Assembly (NCBI GenBank): GCA_000708835.1
Contig: DF237129.1
Coordinates: 1-64,000 of the forward strand
From: Klebsormidium nitens
Lineage: Eukaryota; Plantae; Klebsormidiophyceae
Length of the DNA stretch: 64,000 nucleotides
Direction: 5' to 3'
Within the stretch, counting starts at the first letter, position 1. Every line of letters begins with the position of its first letter. The position numbers were made by a program, and so were the translations under genes. The notes beneath the pieces are model-generated. The model was not told the origin of the DNA and searched no databases. It saw only the letters and a list, made by a program, of their open reading frames with translations. Of this stretch, positions 1-64,000 are shown one piece after another.

Positions 1-358
1 TACTTGGGATCATGGATGATGTGTGTATGCCGTATGAGTGACCTGGAATGACGTATCATTTTCATTTCCGCCGTTAGCCTGAGCGCCTCAGTCTGTTCAC
101 CGACATGATATCGCATCGACATAAGACCGCATGACAATCAAATGTTATCATGCAGCGCTTTCAGTCTGCACCTGGCCAACGTCTGTTGCGCGCAAGCTAA
201 GATAAATGCAAACAGTCCTAAGCCTTATTATCTAAAACACTACCGTCTAATATACAAACAACGTAACTAGAGTTCCTACACAAATATTCTGATTACCGGT
301 AGACGCAAAAAGTGCAAGCCGGCAGAGGAGGTACCCTCCCTGGAGGGCCATGTCCACT

Positions 359-545
359 GGATAATTCTCAAGAAAGATAATAATAAGCCAAGATAATAAT
401 AAGCTCCGACTAACACTAAAAAACCCAAAAAGATACCTGCTCCGCACCCGTACCCACCCTAACCACCAAACCAACCCTACCCGTCCCAGTGCGGTTACCT
501 TATTATTATTATCTTGGGCTTATTTAATTATCTTTCTTGAGTTCA
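359..545 (-). mobile_element. Foldback/MULE-like mini-element: G-rich core, AT-rich imperfect inverted termini, 9-bp TSD
   Basis: ATGTCCACT is directly repeated at 350-358 and 546-554. An imperfect inverted repeat lies at 367-403 and 499-541. Core 439-489 (reverse complement) matches 46202-46252 at 48/51 nt. Confidence 0.65.
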
Positions 546-586
546 ATGTCCACTTGAGTCTGGCAGGCTCGGACCGAATTCCGCGG

Positions 587-670
587 CATTCAATGATTCA
601 GTCATCATTCAATGATTGCGCTGCCCTGTTGCCCGGTCATCATTCAATGATTGCGCAGCCCGGTTGCCCG
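587..670. repeat. 35-bp tandem repeat (2 copies plus a partial) with palindromic ATCATT-C-AATGAT core
   Basis: Units 601-635 and 636-670 read gtcatcattcaatgattgcgc(t/a)gccc(t/g)gttgcccg; a partial unit lies at 587-600. Confidence 0.9.
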
Positions 671-1468
671 GCGCGCGCCTCGAATAGGCCCCGCCGCCCG
701 GAGACAAGCTCCGTGCAGACCGTATACGTGGTTGTTCTACCACGATGGATTAAACAGGTACCGGGTCTAGTAGTACCGGTAGTAGTACCTAATATCAGGC
801 TATCCTAGTGGGTTCCCTCAAATTGCGGCAGATTTAGCGGCGAGCGAGGCAGACCTGGTGCGCGCGTTCGCATCGGCACCTGGCTTGCGGAGTATCATGC
901 CACATGGCACATGCATAGTCACGATAGTGCACAACGTACGCTCGCGGCTTGACTTATCCGGATGTTTCGGTCCAAGTAACATCTTGATGAGTCCTGCTCT
1001 GCAGCCCGAGCTAAGTTACTAGGTAACTGCATGCGGTTTCTTGTTCTGCTCCCAAGTTATGTACTGTTCAAAGTGGCTTTCTGAACAGTTGACTGGTGAT
1101 CAGCAGATCCGTCTCAAAGACACAAGCACAAAAGTGAGGTACGCCATCTTCGTGCGGGGCAGGCAGCTAGTCCGAAAAGAGGCTGTTCCTGCATGTAAGT
1201 TCTGCATTGGGATCGACCTACTAGACTTTCACGTTTCCGTTCCCCTGGGCTCCGCAACAGTCGAGTCAGAGTCACACCAACAATCTACCGTCGCTACGGT
1301 ATTTCCCAGTGATATTCTCAGGACTGGCATCTTTTTCTGATAGCAGCTTTTCGGAGTTAGTGCTGTAGTGCTGCTGCTGAGTTCTCTTTTCAGAAGCCAG
1401 CCCTGACGCATCATTAAATCTGGCCGACTGGAGTCAGCAGCTTTTAAGAGAAAATCCTTGCAAGATCG

Positions 1469-4400
1469 ATGCAGGGCGCCGTCTCTTCCGCTCCACCAAT
1501 GGATGCCCTTGGTCTGCTCAAAAAATCAGTTCCGCTCGCTCGGTCTGCCGTCGTGGCGATCGCCACCATTCTGATCCTCTTTGTTTCTTGTTCTCTGCTC
1601 GTCGCTGATCAAACCCCGCTCCATGTTGGCTCAGGGATCTCCCTAGCATCCGCATCAGCACTAGTACAGAGATTTTTGTCACTCGGGAGCTTAGAAGCAT
1701 ATGCAGAGAGTGTTCAAGCACTGGAGATGGAGATGAAAAATATCAGCGGAAAGGTGGAGAGTTTGAAAGATAGTCACTTAGCGGCACAGCTTGCGATGGC
1801 CGCACTGAACCAAACAGTGCAGTCCAAAGAAGGGGCACTAGCGGCTGAGATCCACAATTTGCAGGCATCAGAGCTAGCGGCAGAGCTCGCATTGGCCACA
1901 TTGAATCAGACAGTGCTGTTAAAAGAGGGGGCATTTGCATCTGAAATTAAGACTCTGCGGGCATCAGATCTGGAGCACTCAAATGCGGAGAGCCATAGTG
2001 CAGTTTCCGAAGAGCGATTAGATGAGAAACCAGAGCATAACATTGGTGCAGAGAAACCAGTGCAGACACAATTGGAGCGGTGCTCTTCAGGAATGTTGCT
2101 AGGGGGTTGGCAAGATTCAACATACATTCCGCTGCCTTTTGATATCATGGACGTATTTCAAGCAGAGGCAGAAGGCAAACTTTCTGCCGAGCAGGAAACG
2201 GGCTTGCAGTATAAAGGGACAGACTTTACATCCGTAGCAGACGCATTTCCCTCTCTTAAGCACAAGCCCTCCAGTGATGGGGGCTTTACTTTCCGACCGC
2301 CCTGCTTCTATCACACATATTCGAAGGGGGAGTTTGTCCGCCTGTTTGCGGGGAAGTGGCTGTACTTTCTGGGAGACTCAAACACCAGGGCGCTCGTTCT
2401 TGGATTGCTCACCATTCTAGATCCCACCCACAACCAGCCGTTTGACGAGCAGCGATGGTTCAACAGCTCGGGCAAAGTCAGATTCCCGCACGTTGAGACG
2501 ATTGATTACTTTTTGAGAGATGACGGGTCGATTTTGTCAAAGTTCGGGGAGACCGGAGGGACCGTTCCGGGAAAGAACGAAGTGCCGTCGGAGCCTTACA
2601 GCGTCCGCATCAGCTTTCGAATGCAATCGGTGAGTCGTCGACGTCTAGACTGGCAGGGTTGAAGGAACTTTGGAAAACCTGACGCGCGATAAGGCGTTGT
2701 GCCGGACTTCATACAGTAGTAACATACAGTAGTAACATACAGTAGTAACATACTGAATCTTCAGTGATCTCATTCCGATTGGAAAATTGGGGCTAAAACG
2801 GGTTGCTCGTGCTTGAGTCATCTGTCTGAGCTATGAAAATAACAGAAGGGTATAGAAAATAATGCCAAGCGCATCTCGGTTCTTCCTGAATGAGAGTCAA
2901 GGTGTCTCGATCCTTTTCAGATATGACTTATTTAGGGGCGAGCACGAGCTCTTGCCACAACTTGAATGTTGCATATCCGGCTGAGCTTGAGAGCTACTCC
3001 CTAAATCTGTTAAGCTTGAACTAAGAGGAATCAACTTTCCAGCTTTCTGATTAACCAATCGCAGTCCAAAAGCGCAGAGTTGCTTATCAGTATGACGCTT
3101 CCACATACCCAAAGTCCGACGTCTCCAAACGTCTTATGCAAGACGCTGAGCCGCTGAGATCATTTTCGACTCACCAGCAATTTCGAGGTTGTCACTCCCT
3201 ACCGTCGACTTAGCTTAATAACACACTGGATCGTTTTCCAAAAGGATCTGAAGACTTCGTCCAGCACGTTTTCGGCGCCATAAAAGATAGAAGTCTTATT
3301 CTCCCTATATCCTTTCTTCGTCACAGTTACAGCGCACACTTCCGTAGTTCTGCACAGGACACCCTCAAATCTCCCGTCTGAAGCCCCTGTTCTGTGCCTA
3401 ACAGGATGTGAGGCGGATGCTTTGGTCATTCCCCGACACTCTTGGCGAAGACAACTGGCGGCCCGACTTTTTGTACTTCAACACCGGCAACTGGGACTCG
3501 GGGGAAGCGGTCCACAACAACGTGTCGTGGTCGGTCATCGAAGATGCGTACGGGCCCCTCTTTGAAAAGATTGCGACCACGTGCAAGCCTGAGCGGCAGG
3601 TAAGTCTCTCCTTTTCTTTACGAGATTCGTTCTCGAATATCATTCTCGACTCGAAGCAGGACATGAAGATGCATACGGGCCCCTCTTTGACAAAATTGCG
3701 GCGACGTGCAAGCCCGAGCGGCAGGTAAGGCTCTCCTTTACTTTACGAGATTCGTTCTCAAATGATTATTCTTATCTCGAAGCAGGACATGAAGATTCAT
3801 AAGGGCCGCATTCTAATATGAGGATCGCAGCAACGAGCCCGATCGGCAGGTGAGGCTCTCCTTTCCTCTACGAGTTCTGTTCCCGCCGAATGATTGACTT
3901 TGACTCGATGAAAATCTCATCTCGCAGGTTTGCGTGTGGGGCACTCTCACGAGCAACGTCCACCTGGAGCACCCGTACCAGCACTCGCGCCTCGCGCTCG
4001 CGCAGTGGCGCCAGCTGGCAAGAATTGCGCGCGCGCAGTCCGAAGAGGGGCGTCCGAAGAGCCTGCACGTTTTGGACCGCTTTTGGGCGGCCCACGTCAG
4101 CGACCAAGGGAGGGGGGGCCACTACGGACACGAGGTAAGGCCGATCATCGTCTCTTTGCGCCTGGTGAAACATTGGGTTATCCCCAGGGGTTTGCGTTGA
4201 ACCTGTTGCCATACTAGTGAAAGTGTTGATGCTAACCCTAGTTTGGAACGGTTCGATCTCCTGCCACGTGTCATCGCAAGCCGACAAACGCCAAAGCAGA
4301 GTGATGGCAGACACCACGTCCGACTGACCACAAGGAGGAACCGCCGTCGACCAATGCTGGTTAACAATCGGATACCTGCCCTTCTACCAGGCAGGTACAG

Positions 4401-5323
4401 TATGCGTCTGGTTAGGTGCCCGTAAACCAACACTGGTTAAGGCCGGAGAATTACTGTGAATTGAGTCGATGCGAGCTGCACTCTGCGCCTTGCTTATTGA
4501 CACGCCCATCACTCTACTTACACGGTCACAATTCGTGCTTCAACGTTCCCCTCCAAAGTGCCCGGCTCTTCTGCTGGCGTTGTGGTCATAGAAAGAAGAG
4601 ATCTGAATCTCGCCACTTGTGCTTTTGTTTCGAGCGGCCAGCTACCTTTCGCGAGTGCTTTTCGCCAAACCCGGTATTGTACCCAAAAGAAAGGCAGCCT
4701 TGTTTGTATCATCTTGCGCTCGCCCAAAAGTTGTTCTTAACTAATTTCTCAGCACATTTCGGACGACCGTCCCGGCTGGGAGTCACCCGACGTCCGATGT
4801 CTACTCCAAGGTTTTCGCGTTCAATATCAGTTGCTAGTTTTCACGTCTTCCTTCCGCAGCGGCTTCCATGGGTGGCGGAATCTCCGCGACTTACGGTTCC
4901 CGGATTACCCAACCCTTGACATTATTAGTTTTTCTAGACACTCCATCTATTTCTTAAGGGCTCGTGTCCGTTGGCAGCATATGCTCTCTTGATGGACCCG
5001 CTTTTTATTTGTTTGTTGTGAAGGTCAACACTTGGGACATCCAACGGTTGATGCATGTCTACCACGGCATCGTACGAACGACCGTCGATGTGAAGCCGCC
5101 CAAAAGCAAGCAACTAGAGACGGGGGGAAACAAGCTCCCTGAGTGCACGCTCAAAGTGGACGGGCATCTCGCGAGCGCAAAGTGCGACTGGTTTCCGGAG
5201 TTGGTTACGTTTGGGGACGGGTGCGTCATGGAAAGGACTGACCCGGGGGAGGATGACGGCGGGTTACATATGTGGGAGCGCAACTGCGAAGCGAAAGTTG
5301 TCTACAGCACCGGAGTAGCCTGA
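1469..5323 (+). CDS. Type II membrane PC-esterase / SGNH-like (TBL/PCED-related) putative O-acetyltransferase or esterase, about 620 aa, 4 exons
   Basis: Exons 1469-2629, 3405-3599, 3928-4134 and 5024-5323 are all phase 0 and GT-AG. The protein has an N-terminal hydrophobic anchor, a coiled-coil stem, the motifs PPC...GKWLYFLGDSNTR and PDFLYFNTGNWD, and a C-terminal DQGRGGHY resembling the DxxH catalytic segment of this fold. Confidence 0.75.
2710..2753. repeat. 13-bp minisatellite (CATACAGTAGTAA x3.4) in intron 1
   Basis: Perfect units at 2710, 2723 and 2736, plus CATAC at 2749. Confidence 0.95.
3543..3880 (+). repeat. 125-bp tandem triplication spanning the exon 2 donor site
   Basis: CGGCAG|GT(A/G)AG donors at 3600, 3725 and 3850, each followed by ctctcc...tacgag. 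Confidence 0.85.
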
Positions 5324-6257
5324 GGAGTCTGAGGAGCCCAGCCTAGAGCAGTTCAGGCAGCGAGATCCTCCATTTCAAAGTACTCTATACTCCTGCACTC
5401 TATACTCATGTCATGATGCATCATTGGCAGCAGTTCCGCACATCTCAAACAATGTGCATTCTCGACCGCGGCTCAATAATTGCTCATGAAAGCTGTTCAC
5501 TAAGTTTGAGGCTTGCACGCGACTAAACTAAGAGTTGAAATGGGTTGGAATAGTAAGTTGCTAGCCTGGCAAGACAGGGCCGAGGAGACCTAGCTTAAAC
5601 GGGGTCAGCATGGAAATCCTCAAGCAGATACTCTTACTAGTTCCTTCAAGGAGACCAAATTCTAGAAAACCGGTCTGCCCAAATGAGTTTCTTAACATCA
5701 TCTGATAGAGCTAGCGAACGGAGATCTACTGAGTTTTAGCAGTCACGGCGTTGTACTTGGATGATAGCGAAACTGATCGATGGTGTCATAGGAAAGCTCG
5801 TATACATAAGCTGCGTTGTAGAGGCTGGAGATTCCGTAGAAGCCGGCCATAGACCCGGCCCACGGCTATAGTAAGATGTGGAACCAAATTGAGTTTGCCT
5901 GTCGATTGTGTCCCGCAGTCACATGCAAGCTTTCATGATATAGTCCATCATGAAGTGAGAAATGTGTGGCGTGGTCTGTAAGCCTTGCCTTACAGCGGTT
6001 CGACTCGAATTAAGTACACAACAGGTTCACGCTGCCAGCGCACATCAACCTCAAGAGATCTGGTCAGGAAAGAAGCCGGCGCAGGCAGCCGCGTAAAATT
6101 CACTATCCAAAATTAAGCTGAAAGAATCACGGCGGGAACATCAAACATGCACGCCCTGACAGGAGCACACCGATGCTGTTTGTCAATCAGACCAAAGAAA
6201 GTAATGAGGTTGATTGAAGCATAGCGCTTTGAGAGCTACTTGAAAGGATAATACCTA

Positions 6258-6449
6258 CCGTACCTGTATTTGATTTCGGCCAAAAATAAATAATTACTTG
6301 CCCTGCCGAATTTCGCTGGAAAATATTTTGATGCGATAATGGTCGATAACGGTAGTTTTTAGCAGGTAACGCTAGGTCGGCCGAAAGGATTAAAAGTTCC
6401 ATATTTTATTAATCGGCGTCGAACCTGCCGAAATCAAATACAGGTACGG
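6258..6449. mobile_element. Tc1/mariner-type MITE (192 bp), TA TSD
   Basis: Perfect 26-nt inverted repeat CTACCGTACCTGTATTTGATTTCGGC at 6255-6280 and 6427-6452, including the flanking TA. The interior is AT-rich and non-coding. Confidence 0.85.
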
Positions 6450-6700
6450 TAGTGAAAGAATCTAAAAGAAGTAACAACTACCTTCAGCTTACCTAAGGCA
6501 CTATACTGCATATGCGTGCTACAAGGAACGCCCTATGCTCACGTCTGATCTCATTCAGATTCAAAGCTCTCTTATAAGCTGACTAGTACCACTTCGAACG
6601 CGTTTCGCTGCCAACTTTTAAATCGACTCTCAGCATGTGAGATGCACGCTTTGTGAAGAATGAACTCAATGATGTTTATCTGCCAGCGCACGATCATGCG

Positions 6701-9700
6701 CTATGCATCTTCCGACTCTTGCAGCGCCAGATCCATCATCAGCTTCCGTTTCCGCAGGTACGACTTGTCCACACTGCAATCACAAAGCGAACGATAACCA
6801 ACTCTCATGCTCGCCCGCATTATCGAAAATTTTCAACAAACAAGCATCCCCTAGATTCCCAGCCGCTCTTTCAAAACCACAAAGCCACACAACACGATTG
6901 GCGAACCGGCTAGCGGGAAGTCAGTCTTAAAGAACTGCTTGTCCTCGAGCCTTTTCCCCTCGCTTTCCTGTTCTCTTCAAAATTTCTTGAGGTGATGAAA
7001 AACAGCTCTGCACTGTAGACCAGGCATAGATCAGTCGTCTCAATTGAGACTGTCGTACGTGGATATCATGGAGAAGAGGCTCTTGTTGAAGTGAGAGTGT
7101 TGACCCTTGAAGCACAAGCAGATTTGACCATGCGCTCTGAGTGCTGAGCCTTCCTCACCTGTTCAACATTGGCCGCCCTTTTTCGTCCGAAATCGACATT
7201 GGATCGAAGCCGGGCCCCCCCGGCCTCCCTCCGGTGGCAGCCCTCCGGACGCCCGTGGACGGCTGACCACCGTCCGATTGCGGGTTCGTATCTGCACGGG
7301 GCAAGCAGCCCTTCCAATTGATTGGAAAGTGCAAAAGAAGTCCTGACCACCACGCAACAGAGAGGGCAATCGTTGCTGAGACTAAGGTACACCAGGTGGA
7401 ATAGGCAGCTCTAAGAGACATTAAAGAATGAAAATCGCCGCGCAAACACAGGACAACCACCGCACCTTTTAGGGGGCGCAGGACCCTTCGATTCTTCCAA
7501 CCAAATTCGACATCCTTGCAAAGCTCGTAAGCAGCTCCGAGCGGCTCTACCAGAACCAAGAGTCTGCACATAGTCCACCAGGTGCGTTCCAACGTGAACG
7601 GCCGTCACGGGCTTACCAAGGTTCGGGAAGGATATCCGCCGACTTTTATGGGCCGGGGACAACACGACTGGCGACCTATCCTGCGCGTCATTATCGCCGC
7701 TTGCTCGAATTGGCGGGCGGGGCAACCTGTCGGGCTTGGTGGGGGCGGGACCTGTGCTAAAATACCTGCGCAAGAGCAGAAGAGAACGGTCAGTCGAGAG
7801 TTTCAAACCCTGTTGGAGCTTGCTGGGAGTTGTACCTAAAGCATGGCGATATGGGCTGGGGCTTGTCTGCGCACTGAAGTTAAGTCGCTCGGATGGCTCC
7901 CTTTGGATGGCTCTTGTTGACGACGGAACCTCGCTTTGTCTTCTTGGGAACGAAGCGAATACCTCTGAACTGGTATGCTCTAGGACAAAGCCGCGCTAAA
8001 TGTACTACTTCCAGCAATCTAGGAACGCCCTTCCGACAGACACCAATCTTAAGGCAGCGGCGTGGAACCCCGGGATTCATATAGACCACTCCGTACATTA
8101 CGAGACGAGACCATCGAGTTTTCATGCCGGCTGTCTCAACATGCCCCTACAAACAGCGCACAGCCTCACCTATGGCTCAGCGCGGCCTCGGCCGAGATCC
8201 GTTTCCGGGGATCGTACGTGAACATCTTTTGCAGGATGTCGAGGCAATCCTCGCTGACGTTGGGGAAGAGCTGCCGGAGGGTGGTGGGCGGGCATGGCAC
8301 GAACTCAATGTAGTCGGGGAGTGACGTCATGCCGGGCCAGACGGCCTCGGTTGGAGTGCCGAAGGCGGCGAAGATCTGGAGGCAGACGGGAACAGTGAAT
8401 GGAGGGGATGAAACAATGTTGGAGCCGGTAGAGAGCTGGCTGCGGGACTCTGCCTAAGGATGCAGAGTTGCGGTATATTACTACCGATGAGATGCTCAGT
8501 CGTCCAATGAAACCCAACGGCAAGTACAGAAAAAAGATCGAGCAGAGACGCTTCTTAGGCTCAACTCTTGCACTTGGCAATCCTCAAACTGGTCAGAAGC
8601 AAGTAGCCCGCATCTCACGAACAACTCTACAAGTAGACGACCAAACCACAAGGGACTTGGGAGGGCGAGGCAACGACAGGGTATGAAAGCGCCGCACCTT
8701 TCCTAGTTGGTCCATATCGCTCTCGCCGAGCAGGAACGGACGCCGCAAGATAAGCTCCGCGAAGATGCACGCGAGCGCCCAGATGTCGACGCCGGGCCCG
8801 TACTGCTTGCTGCCAAACAGCAGCTCGGGGGCGCGGTACCAGCGGGCGAAGACCTGGTGAGTGAACACACGGTCCGGGGAGCCAAAAATGCGTGCAAGGC
8901 CAAAATCCGCCTGCACGACAAAGACTTCGACTTCATGTCAAGGCAGAGTTCGGGCTGAAAGCCTGAATTGGGCAGAAAGCAGAAGTTTGATGCTATTCCG
9001 AGGGGATTGAAATGAAGATTTGAAAGAGGGTAGGAGGGATGATCAGACGTCCTTTAAGGGTGTGTCGAGCAGAAAAGTTTCAAAATTTCTGCGAGGTTGG
9101 CAAAGTGTTGTGTGATTTGGCCATGGGTTTGTGGTCTGGAACTCTTTTACACAGGCGAACACAGGCAATCATGATAGCATTAAATGCCAGAGCACCTTCT
9201 GTGTATGATGGTTGATTGCTTTCAAAACGTGTGTTAAGCAGAGAACCACGTCATACTTTCAAAGCGTTTTCAGCTAGAAAGTTCCAAGTTCTTGAAAGGA
9301 AGCAGTGCCATTGGGTGTGAATGCTGAGGCCCCTTGGGAACCTGACTCGCAAGCCCCTTTTAAACGATGACAAAGGCGGTCTTACCAGCTTCATCTGGCC
9401 GTCCGTGGCAATCAGAAAGTTGTTGGGTTTCAGATCTCGGTGTAGGACCCATTTTCGGTGGCAGAATGCAATGGCCTTCAGAGCCATTTGCATGTACGAC
9501 TTGATGTCGGCGGGGGACAGCACAGTTGAGCGGTCCTTGATGACCTGCAATTAAAACGGGTTTTAAGGTCTTGGAATCATTCTTGATATAAAAGTACCGA
9601 GCAGCATAGAGTTGGCTGTCAGACAGTTAGGTGTTCACGTTCAATGCTGATCGGCTAAGCTAAAGTGGATTCTGAATCTTGCAGGCCTTTGCAAACAGGC

Positions 9701-10769
9701 TCAGGAAATTGTGCTTTGCATGGACACTTTGAGAAAAGACAGCCGGCCGAACCTGCGGATGCGAATCGACCGAGGCGCAAAGGTCAAGGCGACAAACACC
9801 CTCCCTCCTACTTGTGAGCTTTTGTCAAAATCTAGGTGTGGCACCGGCCAACATGACGTTACATTTTAGGGCCAGAGTGGGAAAGCTCACCCCCTCAAGG
9901 TCGCTCGTCATGAACTCAAACACAAGGTTCAGGTTTTTTTTCTTCGGATAGACGTCGATGAGCTCGATCACATGCGGGTCGTGCAGTTCCTTCAGCAGCT
10001 TGATCTCCCTCAGCGCCGTGACGTTGACGCCCTCCTTGTACTTGCCCAGCCGAATTTTCTTGATGGCCACTATTCGCCCGGTCTGAATGATATAGCAACG
10101 ATTGGTAGCTTAGAACGTACCATCTGCCAAACAGGATAGTTACAGAGAAGCGAGGCCTCCTCAATCTTAGGCCTAATTGAAACAACGGAAGGTCGCTAAG
10201 TGTGAGAGATAGAAGAACGATTGAGCGACTCGGAAGCATACACAGACTTGCCTAAAGGGCAAGCCGAGCTTCCTGGTTGCTTGGCAGGGACCTGTGAAAA
10301 CTTTGCTTTTTTAATGTTGGGACAAACAACAATACTGATTGCACCGCTTATCAGAGAGTATGGAAGCGATGCGCAGTTGGTGCACCACCTTTCAAAGCTA
10401 CTACCGTCCCTTTTGCAAGATGCTAAACCGGCATATGCTCACAAAAGTGGCAGCAGGCTATGGATCCACCTGTAAAATTACTGGCCCTGGAAAGCTGACT
10501 CTGTAGGCCAGCTGGGTCAGCAGGGGGGGCCAGCTGGACAAATAGACTTCTAGACAAGCTGGAGTGTCAGATTTCTTAAGAAGTTGGGGTAGGAAGCTGC
10601 AATCAGACAAAAGTTCACCACAAAAAGTGATTTTCTTGTCATTAAACATTAACGGCTACCGAATCATCAGTCTCACCACTTTGTCGGTTGCTTCAAACAC
10701 GGTCCCATAGGTGCCTTCACCGAGGGTCCTTCCCTTCTCATACCGCTTTGCACCGACCAAGTCCGACAT
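6701..10769 (-). CDS. CDKD: Cyclin-dependent kinase D (CDK7/CAK ortholog), 405 aa, 8 exons
   Basis: Exons 10769-10677, 10082-9891, 9544-9386, 8910-8698, 8375-8170, 7765-7617, 7291-7159 and 6773-6701 are phase-consistent. Motifs: GEGTYG, NVTALRE (CDKD-type cyclin-binding helix), [36 protein letters not shown] and C-terminal [14 protein letters not shown]. Confidence 0.95.
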
Positions 10770-11184
10770 GGTGGCGTGAGAGAGGCTTCTGGAAGTTCAC
10801 ATGAAGCCACTCTCAGGGACCAGCGCAGTCCCTTAAACACTTTGTCTTGCTGAGGGATGAGGGGTCTCGCATGGGATCACTAACAGGTGCCCTCTCCGAG
10901 CAGAGACTAGTTCATGTGAGCCGATGGAAATTTATGCAGATGTTAGATAGTTGTTCAACTAGACCTGTCCAGAGGTAGCCACTCTGCCATGCGCAGTGCT
11001 TGTCTTGATAAAGCGGGACGCTTCTACAATGGGACTCAACAGGGGGCGTCTACATAGAAGGTGGTCGGCACTCAACACTTTGAAGGTACTAAATCATCGA
11101 TCTCTGACTGGGCAACAACAAAAGGGCAGGTCAAAGAGCTCCAGAGCGCCTGAGAAAGACGCCTTTCTCCTGCCTTCTTCCTGC

Positions 11185-11223
11185 TTCAAGTTCAAGTTCA
11201 ACTTCAACTTCAACTTCAAGTTC
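11185..11223. repeat. Hexanucleotide microsatellite TTCAA(C/G) x6
   Basis: Six consecutive units between the divergent CDKD and DPH6 start codons. Confidence 0.9.
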
Positions 11224-11844
11224 TTCCCTCATTCAAATTGTCAAATCTGTTCAGTGTTCAGTTTTCGTGCCAGTCCGAATGTACCTAAGGCTAGAGCGCT
11301 CCGGATGTAAAGTGCCCTGATCGCCTGCTTATATTTCATATAACCGGCAGGTAAGGGCGTCTTTGTTTCAGAACATGCGAATTTAGGCAGTCATAGCCTG
11401 TAGGATGAACTTGACACAATTCATTCCAACGTTGTTTTGAATGCTGAAAACTGACAAGCAGACCCTTCAGCTTATGGCTTGTGTCAAATCTGCTTATAGC
11501 CACACAAAGGGCCGTATCAGATATTCCTGGGCAGGATTCCAGCTGGCTCTGGCGCTGCCCTGGCGCTGCATTGCCCTCGAGGGCCCTCGCATGTCAACGC
11601 ATTGATTTGGTGCCACTGGTGGCGACAAGCGCTAGCATAGCAAAGCTGTAGCAGCCGGGGCTGGCGGTGGGTTCGAAAGGGCCAGGAAGGCAGTAGCAGA
11701 AGTGATGCAGCCAGGCAGTGCCACAGCGGGCACCTTGGAAAGGACATCACGCTTTGCAATGGTGGTGCAATTGCATGAGATTCAATCTGTACAGAAAGGT
11801 TGAAGCAGAGAAAATACCTGAAAATTTTCGAAGTCGCTGACAAG

Positions 11845-14800
11845 ATGAAGGTAGTTGCGCTTGTGAGCGGGGGCAAGGACAGTTGCTACAACATGATGCT
11901 CTGTGAACAACATGGCCATGAGGTATGACCACCACCATCAATACAGTCCTCTTGCTTGTTGAGCACACCTGCTTACTTGAAGTTCCATCTTCTTTGCTAT
12001 CTTCAGGCATGGGTCAAAGTGGAATCACTTCGAGCACATTCTACATGTTACTCACTTCTGGCATTGCACCCTCAGATTGTGGTTGTAAGAATACAAGGTG
12101 ACTTCAGAACTGCAATTGTGCACCCTCTCTCTGCTGCAGCAATGTTTTGAAAGAGAGCAGGTATGTACTCTCAAAATGTATTATCAACCTTTTGCTCTGC
12201 AAACTTTACCCCCCTTCACCTTCATCAGCTCCTGTGCTTCTGATGCAGATTGTGGCGCTCGCAAACCTGCTGCCGGAAGATGACGCAACGGACGAGCTTG
12301 ACAGCTTCATGTACCAGACGGTCAGTTTACGCAACTCCTCTTGTTATCGATGATGGTGAACTACTTACAAGCAGGCCAGCAGCAATCTGGAGTCAATCTT
12401 GTTGACCGAGTACCAATGAAGTTTCTGGACAGGGTGGCCGGCACATATTCAGACTTGAGAAGACGAATGGAACGATCTTAGCTGCCAGTCGGTTTGAAGG
12501 GACTTCTTTTGCCGTAATATGCTGACTCACTGGAGATACACGCATCGTTCTTTCGAGCAGGGCAAACGCAAAATGAATATGATATCTCCAGAATTGTCGA
12601 GACAGAAAGGCCAAAGGCTGCCACAACAATCTTTGTGAACCCCTTTTGCTCCTGACGCTTGGCTAATTCTTCCAGGTTGGTCACCAGCTTATCGCCGCCT
12701 ATGCCACGTGCATGGGCCTCCCCCTTTTTCGGCGGCGCATCCGGGGCAAGTCCAAGTCGCAGGGCCTGCAGTACTCTGCGACAGAGGGAGACGAGGTGGA
12801 AGACCTTCAGGTGCTTCTTGCAGCGGTGAAAGAGGCAATTCCGGACGTCCAGGCGGTGTCCTCAGGGGCAATTGCGTCCGACTACCAGCGACTGCGGGTC
12901 GAAAACGTAGGTGCTTTCCCGAAGTGAAGTCGATATCGAGGGGTCTGGATATGGTCTATCTCCTGATGAGTATATAAAAGTGATCTGAAATGTACAGCAA
13001 ATACTTTCTCACCTGTCTCCATCTAGGAGTTGGGTGATTGTAGGGAAACGGCAACACGGTTGGCAAGGAGTGGCGAGAACCTCTGCACCACCTCAAAAGT
13101 CGTTTTCACTGCGAGCAGGCTCGTCTGGGACTTTGTCTGCAGTCACAGCTCAGACGCGCCGTTGATCTATTCACAGCTGGTCAAGGACAGCTCCGGCTTG
13201 CAGGAACACCGCTTATCCAGGGGTTTACTGTAGCCGCCACACTCTTTTCTCTCGTCAGTCATCTTACGCTGAGCGCGGCCGCACCTTTGTCGGGACGGGC
13301 CTCCGGTATGCCGCCACCCTCTGCTACCGTCCCTGACCCGCCAGATTCTCGCAGGTCTGCTCTCGGTTGGGCCTGATCTCGCTCGCCTTCATGTGGCGGC
13401 GCGAGCAGTCCGGCCTGCTTTCGGACATGGTCGCGGCGGGCGTCCGAGCGGTCCTGGTGAAAGTGGCGGCCATGGGGCTGGACCCCCACAAGCATTTGGG
13501 GCGGGAGCTGGGGGCGATGCACCCGACCCTGGAGCGACTCAAGACGTGAGAATTTCCTCGCTCTAGTTCTAGGGCGGAGCTTCCGGGAAAATTCGGCTCT
13601 TCGGCAGAGTGTTCTGCGAGGCATCATGAATGTTTGAGTTTGAGGTTCGATCGAGCTGTGCGATGCTCCGTTTGGGCTTGAATAAGACAAGTGCGACGGT
13701 CTGCAAAGACGTCGGACGACAAACGAAGTAGTCGACCACAATCACCACTCTGGACTCATGAGAAGCGGACACGCAGCGCTTGCATGTCAACGTACGAAGG
13801 TCGGCTCTTGAGAAGGAGTAGAAAATCCAAGGGGCGATCCGTGCACTGATGTATCCACACGAGCAGCTCAGCAGGCGAATGACATGCTAGTTGCAAACGG
13901 TGCTATTGACTGTCAGGAGCCTTTGCTACTCAGTACTCGCTTGCTTACGTGTCGTCCTGGTTGCTGTCTCCCTTCAGGCTGTACGGTTGCAACCTGTGCG
14001 GGGAAGGGGGCGAGTACGAAACCCTGACTCTCGACTGCCCGCTGTTCAAGGTAAGCCGGCTTCCAACTTCGCTCGTCTCCTCTTCGCGTCTATCTCCGTG
14101 CAAAGATTTGGCTGGTCTCAGCCCAGGCTCGAAAATGTATGGTCTTGTGTGAAGCTTGATGACGCGTCAATGACTAGTCTGCTCTTCAGAGCCAGTTACA
14201 AGCATTCCGCGAGATGACATTTATCTTCATGTGTCGAGCGATGCTTTTGGGCAAAAATCCTATGTCGAGACTCTTGCTCGTTGCCTCAACACTTGTGAGA
14301 TTGGTGGCGAATCCTGAACCTTGTTTCTGATGCTACCGAGGTGAAAGGGACATCGGCCGAGATGTTCGATTTGTATCTGCGGGAATGAACGTCGTATCAT
14401 GACTGGCTTACGATTCTTCCGGAGGCGTTTCATCCCTGCGGCGCTCCCATGTTCGCCATAGACAAGAAGTTTATGTCTTGCTGACGCACAGTACAACCAA
14501 GACAAGTTCGAAGCTGCCCTTTTTTACGGAGTTCACAAGCTATCAACAGCCAGTCCTTCCGCCCAGAGGTGCGAGGAACTTCGCAACGCCAGCAAAACAG
14601 GTGCAGCTTTCTATTCGTGCAGCACGCTCGCATCGTTCTGGACGAGACGGATGTCATTATCCACTCTGCCGACGCCTTTGCACCGGTCGGCATTCTGCAC
14701 ACAAAAAAGTTCCATCTTGAGCCAAAAGAATTAGCGGCGGTCCCCGTACCTGAGGCTCGACATGTGTCTCAAAAAGGAGGCCTTGTCGATACGAACGCTC

Positions 14801-17279
14801 GGGTCGAGAGAGGCGGGGCGGAAGTCATCATGGTGGAAGACAGGGCCCCTCGTTCTTCGGACGAAGGGTCTGGCACAGTATCGGCCGCATCGGAAGCAGA
14901 CCGGAAAACGGAAGGTCGAGAAGGGGTTCCCAATGTGGAAAGGAACGAGGCTGTGGACTCGATGGAAGGGGGATCAGAAGATGACGTCACAGTGGGAAAT
15001 GTTGATCCAGACGGCATCTTTAGAATACGCTGCGGTCACCCGATCCCAATATCGGACGGTGGGCCTCCAGCCGTCCCCTCGACAGATGGAGCTCTTAGCA
15101 CAGGCCAGGATAGCACAGGGGGAAGTTCAGGAGGGGAGACGGGCACCTTAAGAGCAAGCGGTTCCGGTCCCAGTTCCGGTTCCGCTTCGAATCTAAGAGA
15201 GGGGGTCTCGCCGCAGCAGACCGAAGGCGCCGTACGCTCGCTGCTGACGTCAGCAGAGGCGGAGCTCGCGGCGCAGGGCATGACGTGGGCCGACGTCATC
15301 TACGTGTACCTCTTCCTGGCGGACATGGCGCACTTTGCGCGCGCCAACGCTGCGTACAAGCAGGTCATCACGGAGGAGAAGTGCGCGTGCGGCCGGGGGG
15401 TCCCCTCCAGGTCGACGGTCCAGGTGGAGCTGCCCCCCGGGTGCGCGGCAAAAGTGGAGGTGCTAGTGGCGGGGGTTGGCAAGGTCGTGAATGGCCGAGC
15501 GGTAAGAAACGAGAGTGTCGGGGTCCAAAGCGGGCGAACGGACGGAACCGGAAATGCTTTAGAAGAGGGGAAGCGGAACGATGTTGAAGCTGCGGTGATG
15601 GCAACTCGTGGAGAACGGGGTAGTACACTGGCGGATTATGCGGGAGGAAGTGCGGAGAAAGGGGAGCCTAGAGCTTTAGGGGCCGCCGGAGGTGGGCGTG
15701 AGGAGCGCCAGGCTGGTGCGGGCGAAGCGGAAACTAGAGAGGCGGGAGAAAGATACGGATGTGCCGGGGAGGAGCGGCCGTGGAAGAAGGTGCTCCATGT
15801 GCAAAGCATTTCGAGCTGGGCGCCCAGCTGCATCGGCCCGTACAGCCAGGTAATCATATTCATTCAAGCTCAAGAAGCGAGAACTTGACTGTGATTATTT
15901 CGTGCTTTTCCGGACAGCGGATCAGGTTCCTGTCTGACTTGGCTGCAGAGTGATTTTGGCTTCCTTCTTGACGTTTGTTCGGGCTTTATGCGAGCCTAGA
16001 TTGCAGGAGCCGCTGACTGGCATCGAACCAGCAAAGCTGTTGCGAGGAAGAGACGTTGGACGCATCGAGGTTCGGGCGGCCCCTCTTTACCCAGCTCGCC
16101 TCCAAACCAGCGCTTGATTCATGAAGCGTCCAGCCTTTCAACATCGATAGTTGTTTCCTAAAGGAAAAGCGGAGCGGCTGATTCCCAGTTCAGTCTGCGA
16201 ACGATTCAATCGTATCCGACAAGCTTTCGGACTTAAGGTCAAGTCTGCTAAGTCGATTGAGTTGGAAAGAGGTTCACTCTGCGAGTGTTCTTTTGCAGGC
16301 CACGTCATACAACGGGCGGCTCTACATGGCGGGAATGCTGGGCTTGGATCCTGCCACGATGGAGCTCGTCGCAGGGGGTGCGGGAGCCCAGATGGCGAGG
16401 GCGCTCCTAAGTTGCGAGGCCGTGACACAGGTGAAGCCCTAGGTTCATATTTTCCGCACTTTCTAGTCTCTCCACCCCCTCATAACAAGTCACTCCCTTC
16501 TCCTTAGACGCCGCAGTATACGTGACTTGTCCTGGGCCGCAGTTACGGAAAGCCCAGCACGCGCTGAAAGCAACCGGCTTCATCTCGTGTCACCCCTCTC
16601 CACCCCCAGTGGTGTCCGCTAAAAGCAAAGCGAACCTCGCATGGCCCTCTGCCCCTGACGCCCTCTGCATGCCCCCAAGTGGAATTTCAGAACCTCACGA
16701 TGTCTGTTGCTTTAAAGTTACCAGTATATCTCTTCCAAATGTGCGTGATTCAGGACACGCAGCTGCGTACGAGTTTATATTCGATAAGCGACTCCATCAA
16801 TCGGAGTATTCATATTGGCATTCCCAACCCGTTTGCTTCTCGTTCCCCAGGCAATGGGCACGTCCGCACGGCTGAAGGGAGAGACGTTCACCATCTTTCA
16901 CGACAAAAAGTGCTCGGAGGACGATCTCCGGGCAGTGGAAGAAGAGCTCGGCATATTCATGGAAGGCCGGCCAAGTGCTCGGTATATAGACAACTTCAAC
17001 CAGACTTCCCCGAAGCAGGAAAGCGAAGAGAACCCGTTAGCGGGGTCTCTGCAACCTTCCCAACGGCGGGATCTAAGGGAAGAAGTGGCTCGGGAAATGC
17101 AGCTTGAGTTGGAGGCTGATGACGTGCAGAGTGAGGACGCTGCAAACGGTGTCTCCGCTTTGGAGATCGCCTCGGAAGCAAGCAGACACGGACCTTGCGT
17201 CAAGTACGAACGTGTTCCTGGATTGCCCAAGGGAGCCTTGGTAGAAGTTGTCATGGTATGCAGAGTTGACTCCATGTAA
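11845..17279 (+). CDS. DPH6: Diphthine-ammonia ligase with C-terminal RidA/YjgF-like domains, about 810 aa, 8 exons
   Basis: Exons 11845-11922, 12249-12320, 12676-12906, 13355-13545, 13978-14050, 14623-15849, 16299-16430 and 16851-17279. Motifs: MKVVALVSGGKDSC, ELDSFMYQTVGH, GAIASDYQRLRVENVC, CGEGGEYETLTLDCPLF, VLHVQSISSWAPSCIGPYSQ and LPKGALVEV. Confidence 0.93.
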
Positions 17280-18338
17280 AGAAGAGTTACGTGTCCAGAG
17301 ACTCGGGCGCAATGGCGGATATTGCGTCCTAGTTGCACGGACAGTGCTTGAGTTTGTCCGCGGAATGCACATACCGACGTCCTGCGCGCCAGCTGTACAT
17401 GGTGTCCGTATATGAATGATGTACTGCCTCTAAATATACCGGAAGCTACAATTAGAATCTGATGCTCACAATGTAGCCACAAAGGTAGCCGGGTAGGCTG
17501 CTCGATATCATTAAAGCAACTTGAAGACTCCTAGGCTATAGCGCTACTGGTTGTGCTTGTGATGCGCTTAAGGCGTGCTCCAACGATTATATCAATGCAA
17601 TCTGAACATGGCTGCCTGCAACTTATAATGACGTACGCACGCTAGCTTCATTGACAGCCTACACATGCAAATTTCCTACGTGCATGCATGCATGCGGCCC
17701 ATGCAGGGGAGAGCCTATACGAACGGCAGCCCAATCCCAAACCCACATATGCAATATATCAATGATATATATGAGCTCACCCGACCGCGAAAATATGCAC
17801 AAAGAATGCGCCATTGGGGTCCAGGCCCTCCGGCATGGGGCGGCTAGCTTCAGCATGTGTGCAGCGTACCGTCGTTTGCACAATGATGGCATATACTAGT
17901 TGACATGTTATAGCACGACGCGCAACTGAGCACAATAATGCAACCTATTGAGCAAACTTCCGCCGCTTGGCATTCATGATCGAGCTTGGCAATTAACTCC
18001 CATGGAAATAGGACCTATAAACACCACTAGCTCCAGTGCGGTGTACGGGAGGTCTTCATGCTGGAACGTACTCCGGGGACCTCATGCAATGCAATGCACG
18101 TTTTCTACAACAAAACTTCATGCATGCATGCCATGAGCACTTTTGATTTCCTGCGTACTATGACAAAGCTATCACAACGGCCATTCGATGCGAATAGTTC
18201 CTGATCCAATGATTTTTACCAGGATGCTGAGGATCAAGCAAAGGGAACGCAGAAAGCAGGTGCGAAAGTGCGAAAAGAGACAGTGAGGTTATTCGAACCT
18301 GAACCTAAAGGCATCTATTTACATTCAACGTTGTGTCT

Positions 18339-20346
18339 TCAACGTTGCTCACACACAGTGCTAGGAACCAATGTAGTACTACTTTGAGGGTCGCTTTTGC
18401 TCCCTTTACCCCCTTCAATTGTGGCGAACTGACTGGTCCGACCAACAATGGAGGCTCCCTGGTAAAACGCCTCGACTCCTAACTCCTTCATACACCCCAG
18501 ATATACAGAGCTTGAAGACACCACCCATCAACCCCCTTTAGAAAATTGTAAGGTCTTAAAAACCGTCCGTTGTTGATTTCCCATTGCGTGCATGACATTG
18601 AAACCGCTTGGCTGGCATCCACCTTACGCCACTAGAAAGCACTTTCGTTTTCTGCCTTCAAAACAGTTCTATCCACCATATGCAAAAGCAATTACCGGCT
18701 CCGCGTGTCCACGTCGCTGACCCCCATCTCGCTGTACAGCGAGCGCAGCATCCCCTTTCCAAATTCCCTCCCCTGCCACTCGCTCAGAGCGGACATATGC
18801 ATCAACGCCTCCTGAAAGAGCCAGTTCGGTTGGGGCTGTCCGAAAGTGCCTTCCGCCCCCCCCCGGATTGCTGCGGGCGCAGCGCCCCCCAAGCCATGCA
18901 GCATGGGAGTTATGAAGCGGTTGAGGGAAGAGCTCTGCGTGACCTGGGGAGGCCTCTCTACGGGGCGGGGCGCGGCGGAGGCGGCGGCTCTGTTGAGCTC
19001 AGCAAAGCTTTGGGAGAGGCTGGGGACGGGCTGAGCGGTGGGAGCAGGGGCTGGAAAGTAGCAAAAGGGAGTGTGGTTAGAACATCAAGACGGGCCTGGG
19101 ATATAAATCAGGTGGGGGGTGCACATTCTGAACTCAATCATGACATCTCTACTAAGATTAAGGTTCGGTCAGGCCCCCACTACTGTGGAATGCTTGAGAT
19201 GGACATGCATGTCCTGCACCTACCTTAAGGACTTTCAAGGCAGCTGAAGTGGATGATGGATTGAGCAAGGAAATGAGAGGCTGAGAATGCAGAGGGCAGA
19301 CTTCAGAAAGATACTGGGGCTCCCAGAAAGATTTGTGTCAAGAAAAGGGCGCTTGATGACAAGCTCAGAATGTTCTGCTTGTGTGTAAAGTCATGACATG
19401 GCTCAACAAAACTGTGAACGAGCACTGAACAAACTCAATTGAGATACTCGTCCGGCTTGTTTGATGCGTGTCTGCATTTTGTAAGGTCTTGTTGAATGTT
19501 GAGTTTGGATGATTAGTGCACAGAATGAATGCAACTTGCGAACAATAGAGGTGTTCGACAGGTGCAAGCAAAGTGTGGCATGCAAAAGTTAATTAAGTGA
19601 ACAAAAGCCAGATAACCAAAAACACAACAAGGAGACAAACAGATCCTAAATTGTAGTTGACTTTATGAACAGTGGACATGACATGTGCCTTGCGCAGCAA
19701 AAGGATCGGTGCCACAAATTGGCAGTTCCCTCTAAGAAGCTGATCCGAAGGCACATTCTTGTCAGAGGTCCCCGGTATGACAAAAAACAGCCTCCCATAA
19801 TGATTGGTGCTCAATCAAAAAACACTTTTTGTAACAATTGACAAAACGAGGTGCTAACATGTGAGCAGATCCGTCCTCACGCAAGCGTGCTGGCTATGCC
19901 TATTCAGATATAAGAAGCTTTCAGCTTCTTTACAGATTGTCAGCTCTGAACAGGGCAACAGGTAAAGGGGAACAGCTCGCCTGCCTGCAATGTTAGCAAG
20001 AGATTGCTTTCTGCTACAAGTGTTAACACAGAGCAGTCACATCAAGCTCTTGCAAAGACCGCTTACCGGCAGGGCTCGTCCACCAGGAACCCCCCCCAGC
20101 GCTGTCTCCGAACAGCGACTGTCCTATTGGTTCCAAATCATCGCTTCCGGACGCCCCAAGATCAAACAGCCCCCCCCGGAACGGCGAGCCTGAGCGCCTC
20201 TGGTCAGTGGCCCCAAGAGCAGCAGGAACAGCATCCGCTGCTGAGGCATCATTGGCGATGCTCTGGGAGCGGAGGACGAAGTCGACCAGCTGGCGCTCCT
20301 GGCCCAGCCTCCGCAGAGTGCTGGCGAGCGTCCGCTGAGCTGACAT
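18339..20346 (-). CDS. Hypothetical orphan protein, about 268 aa, 3 exons
   Basis: Exons 20346-20067 (donor G|GTAAG), 19050-18696 (acceptor ctttccag, donor CG|GTAAT) and 18510-18339 (acceptor ttcaag) join in one frame, 807 nt in total. The Arg/Ser/Leu-rich N-terminus MSAQRTLASTLRRLGQ resembles a transit peptide. No family recognised. Confidence 0.55.
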
Positions 20347-21044
20347 CGTGCTGCAATGTGTGCTGCCTACCGTCTGGCTGGCGGGACCACACGTTTCAAT
20401 CCGCAGGGGGGCCCTTGCAGGCCCTCAGCACAACCCCAAATGTGGCAAGGATCCCAGTGCTCTGTGCTCCGTCCACAGTGACAGAGCACTGCTGGCGACC
20501 TTCTCTCCCCTGGGCTGAGTCCCCTTTTGCTTGTGCTGATCTGGGTCTGTGAATTGAGGAGCTTTGCACACACGCGGAACCTTCCCCTTTCTTCCGCCGT
20601 GACGCAACCCCAGTCGAAAGTGACGCGCTAACGCTCTTACAATGTTTACCATTACCGCCGCAGGTCACGGACTGGCACAATTTTGCTCGAACTTATTAAG
20701 GAAGGAAGAGGTGAATTTAACTTGAAACTTCCGCTCTAGTTTTCCACCTCCAGAGTTCCAAACGGCAAATTCCAATTCAGCTGCCCTTGGTCTCAAGCAT
20801 TCTCTGCGCGTCACTGTCCCTGGCACTTTCTTCTGAATTTCCTTGAAAATTTTATTATTCTGCGGTCCTCACGTGACAAGCAGGTAGGAGGCGGCAGGTT
20901 TTGTAAGTTTGTTTGTCTGCCAGCAAATTGCTCATCTTGGCCTGGTGGCGTGGTCGATTAGAGCACGCACCAATGAGCGACCTCCTGCCTCATACTTGAG
21001 TAACTGCTTGCAAGTAGGGCGACTTCTTTTCCCTCCTTACGAAG

Positions 21045-24000
21045 ATGGAGCAGCAGAATCCTGGGAGGTTTACTGAAGCGGCATCATTTTCGGGGAGGGA
21101 TATGGGGGCCGCTTCGGGTCTGAGGACGGCTGGGGTGGGTTGGAGCAAAGTGCGACTCTCCAGTGACCATGTTTCGTGGGACCGCCGCCAGCCAGGGGAC
21201 GAAAGTCTGCTCAGTTTCGCCCTGGAGGTGGTTCCAGCTTGGACTAAGCTTGTGGACCAGAAATTAGGGTTGCGAAGACATCAGCAGCCATCGCCAGCAG
21301 ATTGCGCTGGCAGTATAAGTAGAGTGCCGCGTAGGAGACGGGGACGAGGTGTTAGCTTAGTGGTAGACAGTAACTCCGCTTTTGACCTCGCTTCGCCACT
21401 GCTTCAGGAGGCTGAGATGAGCTGGGAAAAGGAAGAGGCAATTGAGGTAGCGGAACTGACACAGTCGTCAAAGTTAGATTCTGAGAATAGGGAAGCAAGC
21501 TCTACTGCGATTGTAGACGAGGATGTAACTGATAGAGAAGGTCTGGGGGCCCAAATTTTGAAACGAGGAGCGCGTTGGCGGGATGTACTGTCAAGGAACA
21601 GTGTCCAGCTGCTCAGGCAGCTTCCAAGGTTGAGTCCTGAGGCGGCCAACACGTTTAAGCACTTGTTCTCGGGGGCGGTAGCAGCAGCGGTTGCTAGGTG
21701 AGTCAGCAACTAGGGAATGCCTTTGAATCTCTCTGACGTTACAGCTTGTCCCGATCAAGCTGCCAGTTTCGGTGTCACCTAATATAGACTATTTCCACTC
21801 ACAAACAGACTGACTAACTTACACTAATGTTTTCACTAAAAGTAGCAGGTTGCTCGGAACTAGCTGTAAGAGCAGCTTTTTATCATAGGGCGTACTCTGA
21901 ACTTACTTTTTGAAAAATCGTTCCTGCATTTATTTGTTTGCCTTGCCCTTTCCACTGATGACTTAGTGATTTATGCACTAGTAGTCAAGCACAAGCAAAG
22001 GTGGCAGCTGGGACTTTGTTGGCTTCTGCGAGTCTGCAATGAAGCAAGGAGAGTTGTGGCACAAGAGAAGGCAAAGCTCCGAGCCTGGGTGCAAGGTGCA
22101 TGCATCTGTACAGCTCCTTAACAGAATTGAGATTGGTTGCAAGTCCTGTCTTTTATATGGTGGTGATCGCTTCAGATTCCCGACTTTCTTTCAACAGTTG
22201 CTGTTGGAGTCACGAACCAGCACAAGTGCTGTTTTCATATGCAATGGGGTCCATGTGACGATTTGAAATGCTGAGTGCTACTTTTGAATCTTCTTTTTCA
22301 GCTCCTCGGTTAACTCCCACGGTGGCGAATGGTGAAAGTTGTGTTACATAAGCAGGCAGGCAACGCACTGGGGGAAAGAATAGCATTTTTCATGCTTTGC
22401 TTTTGCAGAGCGTAATGTCGCGCACACCGACACCGTTTAAGACAGTATTCTCCCTCTTCTCCCTGACCTTTTCGAGCCAGCTCTTGGACCAAAACCACGA
22501 TCCAGATGGACACCCTGGACTGACACCATTTTCCGTTTCACCGCAGGACCTCAGTTGCCCCCCTCGAGCGCGTCAAGGTCGAGTACATCATCCACGACGT
22601 GCAGACGAGCGTGCCCGAGACCGTCTCCCGCATTCTCCAACACGAGGGCGCGGGGGGCTTCTGGAAGGGGAACGCTGTCAACATCCTCAGAACGGCCCCA
22701 TTCAAGGCCGCCAATTTCTACGCGTTTGATTTGTATCGGAAGGCGTTTCTGAAAAGAAGGGGCCAGCGGGACCTGACGAACTGGGAGAGGATCATGGCGG
22801 GAGCGGCCGCGGGGGCGACCGCCACTGTCGTGTGCTTCCCGCTCGACACCGTAAGTAACCCCTGTGATCACCTTCTGTTCTTGTTTGAATCCCGTTCTGT
22901 AGCTCGATATTTCGTTGGTAGACGGGTACAACGACTTTCAGTCCCTTTGAATGATTGGACAGCTGGTAAAGCGGCTGTTGGCTGCTGCCATCAAGACCAT
23001 GTTTTAAACAACCTTGTTCGTTGAGAATAGCTTGAGAAGATTGTTGAAAGGCTTCTCTGTTTCGTCAAAGTGCACGCGTTCACTCGAGGCCATACACGGG
23101 TTGTTCGATACCTGCAGTCACGTACAAAGATCCGTACCAGGAGACCCTTTGAAAGAGCTGTAGAAAGAGGCCTTCCGTTTCTATTGTGTTTCTCGTTCAG
23201 ACTTTGGTGAATTACTTCTTTTTCAAGTGTGGAAGTAATGTACCTTCCTTTCAGTGTTCAATCGAGATCGATTGGAGATTCCAAACGAACCTGTATGTCG
23301 GATTGAGTCTGAACGGGAAACACTGCGAGACAGATGTGTTATCTTCCTGCAACTTGCGGTTGAGGGCGTCTGTGTAATAATCAGCATAGATTATAGTCTT
23401 CGCTGTTGCGATTCCTGAGCTGGTGAAATTTGCAACCGTGCCATTCAAAGAGCCGGCAGTCTCTGTAACGGGCCTGCATGACGTTCCCAGATTCTGGCAT
23501 ACGGCGTAATTTTCTTAACAGAAGCTTTCTTGCCCTGCAGGTACGTACCCGCTTGATTGCGCGCCCCGACCAATTTCGGGGCGTGATTGACTGCTTCTAC
23601 CAAGTTATCACGAAAGAGGGGCCGATCTCGCTTTACCGGGGGCTACTCCCGGGCATAGTATCGATGGCGCCTGCGGGGGCCGTCTTTTACGGGGTCTACG
23701 ATCTGCTGAAAGCACAGCACCTGAGGTAGGCCCAATAGCGACCCGTTTTCCGACTCCTCTTTACTTTCTTCGCGCCAGTCCGCTGTCAATGCCTCCGCAG
23801 GTTGAGCTTTTCTGATTTTGTGAAAAGTCGATGACTCCCGACGTTTGGCGGTTTTCTTCTCTTCCGACGCGTAATTTTTGAACAGACTGAAAGAGAAAGG
23901 CCGCTTGAGAAGCAGGTTCAGAACGCACTTTTGATTAGGTTGAGGTAAGATGCGGTTTTCTTTTGCGCTTCTTGTATGATATCGGCGGCTTATGCGATGC

Positions 24001-24879
24001 TTCACTTTGGAGATTGGTGACAGTTGATCAGTCTTGGATCTGGTTTTTGATCAGTCTGCTTTTGATCAGCCTTTAAGCTGAATTTTCCTTTTCCGTCCCT
24101 TCTCTTTAGCTGAGGGGTAGAATAGCAACGCCAGCGCAGACATCCTCATTGGAACACCCTGCCATCTGCCGTTGCGTAAGAGCAGGCCGCCCCCTCTGGA
24201 ACACGCTTGCTTTGGTTTGTCGGTGGTCTTTAAGCCAGCTCCTTGTCAGTTCCGCCAGAAGAGGTGTCAATACCTCTGAACCCTCGAGTTTGCTAGTTCA
24301 TTCCTTCGTGCTAATAGTACCTTTCCTGACTGCACAACGTCCAGTGAGAACCCTATCCTTTCCTTATAAGCTTCCGCGGGTTGTTGGGCAACCCCATGTG
24401 CGACGTCCTCCTTAACAGACGAGTCTCGAGCAAAGGCATGTAAGCTTTCTGTTATTGCCGATGGCATTGAAATCACTGCTGATGCCAGCGAACCTCAATG
24501 CAGGTCGGTGAAAAGCCGCGACAATTTTGACACTGCTAGTGGGGCGAGCGCCCCAGAACCGAGCAAACAAACACCTTCGACTTTTGGCACGCATCACACC
24601 GAGTTGGGGACCTTCCGAACGCTGCTCTACGGGGGCATATCCGGTATCTGCGCGGAAGCGACAACGTATCCGTTGGAAGTGTTGCGGCGGCAACTTCAGT
24701 TACAAGGCGCAAGAGGGATAAAGCTAGGCCTGCGAGAAACAGTAGCGCAGATTCTGCGCCAAGGCGGGCCGGGTGCGTTTTACGCAGGCCTCCTACCAAG
24801 TTCGATGCAGGTCATCCCGAGTGCCGCTCTAAGCTACTATGTGTACGAGGTTTGTAAAAACGTCATGATGGTGACGTGA
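21045..24879 (+). CDS. BTL3: Mitochondrial carrier family protein, BTL2/BTL3-like adenine nucleotide transporter, about 505 aa, 4 exons
   Basis: Exons 21045-21697, 22547-22850, 23541-23725 and 24504-24879. Three Px[DE]xx[RK] carrier motifs (APLERVK, FPLDTVR, YPLEVLR), plus KHLFSGAVAAAVAR and GFWKGNAVNILRTAPFKAANFYAFD, typical of plant BTL carriers. Confidence 0.85.
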
Positions 24880-26249
24880 GACACGGCTGAGCTCGGCTTA
24901 CCAACGGATTGGTCCCTTTTACCGCTTGGCCTTCTGTTCTTGTACTCAATGATCACGTCTGATTGCGGCCTGAATCAAAAGGCCCGTCTAGCATATCTAT
25001 GCCCCTCGGTTCAGCTGGCTACATGCCAACCCACACGTACCAATATGTTGCTTCAAGTATAGGGCCCAGGACGTACACACTGCATGGTTATAGACTCAGT
25101 GGATGACCGTCATCATGGTGCCTTGGGCGGGCCTGCATGGGGATGTGGCAACCCTGCGCGCGTCCGTTCACGAGGCGTCCGATCCACATCTTAATCTGGA
25201 AGTAAAGCAGCACGCATGTGCCTTTTGGTATCACATGTACGGTCACTGCATGTCCATGCGTTGTACGTAAATCTCAAGCGCTCCACCAATGAGCCAGGCG
25301 CCGGCGCACCGGCAGGGGCCCTCGAATGATGTAGTACGTACGGCCGGTCGATCATGCACATGAGAATTGCCGGGTTGCTTGACTATGACGTACGTGGAAA
25401 TATAGCTTGCCCTTGCCCTTCAGCTAGCAATGACTCATATGTGACCATGCTCAGTGCTCATGCAAATCCTGTCCAATCGACCAACTTTGAACCGGGAAAT
25501 GGCAGTCGGCTGAAAATTGCCATGCAGGGTTTGGATCATTGCCCATACAACCTTTCAATTAGAAACGTTCGAAAACGCGAGTCGCTCTCACAGTACTAAA
25601 ATTGCTAAAAAAGATAGCTTTTGAAGCACAGCGACACGTCTAGTAAAGTCTGGCCGTGTGGCAAGGATTAACAGGCTGATAAAAAATGGTATTTCCAGTA
25701 GTTGTATGCAGTTAAACCGTCGCGAGGTACGGTCTTGGAAAATGGCGACCCCTACCATGGTGTACACTAGTTGGACTTCGTATCCAAAATTGTTAGCTTG
25801 ACATCCTAATTTTCTCAATGTCACTACACCGTCAGATGCCCCAGTCTCAAACTCACTAGCAAAACCTTGAGACGTGGTATACAATCTCAACTCCTCAAAG
25901 GGTGCGATCTCCCGTGCCTTTTGGAGGCAACAAAACCTAAGTTGTGTAATCCCAAAACTCAGAACTAACTTCTAATGGTGTCCGAGGTTCACATACGCGG
26001 CACCCCAAGAGCTTGCTAAGGCTAACCTCAGTTGAAACCCACACACGCCTCATTATTTCCTAAGTGAAACATACTCTGCGGTTAGCTGGCAGTGAAACGG
26101 CTACTATGCTTGCGACGAACCTAATGCATTTTGTGAAGGTGTGAGCTGGAACTCAATCTAAAGTAAGCGTTGCACATGATCAAGGGCCGTTGGCTAAAGT
26201 ACACTCTCGAGTATATTGAAACCGAGGGTTCACTCAAGCAGATCCAATA

Positions 26250-29200
26250 TTAGACGCCGTACCCGGGGGGAACGTAACCATTATTCTTGCAGTGGGGGAA
26301 AGTGTTGTCCGGGGGCAAGAAGCCGTCGCAACCCTGCTGATCGCAGCACACGTAGCGCCCCTGGGGGTCGCTGTTGAACCAACAGCGCACGGGGAAGGAG
26401 CCGGCGGCGCCCGCCCCGCAAACACCTGTAAACGCGGGTTTGATTTGATTTCAACTGCGGGGTTGATGTCGAGCTGTCAGCATTCGAGTTTGAAGCATTC
26501 GACTTCAAACTGCGAAAGTTACAAGGTCGTTTCGGGTGTCCAGCGTGGGACAAGTTGGCTGATATTTTCCGGGTTTCAACATCCGACTCTCGCCTTAGCT
26601 TCAGAAATGTTTGTGACACTCCATCATTCCAGTAATACTCCGCGTATGCTGACATCAGCAGCTACGTTGGAAATACTTGACCAGCGACGGATCCCGTCTG
26701 AAAGGATGGAAGGAGTCTGCGTCCTACCAATCAGTCTCGAGAAACCCCTCGGCTATAATGCTTCACATCGTCGGTCCAGCAATTTCTTGACTCCAAAGTC
26801 GACCGTTTATCCCCCGGGGTAATTGCGAAAGAAGGCCTCGCGAGGGTAATTGGCGAAAATCCATGTCCCCAATCCATTTTGCGATGGGAAGTCGTCTTCT
26901 GCGCTTTGGAACGGCCAGAACGAGACGAACCGTATGTAGCGCCCCCCTGACAAGATGGGTTCCATTTTTCAGTGGGCCGCTGAAACTCGGAACAACGATA
27001 TTGTATACAGAGGCGTGATCTCAGCCGCCCAATCGGAACCCACATCGAAAAACCCACGTCGGGGACCTCAGAAAGACCAAGACTGGGTTGTTACCTTGGT
27101 CTCCGCTGGGGGGACTGGGAGACGCCGGGGGGGTCGGGTTTGCCCCAACTCCATAACCTGGCGGAACGTAACCGTTGTTCTTGCAGTGGGGGGTCAGATT
27201 GCCCGCATTAAACCCGTCGCAGCCCTGGTTGTCGCAGCACACGTAGCGCCCCTGAGGGTCGTTGTTGAAATAACAGCGCGTGGGGAAAGAGCCTGCCGCG
27301 CCGCTCCCGCAAACCCCTTAAACACGCACAGAAACAACGGTTAAGAAGCGTGGTTAAGCCTGGGTTAGTCGCCTTCTAAAGAGCGGACATGTTTACAACC
27401 TGGCGTAGTGTCGGTTGACAAAGCTTGGTCAAATAAGGAAGCAACAAATGCAAAAAGAGTCGGGTTCGATCAGGTGCACATTGGTACAAGATTTCATACA
27501 ACCCAACCTGAGCTGCATTGCAAGGTTGAATGATCAAACCAGCAACATGATAGAGCGCTTCGCGCTATCAGAAGTTTGGAATTGAACGATTCTACCTTGT
27601 AATGAAGACTGGCGTGCAGCCGTGGTTGGCTCTAGGAAATTGCAGATTGCATCGACGCGATTTACGAGGACCGCTTAAAAGTCAAGAGGTGAAGTTTCAA
27701 TCAGATTCATGACAAGCCTATGAAGCGGCGAGCGCTCAAGTCTAGTCCACCAGAGACCAATCTGCAAATGTCTTCTTCGAGAAAACGAAAGAGAAACGAG
27801 GTGCCCGTTCCGCATTCCTCGTCAAGCTGGACCTTCTTTTCTCAAGACCACCGTTTCGAAATCCAGATCAATGTCGCCCCATAAGAGCATGATGCTCCGA
27901 CAACCTGCCATCCTCTTCTCACGGGTTGATTCAACTCAAAAAAAGATTCCTAAGTTTTGACTATGCGGGGTCGAATGCCTACCTTGGTTACCGGTGGGAG
28001 GAGTCGGAGGCGTTGAGGGGGCGGGGCCGGAGGCACCGTTGTTGGGCGGCAAGTAGCCGTTGTTCTTGCAGTGGGGCGTCAGGTTGTCCCCGTTGAATCC
28101 GTCGCAGCCTTGATCGTCGCAGCACACGTAGCGCCCTTGAGGGTCACTGTTGAAATAGCAGCGCGTGGGGAAAGACCCCGCTGCGCCGCTCCCGCAAACC
28201 CCTACAACACGGGGAGAAAGCACGATTAACAAAGGCTGGTCGTTTTCGCTTTATTGGACTTTCTGCCGGGTGGATGGGCCGGTTCTTTGCTGGGTTCCGA
28301 CCTAACCTAATCTAGAACCCTACAGACCCCAGAGAGAGACCTGAGAGGGTCGTTATTGAACCAGCAGCGCGTCGAATAAGGGCCCGCTGCGCCGCTCCTG
28401 CAGAAGTCTGCGGAAAATCCTTTCCTTGCCATTCCGCCGGCAGGCTCCGCCGCTGCGGCAGTCCCCTACCCGTGTTCCGTGTCAGGATAGTTTAATACAA
28501 GACGAAAAAAACCCTTGAAAGAGTTCGTCGCCTTCGTCAAACCTCAGAATGAATGTAAGGATACCCGGAAAGATAGCCCTGGTTAGACAAGCCTACACTC
28601 TGTCATTTGAGACTAGTGGGCATGAGTTGGATTGTGACAAAGTTTTTATGGAAAGCTAGTCTGATGTGGCGAAAAACCGGACCAAGCAGATGACCCAAAA
28701 GTAAGCGACTGAAATAGGCGTGGGATGCGGAACCCAAAAGTGTGTGACACAAAGCTCTTGAAGCCGAAACGCTTCAACTGCTGAAAAACGAGAACTAGAG
28801 CAACGGGGTCGGAAAGTTCAATGCACCAAGATTTTGATAGAGTCCCCGCATAAACGACGGACCAGCACTACGTGAACCAACGAAAGGCATAGCGCTCGGA
28901 AAGAGATTTCCACAGGTGAAATCGTGCAAGGCACCGACCTCGAGGGAGTGCCCAAAGAAACGGAAAAAGGAGAAACGGAAACGGAACCGGAAAAAGGAAA
29001 ACACACCCTGGTCTCCGGAGGGGGGTGGCGGCTGGCTCGACGGCTGGCCCGACGCTTGCGGCGGGTAACTGTTGTTCTGGGGGATGGACGTCTGTCCGTT
29101 GCAGAGCGGGGTGTTACCGTCGGGTCCATAAGGCCCGCAGTAGTTCTCGCAGCACAGGTAGTGCGCTCCGTCCTTGTACAAGCACCCGGCTTGCGGCGAG

Positions 29201-32200
29201 CACGACTCTAGAGCAAGAACAGGGTTTGGCGTTAACGAAGTCCCAGGTTGAGTTTGAGGTGGTGGCGCGAGGGCGCTTGTCAAAAGTGATAGTCCTTGTA
29301 TACGCATCCGGTTTGCGGCAGACAACACGCGGACACAGAAAGGGTTTGGCGTTAACTAGGCCTGGTTAAGGTGATAGTACGAGCGCGCACGTCGAAAGTG
29401 GAGGTCGTTGTATGCGCATGATGCGGTTGCGGCGAGCGCAATTCTGGGGCGTGTGGTGCAAAAAGGGTTTGGCGTTAACCAGGCCCGGTTAAGGTGGTGA
29501 TCCGGGCGCCCACGTTAAGAAGGATGAGAAGTATAAAGAAGCATTCCTTGATGCATTCGGTCAACAGGAGCTTTCTGCAAGAACGTGATTGCAGGTTTTC
29601 TGTGTAAGAAAGCGAGGCCATCGTTTTCTGATAAAACGAAGCTCATCTCTTTGACAGGAGTTGACTGCTTTAGTGGTTATCCTGGCCAGACAGCAAGTCA
29701 ACGGTGAAACGACATTTTGTACAACGGTCCCTTCCGGCTTCAGAGCACACTTTCAAGAAGGAAGTAAGACATCTACCACTTCGACGACAGTCCCCTCCGT
29801 GGGCTGCTCGAGATTGTTCGCAAGATAGAAGTTCACACGATTTTGCCGCAGGGCGCTTTCAATCTTTGTCCGTGAGCCCACAAACGAAGGTCGATCAGGG
29901 AGTAGCTGCAGAAGCAAGAGAACAGTTATCTGCGACAACTAGAGATGGAACCCAGTTGGACCTACTTCATTTTGCAGATCAGCGTAGCGAAGTGCTGTTG
30001 AGGAGACGGAGTCCACTGCCACGGGTAGTGTCAGATGGAAGAAAAGCGGGCCTGCTGTGAGACTGACTGCAATCTTGCCAAACCACTCGCTAACGGAGTT
30101 ACACCCGAACGATATCGGTGCGGCCAAAAACAGCCGCTTCTGCGGCACGTTGGAACCAGACACTGATTCAGGGAGAAGGAATCTTTTGAAAAGGTAGTGT
30201 GACGTTCGCACAGATAAAAAAAGCGTGTTTGCGTGCTCACCGAAGAAGTCGGATCCGGCAAGTGGGCCAGTCGTGTTTCCAACGGTGGATTGCACGAAGG
30301 GAGTAGTCTTGGGAGGAGAAACCCTGCTCAACAATGTAACACCCTCAGGATGAAGATACAACCAGGCTGAGATAGGTTAATGCTCAAGGACGGGGTTGAT
30401 CTGGGAGTTAGGGTGGGTATGGTGAGGAGCGCGTGAGGTTGTATCGAGGGTTTGTGTGTCCTTCCCGTTCCCGTTGTGAATCTCAACCTGGCTCAATTTC
30501 CACTCATCTCGATCTTGCCAATCACGTCAAAGTACTCAAATCTGGACCTTGTGCCAGGTTCGGATTCTGATCCTTCAGCTCAAACTGAAGAGACGAAGTT
30601 TGGCGAAGGCTCTCTTAAAACGAAAGAACGTCGATGTGATAACGCCTGGGCGGCTCAGCAGACTTTGGATGCTGTGCAAGCTTTCTTCAGCTTATGCTGT
30701 TTAATTTGAAAAACATGACTTTATCTGACGCGCAATCTGGCATAAATCAGGTCGACAACCTAGTCGGCACCCTTCGAAGAGCGGGTTCGTACCGGAGACT
30801 TTCGAAGAACGAGCTAACCAGTTCTGCTTTCTGGGCGGCTGCGATACACAACAGGCGCGTCCACTTAAAGACTCGAGAAGCATGTGCTATGAGTCCCCAA
30901 AATCTGACCGCTCTTTCGCCCACAAACACTAGAGGAGGAACGTCAACCTGCGGTCTTTTCAGCAAAGAGAATTCATCGCCTCTTTCCCTTCGCCTCTCAG
31001 CCAAAAGCTGTCAATCATAACGCATGTTGCGGGGTGCTGTCCCCCTCGCCTCTTCTCGGAAACGGATTTGATAGCAATGGCTGATCAACCATTGTTAGAG
31101 TCACCCCCAGCTCACTGCCCCCTCTACCACGTCTACAGGAAGAGGCGCGTGGAAAGTTCCGACCTCACAAGCAGACTCGAGCGGCATACTTGAAACGAAA
31201 AATGCCAGCTGTTCGCGTTACACTCACGGGATGTTGCAGAACGTCCCTGTAGAGAACGGGCCGCAGTCGCAGGTGGCGGCGACGGGTGTTTCCTGTTGTC
31301 CGAGGATGGGGCTGCTGCCGTAAGTCACATACTTGCACATCCCGCCGTTCTGGCACGGGTTGGGGTCGCATGGGTCATCGCCTGCAAGGGTGCAGTTCGC
31401 ATTCGTGGAATTGGCTTAAAAGGTTTCATGTAAGTTAAGTTGTAATGCATACGAGGTCTCTTGACTTGAATTATCCAGGCCTCGAAGGCCTCGAAGTCTA
31501 CGTCAGCACTGGGGGTCCAGGATCAGGGGTGAAGAACTGTTCCATCTAGACATGTGTATTATGACTTACTCGTTTAGAATGGGTGTCTGAGCGGTTGGAA
31601 AAGATGTCTGTCAGAAGATGTATGTCAAAAGGTTAAAAGGACGGATTAAGCTGGGAAGTCAGAAACCCCGTGTCTTCAAGCCAACATGATTGACAGCAAG
31701 TCAGGCCAAAGCACGAGCAAACGGGGAGTCTTGAGCATGGGAGCATCAGAACAAGGGCAAACTTGGTGCTGCAGCCCGAAAGGGATTCTGGCTCTTGAAG
31801 ACCGTTTGTAAGCTTCTTTCAAGTACGAGGTTTCTGCCCTTCAGTCTCAGCTCTTGAGCCTCCTCTTGCTGCCAGCTCTCTCAACTTGAGCGACAAATTC
31901 TCTCCCAGAAGCTTAACATCCAGGCATTTTAAGCATACCTGGGGGGCAGCTGTAGTGAAAACTTGGAGAGGCAACTTGGGAATTCCAGTTCCCCTAAGGA
32001 AGCCGGATCGAACATAACATACGAAGTATTAGCTACAGAATTGAAGGCCTAGGACCTCTTGAAAAGCAAGGATACTAGGTGGCCTCCTTGCTTTCGATCA
32101 GGATATAAGGATCGCAGTGCCTAGGATGGGAATCCATAGAAGATTTTTACGAGCCACGTACCTGGAATGTAGCAATACGTCTGCGAATAGGTTGGGGTTT

Positions 32201-33522
32201 CGTTGGTCAGCGCCACAGATGGGGCGTTGCATTGGGTGCAATTGGCCACAGTGATAGGGCCCATAGTATAAGCTCCTGCAGTGGTGCATGTGTTTCCTGC
32301 AACAGTAAAACACAAACAGAAGAAGTTATAAAGAGTTGTAAGCAGTCGCAACATTATGCAAAAGTCGCAAACGTTGCTGCTTTCAAGTGGATGCAACATG
32401 ACGTACAGCTCTATTCTGCATGGGGGCGTATTCATGGCTGCTTAAAGTGGGCATCAGAGGAAGAACTGTAATTACAATCATCTGAAGAACAATCTGCAGA
32501 GGAGCATCACCCTCGCGGCGTCTTGGAGCAGCTAGGGTGATTGTTTACAAGTAGGATAAACAATCCAGATGGCAGTACACATATCACCCCAGACTTTTCA
32601 GCGAAGATAACATGGAGCACGCAAACCACTTGCTTCTCCGTCAGACGCCACGCAACCAGCACCAGCGTCCAACAGAGTCTTTCTTACTCAAAACAATATG
32701 GTTTAGAAGTCGCTTGAAAGCCTTTAGCTGGCACATTGTGCTGGTTCATTGAAGGTAGTTCAACATGGTCATAGGTGGCCACTTTGATGGGACTTCCTGC
32801 AACCTAAGAAGCTCCAAAGGCTTCTGAGGGCACCGTCAGTCTGTAAGTGATACCTCCCCACAGTGGACTTTTTGTGAAGTCATGAGCATCATTCAGAGCT
32901 GGTGTTTTACAAGGGCCCAAGGGGCTCTCAGCTTCGCCTGGACAATCCAAAGCCCCCACCTTCTTCTGACCCTGAAACTCATATGAGTCCCTCCCCCCCA
33001 CCAACCAATGGGAGGCCGCCAATCAGCTACAGAATGACCTACTCCAAGTGCCAAAGCCTGGTAGCTGGTACCAACAATGAATGATGCCTTGCCCTTCTGT
33101 ACACAAACTGCCCAATCCGCCAGACTCAGTTCAGATCGCCATAGGTGCATGCTTGAGCCACGACCAGGAGGACCAGCGGAACGAGTAACTGACGGAGCCT
33201 GCCCAACTTGGTTCTGGATTCCAATCCAGGATCCCAAGGAGCAGACGTCCTACCCTCACTCGGGCTTGCATGTCTACAAAAACCACGTTGTTCAATCAAA
33301 TCGAAATGGGGCACCATAAGGTCGCTCACCAGACCCACAAGGGTTGCCAATGCAGGGGTCTGCAAAGCAGGAGAATCCCCCGCCTCTGCGGTTTGGTACG
33401 ACGTTGTACCCAGACGGACAGGAGAGCCCGGGGTAGGGACCCCAGAGAGGAAATGCATCCGTCCTTGCCGCCAGGAAAAGCGACAGGAGCAGGAGCTGGG
33501 ACAACATTCTGAGCCCAGCCAT
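26250..33522 (-). CDS. Secreted Cys-rich modular protein, copy A (signal peptide, 2 EGF-like units, 4 six-Cys modules, Pro-rich linkers), 460 aa, 8 exons
   Basis: Exons 33522-33330, 32296-32162, 31381-31228, 30323-30241, 29207-29007, 28201-27983, 27316-27095 and 26425-26250 total 1383 nt, in frame. Signal peptide MAGLRMLSQLLLLSLFLAARTDA; EGF-like DPCDPNPCQNGGMC...CDCGPFSTGTFC; repeated module VCGSGAAGSFPTRCYFNSDPQGRYVCCDDQGCDGFNGDNLTPHC. Confidence 0.88.
28345..28407 (-). pseudogene. Fossil half-module (pseudo-exon) in intron 5 of copy A
   Basis: The acceptor ttccgcag is followed by DFCRSGAAGPYSTRCWFNNDP, which aligns with the first half of the 6-Cys module, then similarity is lost. The counterpart in copy B (37812-37876) has a TGG>TGA stop. 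Confidence 0.75.
29207..29520 (-). repeat. About 120-bp triplication spanning the exon 5 acceptor of copy A
   Basis: AGGGTTTGGCGTTAAC occurs at 29221, 29341 and 29464, each next to a degenerate copy of the exon 5 start. Copy B has a single unit near 38735. Confidence 0.8.
30362..30491 (+). mobile_element. Degenerate copy of the G-rich mini-element in intron 3 of copy A
   Basis: Core ggacggggttgatctgggagttagggtgggtatggtgaggagc, bounded by inverted CCAGG(C/T)TGAGAT at 30362-30373 and 30480-30491 (11/12). Confidence 0.5.
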
Positions 33523-35712
33523 TGGGGCGCCAAAGGAGGTTTCTTCTAGGGAGCTGTAGGGAGTGAGAGAATGAGGGATTAATGAAGGGATGCTTCTTTG
33601 ATCAATCCTTGTATCCTGTGTTTTAGTATTACTTGCTGCATTCCTGCATTTCATTCATGAGGCGGCGGGTTTGCAAATGCTGAGCTAGCTGTGCTAGCAG
33701 CTGCAAGGACTGCTGCAAGCACATGATGATGCATGATGGCCCATGGGGCGGGCCGGGGTACTGAGAACATCATGCACATGTACCTAATGTGTACAGTTGA
33801 GTCTTTTAACCTACATACCTACATATTATTATTACGTACTGGTACCCGCTTTACCTAGGCCGCTCCTCGATCGCTGAACAGTGCACACATGGTGGTGACC
33901 GCACATATGACACATATCATGTACTTGTTATGTACAAGTTTACCGTTCCAAAGTTACGGCAAGCTGACAGGTCTGACCGTCTGGTTAGAAGTCCTAGTCC
34001 GGCGTCCTCCGTAGTCTGCGTCTACGACGGGGATTCCTGACGGTTCTTATAGCTAGGCAACCAAGAGCTTTTATAGTATTATGTACGTGCTGTCCTCCAC
34101 GTTGATGTCAACACTTTGGGTGGTACATGTACTTCTCTCGCGACCTCTTTGTCAGTGTTCTCACGCTTCCACGCTGTCACGCTGTTCCCTGCATGGCAGC
34201 ACCTGCCTTGCGTCGATCTCATATGAGCTTTTGAAGGTTTTAGGGTGCTCAGAACAGCCCCATTGAAGGCTGACCGCGACAGTGGACAGGGGGGGAGGGG
34301 TCTCAAAGTGCCCGTCGGCGATCCGGTTACAGCTGTAAAACTGTTTAGACACCACGCCATGGCCTCTAGCTCATGTGGCCTCTCGTTCTCATGGGCACCG
34401 GGCATGGGCACTTTGGGATCACCACAGACTGAGTACACTTTTTCCCTTTATCATATGGATGCTTTTCATATCATATACCGGTATGCATGCTTTGACTCTG
34501 CTTGCAAATTGTTCGAGTAACAGAGTAACATGGCATGATGCTTGCAGAGTGATCCTCCTGGTCAGCTGTTTGGGGGGGGATTGGGCGCAGAATCCTGCAG
34601 GGACATAGATACCTTGTGGCAGAGTAGGATACAAGCTCCTGAGAGGGCCCTTCGACTTTGTTCCCAGTTACATTGATAACTTCAGCTGACATTGTGCAGC
34701 ATGCTTGATGCCAGTGGCGTTTATATCAGCTCATTGCACTGGCCATCGTAAATCTTGGCAGTTTTGTCTTCATGGATACATTATTTACTGCATGCCTGTG
34801 TTTCTGACCAAACGTGTTGACTGCGACATTTACACAGATTCAGCATCAACATAATGCTGGGCATGTTTTTCGTTTATTTTGATATCATCAACCTGAAAGG
34901 CTCCCGGTGCAGCATGGATAGCGCCTGGCCGGGGTTAAAATAGTCAAGCCGGTTATATGCGGTCAGCCACAATGATGGCTCGAATTACCCTGATTTTGCA
35001 ATCACCACGCATATAACAGTTCTGCCTTAGCCTTTGGGTTATGTCACTCAGTCAGTCAGGAGTCCTATGAGTCCACTGCCCCATGACCTGTCATAAAAGC
35101 GATAGCCGCAACTGCTTTTGAAGCTGTAAGCGCGCTGCACAGCAACACGACGGTCTGGTAAAATCTGGCCGTGTTGGCATTGAAGACCAACTTCACTGGG
35201 AAATTAGCGAAGATCCTGTCATAGTGTACACTAGTTTGACTTTGTGTCCAAAATTGCTAGCTTGACATCCTAAATTAGTGTCACTACACAGACCCACAGC
35301 CTCAAAACTCACTAGCAAAACCTTGAGACGTGGTAGGCAATCTCAACTCCTCAAAAAGGTGCCCTCCCGTGCCTTTTGAAGGCAGTAAAACCTTGAAGTT
35401 GTGTAAACCCAAAATTCAGAAGTAAGTTCTGACGGTTTCCGAGTTCGCAAATGCTGGACCTCAAGAGCTTGCTAAGGCTGAACTCAGATCGAACCCACAC
35501 CCGCTCCGAAACCTCTAAGCGGAACCTACACGGCGGTTAGCTTGCAGTGATACTACGCTCGCGACGAGCCTAATGCTTTTCGTGAAGGTGTGAACTGGCA
35601 CTCGGCTACTCGGTCTAAGGCAATCGTTGCAAATGACTAACAGGGCCGTTGGCTAAAGTACACTCTCGAGTATACTAACACCGAGGGTTAATATACTCAT
35701 TCAGATCCAATA

Positions 35713-38700
35713 TTAGACGCCGTACCCGGGGGGAACGTAACCATTATTCTTGCAGTGGGGGAAAATGTTGTCCGGGGGCAAGAAGCCGTCGCAACCCTGC
35801 TGGTCGCAGCACACGTAGCGCCCCTGGGGGTCGCTGTTGAACCAGCAGCGCACGGGGAAGGAGCCGGCGGCACCAGCCCCGCAAACACCTGTGAAAACCG
35901 TCAGAGTAAGAGGGGGGTTTCCGTTCAGCAATAGCACTGCTGGGCAAATGCTTATCCCTTTGTCTGTCCCGTCTGCGTCTTGCCCGATCTATGTGGGAAG
36001 AATGTCAGCAAAAGTCTCAGGGAAAATTGTCACGAGAGCGATTGAGGCCACCAAAGGAGACGATAGGGCTTTTACAAAGATACCTTGACCGTTTGTGAAA
36101 CTTCAATAAGCAACCAAGCAGTCCCTGCTGCGCCTCTCTTGTACTGAATTCCAAAGTTGATCAGGCTGTCCAGCCCTCGATCTAGAGCTGCGAGACTTTG
36201 CAGAGTCGTTCCGGCTCCCTCCAGCGCGGGTCGAATCTGCTGAGGGATTGCGGGTTCGACATCCAACTCTCTCCAAAAGCATTTAAGACGCTCTTCACTA
36301 CTCGCCGAGTTTGCGGTGATTTGACATCAGTAGCAGTTCCGAGGGTTGTTGAGCCAGCCACTGATCCTGTCGGCTCCTTGAAAAAGTCGTCTTTCGCGTC
36401 TTCGACTTTTCAGGACGAGACAGACCGCAAGGAGCGCACCCCTGACAAGACGGGTTCCACTTTTCAGGGGGGCCGTACTTAAGCTCAGAACGACAATACC
36501 GAAAACGACAACATATCCTTAGTCGACAACCGAACCCACATGGATGCACATGTTGGGTTCTTCTCAACATTTTTTTCCTCCTTTTTCCAGCATTCGACAA
36601 CAGAACAAAGTACTACCTTGGTCTCCGCTTGAGGGGGTGGGAGGCGCCGGGGGGGTCGGGTTTGCCCCAACTCCATAACCCGGGGGAACGTAACCGTTGT
36701 TCTTGCAGTGGGGGGTCAGGTTGTCCCCATTAAACCCGTCGCAACCCTGGTTGTCGCAGCACACGTAGCGCCCTTGAGGGTCGTTGTTGAAATAGCAGCG
36801 CGTGGGGAAAGAGCCTGCCGCGCCGCTTCCGCAAACCCCTACAACATGGAGAGAAACTATGGTTAAGAACGGTTGGTCATCTCTTGTTAGGCGCCTTTTG
36901 CAAAGCGGACCTGTCTACAGTCCGGCCTAGTGTTGGTTGACAGCGCATAGTCAAGAAAGGAAGGAAGGAATCAAAAGAGTTGGGTTTGATCAGATGCAGA
37001 TTGGTGCAGAACTTCAAGACGCAGTAACGTCGTCAAAGCGCTCAAAAATCTCTACCAGAAGTCTAAAAAATTCAACAAATCGACCTTAAACTTAAGACTG
37101 ACGTGCAGCCGGTGGTTGAAGCTGCAAACTTGCAGATGGCATCGACGCGGACAGCTTTGGAGTTAACAAGAGACGAATCAACCATAACCATGTTATTACT
37201 ACAAAGCAACGAGCGTTCAAGTCCATACGGCCAAAATCCGTCTGCAAAATCTCTGAGAGGAAACGGAAGATAAACGAGGTGCCCGTTACGCGTTCCTATG
37301 CAAGCTGGGCCTTTTTTCTTCGGAATCCAAATCAACGTCGCCCCTTAAGAGCATGATTAATCAACGAGATTGCAAAGGACTGCCATCCCGTTCTCACCGG
37401 GAGAATCGATCTTTCAGAAGCTTTCTAAGTTCGACTGTACAGGTCGCCTGCCTACCTTGGTCCCCGGTGGGAGCAGTCGGAGGCGTTGGGGGGGCGGGGC
37501 CGGAGACACCGTTGTTGGGCGGCACGTAGCCGCTGTTCTTGCAGTGGGGCGTCAGGTTGTCCGCGTTAAAGCCGTCGCAGCCCTGGTTGTCGCAGCACAC
37601 ATAGCGGCCCTGAGGGTCGTTGTTGAAATAGCAGCGCGTGGGGAATGAACCCGCTGCGCCGCTCCCGCAGACCCCTTCAACACGGAAAGAAACCACGGTT
37701 AAGAAAGGCTGGTCGTTTTCGGGTTATTGGACTTTCTGCCGGGTGGATGGGCCGGTTACTTGCTGGTTCCAAACTGACCTGATGTAAAGCCTAAAACCCT
37801 TGAATAGACTTAAGAGGGTCGTCATTGAATCAGCAGCGAGTCGAACAAAGGCCCGCTGCGCCGCTTCCGCAGAAGCCTGGGGGAAAACGTTCCATTGCCA
37901 TTCCGCTAGAAGGTTCCGACCGCTGCGGCACTCACCAAATTTTCCAAAGTTTGGAGTTACTCGTGTTCTCTCCCAATCAGCTTAACCTCGGTAGAGCGTC
38001 AACGAAACCCTCAGAAAGGTTCGTCGCCTTTGTCGAACCTCAGAAGAGATAACGAGGAACAGATTCTCGCCTTGTTCGGACAAGCCCATGTCCTCTGTCG
38101 TTAAAGAGAGGTGGTCTTGAGGAGGATGGTGACACAAGATTCTCAAAAAGTCAAATCGATGTGACGAAAAGTCGAGGCAACCAAGTTGCCTAGAACAAAT
38201 AGATGCCTGAAAAAGGTCTGAGCTGGCGTTTGGAAGCGGAGAGTCCGTGCTATTGGATGGGTCTTGAGACAACGCCTCAACGTAAAAGTGCGGAATGCTG
38301 ACAACGGAAGATGCAGCTCATACGAAACGTCGAATACATCGAGGATTCTGACAAAGTCTCCGCAGAAAAGACGGACCAGCATGGCATAGCGCTCGAGAAT
38401 GAGTGGCTGTGAGCTAGACGCAGCGCTCAAAATGAGTGTCGATAAGGGGATACTTGAATGGCATAATCCAAGAAAAAAAGCGTCGAAAGCGAAGAGAAGA
38501 AGAGAGGAAGAAAACGCACCCTGGTCTCCGGTGGAAGGTGGCGGCTGGCTCGGCGGCTGGTCCGAAAACTGCGGTGGGTAACTGTTGTCTTCGGGAATGG
38601 ACGTCTGTCCGTTGCAGAGCGGAGTGTTGCCGTCTGGTCCGTAGGGCCCGCAGTAATTCTCGCAGCACAGGTAGTGCGCTCCGTCCTTGTATATGCACCC

Positions 38701-41700
38701 GGCTTGCGGCCGGCATAGTTCTGGGAAACAACGGGGGTTTGGCGTTAACCCGGCCCGGTTCAGTGGTCATCCTAGCGCGCTTTTTGAAAGTGAGGGGCAC
38801 AAAAGGCGCGTTCCAGGGTACTGCGGTTGGTCAACAGGAGCATATCTCGGTAGAGAAACCGGAGATGCCAATTTTTGGTATGAAAAAGCGAGACCATCGA
38901 TTTCTGATAAAACAAAATCTGAAGTCCTAGAAAGGAGTTAAATGCTTGAATAAGCCATTCCCGGGTGGAATTTCTGCAATGACCGATTGCCTTCGTAATA
39001 GTATAGAAGAAGCATTAAGCGACAGTTTCTTTACTGCGTCGTCAGCGCGCGTCACAGGCGGCTCGAGAATGTTCGCAAGATGAAAGCTCATCTGCAAGAG
39101 CGCTTTCAACCCTTGAGCCCAGAACCAATTTTCCATCAAATTGTAGCTGTAGAAGAAGTAGAACACTTTAACAACGACAACTAGAGATGGACTCCATCTG
39201 GACCGTGCTCAGATTTGCGTTTCAACGCAGCGGATTGCCATTGAGCAGACAAAATCCACTGCTATGAATAGCGTCAGATGGACAAAACAGCGGGGGGTGA
39301 GATGGACTGAAAACGTATCAAGAAAACTCGCTGCTGACGTTACACCCGTGTTTGCTGATGTGACAGTGACCTACGCACCATGTACTTTCTGCTGCGGCAC
39401 AACGAAACCAAGTTCGAGGAAAAGGAAACTTGTACAAAAGGATAGCGACGTTTGAAAGCAATGCTGGTTTGGGTGCTCACCGTAGTAGTCCGGATTGGCA
39501 ATTGGGCCAGTGGTGTCGCCAACGGTGGATTGCACGGTTGGACTAGTGCCGGGAGGAGAAACCCTGCTCAAAATTAGAACCGAATTTCAGGTTAAGATTA
39601 TACAGCCAGGTTACAAGTAGGTCCGTGTCTGGGGACGGGTGGGTTTACTTTGGTGGTTAAACTGGGTGCGGGCGCGGAGCACATAGGTTTGTCTCAGGGG
39701 TATGGTTTAGTGGGTCCTCCTGGTGTTGTATGCATCTTAACCTGGCTAAACCGAAGCTACACAAGGGACCTTCCCTTGCTCGAACGTGGACTGATACTCC
39801 TACTCACAGGAATCTATTTACAGCTCACCCACATCCCTATAGGTCTCGGAACAGCTGACGACACATTTAAAAGCTTTCAGGATACTTGAGAATGAGCCGT
39901 TCACCTTCTTTGATAGAAAACCATTCTTCACGAATCTGGATCTCCGCGGGTAGAAAAACCATTCTTGGAAAGGAAGTTGAGAAGATTTGGCAAAGAATCG
40001 AGAAAGTCGATGAAGCAGCGCCTCTGGGTGGGGTCAGCAGATCACGAAGGCTGACAAAGGTCTCTTTTGCATGACGGCGCTGTGAAAGCTTTGCTTCAAA
40101 CCATGTTCAATGTAACCAAGAATCGCTTCAATCCTTCAAGAGCACCTTCCAGTCCAGGTTCGACTGACGACTCTTCTCAATAACCGAGTTCTGAGGCGGG
40201 TTTTGATTGTAGTTCACCGAAAACGAGCCAGGCTTTGTTTTCAGGCAGCCGCACTTTGAATTGAGGCTTCCTTCATAAAATTGGCAGAGGCGCTTTACCG
40301 CTTTCAGGTAATGACACGCTCCGTGTTTGAGTTCTGAATGATCATTTGCTCTTCAGAAATGTTAGTGACCATCAGAATTTGGTTTTGCAGGGCAAAGAGC
40401 TAGAAGTCACCACTTCCTTCCCTTAGCCTGCCAGCCAAAAGCTCTCAACTACAGCGCATGTTGCGAACTGCTGTAACGCTCGCTCCTTTCTTCGAAGAGA
40501 AAATTGAAGTCAGCAATCGGTCATGAGCCGGTTGGAGACATGCACCCGGCTCATTGAACACGTCCAAAAGGAGTAGCCGGTCAAACAATCTGTTCTTACA
40601 GATAAACTCGAGCCCCATCCTTAGGAACGAACTTAGCAGAAACGCAGGTCGACTTTCACTCACGGGATGGTACAGAACGTCCCAGTGTAGGCGTCCCCGC
40701 ACTCGCATGTGGCGGCGACGGGTGTATCCTGTTCTCCAAGGATGGGGCCGTCGTAAGTCGCATACCCGCACGTCCCGCCGTTTTGGCATGGGTTGGGGTT
40801 GCATGGGTCATCGCCTGCAAGGGTGGAGTTTGCATCAGTGAAATTGTGTATTACGCTTTTGTGTAGGTTAAAATGCAAAGCATACAAGGTCACCGACTTA
40901 TCCAGGCCTCGGATTTGACCAGCGATGGGTCACGCCTCCAGAAACTAGGGTAAAAGCACCGTTTTGTCTAAAACAGGTGTATGTCGAAAGATTGGAAAGA
41001 TGGATGGAGCGGGATAAACCCACCGCAGGGCTTCAGACTTTCATGTCGTCGATTGAATGTAAAGAATAGCACTCAGGCCAAAATGGTGAGAAGACAAGGA
41101 GTCTGAGGATTGGAGCATCAAAACACGGGCAGATTGGTGCCACAGCCTGAAAGGAATTCTGGCTGTTGAAAACCGTTTGTGCGCTTTTCCAAGCACGGGA
41201 TCCCTGCCCTCCGGTTACAGCAATTCAGGCCTACTCTTGCTGCTGACTCTGTCAACTCCAGCAACAATCTCAAAAAGTTCCACAAGCCAGACCTCCAGGC
41301 ATCGAAGCATATGGCTGCAGCATAACAAACTTCAAAAGACAACTTGCAAAATTCCATAGCCCCTATGGAAGCCGAATCTTACATAACTACTAAGTGATAG
41401 CTACCGGAGATTGGGCCTAGGGCCTCTTGAAAGGCAAGGAAACTAGATGGCCTTCTTGCTTTTGATCAGGATACAAAGATTGCAGTGTCTAGGATGCGAA
41501 ATCCTTACAAGACAATCACGAGCCACATACCTGGAATGTAGCAATACGTCTGCGAATAGGTTGGGGTTTCCTGGGTCAGCGCCACAGATGGAGCGTTGCA
41601 TTGGGTGCAATTGGCCACAATGGTAGGGCCCAGAGTATAAGCTCCCGCAGTGGTGCATGTGTTTCCTGTGACAACGAAGACAATCCAAAATCTGTTAGAA

Positions 41701-42890
41701 GAGTTGCAAGCAACTGCCCGAGTGATGCAATTGTCGCCAGATTGCTACTTTCAGGTGATGCAACACGACGTACAGCTATTTTCTGAATAGTGGCGTAACA
41801 GTGGCTGCTTCAAGTGGACATCAAAGGAAGAACTGTTTATAACCATCTGAAGAACAATTTGTAGAGGAGCATCACCCTCGCGGCGTCTTGGAGCAGCTAG
41901 GGCGACTGTTTACAAGTAGGACTGACAATCCAGGTGGCAGTACACATATCACCCCAAGCTTTCAACCCCAAGCGAAGGTATAATGGAGCACGCAAACCAC
42001 TTCTTTTCTGTCAGACGCATTGCAACCAGCACCAGCGTCCAGCGGAGTCTTTCTGACTCCAAACTTTATGGTTCAGAGGGACCTTGAAAACCACACAGCC
42101 TTGATTGGGCACATTCTGTTGGTAACCGAAGGTGATGCGACATGGTTAAGGATGGCTACTCTGACAGGACTTCCTGCAATCTGAGAAGCTCCAATCAGTC
42201 CAAGGGAACCGTCACTTGTGAGTGATACCCCCCATACTGTCTGTGACCATTTTCAGAGATGACCCTCTATAAGGGCCCCGGGGGGCCTCAGCTTCCTCAA
42301 GTGATTCCAAAGGCCCCCCTTTCTTCGTTCAACCCTGAGTCTTCGTTCAACCTCCCCTCCCACCCCCCCCTTCTATCCCCCCACAATAAGGGGGGGTACC
42401 AGGTACAGTACGACGGTACCCTGATTGCACTGCCTTCTCTAAAGAAAGAAACGCTGCCTGCATTTCTTTGCAGAATCTGCTCAATCTGCCAGACTTGGTT
42501 CGTAATGCCATCAACGGCAAGAACAGGAAACTAGCGGACTGAGTAACTGAGTAAATGAGTCAACCCAAAATGGTTTTGAACGTAATGCCGGATTCCAAAG
42601 AGCAGACTTCCTACCCTCACTCAGCCTTGCATGTACATGTTTGCAAGTACCACATTCTTCAATCAAATTGAAATGGGGCACCATATTGGTCGCTCACCAG
42701 ACCCACAAGGGTTGCCAACGCAGGGGTCTGCGACGCAGGATCTCGAGTCGCCTCTTCGGCCTGGTACGATGTCGTATCCAGATGGGCAGGAAAGGCCGGG
42801 GAAGGGACCCCAGAGAGGAAAGGCATCCGTCCTTGCCGCCAGGAAAAGAGACAGGAACAGGAGCTGGGACAGCATACTGAGCGCAGCCAT
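35713..42890 (-). CDS. Secreted Cys-rich modular protein, copy B, 459 aa, 8 exons
   Basis: Exons 42890-42698, 41665-41531, 40814-40664, 39563-39481, 38720-38520, 37674-37456, 36838-36617 and 35888-35713 total 1380 nt, in frame. All splice sites and Cys spacing are conserved with copy A while introns diverge. Confidence 0.88.
39588..39747 (+). mobile_element. Degenerate copy of the G-rich mini-element in intron 3 of copy B
   Basis: Core ctggggacgggtgggtttactttggtggttaaactgggtgcgggcgcggagc. CAGGTTAAGAT at 39588-39598 is the perfect inverse of 39734-39744. Same intron position as in copy A. Confidence 0.55.
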
Positions 42891-43595
42891 TGGGGCGCCA
42901 GAGGAGCTTTCTTCTAGGGAGTAGGGAGTGAGCGAATAAGGGAATGAGGAAATGCTTCTTCGATCAATCCTTACATGCTGCATTTACTTCCTGCATTCCT
43001 GCATTTCATTTATGTGGCGGCGGGTCTGCAAGTGCTGCTCAAGCTGTGCTGCAAGGGATCGGAGGCATCGGACTGCTCAGTGCTGCAAGCAGGCTGCAAC
43101 TTGTGCAAGCACATGATGGGGCGGCTGGACTGTTAGAATACGGTAGGAAGGTATACCGTATACTGAACATTGTGAGTGATCATGCACATCATCTTGTGAC
43201 TGACCCAGGCAAGAACATCATGCACATGCAGACGGTGAGCCTTCAACTTTACCCGCTAGGCACTGCTCCCTGCCAGGGCAGTGACTGACATCACTCAGAC
43301 TGCACACAGTGCACACCTGGTAGTAGGTACACAGTACTGGTAATTCAACTGGGAGTACCTATAAAACGGCAGGCTGACGGGTCCGGCCGTCTGGATGTAC
43401 CGGTACCTACTCCGGTCCGCAGCTGTCTGCGTTTGCACGGCGACTACGACGGCGATTTCGGACGGTTCTTTTACAGAGAGCCATTTTAGGTACCAACGCT
43501 GTAAAACAAAGAACACATGTGCTCTCCCCCAAGCTGATGTCAACATCCGTCCGACCACTGCCCCATGGGTTGATGAGTGGCGCATGACGTATTCC

Positions 43596-46130
43596 TAGGC
43601 TGGCAATGATGCTGACAGTCACTTCGGTTGTGACCAGTCGAGTCACCGGGTCTGGCCCCCGGTGTCGGATGGGCTCGGACAACGGTCCGCTCGGAGTCGC
43701 TGTCCGCACAGAGTCCGAATCGTCCCACTCAGAATTCGAGTCGATGAGACTCGCGTCGGAGTCGCCGAATTACGTGCCCCCAGTGACCGTCCGTGGACTT
43801 TTGCGAAAGCAGTTCGACAGTCAAAAGCCCTCGCTCGGCACGAAATCCAGCAAGCGGAAGTCAACAAAACCCCGGGAAGCAGCCAAAAACAACTACGTGG
43901 CAGATAAGCGAAAGCACTGGCAGAGAAAGCGAACCCCTGTCCAACACGAGAAACCGCTTTCAAACCCGAAGGTCCGAAAGACCGGCTCTTCGGCTCTCCC
44001 TCTCAACAAGCCCTCCCAAACCCCTGACCCAAGCAGTCGCGTAAACCCGGCGAAACCAACGCACCCAAATACATTAATCAGGGCGCGAACCTGATCCAAG
44101 CAGGGCGCGAACTCGATCCAAGCGCTTAACGTTTAGCGGGCGTTTAGCAACTTGTGCAAGTGAATGCTCTGTGAATGCAGAGCAACTGGAGCAAGGACGG
44201 AACGACCACGGAATAACGAGCTGAACCGTACTGCAGAAACCGTCTCTCGCTCCTTACCCAGGCCGCTTCAGTCCGACATGGCCAAAGGGGTCAAGGACAA
44301 AAAGGACAAGGACTCTCAAATGCGCGAACTACAACGGCAATAAGAAGGATAATGCAAGCGGAGAACTTCACACTGCGCGAGGAAAATGATTCTAGTAACG
44401 TTTCCATTCTCGACTTTTGCACAAACTTAGCGTCTTCGATTCTTCTTCGAACTCAAAAAAAATTCTGGATCTGAATATTTTCCCTCCTTCTGACCAAGCT
44501 CTTAAAGGTCTGCTTGTAATCTCTCTACCATGTTCTAGTGTAGGCCCATAGAAGGAACCGAGAACCGGAGAACACGAAATGATTGTGTGTTCGGAAATCG
44601 TCCAACCACTCGCTTCTCTTCAAAAGTAGCAACCTTATAGTCATTAGGACTAGTCAGAGAGAATGACGAACATGCATTCTTGCTAACCTGTTACATGAAA
44701 TTCCCTATTGATCCGTCTTTCGTCATTAAAGAATGGTAACGAACATTTCAACTGTGATCATGATCAGTTTACCACCGGGAGGAGCAGCCCATCCTAAGGC
44801 GTTGTCCGTCCTCAGAACAGCTCCAAGAAAGTTTCGTAAGCTTTTCCTTTCTCAATCAGCAAGTCGGAAAGTCAGTATACTTCGAGAACGGTTGCCTCAA
44901 TCTTCAAATACACGGCGACCTGTCACAAACGGACAGGCTACCTGAAAGAAGTGTTTCGTATAGTAACGAGGTTTTGTTGCAGTAACGGGTATAAATCCCT
45001 CCGGTCCTCGGTTCGCAATTTGTCATGTTCGTCCAGAACGATCTCAACGACTTGGACGAGACATTACTCAGATACCATTTTCCGACCTACAAAGCATGTC
45101 CCCTCAAAATGGGCGACGGGAAGGGGTTAAGAATACAAACCACCCAGCTTACCGAAAACCGGAGTCATTGGTGAATCGAACCCACATGACGAAGCGTATT
45201 CTTCAACCAGGATTTCGTTCCCCTGGAAAGGAATCTATTTACCCAATTTCAAAGCTCGAGTCAGAGAGACAAGTACGCTTTCTTCTCTTTGGTTATACCA
45301 CTGATTTCCTCATTGGAGCGCTACCACTCTGACCCGTGGACGGCAAACAGGCCATCCACGGACATGGAAAAGAGACCCATGTTCAAACGACGAGAGACGT
45401 CGTACGCCTCCTTCATTCGTGCGAACGTAACAATGTAACAGCAGTTGTAATATGTTTCCACGGAATCATAATTCGGAGCGCTCATGAAAGACTACAGAAC
45501 CTGATAAATCTCTGACGGGTCAAGTGGCATTCCAACCGGTAGCAGGACGGGTGGCGCCGGGACATCAGGAACCAGCCAACAATCAGTTTTCTTAACCCAT
45601 CATGTAAAGCCTATAATCCAGAATCCCTCTCGAAGCTCTCTGAAACCACGCAAGACTGGCACAGGCGGCCAGAAAGCAACGGCCGCCGGTGTCAAAACTC
45701 GGCAGCGCGAGAAGAAGACCACTTCTTCAGGCACGCGGCCGCGCCCGCAGCCGACGAAGGAGGTTCGGGTGTATGTAAAACCCTCTCTTCAAAATAGATC
45801 GACGGCTGTCATTCGCATGAGGAAAAATTGAACGGTTGCAGACCCGGAGAAGAGCTCGTGACCACCTTTGTTTGCACGTCAGATAATCTTAGTCAACTGC
45901 AGTGAGTACTGAGGTTTGAAGCAAACGGCCGCGAATTGTCCAGAAACCTGCCTCTTGGAAACAACTTCGCGTTTAGCACACTTGACGAAAGCTGCAACAC
46001 AACCTCTCTGCAAGGTTTCGAAGTCCATAGGAAAGGAAAAGGGGCCTGAAAGAATTAAGAAACGAAGACCACTGATCGATATTCATGAGCCTAGCTCAAG
46101 CAAGACATCAGGAAGGGGCTGGGCCAGAAT
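43596..46130 (+). pseudogene. Decayed gene- or transposon-derived relic
   Basis: Begins where paralogy to unit A ends. It contains a Lys/Arg-rich ORF (43606-44094), a 22-bp direct repeat (44079-44122) and a broken coiled-coil-like frame MAKGVKDKKDKDSQMRELQRQ*...QAENFTLREENDS (about 44278-44395). No domain recognised. Confidence 0.3.
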
Positions 46131-46190
46131 TATCCATTTGATCTCTCTCTTCTGTAAGTGCCTCTCTCTCTCTCAAGTGCCACTCTGGAA

Positions 46191-46356
46191 AGCTAACCAG
46201 TCTGGGACGGGTAGGGTTAGTTTGGGGGTTAGGGTGGGTTCGGGTGCGGAGCGGGGTGATTTTGTGGGTTAGATTTTTAGTGTTAGTGTTGGAACTTACT
46301 ATTGCTAGAGCTTACTATGATTGCTAAAGCTTACGATTGCTAAAATGAAGTTTCTT
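46191..46356 (+). mobile_element. G-rich mini-element with short tandem-repeat tail and 9-bp TSD
   Basis: ACTCTGGAA is directly repeated at 46182-46190 and 46357-46365. The core has 8 runs of 3 or more G (46204-46256). The tail is three CTTA...ATTGCTA units. Confidence 0.65.
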
Positions 46357-47639
46357 ACTCTGGAAGACCCTCTGCAGGAGCAAGACTGATTAACGTTCTT
46401 CGTCTCGGTCACAGATTTGAACATTCCACATTCTCAATGCGGAAGCGTTACGCGGAGCAGGAAGATTGGCTTGAAATGATTGTTCGTTTGGCTCACCCAT
46501 GCGTATGCTTCGGTTCAGATTGTAATGTAAATTGATCGTGATCGCTAGCATTCTGGTAATTTTGTGGCCCAGCCCCTTAGAAGGTTCCAGATTAGGCTCC
46601 GATGAGTTAGACTTCTTTTCCTTCAGTGGCGGTACGTGCCGGATGCTAGCATCCCATCCGGAGAACATTTCAAGGCAGCGCATGTAGGAACTCAGGATAG
46701 TAATTGACTCTCACACTAATTTACAGTCCCTGTGACAGTCTTTGCATGCAGTTTCAAAGATGCAAGACATATGACTGATGCTTGTCCTGTCCGGGATTCG
46801 TAAGCACATACACGTACTTGCGAGCAAAGACAGGTGGGCTGGCGAGAAAGACAAGGGCTGCCATCCCCCTCTCCTGTCACTCACCTCCTAAGCTGCTCAA
46901 TAAATGACGTTTTTCTCTGTCTTACTAATTCAATCACTTGAGAACGGGAAGACGTAGAACGGAAAGCTCGCGTACCGGTAAGAAAATGAAGGTTCGTATA
47001 CATGTACATGTAGACCGTCTAGCATGCTTGCATGTTCCTAGCTGTTGCTGCTTAATATAAATCCGTACGTGACCGTGGTCCGCTTAGACTCCATGTAAAT
47101 GAACGCAACTTGGACCGTTGCCCATGGCATGGTCTGAGGATCGGTCACCCGGGCATAGCGGCTGCCGCACGGATCGAAAGCATGCATGTATTTTCGATGA
47201 TGGTCTCGCAGCTTCGTTGCGCCGTGGCCAGTGCGGGCGGCCATATTCTATATAGGCTTCTCATGGCATACAATGACCGTCCGGCAAAATGCTCAACGCA
47301 TTGCAGTCGGCGCGCACTGCAGTGCAAACACACCAAGATGTGTTCTGCTTGTCTATGGCTCACACGCAGCCGTTGGGCTTTTACAGAATCGAGGATACCG
47401 GCAGCATGCCATGGCACCCATCATGGGATACTTCAGAAGCGGCCACATTTCGGCGCGTCACAACCCACTTCCACAACCGCCATAAGGCAAGCGAAAAAGA
47501 CTTCAGTCAACACCACATGCCAACAGAATGAAAGAGTTCAGGTTTTGTAAAAAGCTCAAAGTTGACCAAGTAAGCTGTGGCGTCTGTGACATCACAAGTC
47601 GTACACGATGAAGGTCCTGATTCATTGAAGCAGAAATCT

Positions 47640-50600
47640 TTAGTACTGTCCATATTGGGAGTACTGAGCTGCTTGAGGTGCGGTGTATTGAGTAGGATAC
47701 GATGCAGCTTGTGTCTGGTCATAAGCTCCAGCCGCGGGGGCGTTGTAGTACCCCTGGTTGTAGCCCCCCGCTGCAGCAGGCGCCGTGGAGCCACCCGCCA
47801 TATAGCTCTGCGCACAAAGACGGTTTCCATACTCTCTTGCAAGTGCTTTTGTTCCGATGCTGCCAATACCTAGCTTTTGGTTCCCAACGTCATCGCGCTT
47901 CCAAAGTGAACGGAACTCGTGCGGGCCACAAATTGATGGACAAGCCTCAAATGTCCCGATCCGTGCACTCTCCAGCCGAATACCGGAAGAGCCGAGGACA
48001 TCAAAATTTCCAGATTTTTGTCGGCTGCAAGTCTGTTCGCGGCCTGGCAAGATAACTTTCTTCGGCCCTGCCCCAAAACCCTCTCACTCATCCATCGCAC
48101 CCATCTCACAAGCATCTGCGTAGTGCACAGCTGCAGAGATTTCGTATGAGCATTGAAGCGTCTGCGCGCATGTCCCTCACCTCGACTAGCCTCTGCGCGG
48201 TCGACACCTGCGTTTGGCTGCCCGTGATTTCGAACGACAGGTTCTGGTTCGCGTCCGCCATCGTCACGATGACTGTCGCTCCGCTAGTTTGCCGGATGTG
48301 GCTCAGGCGGCTCCCCGCTGGTCCCAGGATCGCGTCCGTGTACGCTACAGGCACCGTCATCTTTTGCACGATCTGGGAAAGCAGCAGAAACGGAAGCTTA
48401 TTGGTAATGTGCAATCATCTTGTGCGATCATCAGACATTTTCCGAACTCGGACAGTGTTCTCACACTCAAGTACTTTCGCCCTGTAAAACGTAGGAAAAC
48501 AAAAGGAACGGTGAAACGAAGAAATGCTCCTGCCATAGAGGTGTTCCGGTATGCATACCAACAAAACTCTGTGCAAACCATGAACCTCGCCGGGTATGAT
48601 TCCGCCTCTCGAATGTACGTTCTTGCTGAAGCCAAGATTGTCAAAGACCGAAAAGGGTCGGGGATAACCAACCGAAGTGTAATCCTACCGCTTCAGGACA
48701 ATTGCGCAACACAGAAAAGGGGCCATGATAGAGCCCGCCGCTTGATCAACTCAACGAAGAAGCAGGAAGCCTACTTGGATCAAGCACAAAAGGAACTTGC
48801 TCAATCGGGTCTCCCAAGATCGCTCGTCCTACCAATCAGGTATCTCGTGCCTATGGCATCGTCAAGCGAAGCATAGCATCCACCCAAAAGTCTTCCCCTC
48901 TACCGAAACCCGCAGCAGTAGACTATGGTGCCCTCTTGTGCGTCAACTTACCTGCCCGATTGGTGCCGCTGCGGCATAAGGGTCCGGTTGTCCACCATAC
49001 GAAGCAGGCCACTGCGACGCCTGAGAGCCATAACCGCCCCCTGACTGACCGTATCCCCCGCCATAATCGCCGGCCCCGTTTCCGTATCCTGCATTGCGGC
49101 AAACGGCTCGACTCAGTCTCCATGACCGACGAGGAAAAGCGAAAGCGGAAGCGGCAGCAACCAGAGACAGCTGTCGAGAGTGCAGGAGGAAAGCAGACAG
49201 ATACAATGACAGAGAAACGACCTAGCCTCATCGTAAGATGTCATGGCTGGAGCAATCCTTCGAACAGACGTCAGACGCGCCTCCATCTGCGATGTCTCAC
49301 CGCTTCGTTCTCAGTTCTGACCAGTCGCAAGCTCCAAAAGAAGACAACAGTCTTCTGAAAAGCCGAGTTTCTTGAACGGAGAAAATCAAAGATGCTTGAT
49401 CCGAATGTAGTACAGTGCCACGTAACCCGGCGGAACTTAAGATGCATCCGTAAATGTACGGCTGTACGTTGTCATCTGCATCCATCATGTGAGATTGCCA
49501 AAAGACGCTGTGGAAAGGAATGCTAGCCGCCAGCATATGCTCACCTGCGCTAGCCCCACCGTACGACATAGGCGCCGCAGATTGACCGGCTGGTTGTTTA
49601 GACCTCTCCTGTAAGGGCAGAATCAACGGCTGAGCACCAACGATCTCCGCGGCACGACATCTGATTCGAGGACTCCTGCTGTACGCGAAGATGGAGCTCA
49701 CTTATAGCCTCAGGGAAGGAACATTACTCTCGAGAACGCCAGCATCGAACTCCGACTTCGAATGCATACCAATGGTCAAAGATCAGTCTCAAATTGAAGA
49801 TAGAAGCCGACTTGCATGCCGTTCAGCCCGAAAGCTGTGCCCAGACACCGTTTCACACGAGCATTCCTGCAACCCACGTCTCTTCGTAGCAGATGCGCAG
49901 AAAACAGTGGAAATGAACGACCTCTGGAAGGACTCGACCACGCCTAGGCCTAGCTTCGAGGCTCAAGTATGAAGTCGTTTTCGCTCCCCGAGTGAGTGGA
50001 ACGACGTGGAAGGCGACAGCCTCACTGGTGGGGTATGGCTTCAAGTCCCGTTGCCCGCAACGAGATTAGAAGTTTGCGTAACTTATAGGGTAGAAATGAG
50101 TGTGGACGTTACAGGTCGGAGGCTCACCGGGTGTTCGAGGTGCGGCACGGCGGAGCGGTCGACGAGGTACTTGCGCAGCTGGAGGGCGCATACGCGCAGC
50201 GCAGTCTGGACGGCCGCCACGGGGCCCGAGATCTCCACCAGCCGGTCGTCAGGCAAGGCGTACAGGCCGACGTCACCTACCAAAAAAGAAGAAAATAACA
50301 TGAGGGCTTTGTGGAGGTGACCAACTGATTGTCAAGTGACTGTGGGATTCCTCGGTGTCAGGAACCCGAACGCGCCGCCCGCTTTGCTCTGGTATGCCGC
50401 GGGGTATACCTCAAGAAAACTGCCACGCCAGTAAATCTACACATTGCCAGAACACAAGACTTGCATGTGATTGGCTTTGGGTCTCTGTATGTTCAAACAA
50501 TTGAAGCAAGCGTTGTATTTTGGGAGGACCATCAGGAGGGCGACAGCAACGGCTCCCGAGGCTCCGCCGGCCCACAGAAAACGAGAGCCCCGAAAGTATC

Positions 50601-53083
50601 GCCGTTCTTTTTTAGTGTGCAAACCTGGAATCCTATCCTGTCTGCATCAGATTAACCTGCCTCGCATGAGAAAAAAATAACGGCTGCATATTTTGGTGTC
50701 GTTATGTGGGTTTCTTAAGATCGCTTCAAGTCAAATCGCTCCAGACTACGCTCTCCAAAGAACGGACCACAACTAGCAACCCAGGATTCATGTGGAACGA
50801 GAGGCTGGGAAGCGGAAAGTAAAGCTGCCGAGCAAGCAATCCTTTCCCGAATCCACTGATATTCAGGACACTTCCAGCGGGTCCTCCAAAGAGACTCCAG
50901 ACCCCAAGCAGAGCGCTCGTAAAAACAACCGGCAAAGCCGAGTTGTATCGAGCTAACTCACTCCTCACAAACTCGCTCTCCTGCAGGACCTTGATGCTCG
51001 CCCGCGTCTGCTCCTGCATCGCCTTGATCGTCCCCCCGCCCTTCCCGATGAGCGTTCCCGCCTGCACCTGCGGGATCAGCAGCTTGGCGGTGGCCGTCTC
51101 CGGAATGGGGGGCGGCGGCCGCCCCTGCTGGTCCTCATCGTCGTGCCCCCCCAGAACAGCGCGGTCGTGCACCTTTAGGAGGGCTACCACGGCCGGGGGG
51201 AGCTCCATGTCGTAATTCTCGCGGGCGGACACGAGCACCTGGGAAAAGGAGGGGGTTGAAATTTCAGCCAACGGAAGGTAACTACTTTTGGATGTGCAAA
51301 AGCATGCATTGATAGACTTCACGAGATTGGATGTCCTGCTCTGGATAAAAAGTAGAGGGACAACGCCGAGGACACATGGTCCAGAAACGCACTACTGCCC
51401 AAAAAGTCAAGGAACACTGAGCTGAAGAAGGTTGGTACATGCGGGAGATTCAACGAGAGAGTCTGCAACAGCGCTGTCTGCTTTCGAGAGGCTAAGGCAA
51501 GCGAACTGTGTCGGCAGTCAGCCAGGCTGATGGGCAGCGTCGGAGACAAGTTGGAGGTACGTACGGTTTCTTTGACAATCGAGTTACTGTTTCGTGCAGC
51601 TCTAGAAAGCAAGCTACAATCCAGCAGAGGCAAAACGCACAGACTCTTGCAGGTCCCCTCGCAATCAGAATACAAGAATGCAGTTGTGATACAAGTAGAT
51701 TGTTGGGCAAGCCAGCTCACCCCTCTCTCCTCTGTCCTTGGAATTGCCTCCATCACCTTCACACGGGCGTTTGTCTCCTGACATAGGTTCTTGATCCACG
51801 CACCTTTCTTCCCAATGATTAACCCAACCTGCAAACCGAGTGGACGTCCAACTGATCATTGCCTCTAGCCCAAGCGTACCTTTACTTGCACACTGAAGGA
51901 CCCCATTGAGAGCAGAGTAAGGTACATCTCCGTAGCCTCAGATTCATTGATTAGGGGATAAACAATACTGTGGAATCTGCCAGCTGATCGATTTGTTCCG
52001 GCGCTCGGTTTTCCCAACGATCGAATCCATCCTATTGATGTGCAACTCAAGATGAGGTGTCGGCACACACAAGGCAAAAGAGCTCGGAGGCGCTTGGACA
52101 GGCGATTGAGCTGCCTGCAAAAACATTGCAGCCTTACAAACTGCAGCTTAGCTGCTGCCAAAGTGAGCCTGGAAGCGACTAGAAGAAAACGAGCTCAAGA
52201 AGCCTCGACCAGAGTGGTCCGACCAGCTCTGGAGATAAGCCGAGTCACACCCTAAGCCTGCTCAATGATCACCTCAGTCGACAAAACTTAAAAGTCAGAG
52301 GGCAGGGACTCTGCACCACCACTTCTAACATCGGAGCCACATTCTAGATCCCCGGCTGCACAAATGAAAGCGCCATCCCCTCGTGATAGAGCAATACAGA
52401 AATCTCAAGGCAAACGAAATAGGGAAATTGCGGCAGCTTGATGCACTGGTTCCAATAGACCACAAAAACGTATTCTGGGTATCCATTCTGACGAAAAACA
52501 GAATGATGTGGCCAAACATGGACAATTCAGCACATTTGTTCCTGACGTCAACACCAGCAAGCTCACGCTTGATCCGAGCAGATATAGGTCAACAAAATGC
52601 TTGCCAGGGCTTGAATTGCCGGCGCCATCAACAGCACTCAAAGATTGACTCCGTGTCCAGATATGCAACGGAAAGGCTTTGTCAAAATGAGGCATCAAGC
52701 CAACACAAGACCCACAGAGGTAACTTTCTAACCGACTCTACATGGCCAAACTTATCATCAAAAGTGGTAATGCCCGGGAACAATCGACATTAAATCCGAC
52801 AAAAGATCCACAATCTGCTCCACGCATGCGAACCCCTGACAAGACACATCTCCCAGACAAGGCACCTATCAGACAAGAAACCACAATCAAGCCTTACCCT
52901 ATTTACAGGAACTACCAGGCGGTACACATTCTCTCCAGGGTACCCTGGCCAGGGGCCCCCCGCCTGCTGCTGCTGCTGGCCTGTCGGGACAGCTCCATCA
53001 AACCCGTCTTCCCGGGCCCGCTTCATCCCAACAGCCTCTGCTGAAGGAAACTGGATCGGCGCCGCTGGCTCATACTCCGCCAT
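47640..53083 (-). CDS. FLK: Triple-KH-domain RNA-binding protein, FLK/PEPPER-like, about 426 aa, 8 exons
   Basis: Exons 53083-52898, 51828-51721, 51238-50962, 50276-50128, 49608-49545, 49088-48952, 48372-48181 and 47807-47640. Motifs: WPGYPGENVYRLVVP, three KH GxxG loops (IIGKKG, LIGKGG, ILGPAG), DDRLVEISG and a Gly/Tyr/Gln-rich C-terminal region. Confidence 0.85.
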
Positions 53084-53308
53084 GGTTCTCAAAGTCGTGC
53101 TAAGGAACCCTGAGTGGCCAATTGTCTACTGCAAGTAGAACGAACTCTAACCAGTCCTCCCCTCGCTTCAACGTTCAGCCCTCTTGCTTCGAAGCAGCTC
53201 TGCTTCCTAGCCTGCCTCAGGCCAGGCTGCCTTGCTGGTTCTGCGAACCCTGAAAGCCGTTATATGAGCTGCTACATATGAGCTGTGTTTTTGAGCACAT
53301 TTTGTATA

Positions 53309-53632
53309 CCGTACGACCAGAGTATGATTCCGAACGCTCAAAAAAAGCAATTATTTAAGTGAATGCGAGCCCATTTTGACCAATATTTTCCAGAATCCGA
53401 CCCTAAATCCGAATCCCTTGTAGAAACCACGGTACCCGTGTTTTTTGCCCGTTCTTTTCGAACAGGTACGTACCGGCAACCTATACGGGGTCCAAAATCA
53501 CTTTCCGAATCCATTTTATAGTAATTATTTACCTTTTCCGAAAAAGCAGATTCCGAATGCTTATCTGGAGTTTATGACTTTCCGAATGCAAATAATTATT
53601 TATATATTCGGAATCATACCTTGGTCGTACGG
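53309..53632. mobile_element. Tc1/mariner-type MITE (324 bp), TA TSD, in the FLK/PEX4 divergent promoter
   Basis: TACCGTACGACCAGAGTATGATTCCGAA (53307-53334) and the inverse at 53607-53634 match at 26/28. The AT-rich interior has repeated (T/A)TCCGAA words. Confidence 0.85.
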
Positions 53633-54179
53633 TAACCTATGTAGCGGCTCCGTTTGACAATCAGGTTCTGTGTATACCCCATCTTAATACCTTGGCAATT
53701 CCAAATCCAGGTTTGCTGTACAAACTTGATTGCTTGGTCCTCCCATACGCTATGGAATTTGGCCTTTGAAATTGAAAGAAGGGGCCCAGATACAGAAGAC
53801 TGTTGGAGGCCACTGAACATCGCTGGCAAGTGTTGCATGGAGGAAACAATCTGTGCTGTTTGATTGAACAGAGCCTGAGGTGTAAGGTTTCTTTGAGGCG
53901 GCCATCTTTTAGGTTTCTGAAGTTCTGAAGGCTGACCTTTTCAGTCTGGAGGAGATTGAGGCCCCCGAGCTCCTGGTTGTGGAAGCTGGATTCCGTTAGT
54001 GGCGGTGGGGTCGGACTTGCGCTTGTGGTCGCCGCTCTGGTGGAGGAGAGCTTTCTGCTATTTTTAAACTGAAGACAGCATCCAGTTCATAGAAGTGCAT
54101 CAGCGCACTTGAGTAGAGAAGAGGACTCTGAAGTTCAATCAAGCAGGGCAAAGCGACATTCTTTCCTTCCGACGAGAAG

Positions 54180-57100
54180 ATGGTGAGGATATCAATGGTC
54201 TACTGTGTATGCTAGTTTGGCTGTTTCAAGCCCTGGAGCTATGTTGATGATCCACTTGCTGTGGCTCTCCAGACCTTCCATGAGTGCAAGGTTGCTCGTC
54301 TTGGCTTGATCTTCGAGACCTCTTGAGAATCGGATATTCATTGCTGGCAATAGAACCAGCCTACCAGAAGCATTATATCAAGGTACCTGGGGCAGTCGAG
54401 CACTATATTGGAATTTTTGCATCGTCTGGCAGTTTACCTATGTGTTCATTCAGCAGATGGGATGCTGCTGCATCTCATGCCAAACGTCGCAAAGTAGAAT
54501 TCTACTCTCATCTAGAACACGATTCAGGGCGCACTTGGCAGAACATTGATTAGCTTTCCGCGCCAACATAGGACGTGGAGAACAGGATTCTCGTTTGGTT
54601 ACTGGTTGGTCTCTTTGAATTCTCGCTTAAATTCTCCCAGCAATACCACGCCTACCCTATTTTCTGAAAAGTAAGCACATGATTGCAAGTTCCATTTGGC
54701 TATCGATCTTATCATACCCTCTCGTTTAGAAGTCGGCACCTTGGAGACCAAGGGACCATAGGTGGTAGGCCAGACGCCGTCTCCATTATGTGAAGGGGCC
54801 ATAGGTTCATCTAGACTTCGACCTCTTTCATTGCTGTGATTTTCCTGGACCACTTACAGCTTCAAGCGACCACTTAACAATTTGGCTCTGGTGCAGGCGT
54901 CCCGCTCAAGGCTGTTCAAGGAGTTTAAGGAAGTGCAGAGGGATAAGAAGGACACAGACATCGTGCTCTTTCCGGACGAGTCCAACATCTATCGATGGAC
55001 CGCATACATCAAGGTGTGTCGCGCTTTTGCAGTCCTGGCTTCGGACAAAATCTGTTGACAAGGTTACCGATTTATCTGCTGACATGGGGCCAAATACCAA
55101 ACAGAAAGTGACTCCGGGGTAATGGGACAAATTTGGCAGACAACTGTTTGAAGGGAGGCTCCTGTTTGAACCAAATGATGGCCCGTTCGAGGTTCTCCAA
55201 TTCTCACCAGCTTCTCCTGGGTTGGAGGAAGTGTTCGAGTGTTCCTTGTTTGTCAGTCTGCTAAGTTTGGCAGTGGCATAGACTTCATCATGTCCCACTC
55301 TAAGCCCAGTATGTCTTTTAGATAGTCCTGAAGCGAGACAGTCTTTTTGATGATTTGAAGTGCTAGTAGGCGCGCTGTGTGGAACCCAGAGCTAACCGGA
55401 TGACAAGTTTGACTCTTTTGGATCTCGCTGCTACACTTGCCCTTCCCAAACAGTCGGTTTTTCTGTGGTGTGGGTTTTCTTAAAGATACTTTGCTGGGGT
55501 TATGCAGGGCCCCGCAGAGACGCCATACGATGGCGGAACTTTCCAGCTGTCCATCAACGTCCCAGAAAACTACCCCCTGACTCCACCCGTTGTGCGGTGT
55601 AATACCAAAATCTTTCATCCAAATGTCCACTTCAAGGTGAGCTACAGACAGGTATTTCAATCTGAAATGTCGGAAGGGGGCTGCTTGCTAGCACAAAGAA
55701 GGCGGGAAGCCGGATGTCTCGTCAAACCCCTGTGCTGTCCTTAGCTCACAAGCCAAGGAAAGCGAGAGCAACTTTGGCCGCCTGCGAATGATCAGCACAG
55801 GGTTCCGACACCCTTCGTGATTGGGGGTTCGAAAACCTCTCTTTTAGTGAAGTAGTTATTGATCTTCTGGTTGGTGCTGTGGGCTTGCATCTGAAGCGCT
55901 CAAGTGAGCTTTTCACTAGGTCAACGTGTACGTTCCTGCAAGTATTTGGAGTCTGTATGGGCTACGCCCGTACCTTCCTTCCAAAATTCAAGCGATGCGA
56001 ATTGCTATGTTCCTTTGTTGCTTTCACTACCTGTCTACAGACCTGCTTCGAGGGCAGCGGGTTGGAACTTTGTCGCAAGGCAGGCCGGCTTTCATACTTG
56101 TGGAGCTGAAGTGAGCCCAGGATTGGAGAAATCTTGCTGTGGGAAAAGTGGCGGACGAGCAGGGACTAGGTCTCGTTCTGGGACTCTTTGGCCTATTCTA
56201 GGTTATTATTTCCAAGTTCCGGCTTCACTTTGGGAGAGCCGCTTTTGTTCTTTTTGAACTGACCTTCGTTCGGGACCTGGCTTCGGTTCGTCCACCACTG
56301 TCCGACCGCTTTGTCGACCACTTTCCAACTGGGATGCTCCACCCTTCGTCCCGCTCGGCTCCGATTTCAGCGATTGCACCTCGACGAGAGGCCACTTGTT
56401 CTGCATCGTCGTTTTACCTTTCGCAGAAGATGCAATCGGCTTCAGGTTGCGGGTACCGTTCTCTGGGTTTGAGGTCGATCGTCAGATCGTCAAAAATTAG
56501 GCCCGTCCACTCGAAACCTCCTAGACGTTCTCCTGGACAGCTGCTTCTTTCTCCGAGATTACTTGACTGACCAGTTCTTGCTGCGTTTCAGAGGGGGGAG
56601 TTCTGAACGGACAATCTGAAGGGCGTGGAGCCCTGCCGTGGAGTTTGTTTGGCTGACGTCATTGTTTGCTGCTTACAGACGGGGGAGATCTGCCTAGACA
56701 TTTTGAAAACCGCATGGAGCCCTGCCTGGACACTCCAGTCGGTCTGCCGAGCGGTGATTGCGCTCCTGTCACATCCAGAACCGGATAGCCCGCTCAACTG
56801 TGACTGTGGTAAGTAGCAACAACAGATTCGTAGACAGATTGTTTCGCTTTGGTTAGCTGTAAGGCTGTGTTTTCGCATTGTCTGGCTTGTTGAAATGTTC
56901 AAATGGCGTAGGCTGTCGAATCGGTTTTCCGACGTAGATCTCTAAAGTGGAAAAGCTTCGCGCTTGTCCTGTACAGTCGCAGGCTCGTCGTTGAGGCCGA
57001 TTCTTTGAATTGCTGATTGGAAGAGTTAATTTGTGTTCAAAGGTATTCAACCGGGGAAACGGTGTCAAGTAACACCCGGAAGGCGACTGACTCTTTTTAA

Positions 57101-57563
57101 GGAGGTCTGCGTGTTTGGTTTTGGGCTTCTACTAGAGCAGGGTCCTGAAATAGACGTTTCTATATCTTATTAAGGAGACGCATGCTTTCTCAATCCACTG
57201 ATTGTACCTTGATCATAGAAGGTCCTGGATCGGCTTATGTTTTACAAATGTCTGCTAAAAGTTTCTTAAGTCCACTTTGACCATTACCTTCCACTTCGAC
57301 CATTACCTAGGGAGCCGAGTTGCTCCACAATTCACTTGATGACTCAAAGAGTAACCGCCTTCAGCCCTTTTTCATTCTCTCAGGCTGCAATCGACTCATC
57401 TTGGTGGTTTTACTTAATCTGACCTACTCCGTAACACTCAGTTTTGTGCTTTTCAACGCATGCAGGCAACTTACTCCGAGCAGGGGATTTGAGGGGATAC
57501 AAGTCGATGGCTCGAATGTACACGAAACTAGCTGCTTCGCAAGTCAAGCCACCTTCCATCTGA
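54180..57563 (+). CDS. PEX4: Peroxin 4, peroxisomal ubiquitin-conjugating enzyme E2, about 158 aa
   Basis: Exons 54897-55013, 55508-55636, 56679-56808 and 57466-57563 encode [14 protein letters not shown]...[10 protein letters not shown]...[33 protein letters not shown]...[20 protein letters not shown]. The start codon is inferred as an ATG-only exon at 54180-54182 (ATG|GTGAGG) and is less certain. Confidence 0.92.
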
Positions 57564-59056
57564 TGTAGGCTCGAAATGAGGGTTAAGCTAAAACCCTGTC
57601 TCGATGGGGAGTCGTGAATATATCCGTCACAAAGACCTAGCTTTTGGGTAGACAGGTAATGATCCTGTTTAATGAGCATCTGTACATACATAGACTGATA
57701 TTTGGTTGAAAGATCAAGGACCGTCAACGTGGTGGCTGCCTACCCAACTCTTAAAGTTGATTTGATTGTGCATCTTGAATTCGTTCGAAATGCATGTGCA
57801 CTCGTTAAAACCCGTATGCGTAGAGCACCGCATTGGTATGTGTAAGTCTCCTTGGACTGCTGGCGGCTAGCCACCAACTGCCCCCAGTCCCCCACCAACA
57901 TGATAGAATGTCAACGACTTAGCCCAAACAAGTTGAGGTAATCATTTAGCAACCTTTCAAGCCGACTTGAAGTTTCAAGCGCGGTCCAAAAGTACGACTG
58001 CCATCCATGGTGCTCAGCAACGCGGCGGGGTTAGAAGTATCGTCAGGTACGGTATGCGGCCACCTTCAAACAGACCGTCTCGACCCGGCCATACTACTAT
58101 AAGTTCGCAAAGGATGATCTAATAAGCTGGTCCTCGCTTTTGTTTACTGTAGTATGAGTAAACAGAGTATAAGCCTTAGGCGATTTGGCCAGGGTTTCAA
58201 GAATTTACTACACTACTGGAGACCATGACGTGTGACGTCGACGTATAGTCCGCATTGAGGATGAGGGCTGGGTCAGCCTGGGTGTGGACTCTGGGAACCA
58301 TATGGCAGTGCAACATTCTGCCTGCATTATGCGATTCCGATTCTTCCGGAAGTGGCCGACCTTGTCCGGAGTCGGCGTGCGTTGCGTGGCGGTCCCCGGC
58401 CGGACTCCCATGCATGAGCTAGTCTGTGCAGATTGCACAATGTGCCCGGTACTGCACGTGTTGGGCTGTAGCCTCTAGCCTGTAGCTGTGTAGGTACCTA
58501 GCTGGTACAAGGTACGAGGCCCGGAACGAGCCCCCAAGCAGCTGCACTCAAATCCGCACCCGAAAATTCCGCATTATCCCAGTCACATCTCGCTAGATTG
58601 AGGGCTTGCATTGACGTTCAAACTTCATGCACCTCAGTCTGCCAGCCTAGTGAGGGGTCTCACAGCACGCTGGAAAGCCAAAGGCAAGAGCAGATTTTCA
58701 AGCTGGAAGAAGCTGATCACATGTCAAAGGCGCCACACAAACAATCACGTAGCTGCTGAAGAGGGTACTGCACCTTCCAAGTAAAGGCATTCCGTTGTCT
58801 GTGGACGCTGTCCACGCTAACATGTGCTCTGTCGTCTGTGGACTTCTTAACGGTTTGCCTTTTGGGGATTCTATGCTGCTGAGCTGCTGTGTACAAATGC
58901 AGGTATACCCACTGCTCCTTCAGCGGGTAGCGAAAGTGTTTAGAGAAAGACGAACAGCACTGAACCAATCAACTGGCATTTAGATAATATCATCACATGA
59001 ACCAGCATAGGAAAGGAAGTTGGAGCTGATTTGGACCCGCAGTCACGCTTCCAACT

Positions 59057-62000
59057 ATGTCACCTACACATTTTGCTGTCGCTGCGGCCTTGGCCCTTAT
59101 CCTTCTGGTCTCATTCAGCTACTTGCACTCGTCAATCACCATCAGCACCTGTGTTTTCCTGCTGCCAGCTGGCGCAGCGCGATTGGCCCAGCCCCAGCAT
59201 CAAGCCATTCCGACGGGTGGTGTCAACGCAGTTGCCTTGCAAGATTCTCTGGAACAGAGTCAGGAGCAAGAGGGGGAGAAGTCAAAGTGTAAAGCATGGC
59301 AAGACAGCATCTCAGCGATTGGATTTGTAGAGATAAAGCTGCCGCCCGGGGCGAGGGACTTTGAAGAGGAGCCGATTCGGATCTACGAGACGAAGCAGCT
59401 GTACTATCCACAACAACATTGCGATGTTGGATGCAGGTATGTGCATTGTATTCCTTCCCAGTGTTGCATAGCCAGCCAGCATTCTTTCCGAGGAATGTTT
59501 TCTTCAGAGGAATCAGTAAAGTGCCCCCTTTTACGCCCCGCTTTTTCGGTGGTCAAGCTTTGGAAGGTATTGAGAGATTGAGAAAGGCCATGAGCTTCTA
59601 GAGGGAGCTGGTGACATGCCCTCGATCAGGTCTGCCTGATGGTGATCAGTTTCCACAACCTGGTTGACTTTGATTGGGTTAAATCTAGGGTTGAATATTC
59701 AGCTGGCAATCCAGCTGGCAAGCATAAATACTAGGATGTACTTGGACCTCCCAAGCTCCATCCTTCGCGCAAACACTATGCGCTGCAACCTTTGGGTTTG
59801 CTCTGCTTCATTTCCCAACCTTTTGCATCAAAATTACCTACTTTTCAAAAAGCTGCACGAACCCAGTTGCTTAGGAGATTCGAACTCAACCATTGCCCAG
59901 CTGACAGAGCGGGCAAATTGTGCTACCAACTTCCCACTGTACAGACCTTTCACGCTCTCCCGCAGCCTTACCGTGATTCAATACTGACTGTCGTGTTTCC
60001 CGCACTTTCACTGGCGGCGACGGCGCGATCCTCTAATTGCGTGTTTGTAGTGAAGCCAAGATGGTCTCCTACCAGGCTTTTCATGAAACATTTAAAGCAC
60101 AAAGTAAGACTAAAACTCCCACCATTTAGCGCAGCTCTTCTCCGTGAGCTGAGAGAGTTTAGCATGGCGTAAACCACTGTCGCTTTTGTTCCCCCCCTCC
60201 TTCCTGCAGAACATTTACCCCTTCTGCACCTCCAAAGGATGACGACACTCCATGGGATGCCGTTGCTCACTTCGACTCCCACCCCAACGAAATCAACCGC
60301 TCCCTTGGGAGCACCTTCGTCTTGCGCAACATCGAAAGCCCGTCGAACTTTGGGCACCAGCTGTCCGTTGATCGAGCACGATCGGACGGCTATGATGTTA
60401 CCGTGGCTTTCGAGCTCGATGCAGACGTCCCGGTACGCTTTGGAACTTTGATTTCAGCTGACCTGACTTTGCGCTTGATATCTTCACGGCTGTGAATCGT
60501 CCCCATGCTTTGCCCCATTGTAACTTTGCACCTTTGATGCTGGTTACTGAAGGATGAGCATACACACGCTTTGCAAGCGTCGTCAAGCTCTTGCCCGTCG
60601 GTTCACCACGCACAACAGAACATCGAATCCGGACTCTCGCCTGAGAATGACCGTTTGAGATTGATGACACAACAACCAGCTTGATCTAGCTCAAACATCA
60701 TGGCGGTTCCTGCTATGACAAAGCAAAGAACTTCTGTCTTCAAGTTGCTAAGCGGATTCTGGTGCCGCTGAAGAGATCTTTGCCTGAAAGGCAGAAAAGC
60801 CAAAACTGAAGCCGCAACGCCATCTATCTCAACAATCAAGGTCATGCAAAAGCGCCGAGTCGGCAAACTTCACAAAGTTGTTGCAAACTGCCAGCACCGG
60901 GGATAGCTTGTTACATTCCGGACTTGACATGAATCTGATGGGGTTGATTGGATTACGCATAACGAGCTTGAATCTGGAACCAACAGTACGCAAATTTAAG
61001 CAATACCTATTATGGCTTAAAGTATATACTCAGCACTCGGAGTTTATCTTATCTTTTTCAAGCCTGAAATTTAGGTGGTATACACCAACTTCGACGGGGC
61101 CGGGGACTTTTTCGCGCGGCCGATCGACTACGAGGACAAGGTGCCGGCCACGGCGGCGTTCATCTCGAACTGCGACATGGTGACGAGTTTCCGGATGGAG
61201 GCAATGCAGCGGATGCGGGAGCTCGGGGTGGTGGTCGACTCGTACGGAAAGTGCGGGCACACGAAGAACGTCACGGGTGAGCTGCCGAGACATAAACGCG
61301 AGACGGTCTTTGCTTTGGGACGTGAGTTATTGCGTCGGATTGAGAGCTGTTTGAGTCGCCAGTTGAATGATAGGAAGGATGATTCGTGCAGACCAAGAAC
61401 GTCACGGGTGAGCTAGCCAGAATGTAGAAGTGAGACGGAAAAACCGCCTCCTTTTGGGGGAGTAAGGCGTGAGTATTTGCCTGACGCGAATTGAGAGCTG
61501 CATTGAGTCAAAAATCGAAGAATGGAAGGACAGTCCGGGAATTAATGATCGTCTTCGAGCAAGCTGGCAAGAGCCTGGAGGTCAGCGGAGAAGTCCCTCA
61601 GCCGCCTTCTTTGCGGAAACATGAGATGCGACTGAACTTGTCCGGCTGCGAGCTGTTCAAAGCTGAGTCCGCGAATAAGTAGAGAGTCCGGGCAGATCAA
61701 GAACGTCACGCTAAGCTGCCTCTGAAATGAGAAACGTGATACTTTCGGAGAAAAGCTGGTCTACCTCACGTCTTTACGAGAACGTCCTGAATCCTGTTGC
61801 TCGGAGGATTGGTAGACGTGTCGTGTAGCGCTGCCTCAACAAGAAGACTCAGCGGGCTGTACGAGGATGTAAACGTATGACGTCCTCTGAGGACCGCTCC
61901 AATTTACCTGCCGGAAGAGCGAGATTTATTTCTGGCATCCCTTCGATCTCGTGTAAGGTCATCGGCTGTGTCCTTCAAACGGCCCCATCGGACCTAAAAA

Positions 62001-63914
62001 ATACTCCTAGAAGGTTCTGGAAAGCTGTGAGAGAAAGCTCTCTCCAACCGCTCCATGGGTCCTAGAAATGACTTTAAGAAGGTCTTAAAAATGGGCGTAG
62101 AAAAGGCTTCCTCCACGTTCGCAGACGACGACTGGTACGGAATGGAGCACGTGTACAAGTACGAGTCCAAGCTGGGGCTCACTCAGCGTTACATGTTCTA
62201 CTGCGCCTTCGAGAACAGCATCTGGCCGGATTACGTCACCGAGAAGTTTTACCACGGCTTGCGGACCGGCGCCGTACCGATCGTCCTCGGCGCGCCCAAC
62301 GTGGGCGAATTTGCCCCGAGCCCGGACTCGTTTCTGCAGATAAGGAGTCTGGAGGACATCCCTGCGGTTGTGGAGAAGATGAAAGAGGCGATGCGCAACC
62401 GGACGTACTACGAGGTGGGCAGCACTATCTTTCTTCGTTTCTTCTTTTTCGCTTCGTGCGTTGGGCGCGGGGCTTTGATGTGTGTCTGTCTTTTGACCCC
62501 GCTCTATTGACTTAAGCTTGGCGGCCCGTGTCCGGGTCCCTTCTTTCCCTTGCCGCACCTTTTCTTCTTGCAAGCGCTAACTCTCCGTTTTCATCGATGA
62601 TGGGCGACCCTAGAAATGCGGGTCAACTCATTCTCGTTTTCAACGCAAGGCGGAGCAACTGCCCCGTTTGAATGTACTAGGACCTTCGCGAACGTTGCCT
62701 CATAGTTCTAAGACCCCCCGTGACACTTCAAGTGGGCGTTGAGGTTGAAGAAACCCACGTGGCTGTCGCGGCGTCCTTCTTGCGGTAAAGTCGCCTTCCG
62801 TGTCGCTGCCAAAATTTCGCTCGTGCGGATCGCGGCGACATAAACAGCTGCATCCCTGGTTACTGGTCGCTAAATGCGGATGCATCCGCTGACGCCCTCT
62901 TTAAGATGGGCGTCAACGGTAAAACCAGTCCGTTCCGATTTGCTGTTTGCTCAAAAACGGAACCCAGGAGCCTCTTGTTGTGGTTCCGCCGTACCTTCGT
63001 GCGCGTGGTTGCCCCGTCTGTTAGCGGCCCCGGAAGAGGGACTACGAACCAAACCAGTGCATCCTTGACTGCAAAGCACAGTAGTGCACTCTCAGAAGCT
63101 GTCTTCGGCTCGCATTTGAGGAATTGATGGCGAGACTTTTTGTTTCAATCACTTGCCGTGCGCGAGATCTCTTCTTCTTCCATCTGGAAAACGTGGTGTG
63201 AGGAGGATCTTACCTTATCCGCTCCATCGTCTCTGTCTCCCAGAAGCTATTCAGAAAGAAAGACGGTCGCCCTCATTCTTCTTGGCTTTCTTGCAGAGCA
63301 TGCTGGCGTGGAAGTCGGAGGCTCCATCCGAGACCTTCAGAGCGATCACGGACATGCCAGCTGTCCACCCCACGTGCCGGCTCTGCATCCTATTGGCCGA
63401 CCGCATACGACAAAAGGAATGGCGGGAAGGCCGGGGCAACAGCAGTCTTCTAAAAAATCGAAGCAGCGCCGGAAGTTATTTCGAGCAACGCCCCATAGCT
63501 CCTTTTATCATCCCTGCACGGTCGTTTGACCACTGCTCCTGCATAAGCGATGGGCCGACCCCGGAGGTTATGAGCACCAAGTATCTACTCTTCGTGCGCG
63601 AGCGGGGGCTGTTCCGGTTCCGTCCGGTCTTTCTGGGCTCGGAAGACCTCACCCTTAACGGGCTTCACCGAGCAATCATTGAGGGGTTTATGAAGATGCA
63701 TCACCGAGTGACGTGGCAAGAGCACCGGGAAATCTCGTCTGGGCTAGCGGCGCGTATAAGCTCTTGGGAAAGGCCGGTCGTGCATCGCGTATACGAAGTG
63801 GGACGCACGCAGAGGCAGGTGCTGTTTGGCAACGGGTCCTTGCAACACGACGCTCAAGTCGAGGCGCTTGTCAAGTCGCAGCCCTGTCCACGGCTCGAAG
63901 CAATCTTTGTGTAG
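59057..63914 (+). CDS. FUT11: Glycoprotein core alpha-1,3-fucosyltransferase (GT10, FucTA/FucTB-like), about 578 aa, 5 exons
   Basis: Exons 59057-59436, 60210-60432, 61075-61276, about 62101-62414 and 63297-63914. N-terminal anchor, AAFISNC, DSYGKC and the GT10 motif FYCAFENSIWPDYVTEKF...AVPIVLGAPN. The plant core-FucT C-terminal domain (FVRERGLF...QRQVL...PCPRLEAIFV) is present. Confidence 0.9.
61255..61740 (+). repeat. Degenerate 130-150-bp tandem repeats copying the exon 3 donor of the fucosyltransferase
   Basis: CAAGAACGTCACG-type words end at 61275 (true donor GT at 61277), 61406 (intact GGTGAG at 61407-61412) and 61710 (donor lost). Shared GAGAGCTG...GAGTC blocks lie between them. Confidence 0.75.
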
Positions 63915-64000
63915 CTTTTGTGTTGCTCAGTCAAATCTAGATAAACTACTTGTTGACTCAATCCATTATCCAGGTGTAATATGCATCTTTGTACAGTAAA

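What the first reader, a model, noticed from the sequence alone, without database searches (positions are those of the whole stretch)
26250..42890. Tandem pair of secreted EGF-plus-knottin-like modular proteins with no family I recognise
Seen in sequence: two intact, colinear 8-exon genes (460 and 459 aa) with a signal peptide, two EGF-like units (ADPCIGNPC..., DPCDPNPCQNGGxC...CxC...GTFC), a Thr/Pro linker and four 6-Cys modules separated by Pro-rich spacers. There is no transmembrane segment or hydrophobic GPI tail. Established knowledge: DPCxxNPCxNGGxC is the typical start of Notch-type EGF repeats. In plants, EGF-like repeats are mostly known from receptors such as WAKs and vacuolar sorting receptors, not soluble multi-domain proteins. 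Inference: a lineage-specific extracellular glycoprotein (wall, mucilage, adhesion or defence) with Hyp-glycosylated linkers. This is the best candidate for a new system in the window.
Basis: partly seen in the sequence, partly recalled or inferred. Interest (0 to 1): 0.75.

Follow-up and report, generated by a model that had tools for sequence, protein, structure and literature searches.

The report
Klebsormidium secreted EGF plus six-cysteine-module proteins
Two neighbouring genes of the land-dwelling green alga Klebsormidium nitens encode secreted proteins made of two EGF domains and four copies of a small six-cysteine domain that matches no described family and was found only in this genus; what it binds is untested.

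Summary
There are two colinear minus-strand 8-exon genes of 460 and 459 aa. All introns are GT-AG, and the A/B comparison shows purifying selection (dN/dS 0.35 overall, 0.07-0.24 on the six-Cys modules).

The window is Klebsormidium nitens. Gene B is identical to GAQ84199.1 (KFL_001800070). Gene A is GAQ84198.1 (KFL_001800060), whose public model carries a doubtful 54-aa N-terminal extension. Both are public but named only "hypothetical" or "EGF-like domain-containing" protein.

EGF2 is a true EGF fold (Z about 6, rmsd 1.1-1.4 Å over whole solved EGF domains). The C-C-CC-C-C modules have no Pfam, PDB-sequence or fold match, although the predicted model is confident (pLDDT 86). A profile search of 1.84 billion proteins found 31 hits, two of them spurious. 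Every named hit is K. nitens or K. subtile.

At least 16 K. nitens proteins were hit by the paralog query; most carry the module. It comes in three subtypes and also sits on four proteins with other N-terminal parts.

The most likely role is a multivalent wall or matrix-binding "beads on a proline-rich string" glycoprotein. That is inferred, not shown. "Knottin" topology could not be tested.

This scan has already reported the same family at other loci of this genome (s1-299410, s1-313253, s1-313246, s1-290849). Interest is moderate.

The parts
26250..33522 (-). Gene A (KFL_001800060 / GAQ84198.1), 8 coding exons, 460 aa from the MAGL start. Exons: 33522-33330, 32296-32162, 31381-31228, 30323-30241, 29207-29007, 28201-27983, 27316-27095, 26425-26253; stop 26252-26250.
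   Evidence: Exon model with GT-AG introns and no in-frame stops. It equals residues 55-514 of P0047.
35713..42890 (-). Gene B (KFL_001800070 / GAQ84199.1), 8 coding exons, 459 aa. Exons: 42890-42698, 41665-41531, 40814-40664, 39563-39481, 38720-38520, 37674-37456, 36838-36617, 35888-35716; stop 35715-35713.
   Evidence: Exon model. All exons are 100% identical to P0039 at contiguous positions.
33454..33522 (-). Signal peptide of A, about 23 residues with predicted cleavage after ...RTDA. B has the equivalent at 42822-42890.
   Evidence: The hydrophobic maximum is at residue 1 (KD19 1.7-2.0). The full-length model has a helix at residues 2-20. The family alignment starts at this Met in 12 of 20 members; 7 carry longer N-terminal extensions and one lacks a recognisable signal peptide.
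40664..40814 (-). EGF unit 2 of B (exon 3). A has the equivalent at 31228-31381. It is a Notch-type EGF with a long C3-C4 loop.
   Evidence: Pfam EGF scores 22.2 bits (B) and 20.3 bits (A) against a cut-off of 21.5. VIA-align gives Z 5.6-6.1, rmsd 1.1-1.5 Å over entire solved EGF domains, mapping to model residues 110-161. Foldseek matches Notch1 EGF arrays at E 5e-5.
41531..42758 (-). N-terminal Cys pair plus EGF-like unit 1 of B, split by intron 1 (end of exon 1 and all of exon 2). A has the equivalent at 32162-33390.
   Evidence: Six Cys with spacing C-x4-C-x5-C-x18-C-x2-C-x18-C. Conserved across the family. pLDDT is 81-90 from about residue 80 to 160. No Pfam hit and no separate fold match, so it is EGF-like by pattern only.
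39481..39563 (-). Exon 4 of B, 83 nt, a Thr/Pro/Val-rich connector entering in phase 2 and leaving in phase 1. A has the equivalent at 30241-30323.
   Evidence: It is the fastest-evolving exon (dN/dS 1.09). In the model it forms strands with pLDDT about 70-83 next to module 1.
38520..38720 (-). Module 1 of B (beta subtype, C-x5-C-x9-CC-x3-C-x11-C) plus a Pro-rich spacer, in a phase 1-1 exon. A has the equivalent at 29007-29207.
   Evidence: It forms a separate, well supported clade from modules 2-4.
35716..37674 (-). Modules 2, 3 and 4 of B (alpha subtype, C-x11-C-x11-CC-x4-C-x11/12-C). Each lies in one phase 1-1 exon: 37674-37456, 36838-36617, 35888-35716. A has the equivalents at 28201-27983, 27316-27095, 26425-26253.
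   Evidence: dN/dS 0.07-0.20. AlphaFold2 model pLDDT 85.8, with a helix at 5-9 and four strands. No PDB match.
28346..28405 (-). Relic of a further alpha-module exon inside intron 5 of A. B has the equivalent at 37815-37871. The acceptor and the first ~60 nt are kept, then homology stops at the same point in both genes. B also has an in-frame TGA.
   Evidence: tblastn of the exons against the window, DNA alignment with exon 6, translations.

Best explanation
These are two paralogous members of a Klebsormidium-restricted family of secreted, acidic, disulfide-rich modular proteins.

Shown:
- Intact genes under purifying selection.
- An N-terminal signal peptide, a genuine EGF domain preceded by an EGF-like unit, then four independently folding six-cysteine modules (one beta, three alpha).
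- The modules are joined by short proline-rich spacers that are predicted to be disordered.
- Each module is one phase 1-1 exon. The alpha modules are the most conserved part.

Inferred: the protein is exported into the cell wall or extracellular matrix. The Pro-rich spacers act as stiff stalks, probably hydroxylated and O-glycosylated. The aromatic-rich, non-cationic modules act as repeated binding units. One molecule could then hold several copies of a repeating wall ligand (a polysaccharide or another wall glycoprotein) and cross-link or decorate the matrix. The EGF pair would provide a protein-interaction or spacer head.
For: - Gene structure and identity with public proteins.
- Purifying selection concentrated on the modules: dN/dS 0.07-0.24, against 0.44-0.84 for the EGF exons and 1.09 for exon 4.
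- Secretion features, no TM or GPI tail, mature pI 4.2-4.5, module net charge 0 to -3, and 5-8 aromatic residues per module of 47-57 residues.
- The full-length model shows confident domains separated by disordered linkers at residues 240-255, 314-327 and 385-402.
- EGF2 fold match.
- The alpha module also occurs in proteins whose N-terminal parts look unrelated in sequence, and these also lack the beta module. They are P0001, P0013, P0015 and P0016. P0015 and P0016 carry weak DUF7933-like and LDLa-like matches. A related gamma module forms the extreme C-terminus of P0012, P0015, P0016 and P0034. A domain that moves between proteins like this fits a binding or anchoring role better than an enzyme or a toxin.
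- Module number varies from 1 to 5 between family members, and a dead module exon lies in intron 5 of both genes.
- Background: K. nitens is proposed to have a wall "glycoprotein framework" whose proteins are unidentified (PMC4927632), and a callose-containing flexible wall (PMC10762512).
Against: - There is no experimental evidence for secretion, glycosylation, location or any ligand.
- No similarity to any known carbohydrate-binding module was found.
- Aromatic content and conservation are only suggestive.
- I found no transcript evidence for these two genes themselves. Transcript-derived relatives exist only in K. subtile and in short Logan contigs.
- The Pro-rich spacers are short (12-20 residues) and only loosely resemble extensin or AGP glycomodules.
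Confidence: 0.5

Rival explanations
1. Polyprotein precursor. The protein is cut in the Pro-rich spacers and releases single knottin-like peptides that act as defence peptides or protease inhibitors, as in plant multi-knottin (TIPTOP-type) or Ib-AMP-type precursors.
For: C-C-CC-C-C framework; module 1 spacing resembles plant knottin-type antimicrobial peptides (my recollection, not tested). The units are repeated and separated by spacers ending in a recurring [ST]-G-x-Q-G motif just before each V-C-G. Module copy number varies.
Against: The modules are neutral to acidic, not cationic. The spacer motif has no conserved Asp/Asn or dibasic cleavage site across paralogs (SGSQG, SGPQG, SGFQG and others). 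It coincides with the phase-1 splice junction, which alone can explain part of it. Internal and terminal alpha modules are distinct and keep their positions across paralogs, unlike interchangeable cargo peptides. A conserved EGF head has no place in such precursors. No match to any knottin family or structure.
Confidence: 0.12
2. Cell-cell adhesion or signalling protein. The EGF pair is the working part, acting as a ligand or homophilic adhesion unit for filament cohesion, substrate attachment or mating. The six-Cys modules merely anchor or space it.
For: True Notch-type EGF fold. The EGF cassette is conserved across the 20 aligned family members. EGF1 of both genes and EGF2 of gene B carry the C2-x4-[ST]-C3 pattern that is the O-fucose site in animal EGFs (seen; the consensus is established knowledge).
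Against: The EGF exons evolve faster than the modules (dN/dS 0.44-0.84 against 0.07-0.24). The putative O-fucose Thr is not conserved (A has Met in EGF2; other paralogs vary). No receptor partner is known. Alpha modules also occur without the EGF cassette.
Confidence: 0.15
3. Not functional, or an artefact: decaying duplicates or an assembly duplication.
For: A dead module exon lies in intron 5. No direct transcript evidence for these two loci was obtained.
Against: Both reading frames are intact over 8 exons with canonical splice sites. dN/dS is 0.35 at dS 0.24. The copies differ by 14% at the protein level and have diverged introns, so this is not an assembly duplicate. Close relatives are transcribed in K. 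subtile.
Confidence: 0.02

Closest known systems
Notch/Delta/Factor VII-type EGF domains (Pfam PF00008)
   Same: Exon 3 encodes a six-Cys EGF with the D-P-C-x-P-N-P-C-Q-N-G-G-x-C start. The model superposes on entire solved EGF domains at Z about 6, rmsd 1.1-1.5 Å, 33-45% identity. Pfam EGF scores at or near its cut-off.
   Different: The C3-C4 loop has 20-21 residues (20 in gene B, 21 in gene A), longer than the roughly 8-12 residues I recall for typical EGF domains (not checked here). There is no calcium-binding consensus. Only two units are present, and the first is atypical (C4-x2-C5, long last loop) with no Pfam hit. The context is a soluble algal protein, not a receptor.
Knottins / inhibitor cystine knot peptides and hevein-type (CBM18) domains of plants
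   Same: Small secreted disulfide-rich domains with the C-C-CC-C-C framework, a beta-rich core, and sometimes tandem repeats. Hevein and similar modules bind polysaccharide through aromatic residues.
   Different: No sequence match to any such Pfam family or PDB chain. No structural match at Z 2 or more among 48,161 chains. Loops are much longer (11/11/4/11-12). There are 6 Cys rather than the 8 of hevein. The modules are acidic. The knotted connectivity was not testable.
Chimeric hydroxyproline-rich glycoproteins of green algae and plants (Volvox/Chlamydomonas pherophorins and wall HRGPs; chimeric AGPs and extensins)
   Same: Secreted proteins that join globular Cys-containing domains to Pro-rich rods or spacers, occur as large lineage-specific tandemly duplicated families, and build or decorate the extracellular matrix.
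   Different: The spacers here are only 12-20 residues, with mixed TPP/APP/QPPPP motifs rather than long SP3-5 or AP/SP repeats. The globular domains are unrelated to pherophorin domains. Hydroxylation and glycosylation are untested.
Exon-shuffled modular extracellular proteins of animals (phase 1-1 modules, Patthy's rule)
   Same: Each six-Cys module is one exon bounded by phase-1 introns, so exons can be duplicated or dropped without breaking the frame. Copy number varies from 1 to 5 between family members, and a dead extra exon is present.
   Different: This is a streptophyte alga. The EGF units are not phase 1-1 exons here: EGF1 is split by an intron and EGF2 runs from phase 1 to phase 2.

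Membership tests
EGF domain (PF00008) | Profile HMM score at or above the Pfam gathering threshold (21.5 bits) | tested here: inconclusive
   Exon 3 of B scores 22.2 bits and exon 3 of A 20.3 bits. Full-length B scores 19.6 bits. 11 of 20 family members hit EGF, best E 4.1e-6.
EGF domain (PF00008) | EGF fold: a two-stranded sheet plus a minor sheet, held by three disulfides | tested here: met
   Model residues 110-161 superpose on whole solved EGF domains at Z 5.6-6.1, rmsd 1.1-1.5 Å over 38-40 residues. Foldseek matches Notch1 EGF arrays at E 5e-5, prob 1.0. This applies to EGF2. EGF1 was not matched separately.
EGF domain (PF00008) | Six cysteines with C4-x-C5 spacing | tested here: met
   EGF2: C-x4-C-x5-C-x20/21-C-x-C-x8-C (x20 in gene B, x21 in gene A). 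EGF1 deviates with C4-x2-C5.
Knottin / inhibitor cystine knot | Cysteine framework C-C-CC-C-C | tested here: met
   All eight modules in the window, and 92 module instances found across 38 proteins of the family, have it.
Knottin / inhibitor cystine knot | Disulfide connectivity I-IV, II-V, III-VI, with the third bond threading the ring | not testable with these tools
   The structure tool returns no coordinates. Only secondary structure and pLDDT were available.
Knottin / inhibitor cystine knot | Sequence or structural similarity to a known knottin family | tested here: not met
   No Pfam hit at E up to 1. No PDB sequence hit at E up to 10 with the module profile. Foldseek best E 5.2. VIA-align wide search found nothing at Z 2 or more. 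A missing match for a 55-residue model is weak evidence.
Hevein / CBM18 chitin-binding domain | Eight-Cys pattern with a CCS-x2-G-x-CG core and a PF00187 match | tested here: not met
   Six Cys, different spacing, no Pfam match.
Hydroxyproline-rich glycoproteins (extensin/AGP chimeras) | Signal peptide plus Pro-rich glycomodules (SP3-5, or clustered AP/SP/TP) that are hydroxylated and O-glycosylated | tested here: inconclusive
   Signal peptide present. Mature protein is 14.4% Pro. Spacers contain motifs such as QPPPPS, APPTPPTAP and TPPAPPTP but are short. The modification itself cannot be tested in silico.
Unnamed Klebsormidium EGF + six-Cys-module family (GAQ79076.1, GAQ84199.1 and paralogs) | Signal peptide, SCPxGY Cys pair, two EGF units, zero or one beta module, two to four alpha modules, with the last alpha module ending about 10 residues before the C-terminus | tested here: met
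   Gene B is GAQ84199.1 and gene A is GAQ84198.1 minus its extension. The family alignment shows the shared architecture.

The most novel reading that the evidence does not exclude
The alpha/beta/gamma six-cysteine modules would be a new fold family of wall-binding (carbohydrate-binding-module-like) domains invented in Klebsormidiophyceae. The alga would use them as a general tag to tether secreted proteins to its wall, and as multivalent cross-linkers in the EGF family. They would then be the unidentified proteins of the proposed "glycoprotein framework" of this early land-adapted alga.
Probability: 0.3. Interest if true: 0.6.

Novelty: new variant of a known kind. Interest (0 to 1): 0.4.

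Why it matters
Klebsormidium is one of the earliest-branching streptophytes that lives on land, and the protein part of its wall is essentially unknown. This is a genus-restricted, expanded family that is tandemly duplicated here. It joins animal-style EGF domains to an orphan, well-folding disulfide domain through proline-rich spacers, and it is built from phase 1-1 exons.

That makes it a concrete candidate for wall-matrix proteins. It is also a clean example of extracellular domain invention and exon shuffling outside animals. If the module binds a wall polymer, it would define a new binding-module family and give a handle for localising or anchoring proteins in algal walls. If it does not, these remain ordinary lineage-specific secreted orphans.

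Tried and rejected
- **Pfam.** Scans of every exon and of 20 family members gave only EGF. The weak DUF3642 hits are noise.
- **PDB sequences.** Searches with the module profile, the K. nitens paralog P0003 and exon 5 gave nothing credible. The kelch-like designed protein and the antibody light chain hits are chance.
- **Fold searches of the module model.** Foldseek PDB, VIA-align wide and the VIA second look gave no match.
- **ESM Atlas.** Searched twice with no usable hit.
- **Rfam.** Nothing in the window.
- **Spurious profile hits.** P0026 is a bacterial surface protein with PKD, thioester and tandem repeat domains, matched only over an 18-residue stretch of the profile; I rejected it. P0030 (4233 aa) matched only a different 18-residue stretch of the profile; I judged it spurious from the hit table and did not inspect its sequence.
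- **Literature.** No paper in the library holds the gene identifiers, and none was found that describes the module. One search was badly framed and useless.
- I did not build or submit a joined spliced protein. Exons were searched one by one by reference. Full-length work used the public records P0039 and P0047 that the searches returned.
- **Hevein/CBM18 idea.** Considered from the CG..A.G...C...CC..GC.G look of the module and rejected on cysteine number, spacing and lack of any profile match.
Full report
**What is there**

Stop-to-stop translation of the minus strand and a self-comparison show two colinear units, A at about 26.0-33.7 kb and B at about 35.5-43.1 kb. Exons and parts of the introns align at 75-89% identity.

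I placed splice sites by frame and phase. Both genes have eight coding exons, all introns are GT-AG, and there are no in-frame stops.

Intron phases are 1,1,2,1,1,1,1. Each six-Cys module lies in one exon bounded by phase-1 introns. The junction falls in the Gly codon of a recurring ...Q-G|V-C-G... motif. EGF-like unit 1 is split by intron 1. EGF unit 2 is exon 3. Exon 4 is an 83-nt Thr/Pro/Val-rich connector.

**Are the genes real?**

An exon-by-exon Nei-Gojobori comparison of A and B gives dS 0.24, dN 0.08 and dN/dS 0.35. Constraint is strongest on the module exons (0.24, 0.20, 0.15, 0.07). It is weaker on the EGF exons (0.44, 0.84, 0.53) and absent on exon 4 (1.09).

All eight exon translations of B match protein P0039 at 100%, at contiguous positions with one junction residue between exons. 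P0039 is GAQ84199.1, "hypothetical protein KFL_001800070 [Klebsormidium nitens]". UniProt calls it "EGF-like domain-containing protein".

Gene A is GAQ84198.1 (KFL_001800060, P0047, 514 aa). Residues 55-514 equal my 460-aa model. The extra 54 residues come from an upstream exon (34405-34275) spliced to 33553. That extension would bury the signal peptide. The start of B and 12 of 20 aligned family members argue that the MAGL Met is the real start, but this is inference. Both genes also have an in-frame upstream ATG with no intervening stop.

So the window is K. nitens, and the splice models are independently confirmed by the public annotation. I found no transcript evidence for these two loci. 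Transcript-derived relatives do exist in K. subtile (Trinity ORFs P0005, P0037, P0042, P0043, P0048). The ORFs P0014 and P0034 fill short Logan contigs of 1376 and 1622 bp almost completely, which suggests intronless, transcript-derived sequence.

I did not build or submit a joined spliced protein.

**Protein features**

From:
- 38 Cys per protein: 2 + 6 + 6 + 4x6.
- 14.4% Pro in the mature chain.
- Mature pI 4.2-4.5.
- A hydrophobic maximum only at the N-terminus.
- No later hydrophobic segment and a hydrophilic C-terminus.

The proteins are therefore predicted to be secreted and soluble, with no TM segment and no GPI signal. The modules carry net charge 0 to -3 and 5-8 aromatic residues each.

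**EGF units**

Pfam EGF hits exon 3 at or near threshold: 22.2 bits for B and 20.3 bits for A, against a cut-off of 21.5. An AlphaFold2 model of full-length B, built on a 20-member family alignment, has mean pLDDT 71. The domains are confident. The spacers at residues 240-255, 314-327 and 385-402 fall below pLDDT 50.

Foldseek matches Notch1, Del-1 and DLK1 EGF arrays at E down to 5e-5. VIA-align superposes model residues 110-161 on entire solved EGF domains at Z 5.6-6.1, rmsd 1.1-1.5 Å and 33-45% identity.

EGF2 is therefore a true EGF. EGF1 is EGF-like by cysteine pattern and is conserved and confidently modelled, but it has no separate profile or fold match.

**The six-Cys modules**

There was no Pfam hit at E up to 1. 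A profile of the eight window modules found no PDB sequence at E up to 10, and the Atlas gave nothing.

The same profile was searched with HMMER against all 1.84 billion representatives. It found 31 proteins at E up to 1e-3. I set two aside as spurious. P0026 is a bacterial repeat protein hit only over an 18-residue stretch. P0030 was judged from the hit table only (4233 aa, one short stretch, E 7e-4) and not inspected.

Every hit that carries a name is K. nitens or K. subtile. The rest are unnamed JGI or Logan contigs, several of them single-exon read-through ORFs. A word search with the paralog P0003 listed at least 16 K. nitens proteins, most of them with the module.

An AlphaFold2 model of one alpha module, built on a 27-row alignment, is confident. 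Mean pLDDT is 85.8, with a short helix at residues 5-9 and four strands that carry C2, C3-C4, C5 and C6. Foldseek on the PDB (best E 5.2), VIA-align against 48,161 representative chains (nothing at Z 2 or more) and the VIA second look all found no match.

By comparison, the 40-residue EGF domain reaches Z 6 with the same tool. The blank is therefore mildly informative, but it does not prove a new fold. The knotted disulfide topology could not be checked because no coordinates are returned. "Knottin-like" rests on the cysteine framework alone.

**Family anatomy**

Pattern extraction and a tree of 61 modules separate three subtypes with strong support:
- **Alpha:** C-x11-C-x11-CC-x4-C-x11/12-C. 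These are modules 2-4 here.
- **Beta:** C-x5..11-C-x9-CC-x3..6-C-x10..11-C. This is module 1 here.
- **Gamma:** C-x10-C-x9-CC-x5-C-x10-C. This forms a C-terminal tail and is absent from A and B.

Internal alpha modules (...ADNLTPHC) form a moderately supported subclade. The last alpha module (...PPDNxFPxC) always ends about 10 residues before the C-terminus in the EGF family.

Alpha modules also occur in four proteins whose N-terminal parts look unrelated in sequence; these also lack the beta module. Two of them, P0001 and P0013, have no credible Pfam match. P0015 has a weak DUF7933-like match and P0016 a weak LDLa-like match.

Module number ranges from 1 to 5. In intron 5 of both A and B lies the 5' half of a dead alpha-module exon (28346-28405 and 37815-37871). 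It is truncated at the same point in both genes and carries an in-frame stop in B. It therefore predates the A/B duplication.

**How it most likely works**

Shown: a secreted-type, acidic, disulfide-rich "beads on a string" protein whose most constrained parts are the alpha modules.

Inferred: it is exported to the wall or matrix. The Pro-rich spacers are probably hydroxylated and O-glycosylated, as in streptophyte HRGPs (established knowledge, untested here). The aromatic-rich modules would be repeated binding units that give multivalent attachment to a repeating wall ligand. The EGF pair would be an interaction head.

This fits the modules' mobility between proteins, their non-cationic nature, and the published proposal of an unidentified wall glycoprotein framework in this alga (PMC4927632; wall background PMC10762512). 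I give it about 0.5.

Rivals:
- A polyprotein precursor of knottin-like peptides (0.12). This is weakened by the acidic charge, the position-specific module types, the lack of a conserved cleavage residue and the EGF head.
- An EGF-driven adhesion or signalling role (0.15). This is weakened by the faster evolution of the EGF exons.
- An artefact or pseudogene (0.02).

**Novelty**

The genes are already in GenBank and UniProt without a name. No paper in the searchable library holds their identifiers, and none was found that describes the module.

This scan has already reported the same family on other DNA of this genome: s1-299410, s1-313253, s1-313246 and s1-290849. Those notes reach a similar "binding tag" reading. 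I reached the family identity, the Klebsormidium restriction and the fold blank independently. I only partly tested the claim that the modules tag unrelated secreted proteins.

The finding is real and moderately interesting: an orphan extracellular domain family combined with true EGF domains in an early land alga. It is neither a new kind of system nor new to the scan.

Noticed in passing
window 34275-34405 and 33523-33553 (minus strand): The public model of gene A (GAQ84198.1, 514 aa) starts at an ATG in an upstream exon and splices (GT-AG) to 33553. This adds 54 residues in front of the signal peptide. Homology with gene B and most family members suggests a 5'UTR intron or a mis-called start. 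Both genes also have an in-frame upstream ATG without a stop (A 44 codons upstream of its start, B 31 codons upstream).
   Followed up: partly
window 28346-28405 and 37815-37871 (minus strand): Relic of a fifth six-Cys (alpha) module exon in intron 5 of both genes. The acceptor and first ~60 nt are conserved, homology ends at the same point in both, and B has an in-frame TGA. It was truncated before the A/B duplication.
   Followed up: yes
window 29236-29509 (minus strand, intron 4 of gene A): The ~45-bp stretch just upstream of exon 5 occurs twice in A, about 270 bp apart (A 29509-29465 and the start of A 29236-28997 both align to B 38778-38735/38749). This looks like an A-specific insertion or duplication inside intron 4. 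It also offers an alternative in-frame acceptor at 29294, which the public model does not use.
   Followed up: partly
gene A exons 1-2; gene B exons 1-2 and exon 3: EGF1 of both genes (C-GSGN-T-C) and EGF2 of B (C-QNGG-T-C) fit the animal O-fucosylation consensus C2-x4-[S/T]-C3. A has Met at that position in EGF2, and the Thr is not conserved across paralogs. I did not check whether K. nitens has a POFUT1-type enzyme.
   Followed up: no
window 42740-42760 (gene B exon 1): Gene B has an RGD tripeptide (..GRRGDSRS..) in the loop between the two N-terminal cysteines. Gene A has RRGGG there, so it is not conserved.
   Followed up: no
modules 2 and 3 of both genes (e.g. window 28070-28085, 37545-37560): An N-L-T sequon followed by Pro is conserved in internal alpha modules across the family (..ADNLTPHC..). 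In the terminal module it is replaced by PPDNxFP. It may be a position-specific N-glycan site or just a structural motif.
   Followed up: no
window 62055-62507 (+), 22599-23021 (+), 14569-15885 (+), 50729-51834 (-): Neighbouring ORFs carry ordinary eukaryotic domains: GT10 fucosyltransferase C-terminal domain, mitochondrial carrier, an L-PSP/RidA domain inside a long ORF, and KH domains. None has an evident link to the finding.
   Followed up: partly
P0016 (GAQ77602.1, KFL_000010510), not in the window: A K. nitens protein combines Cys-rich repeats resembling LDL-receptor class A modules (..CDGVKDCEDGSDE.., Pfam E 0.0017, below cut-off) with an alpha and a gamma six-Cys module. This is another animal-style extracellular module in this alga.
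   Followed up: no
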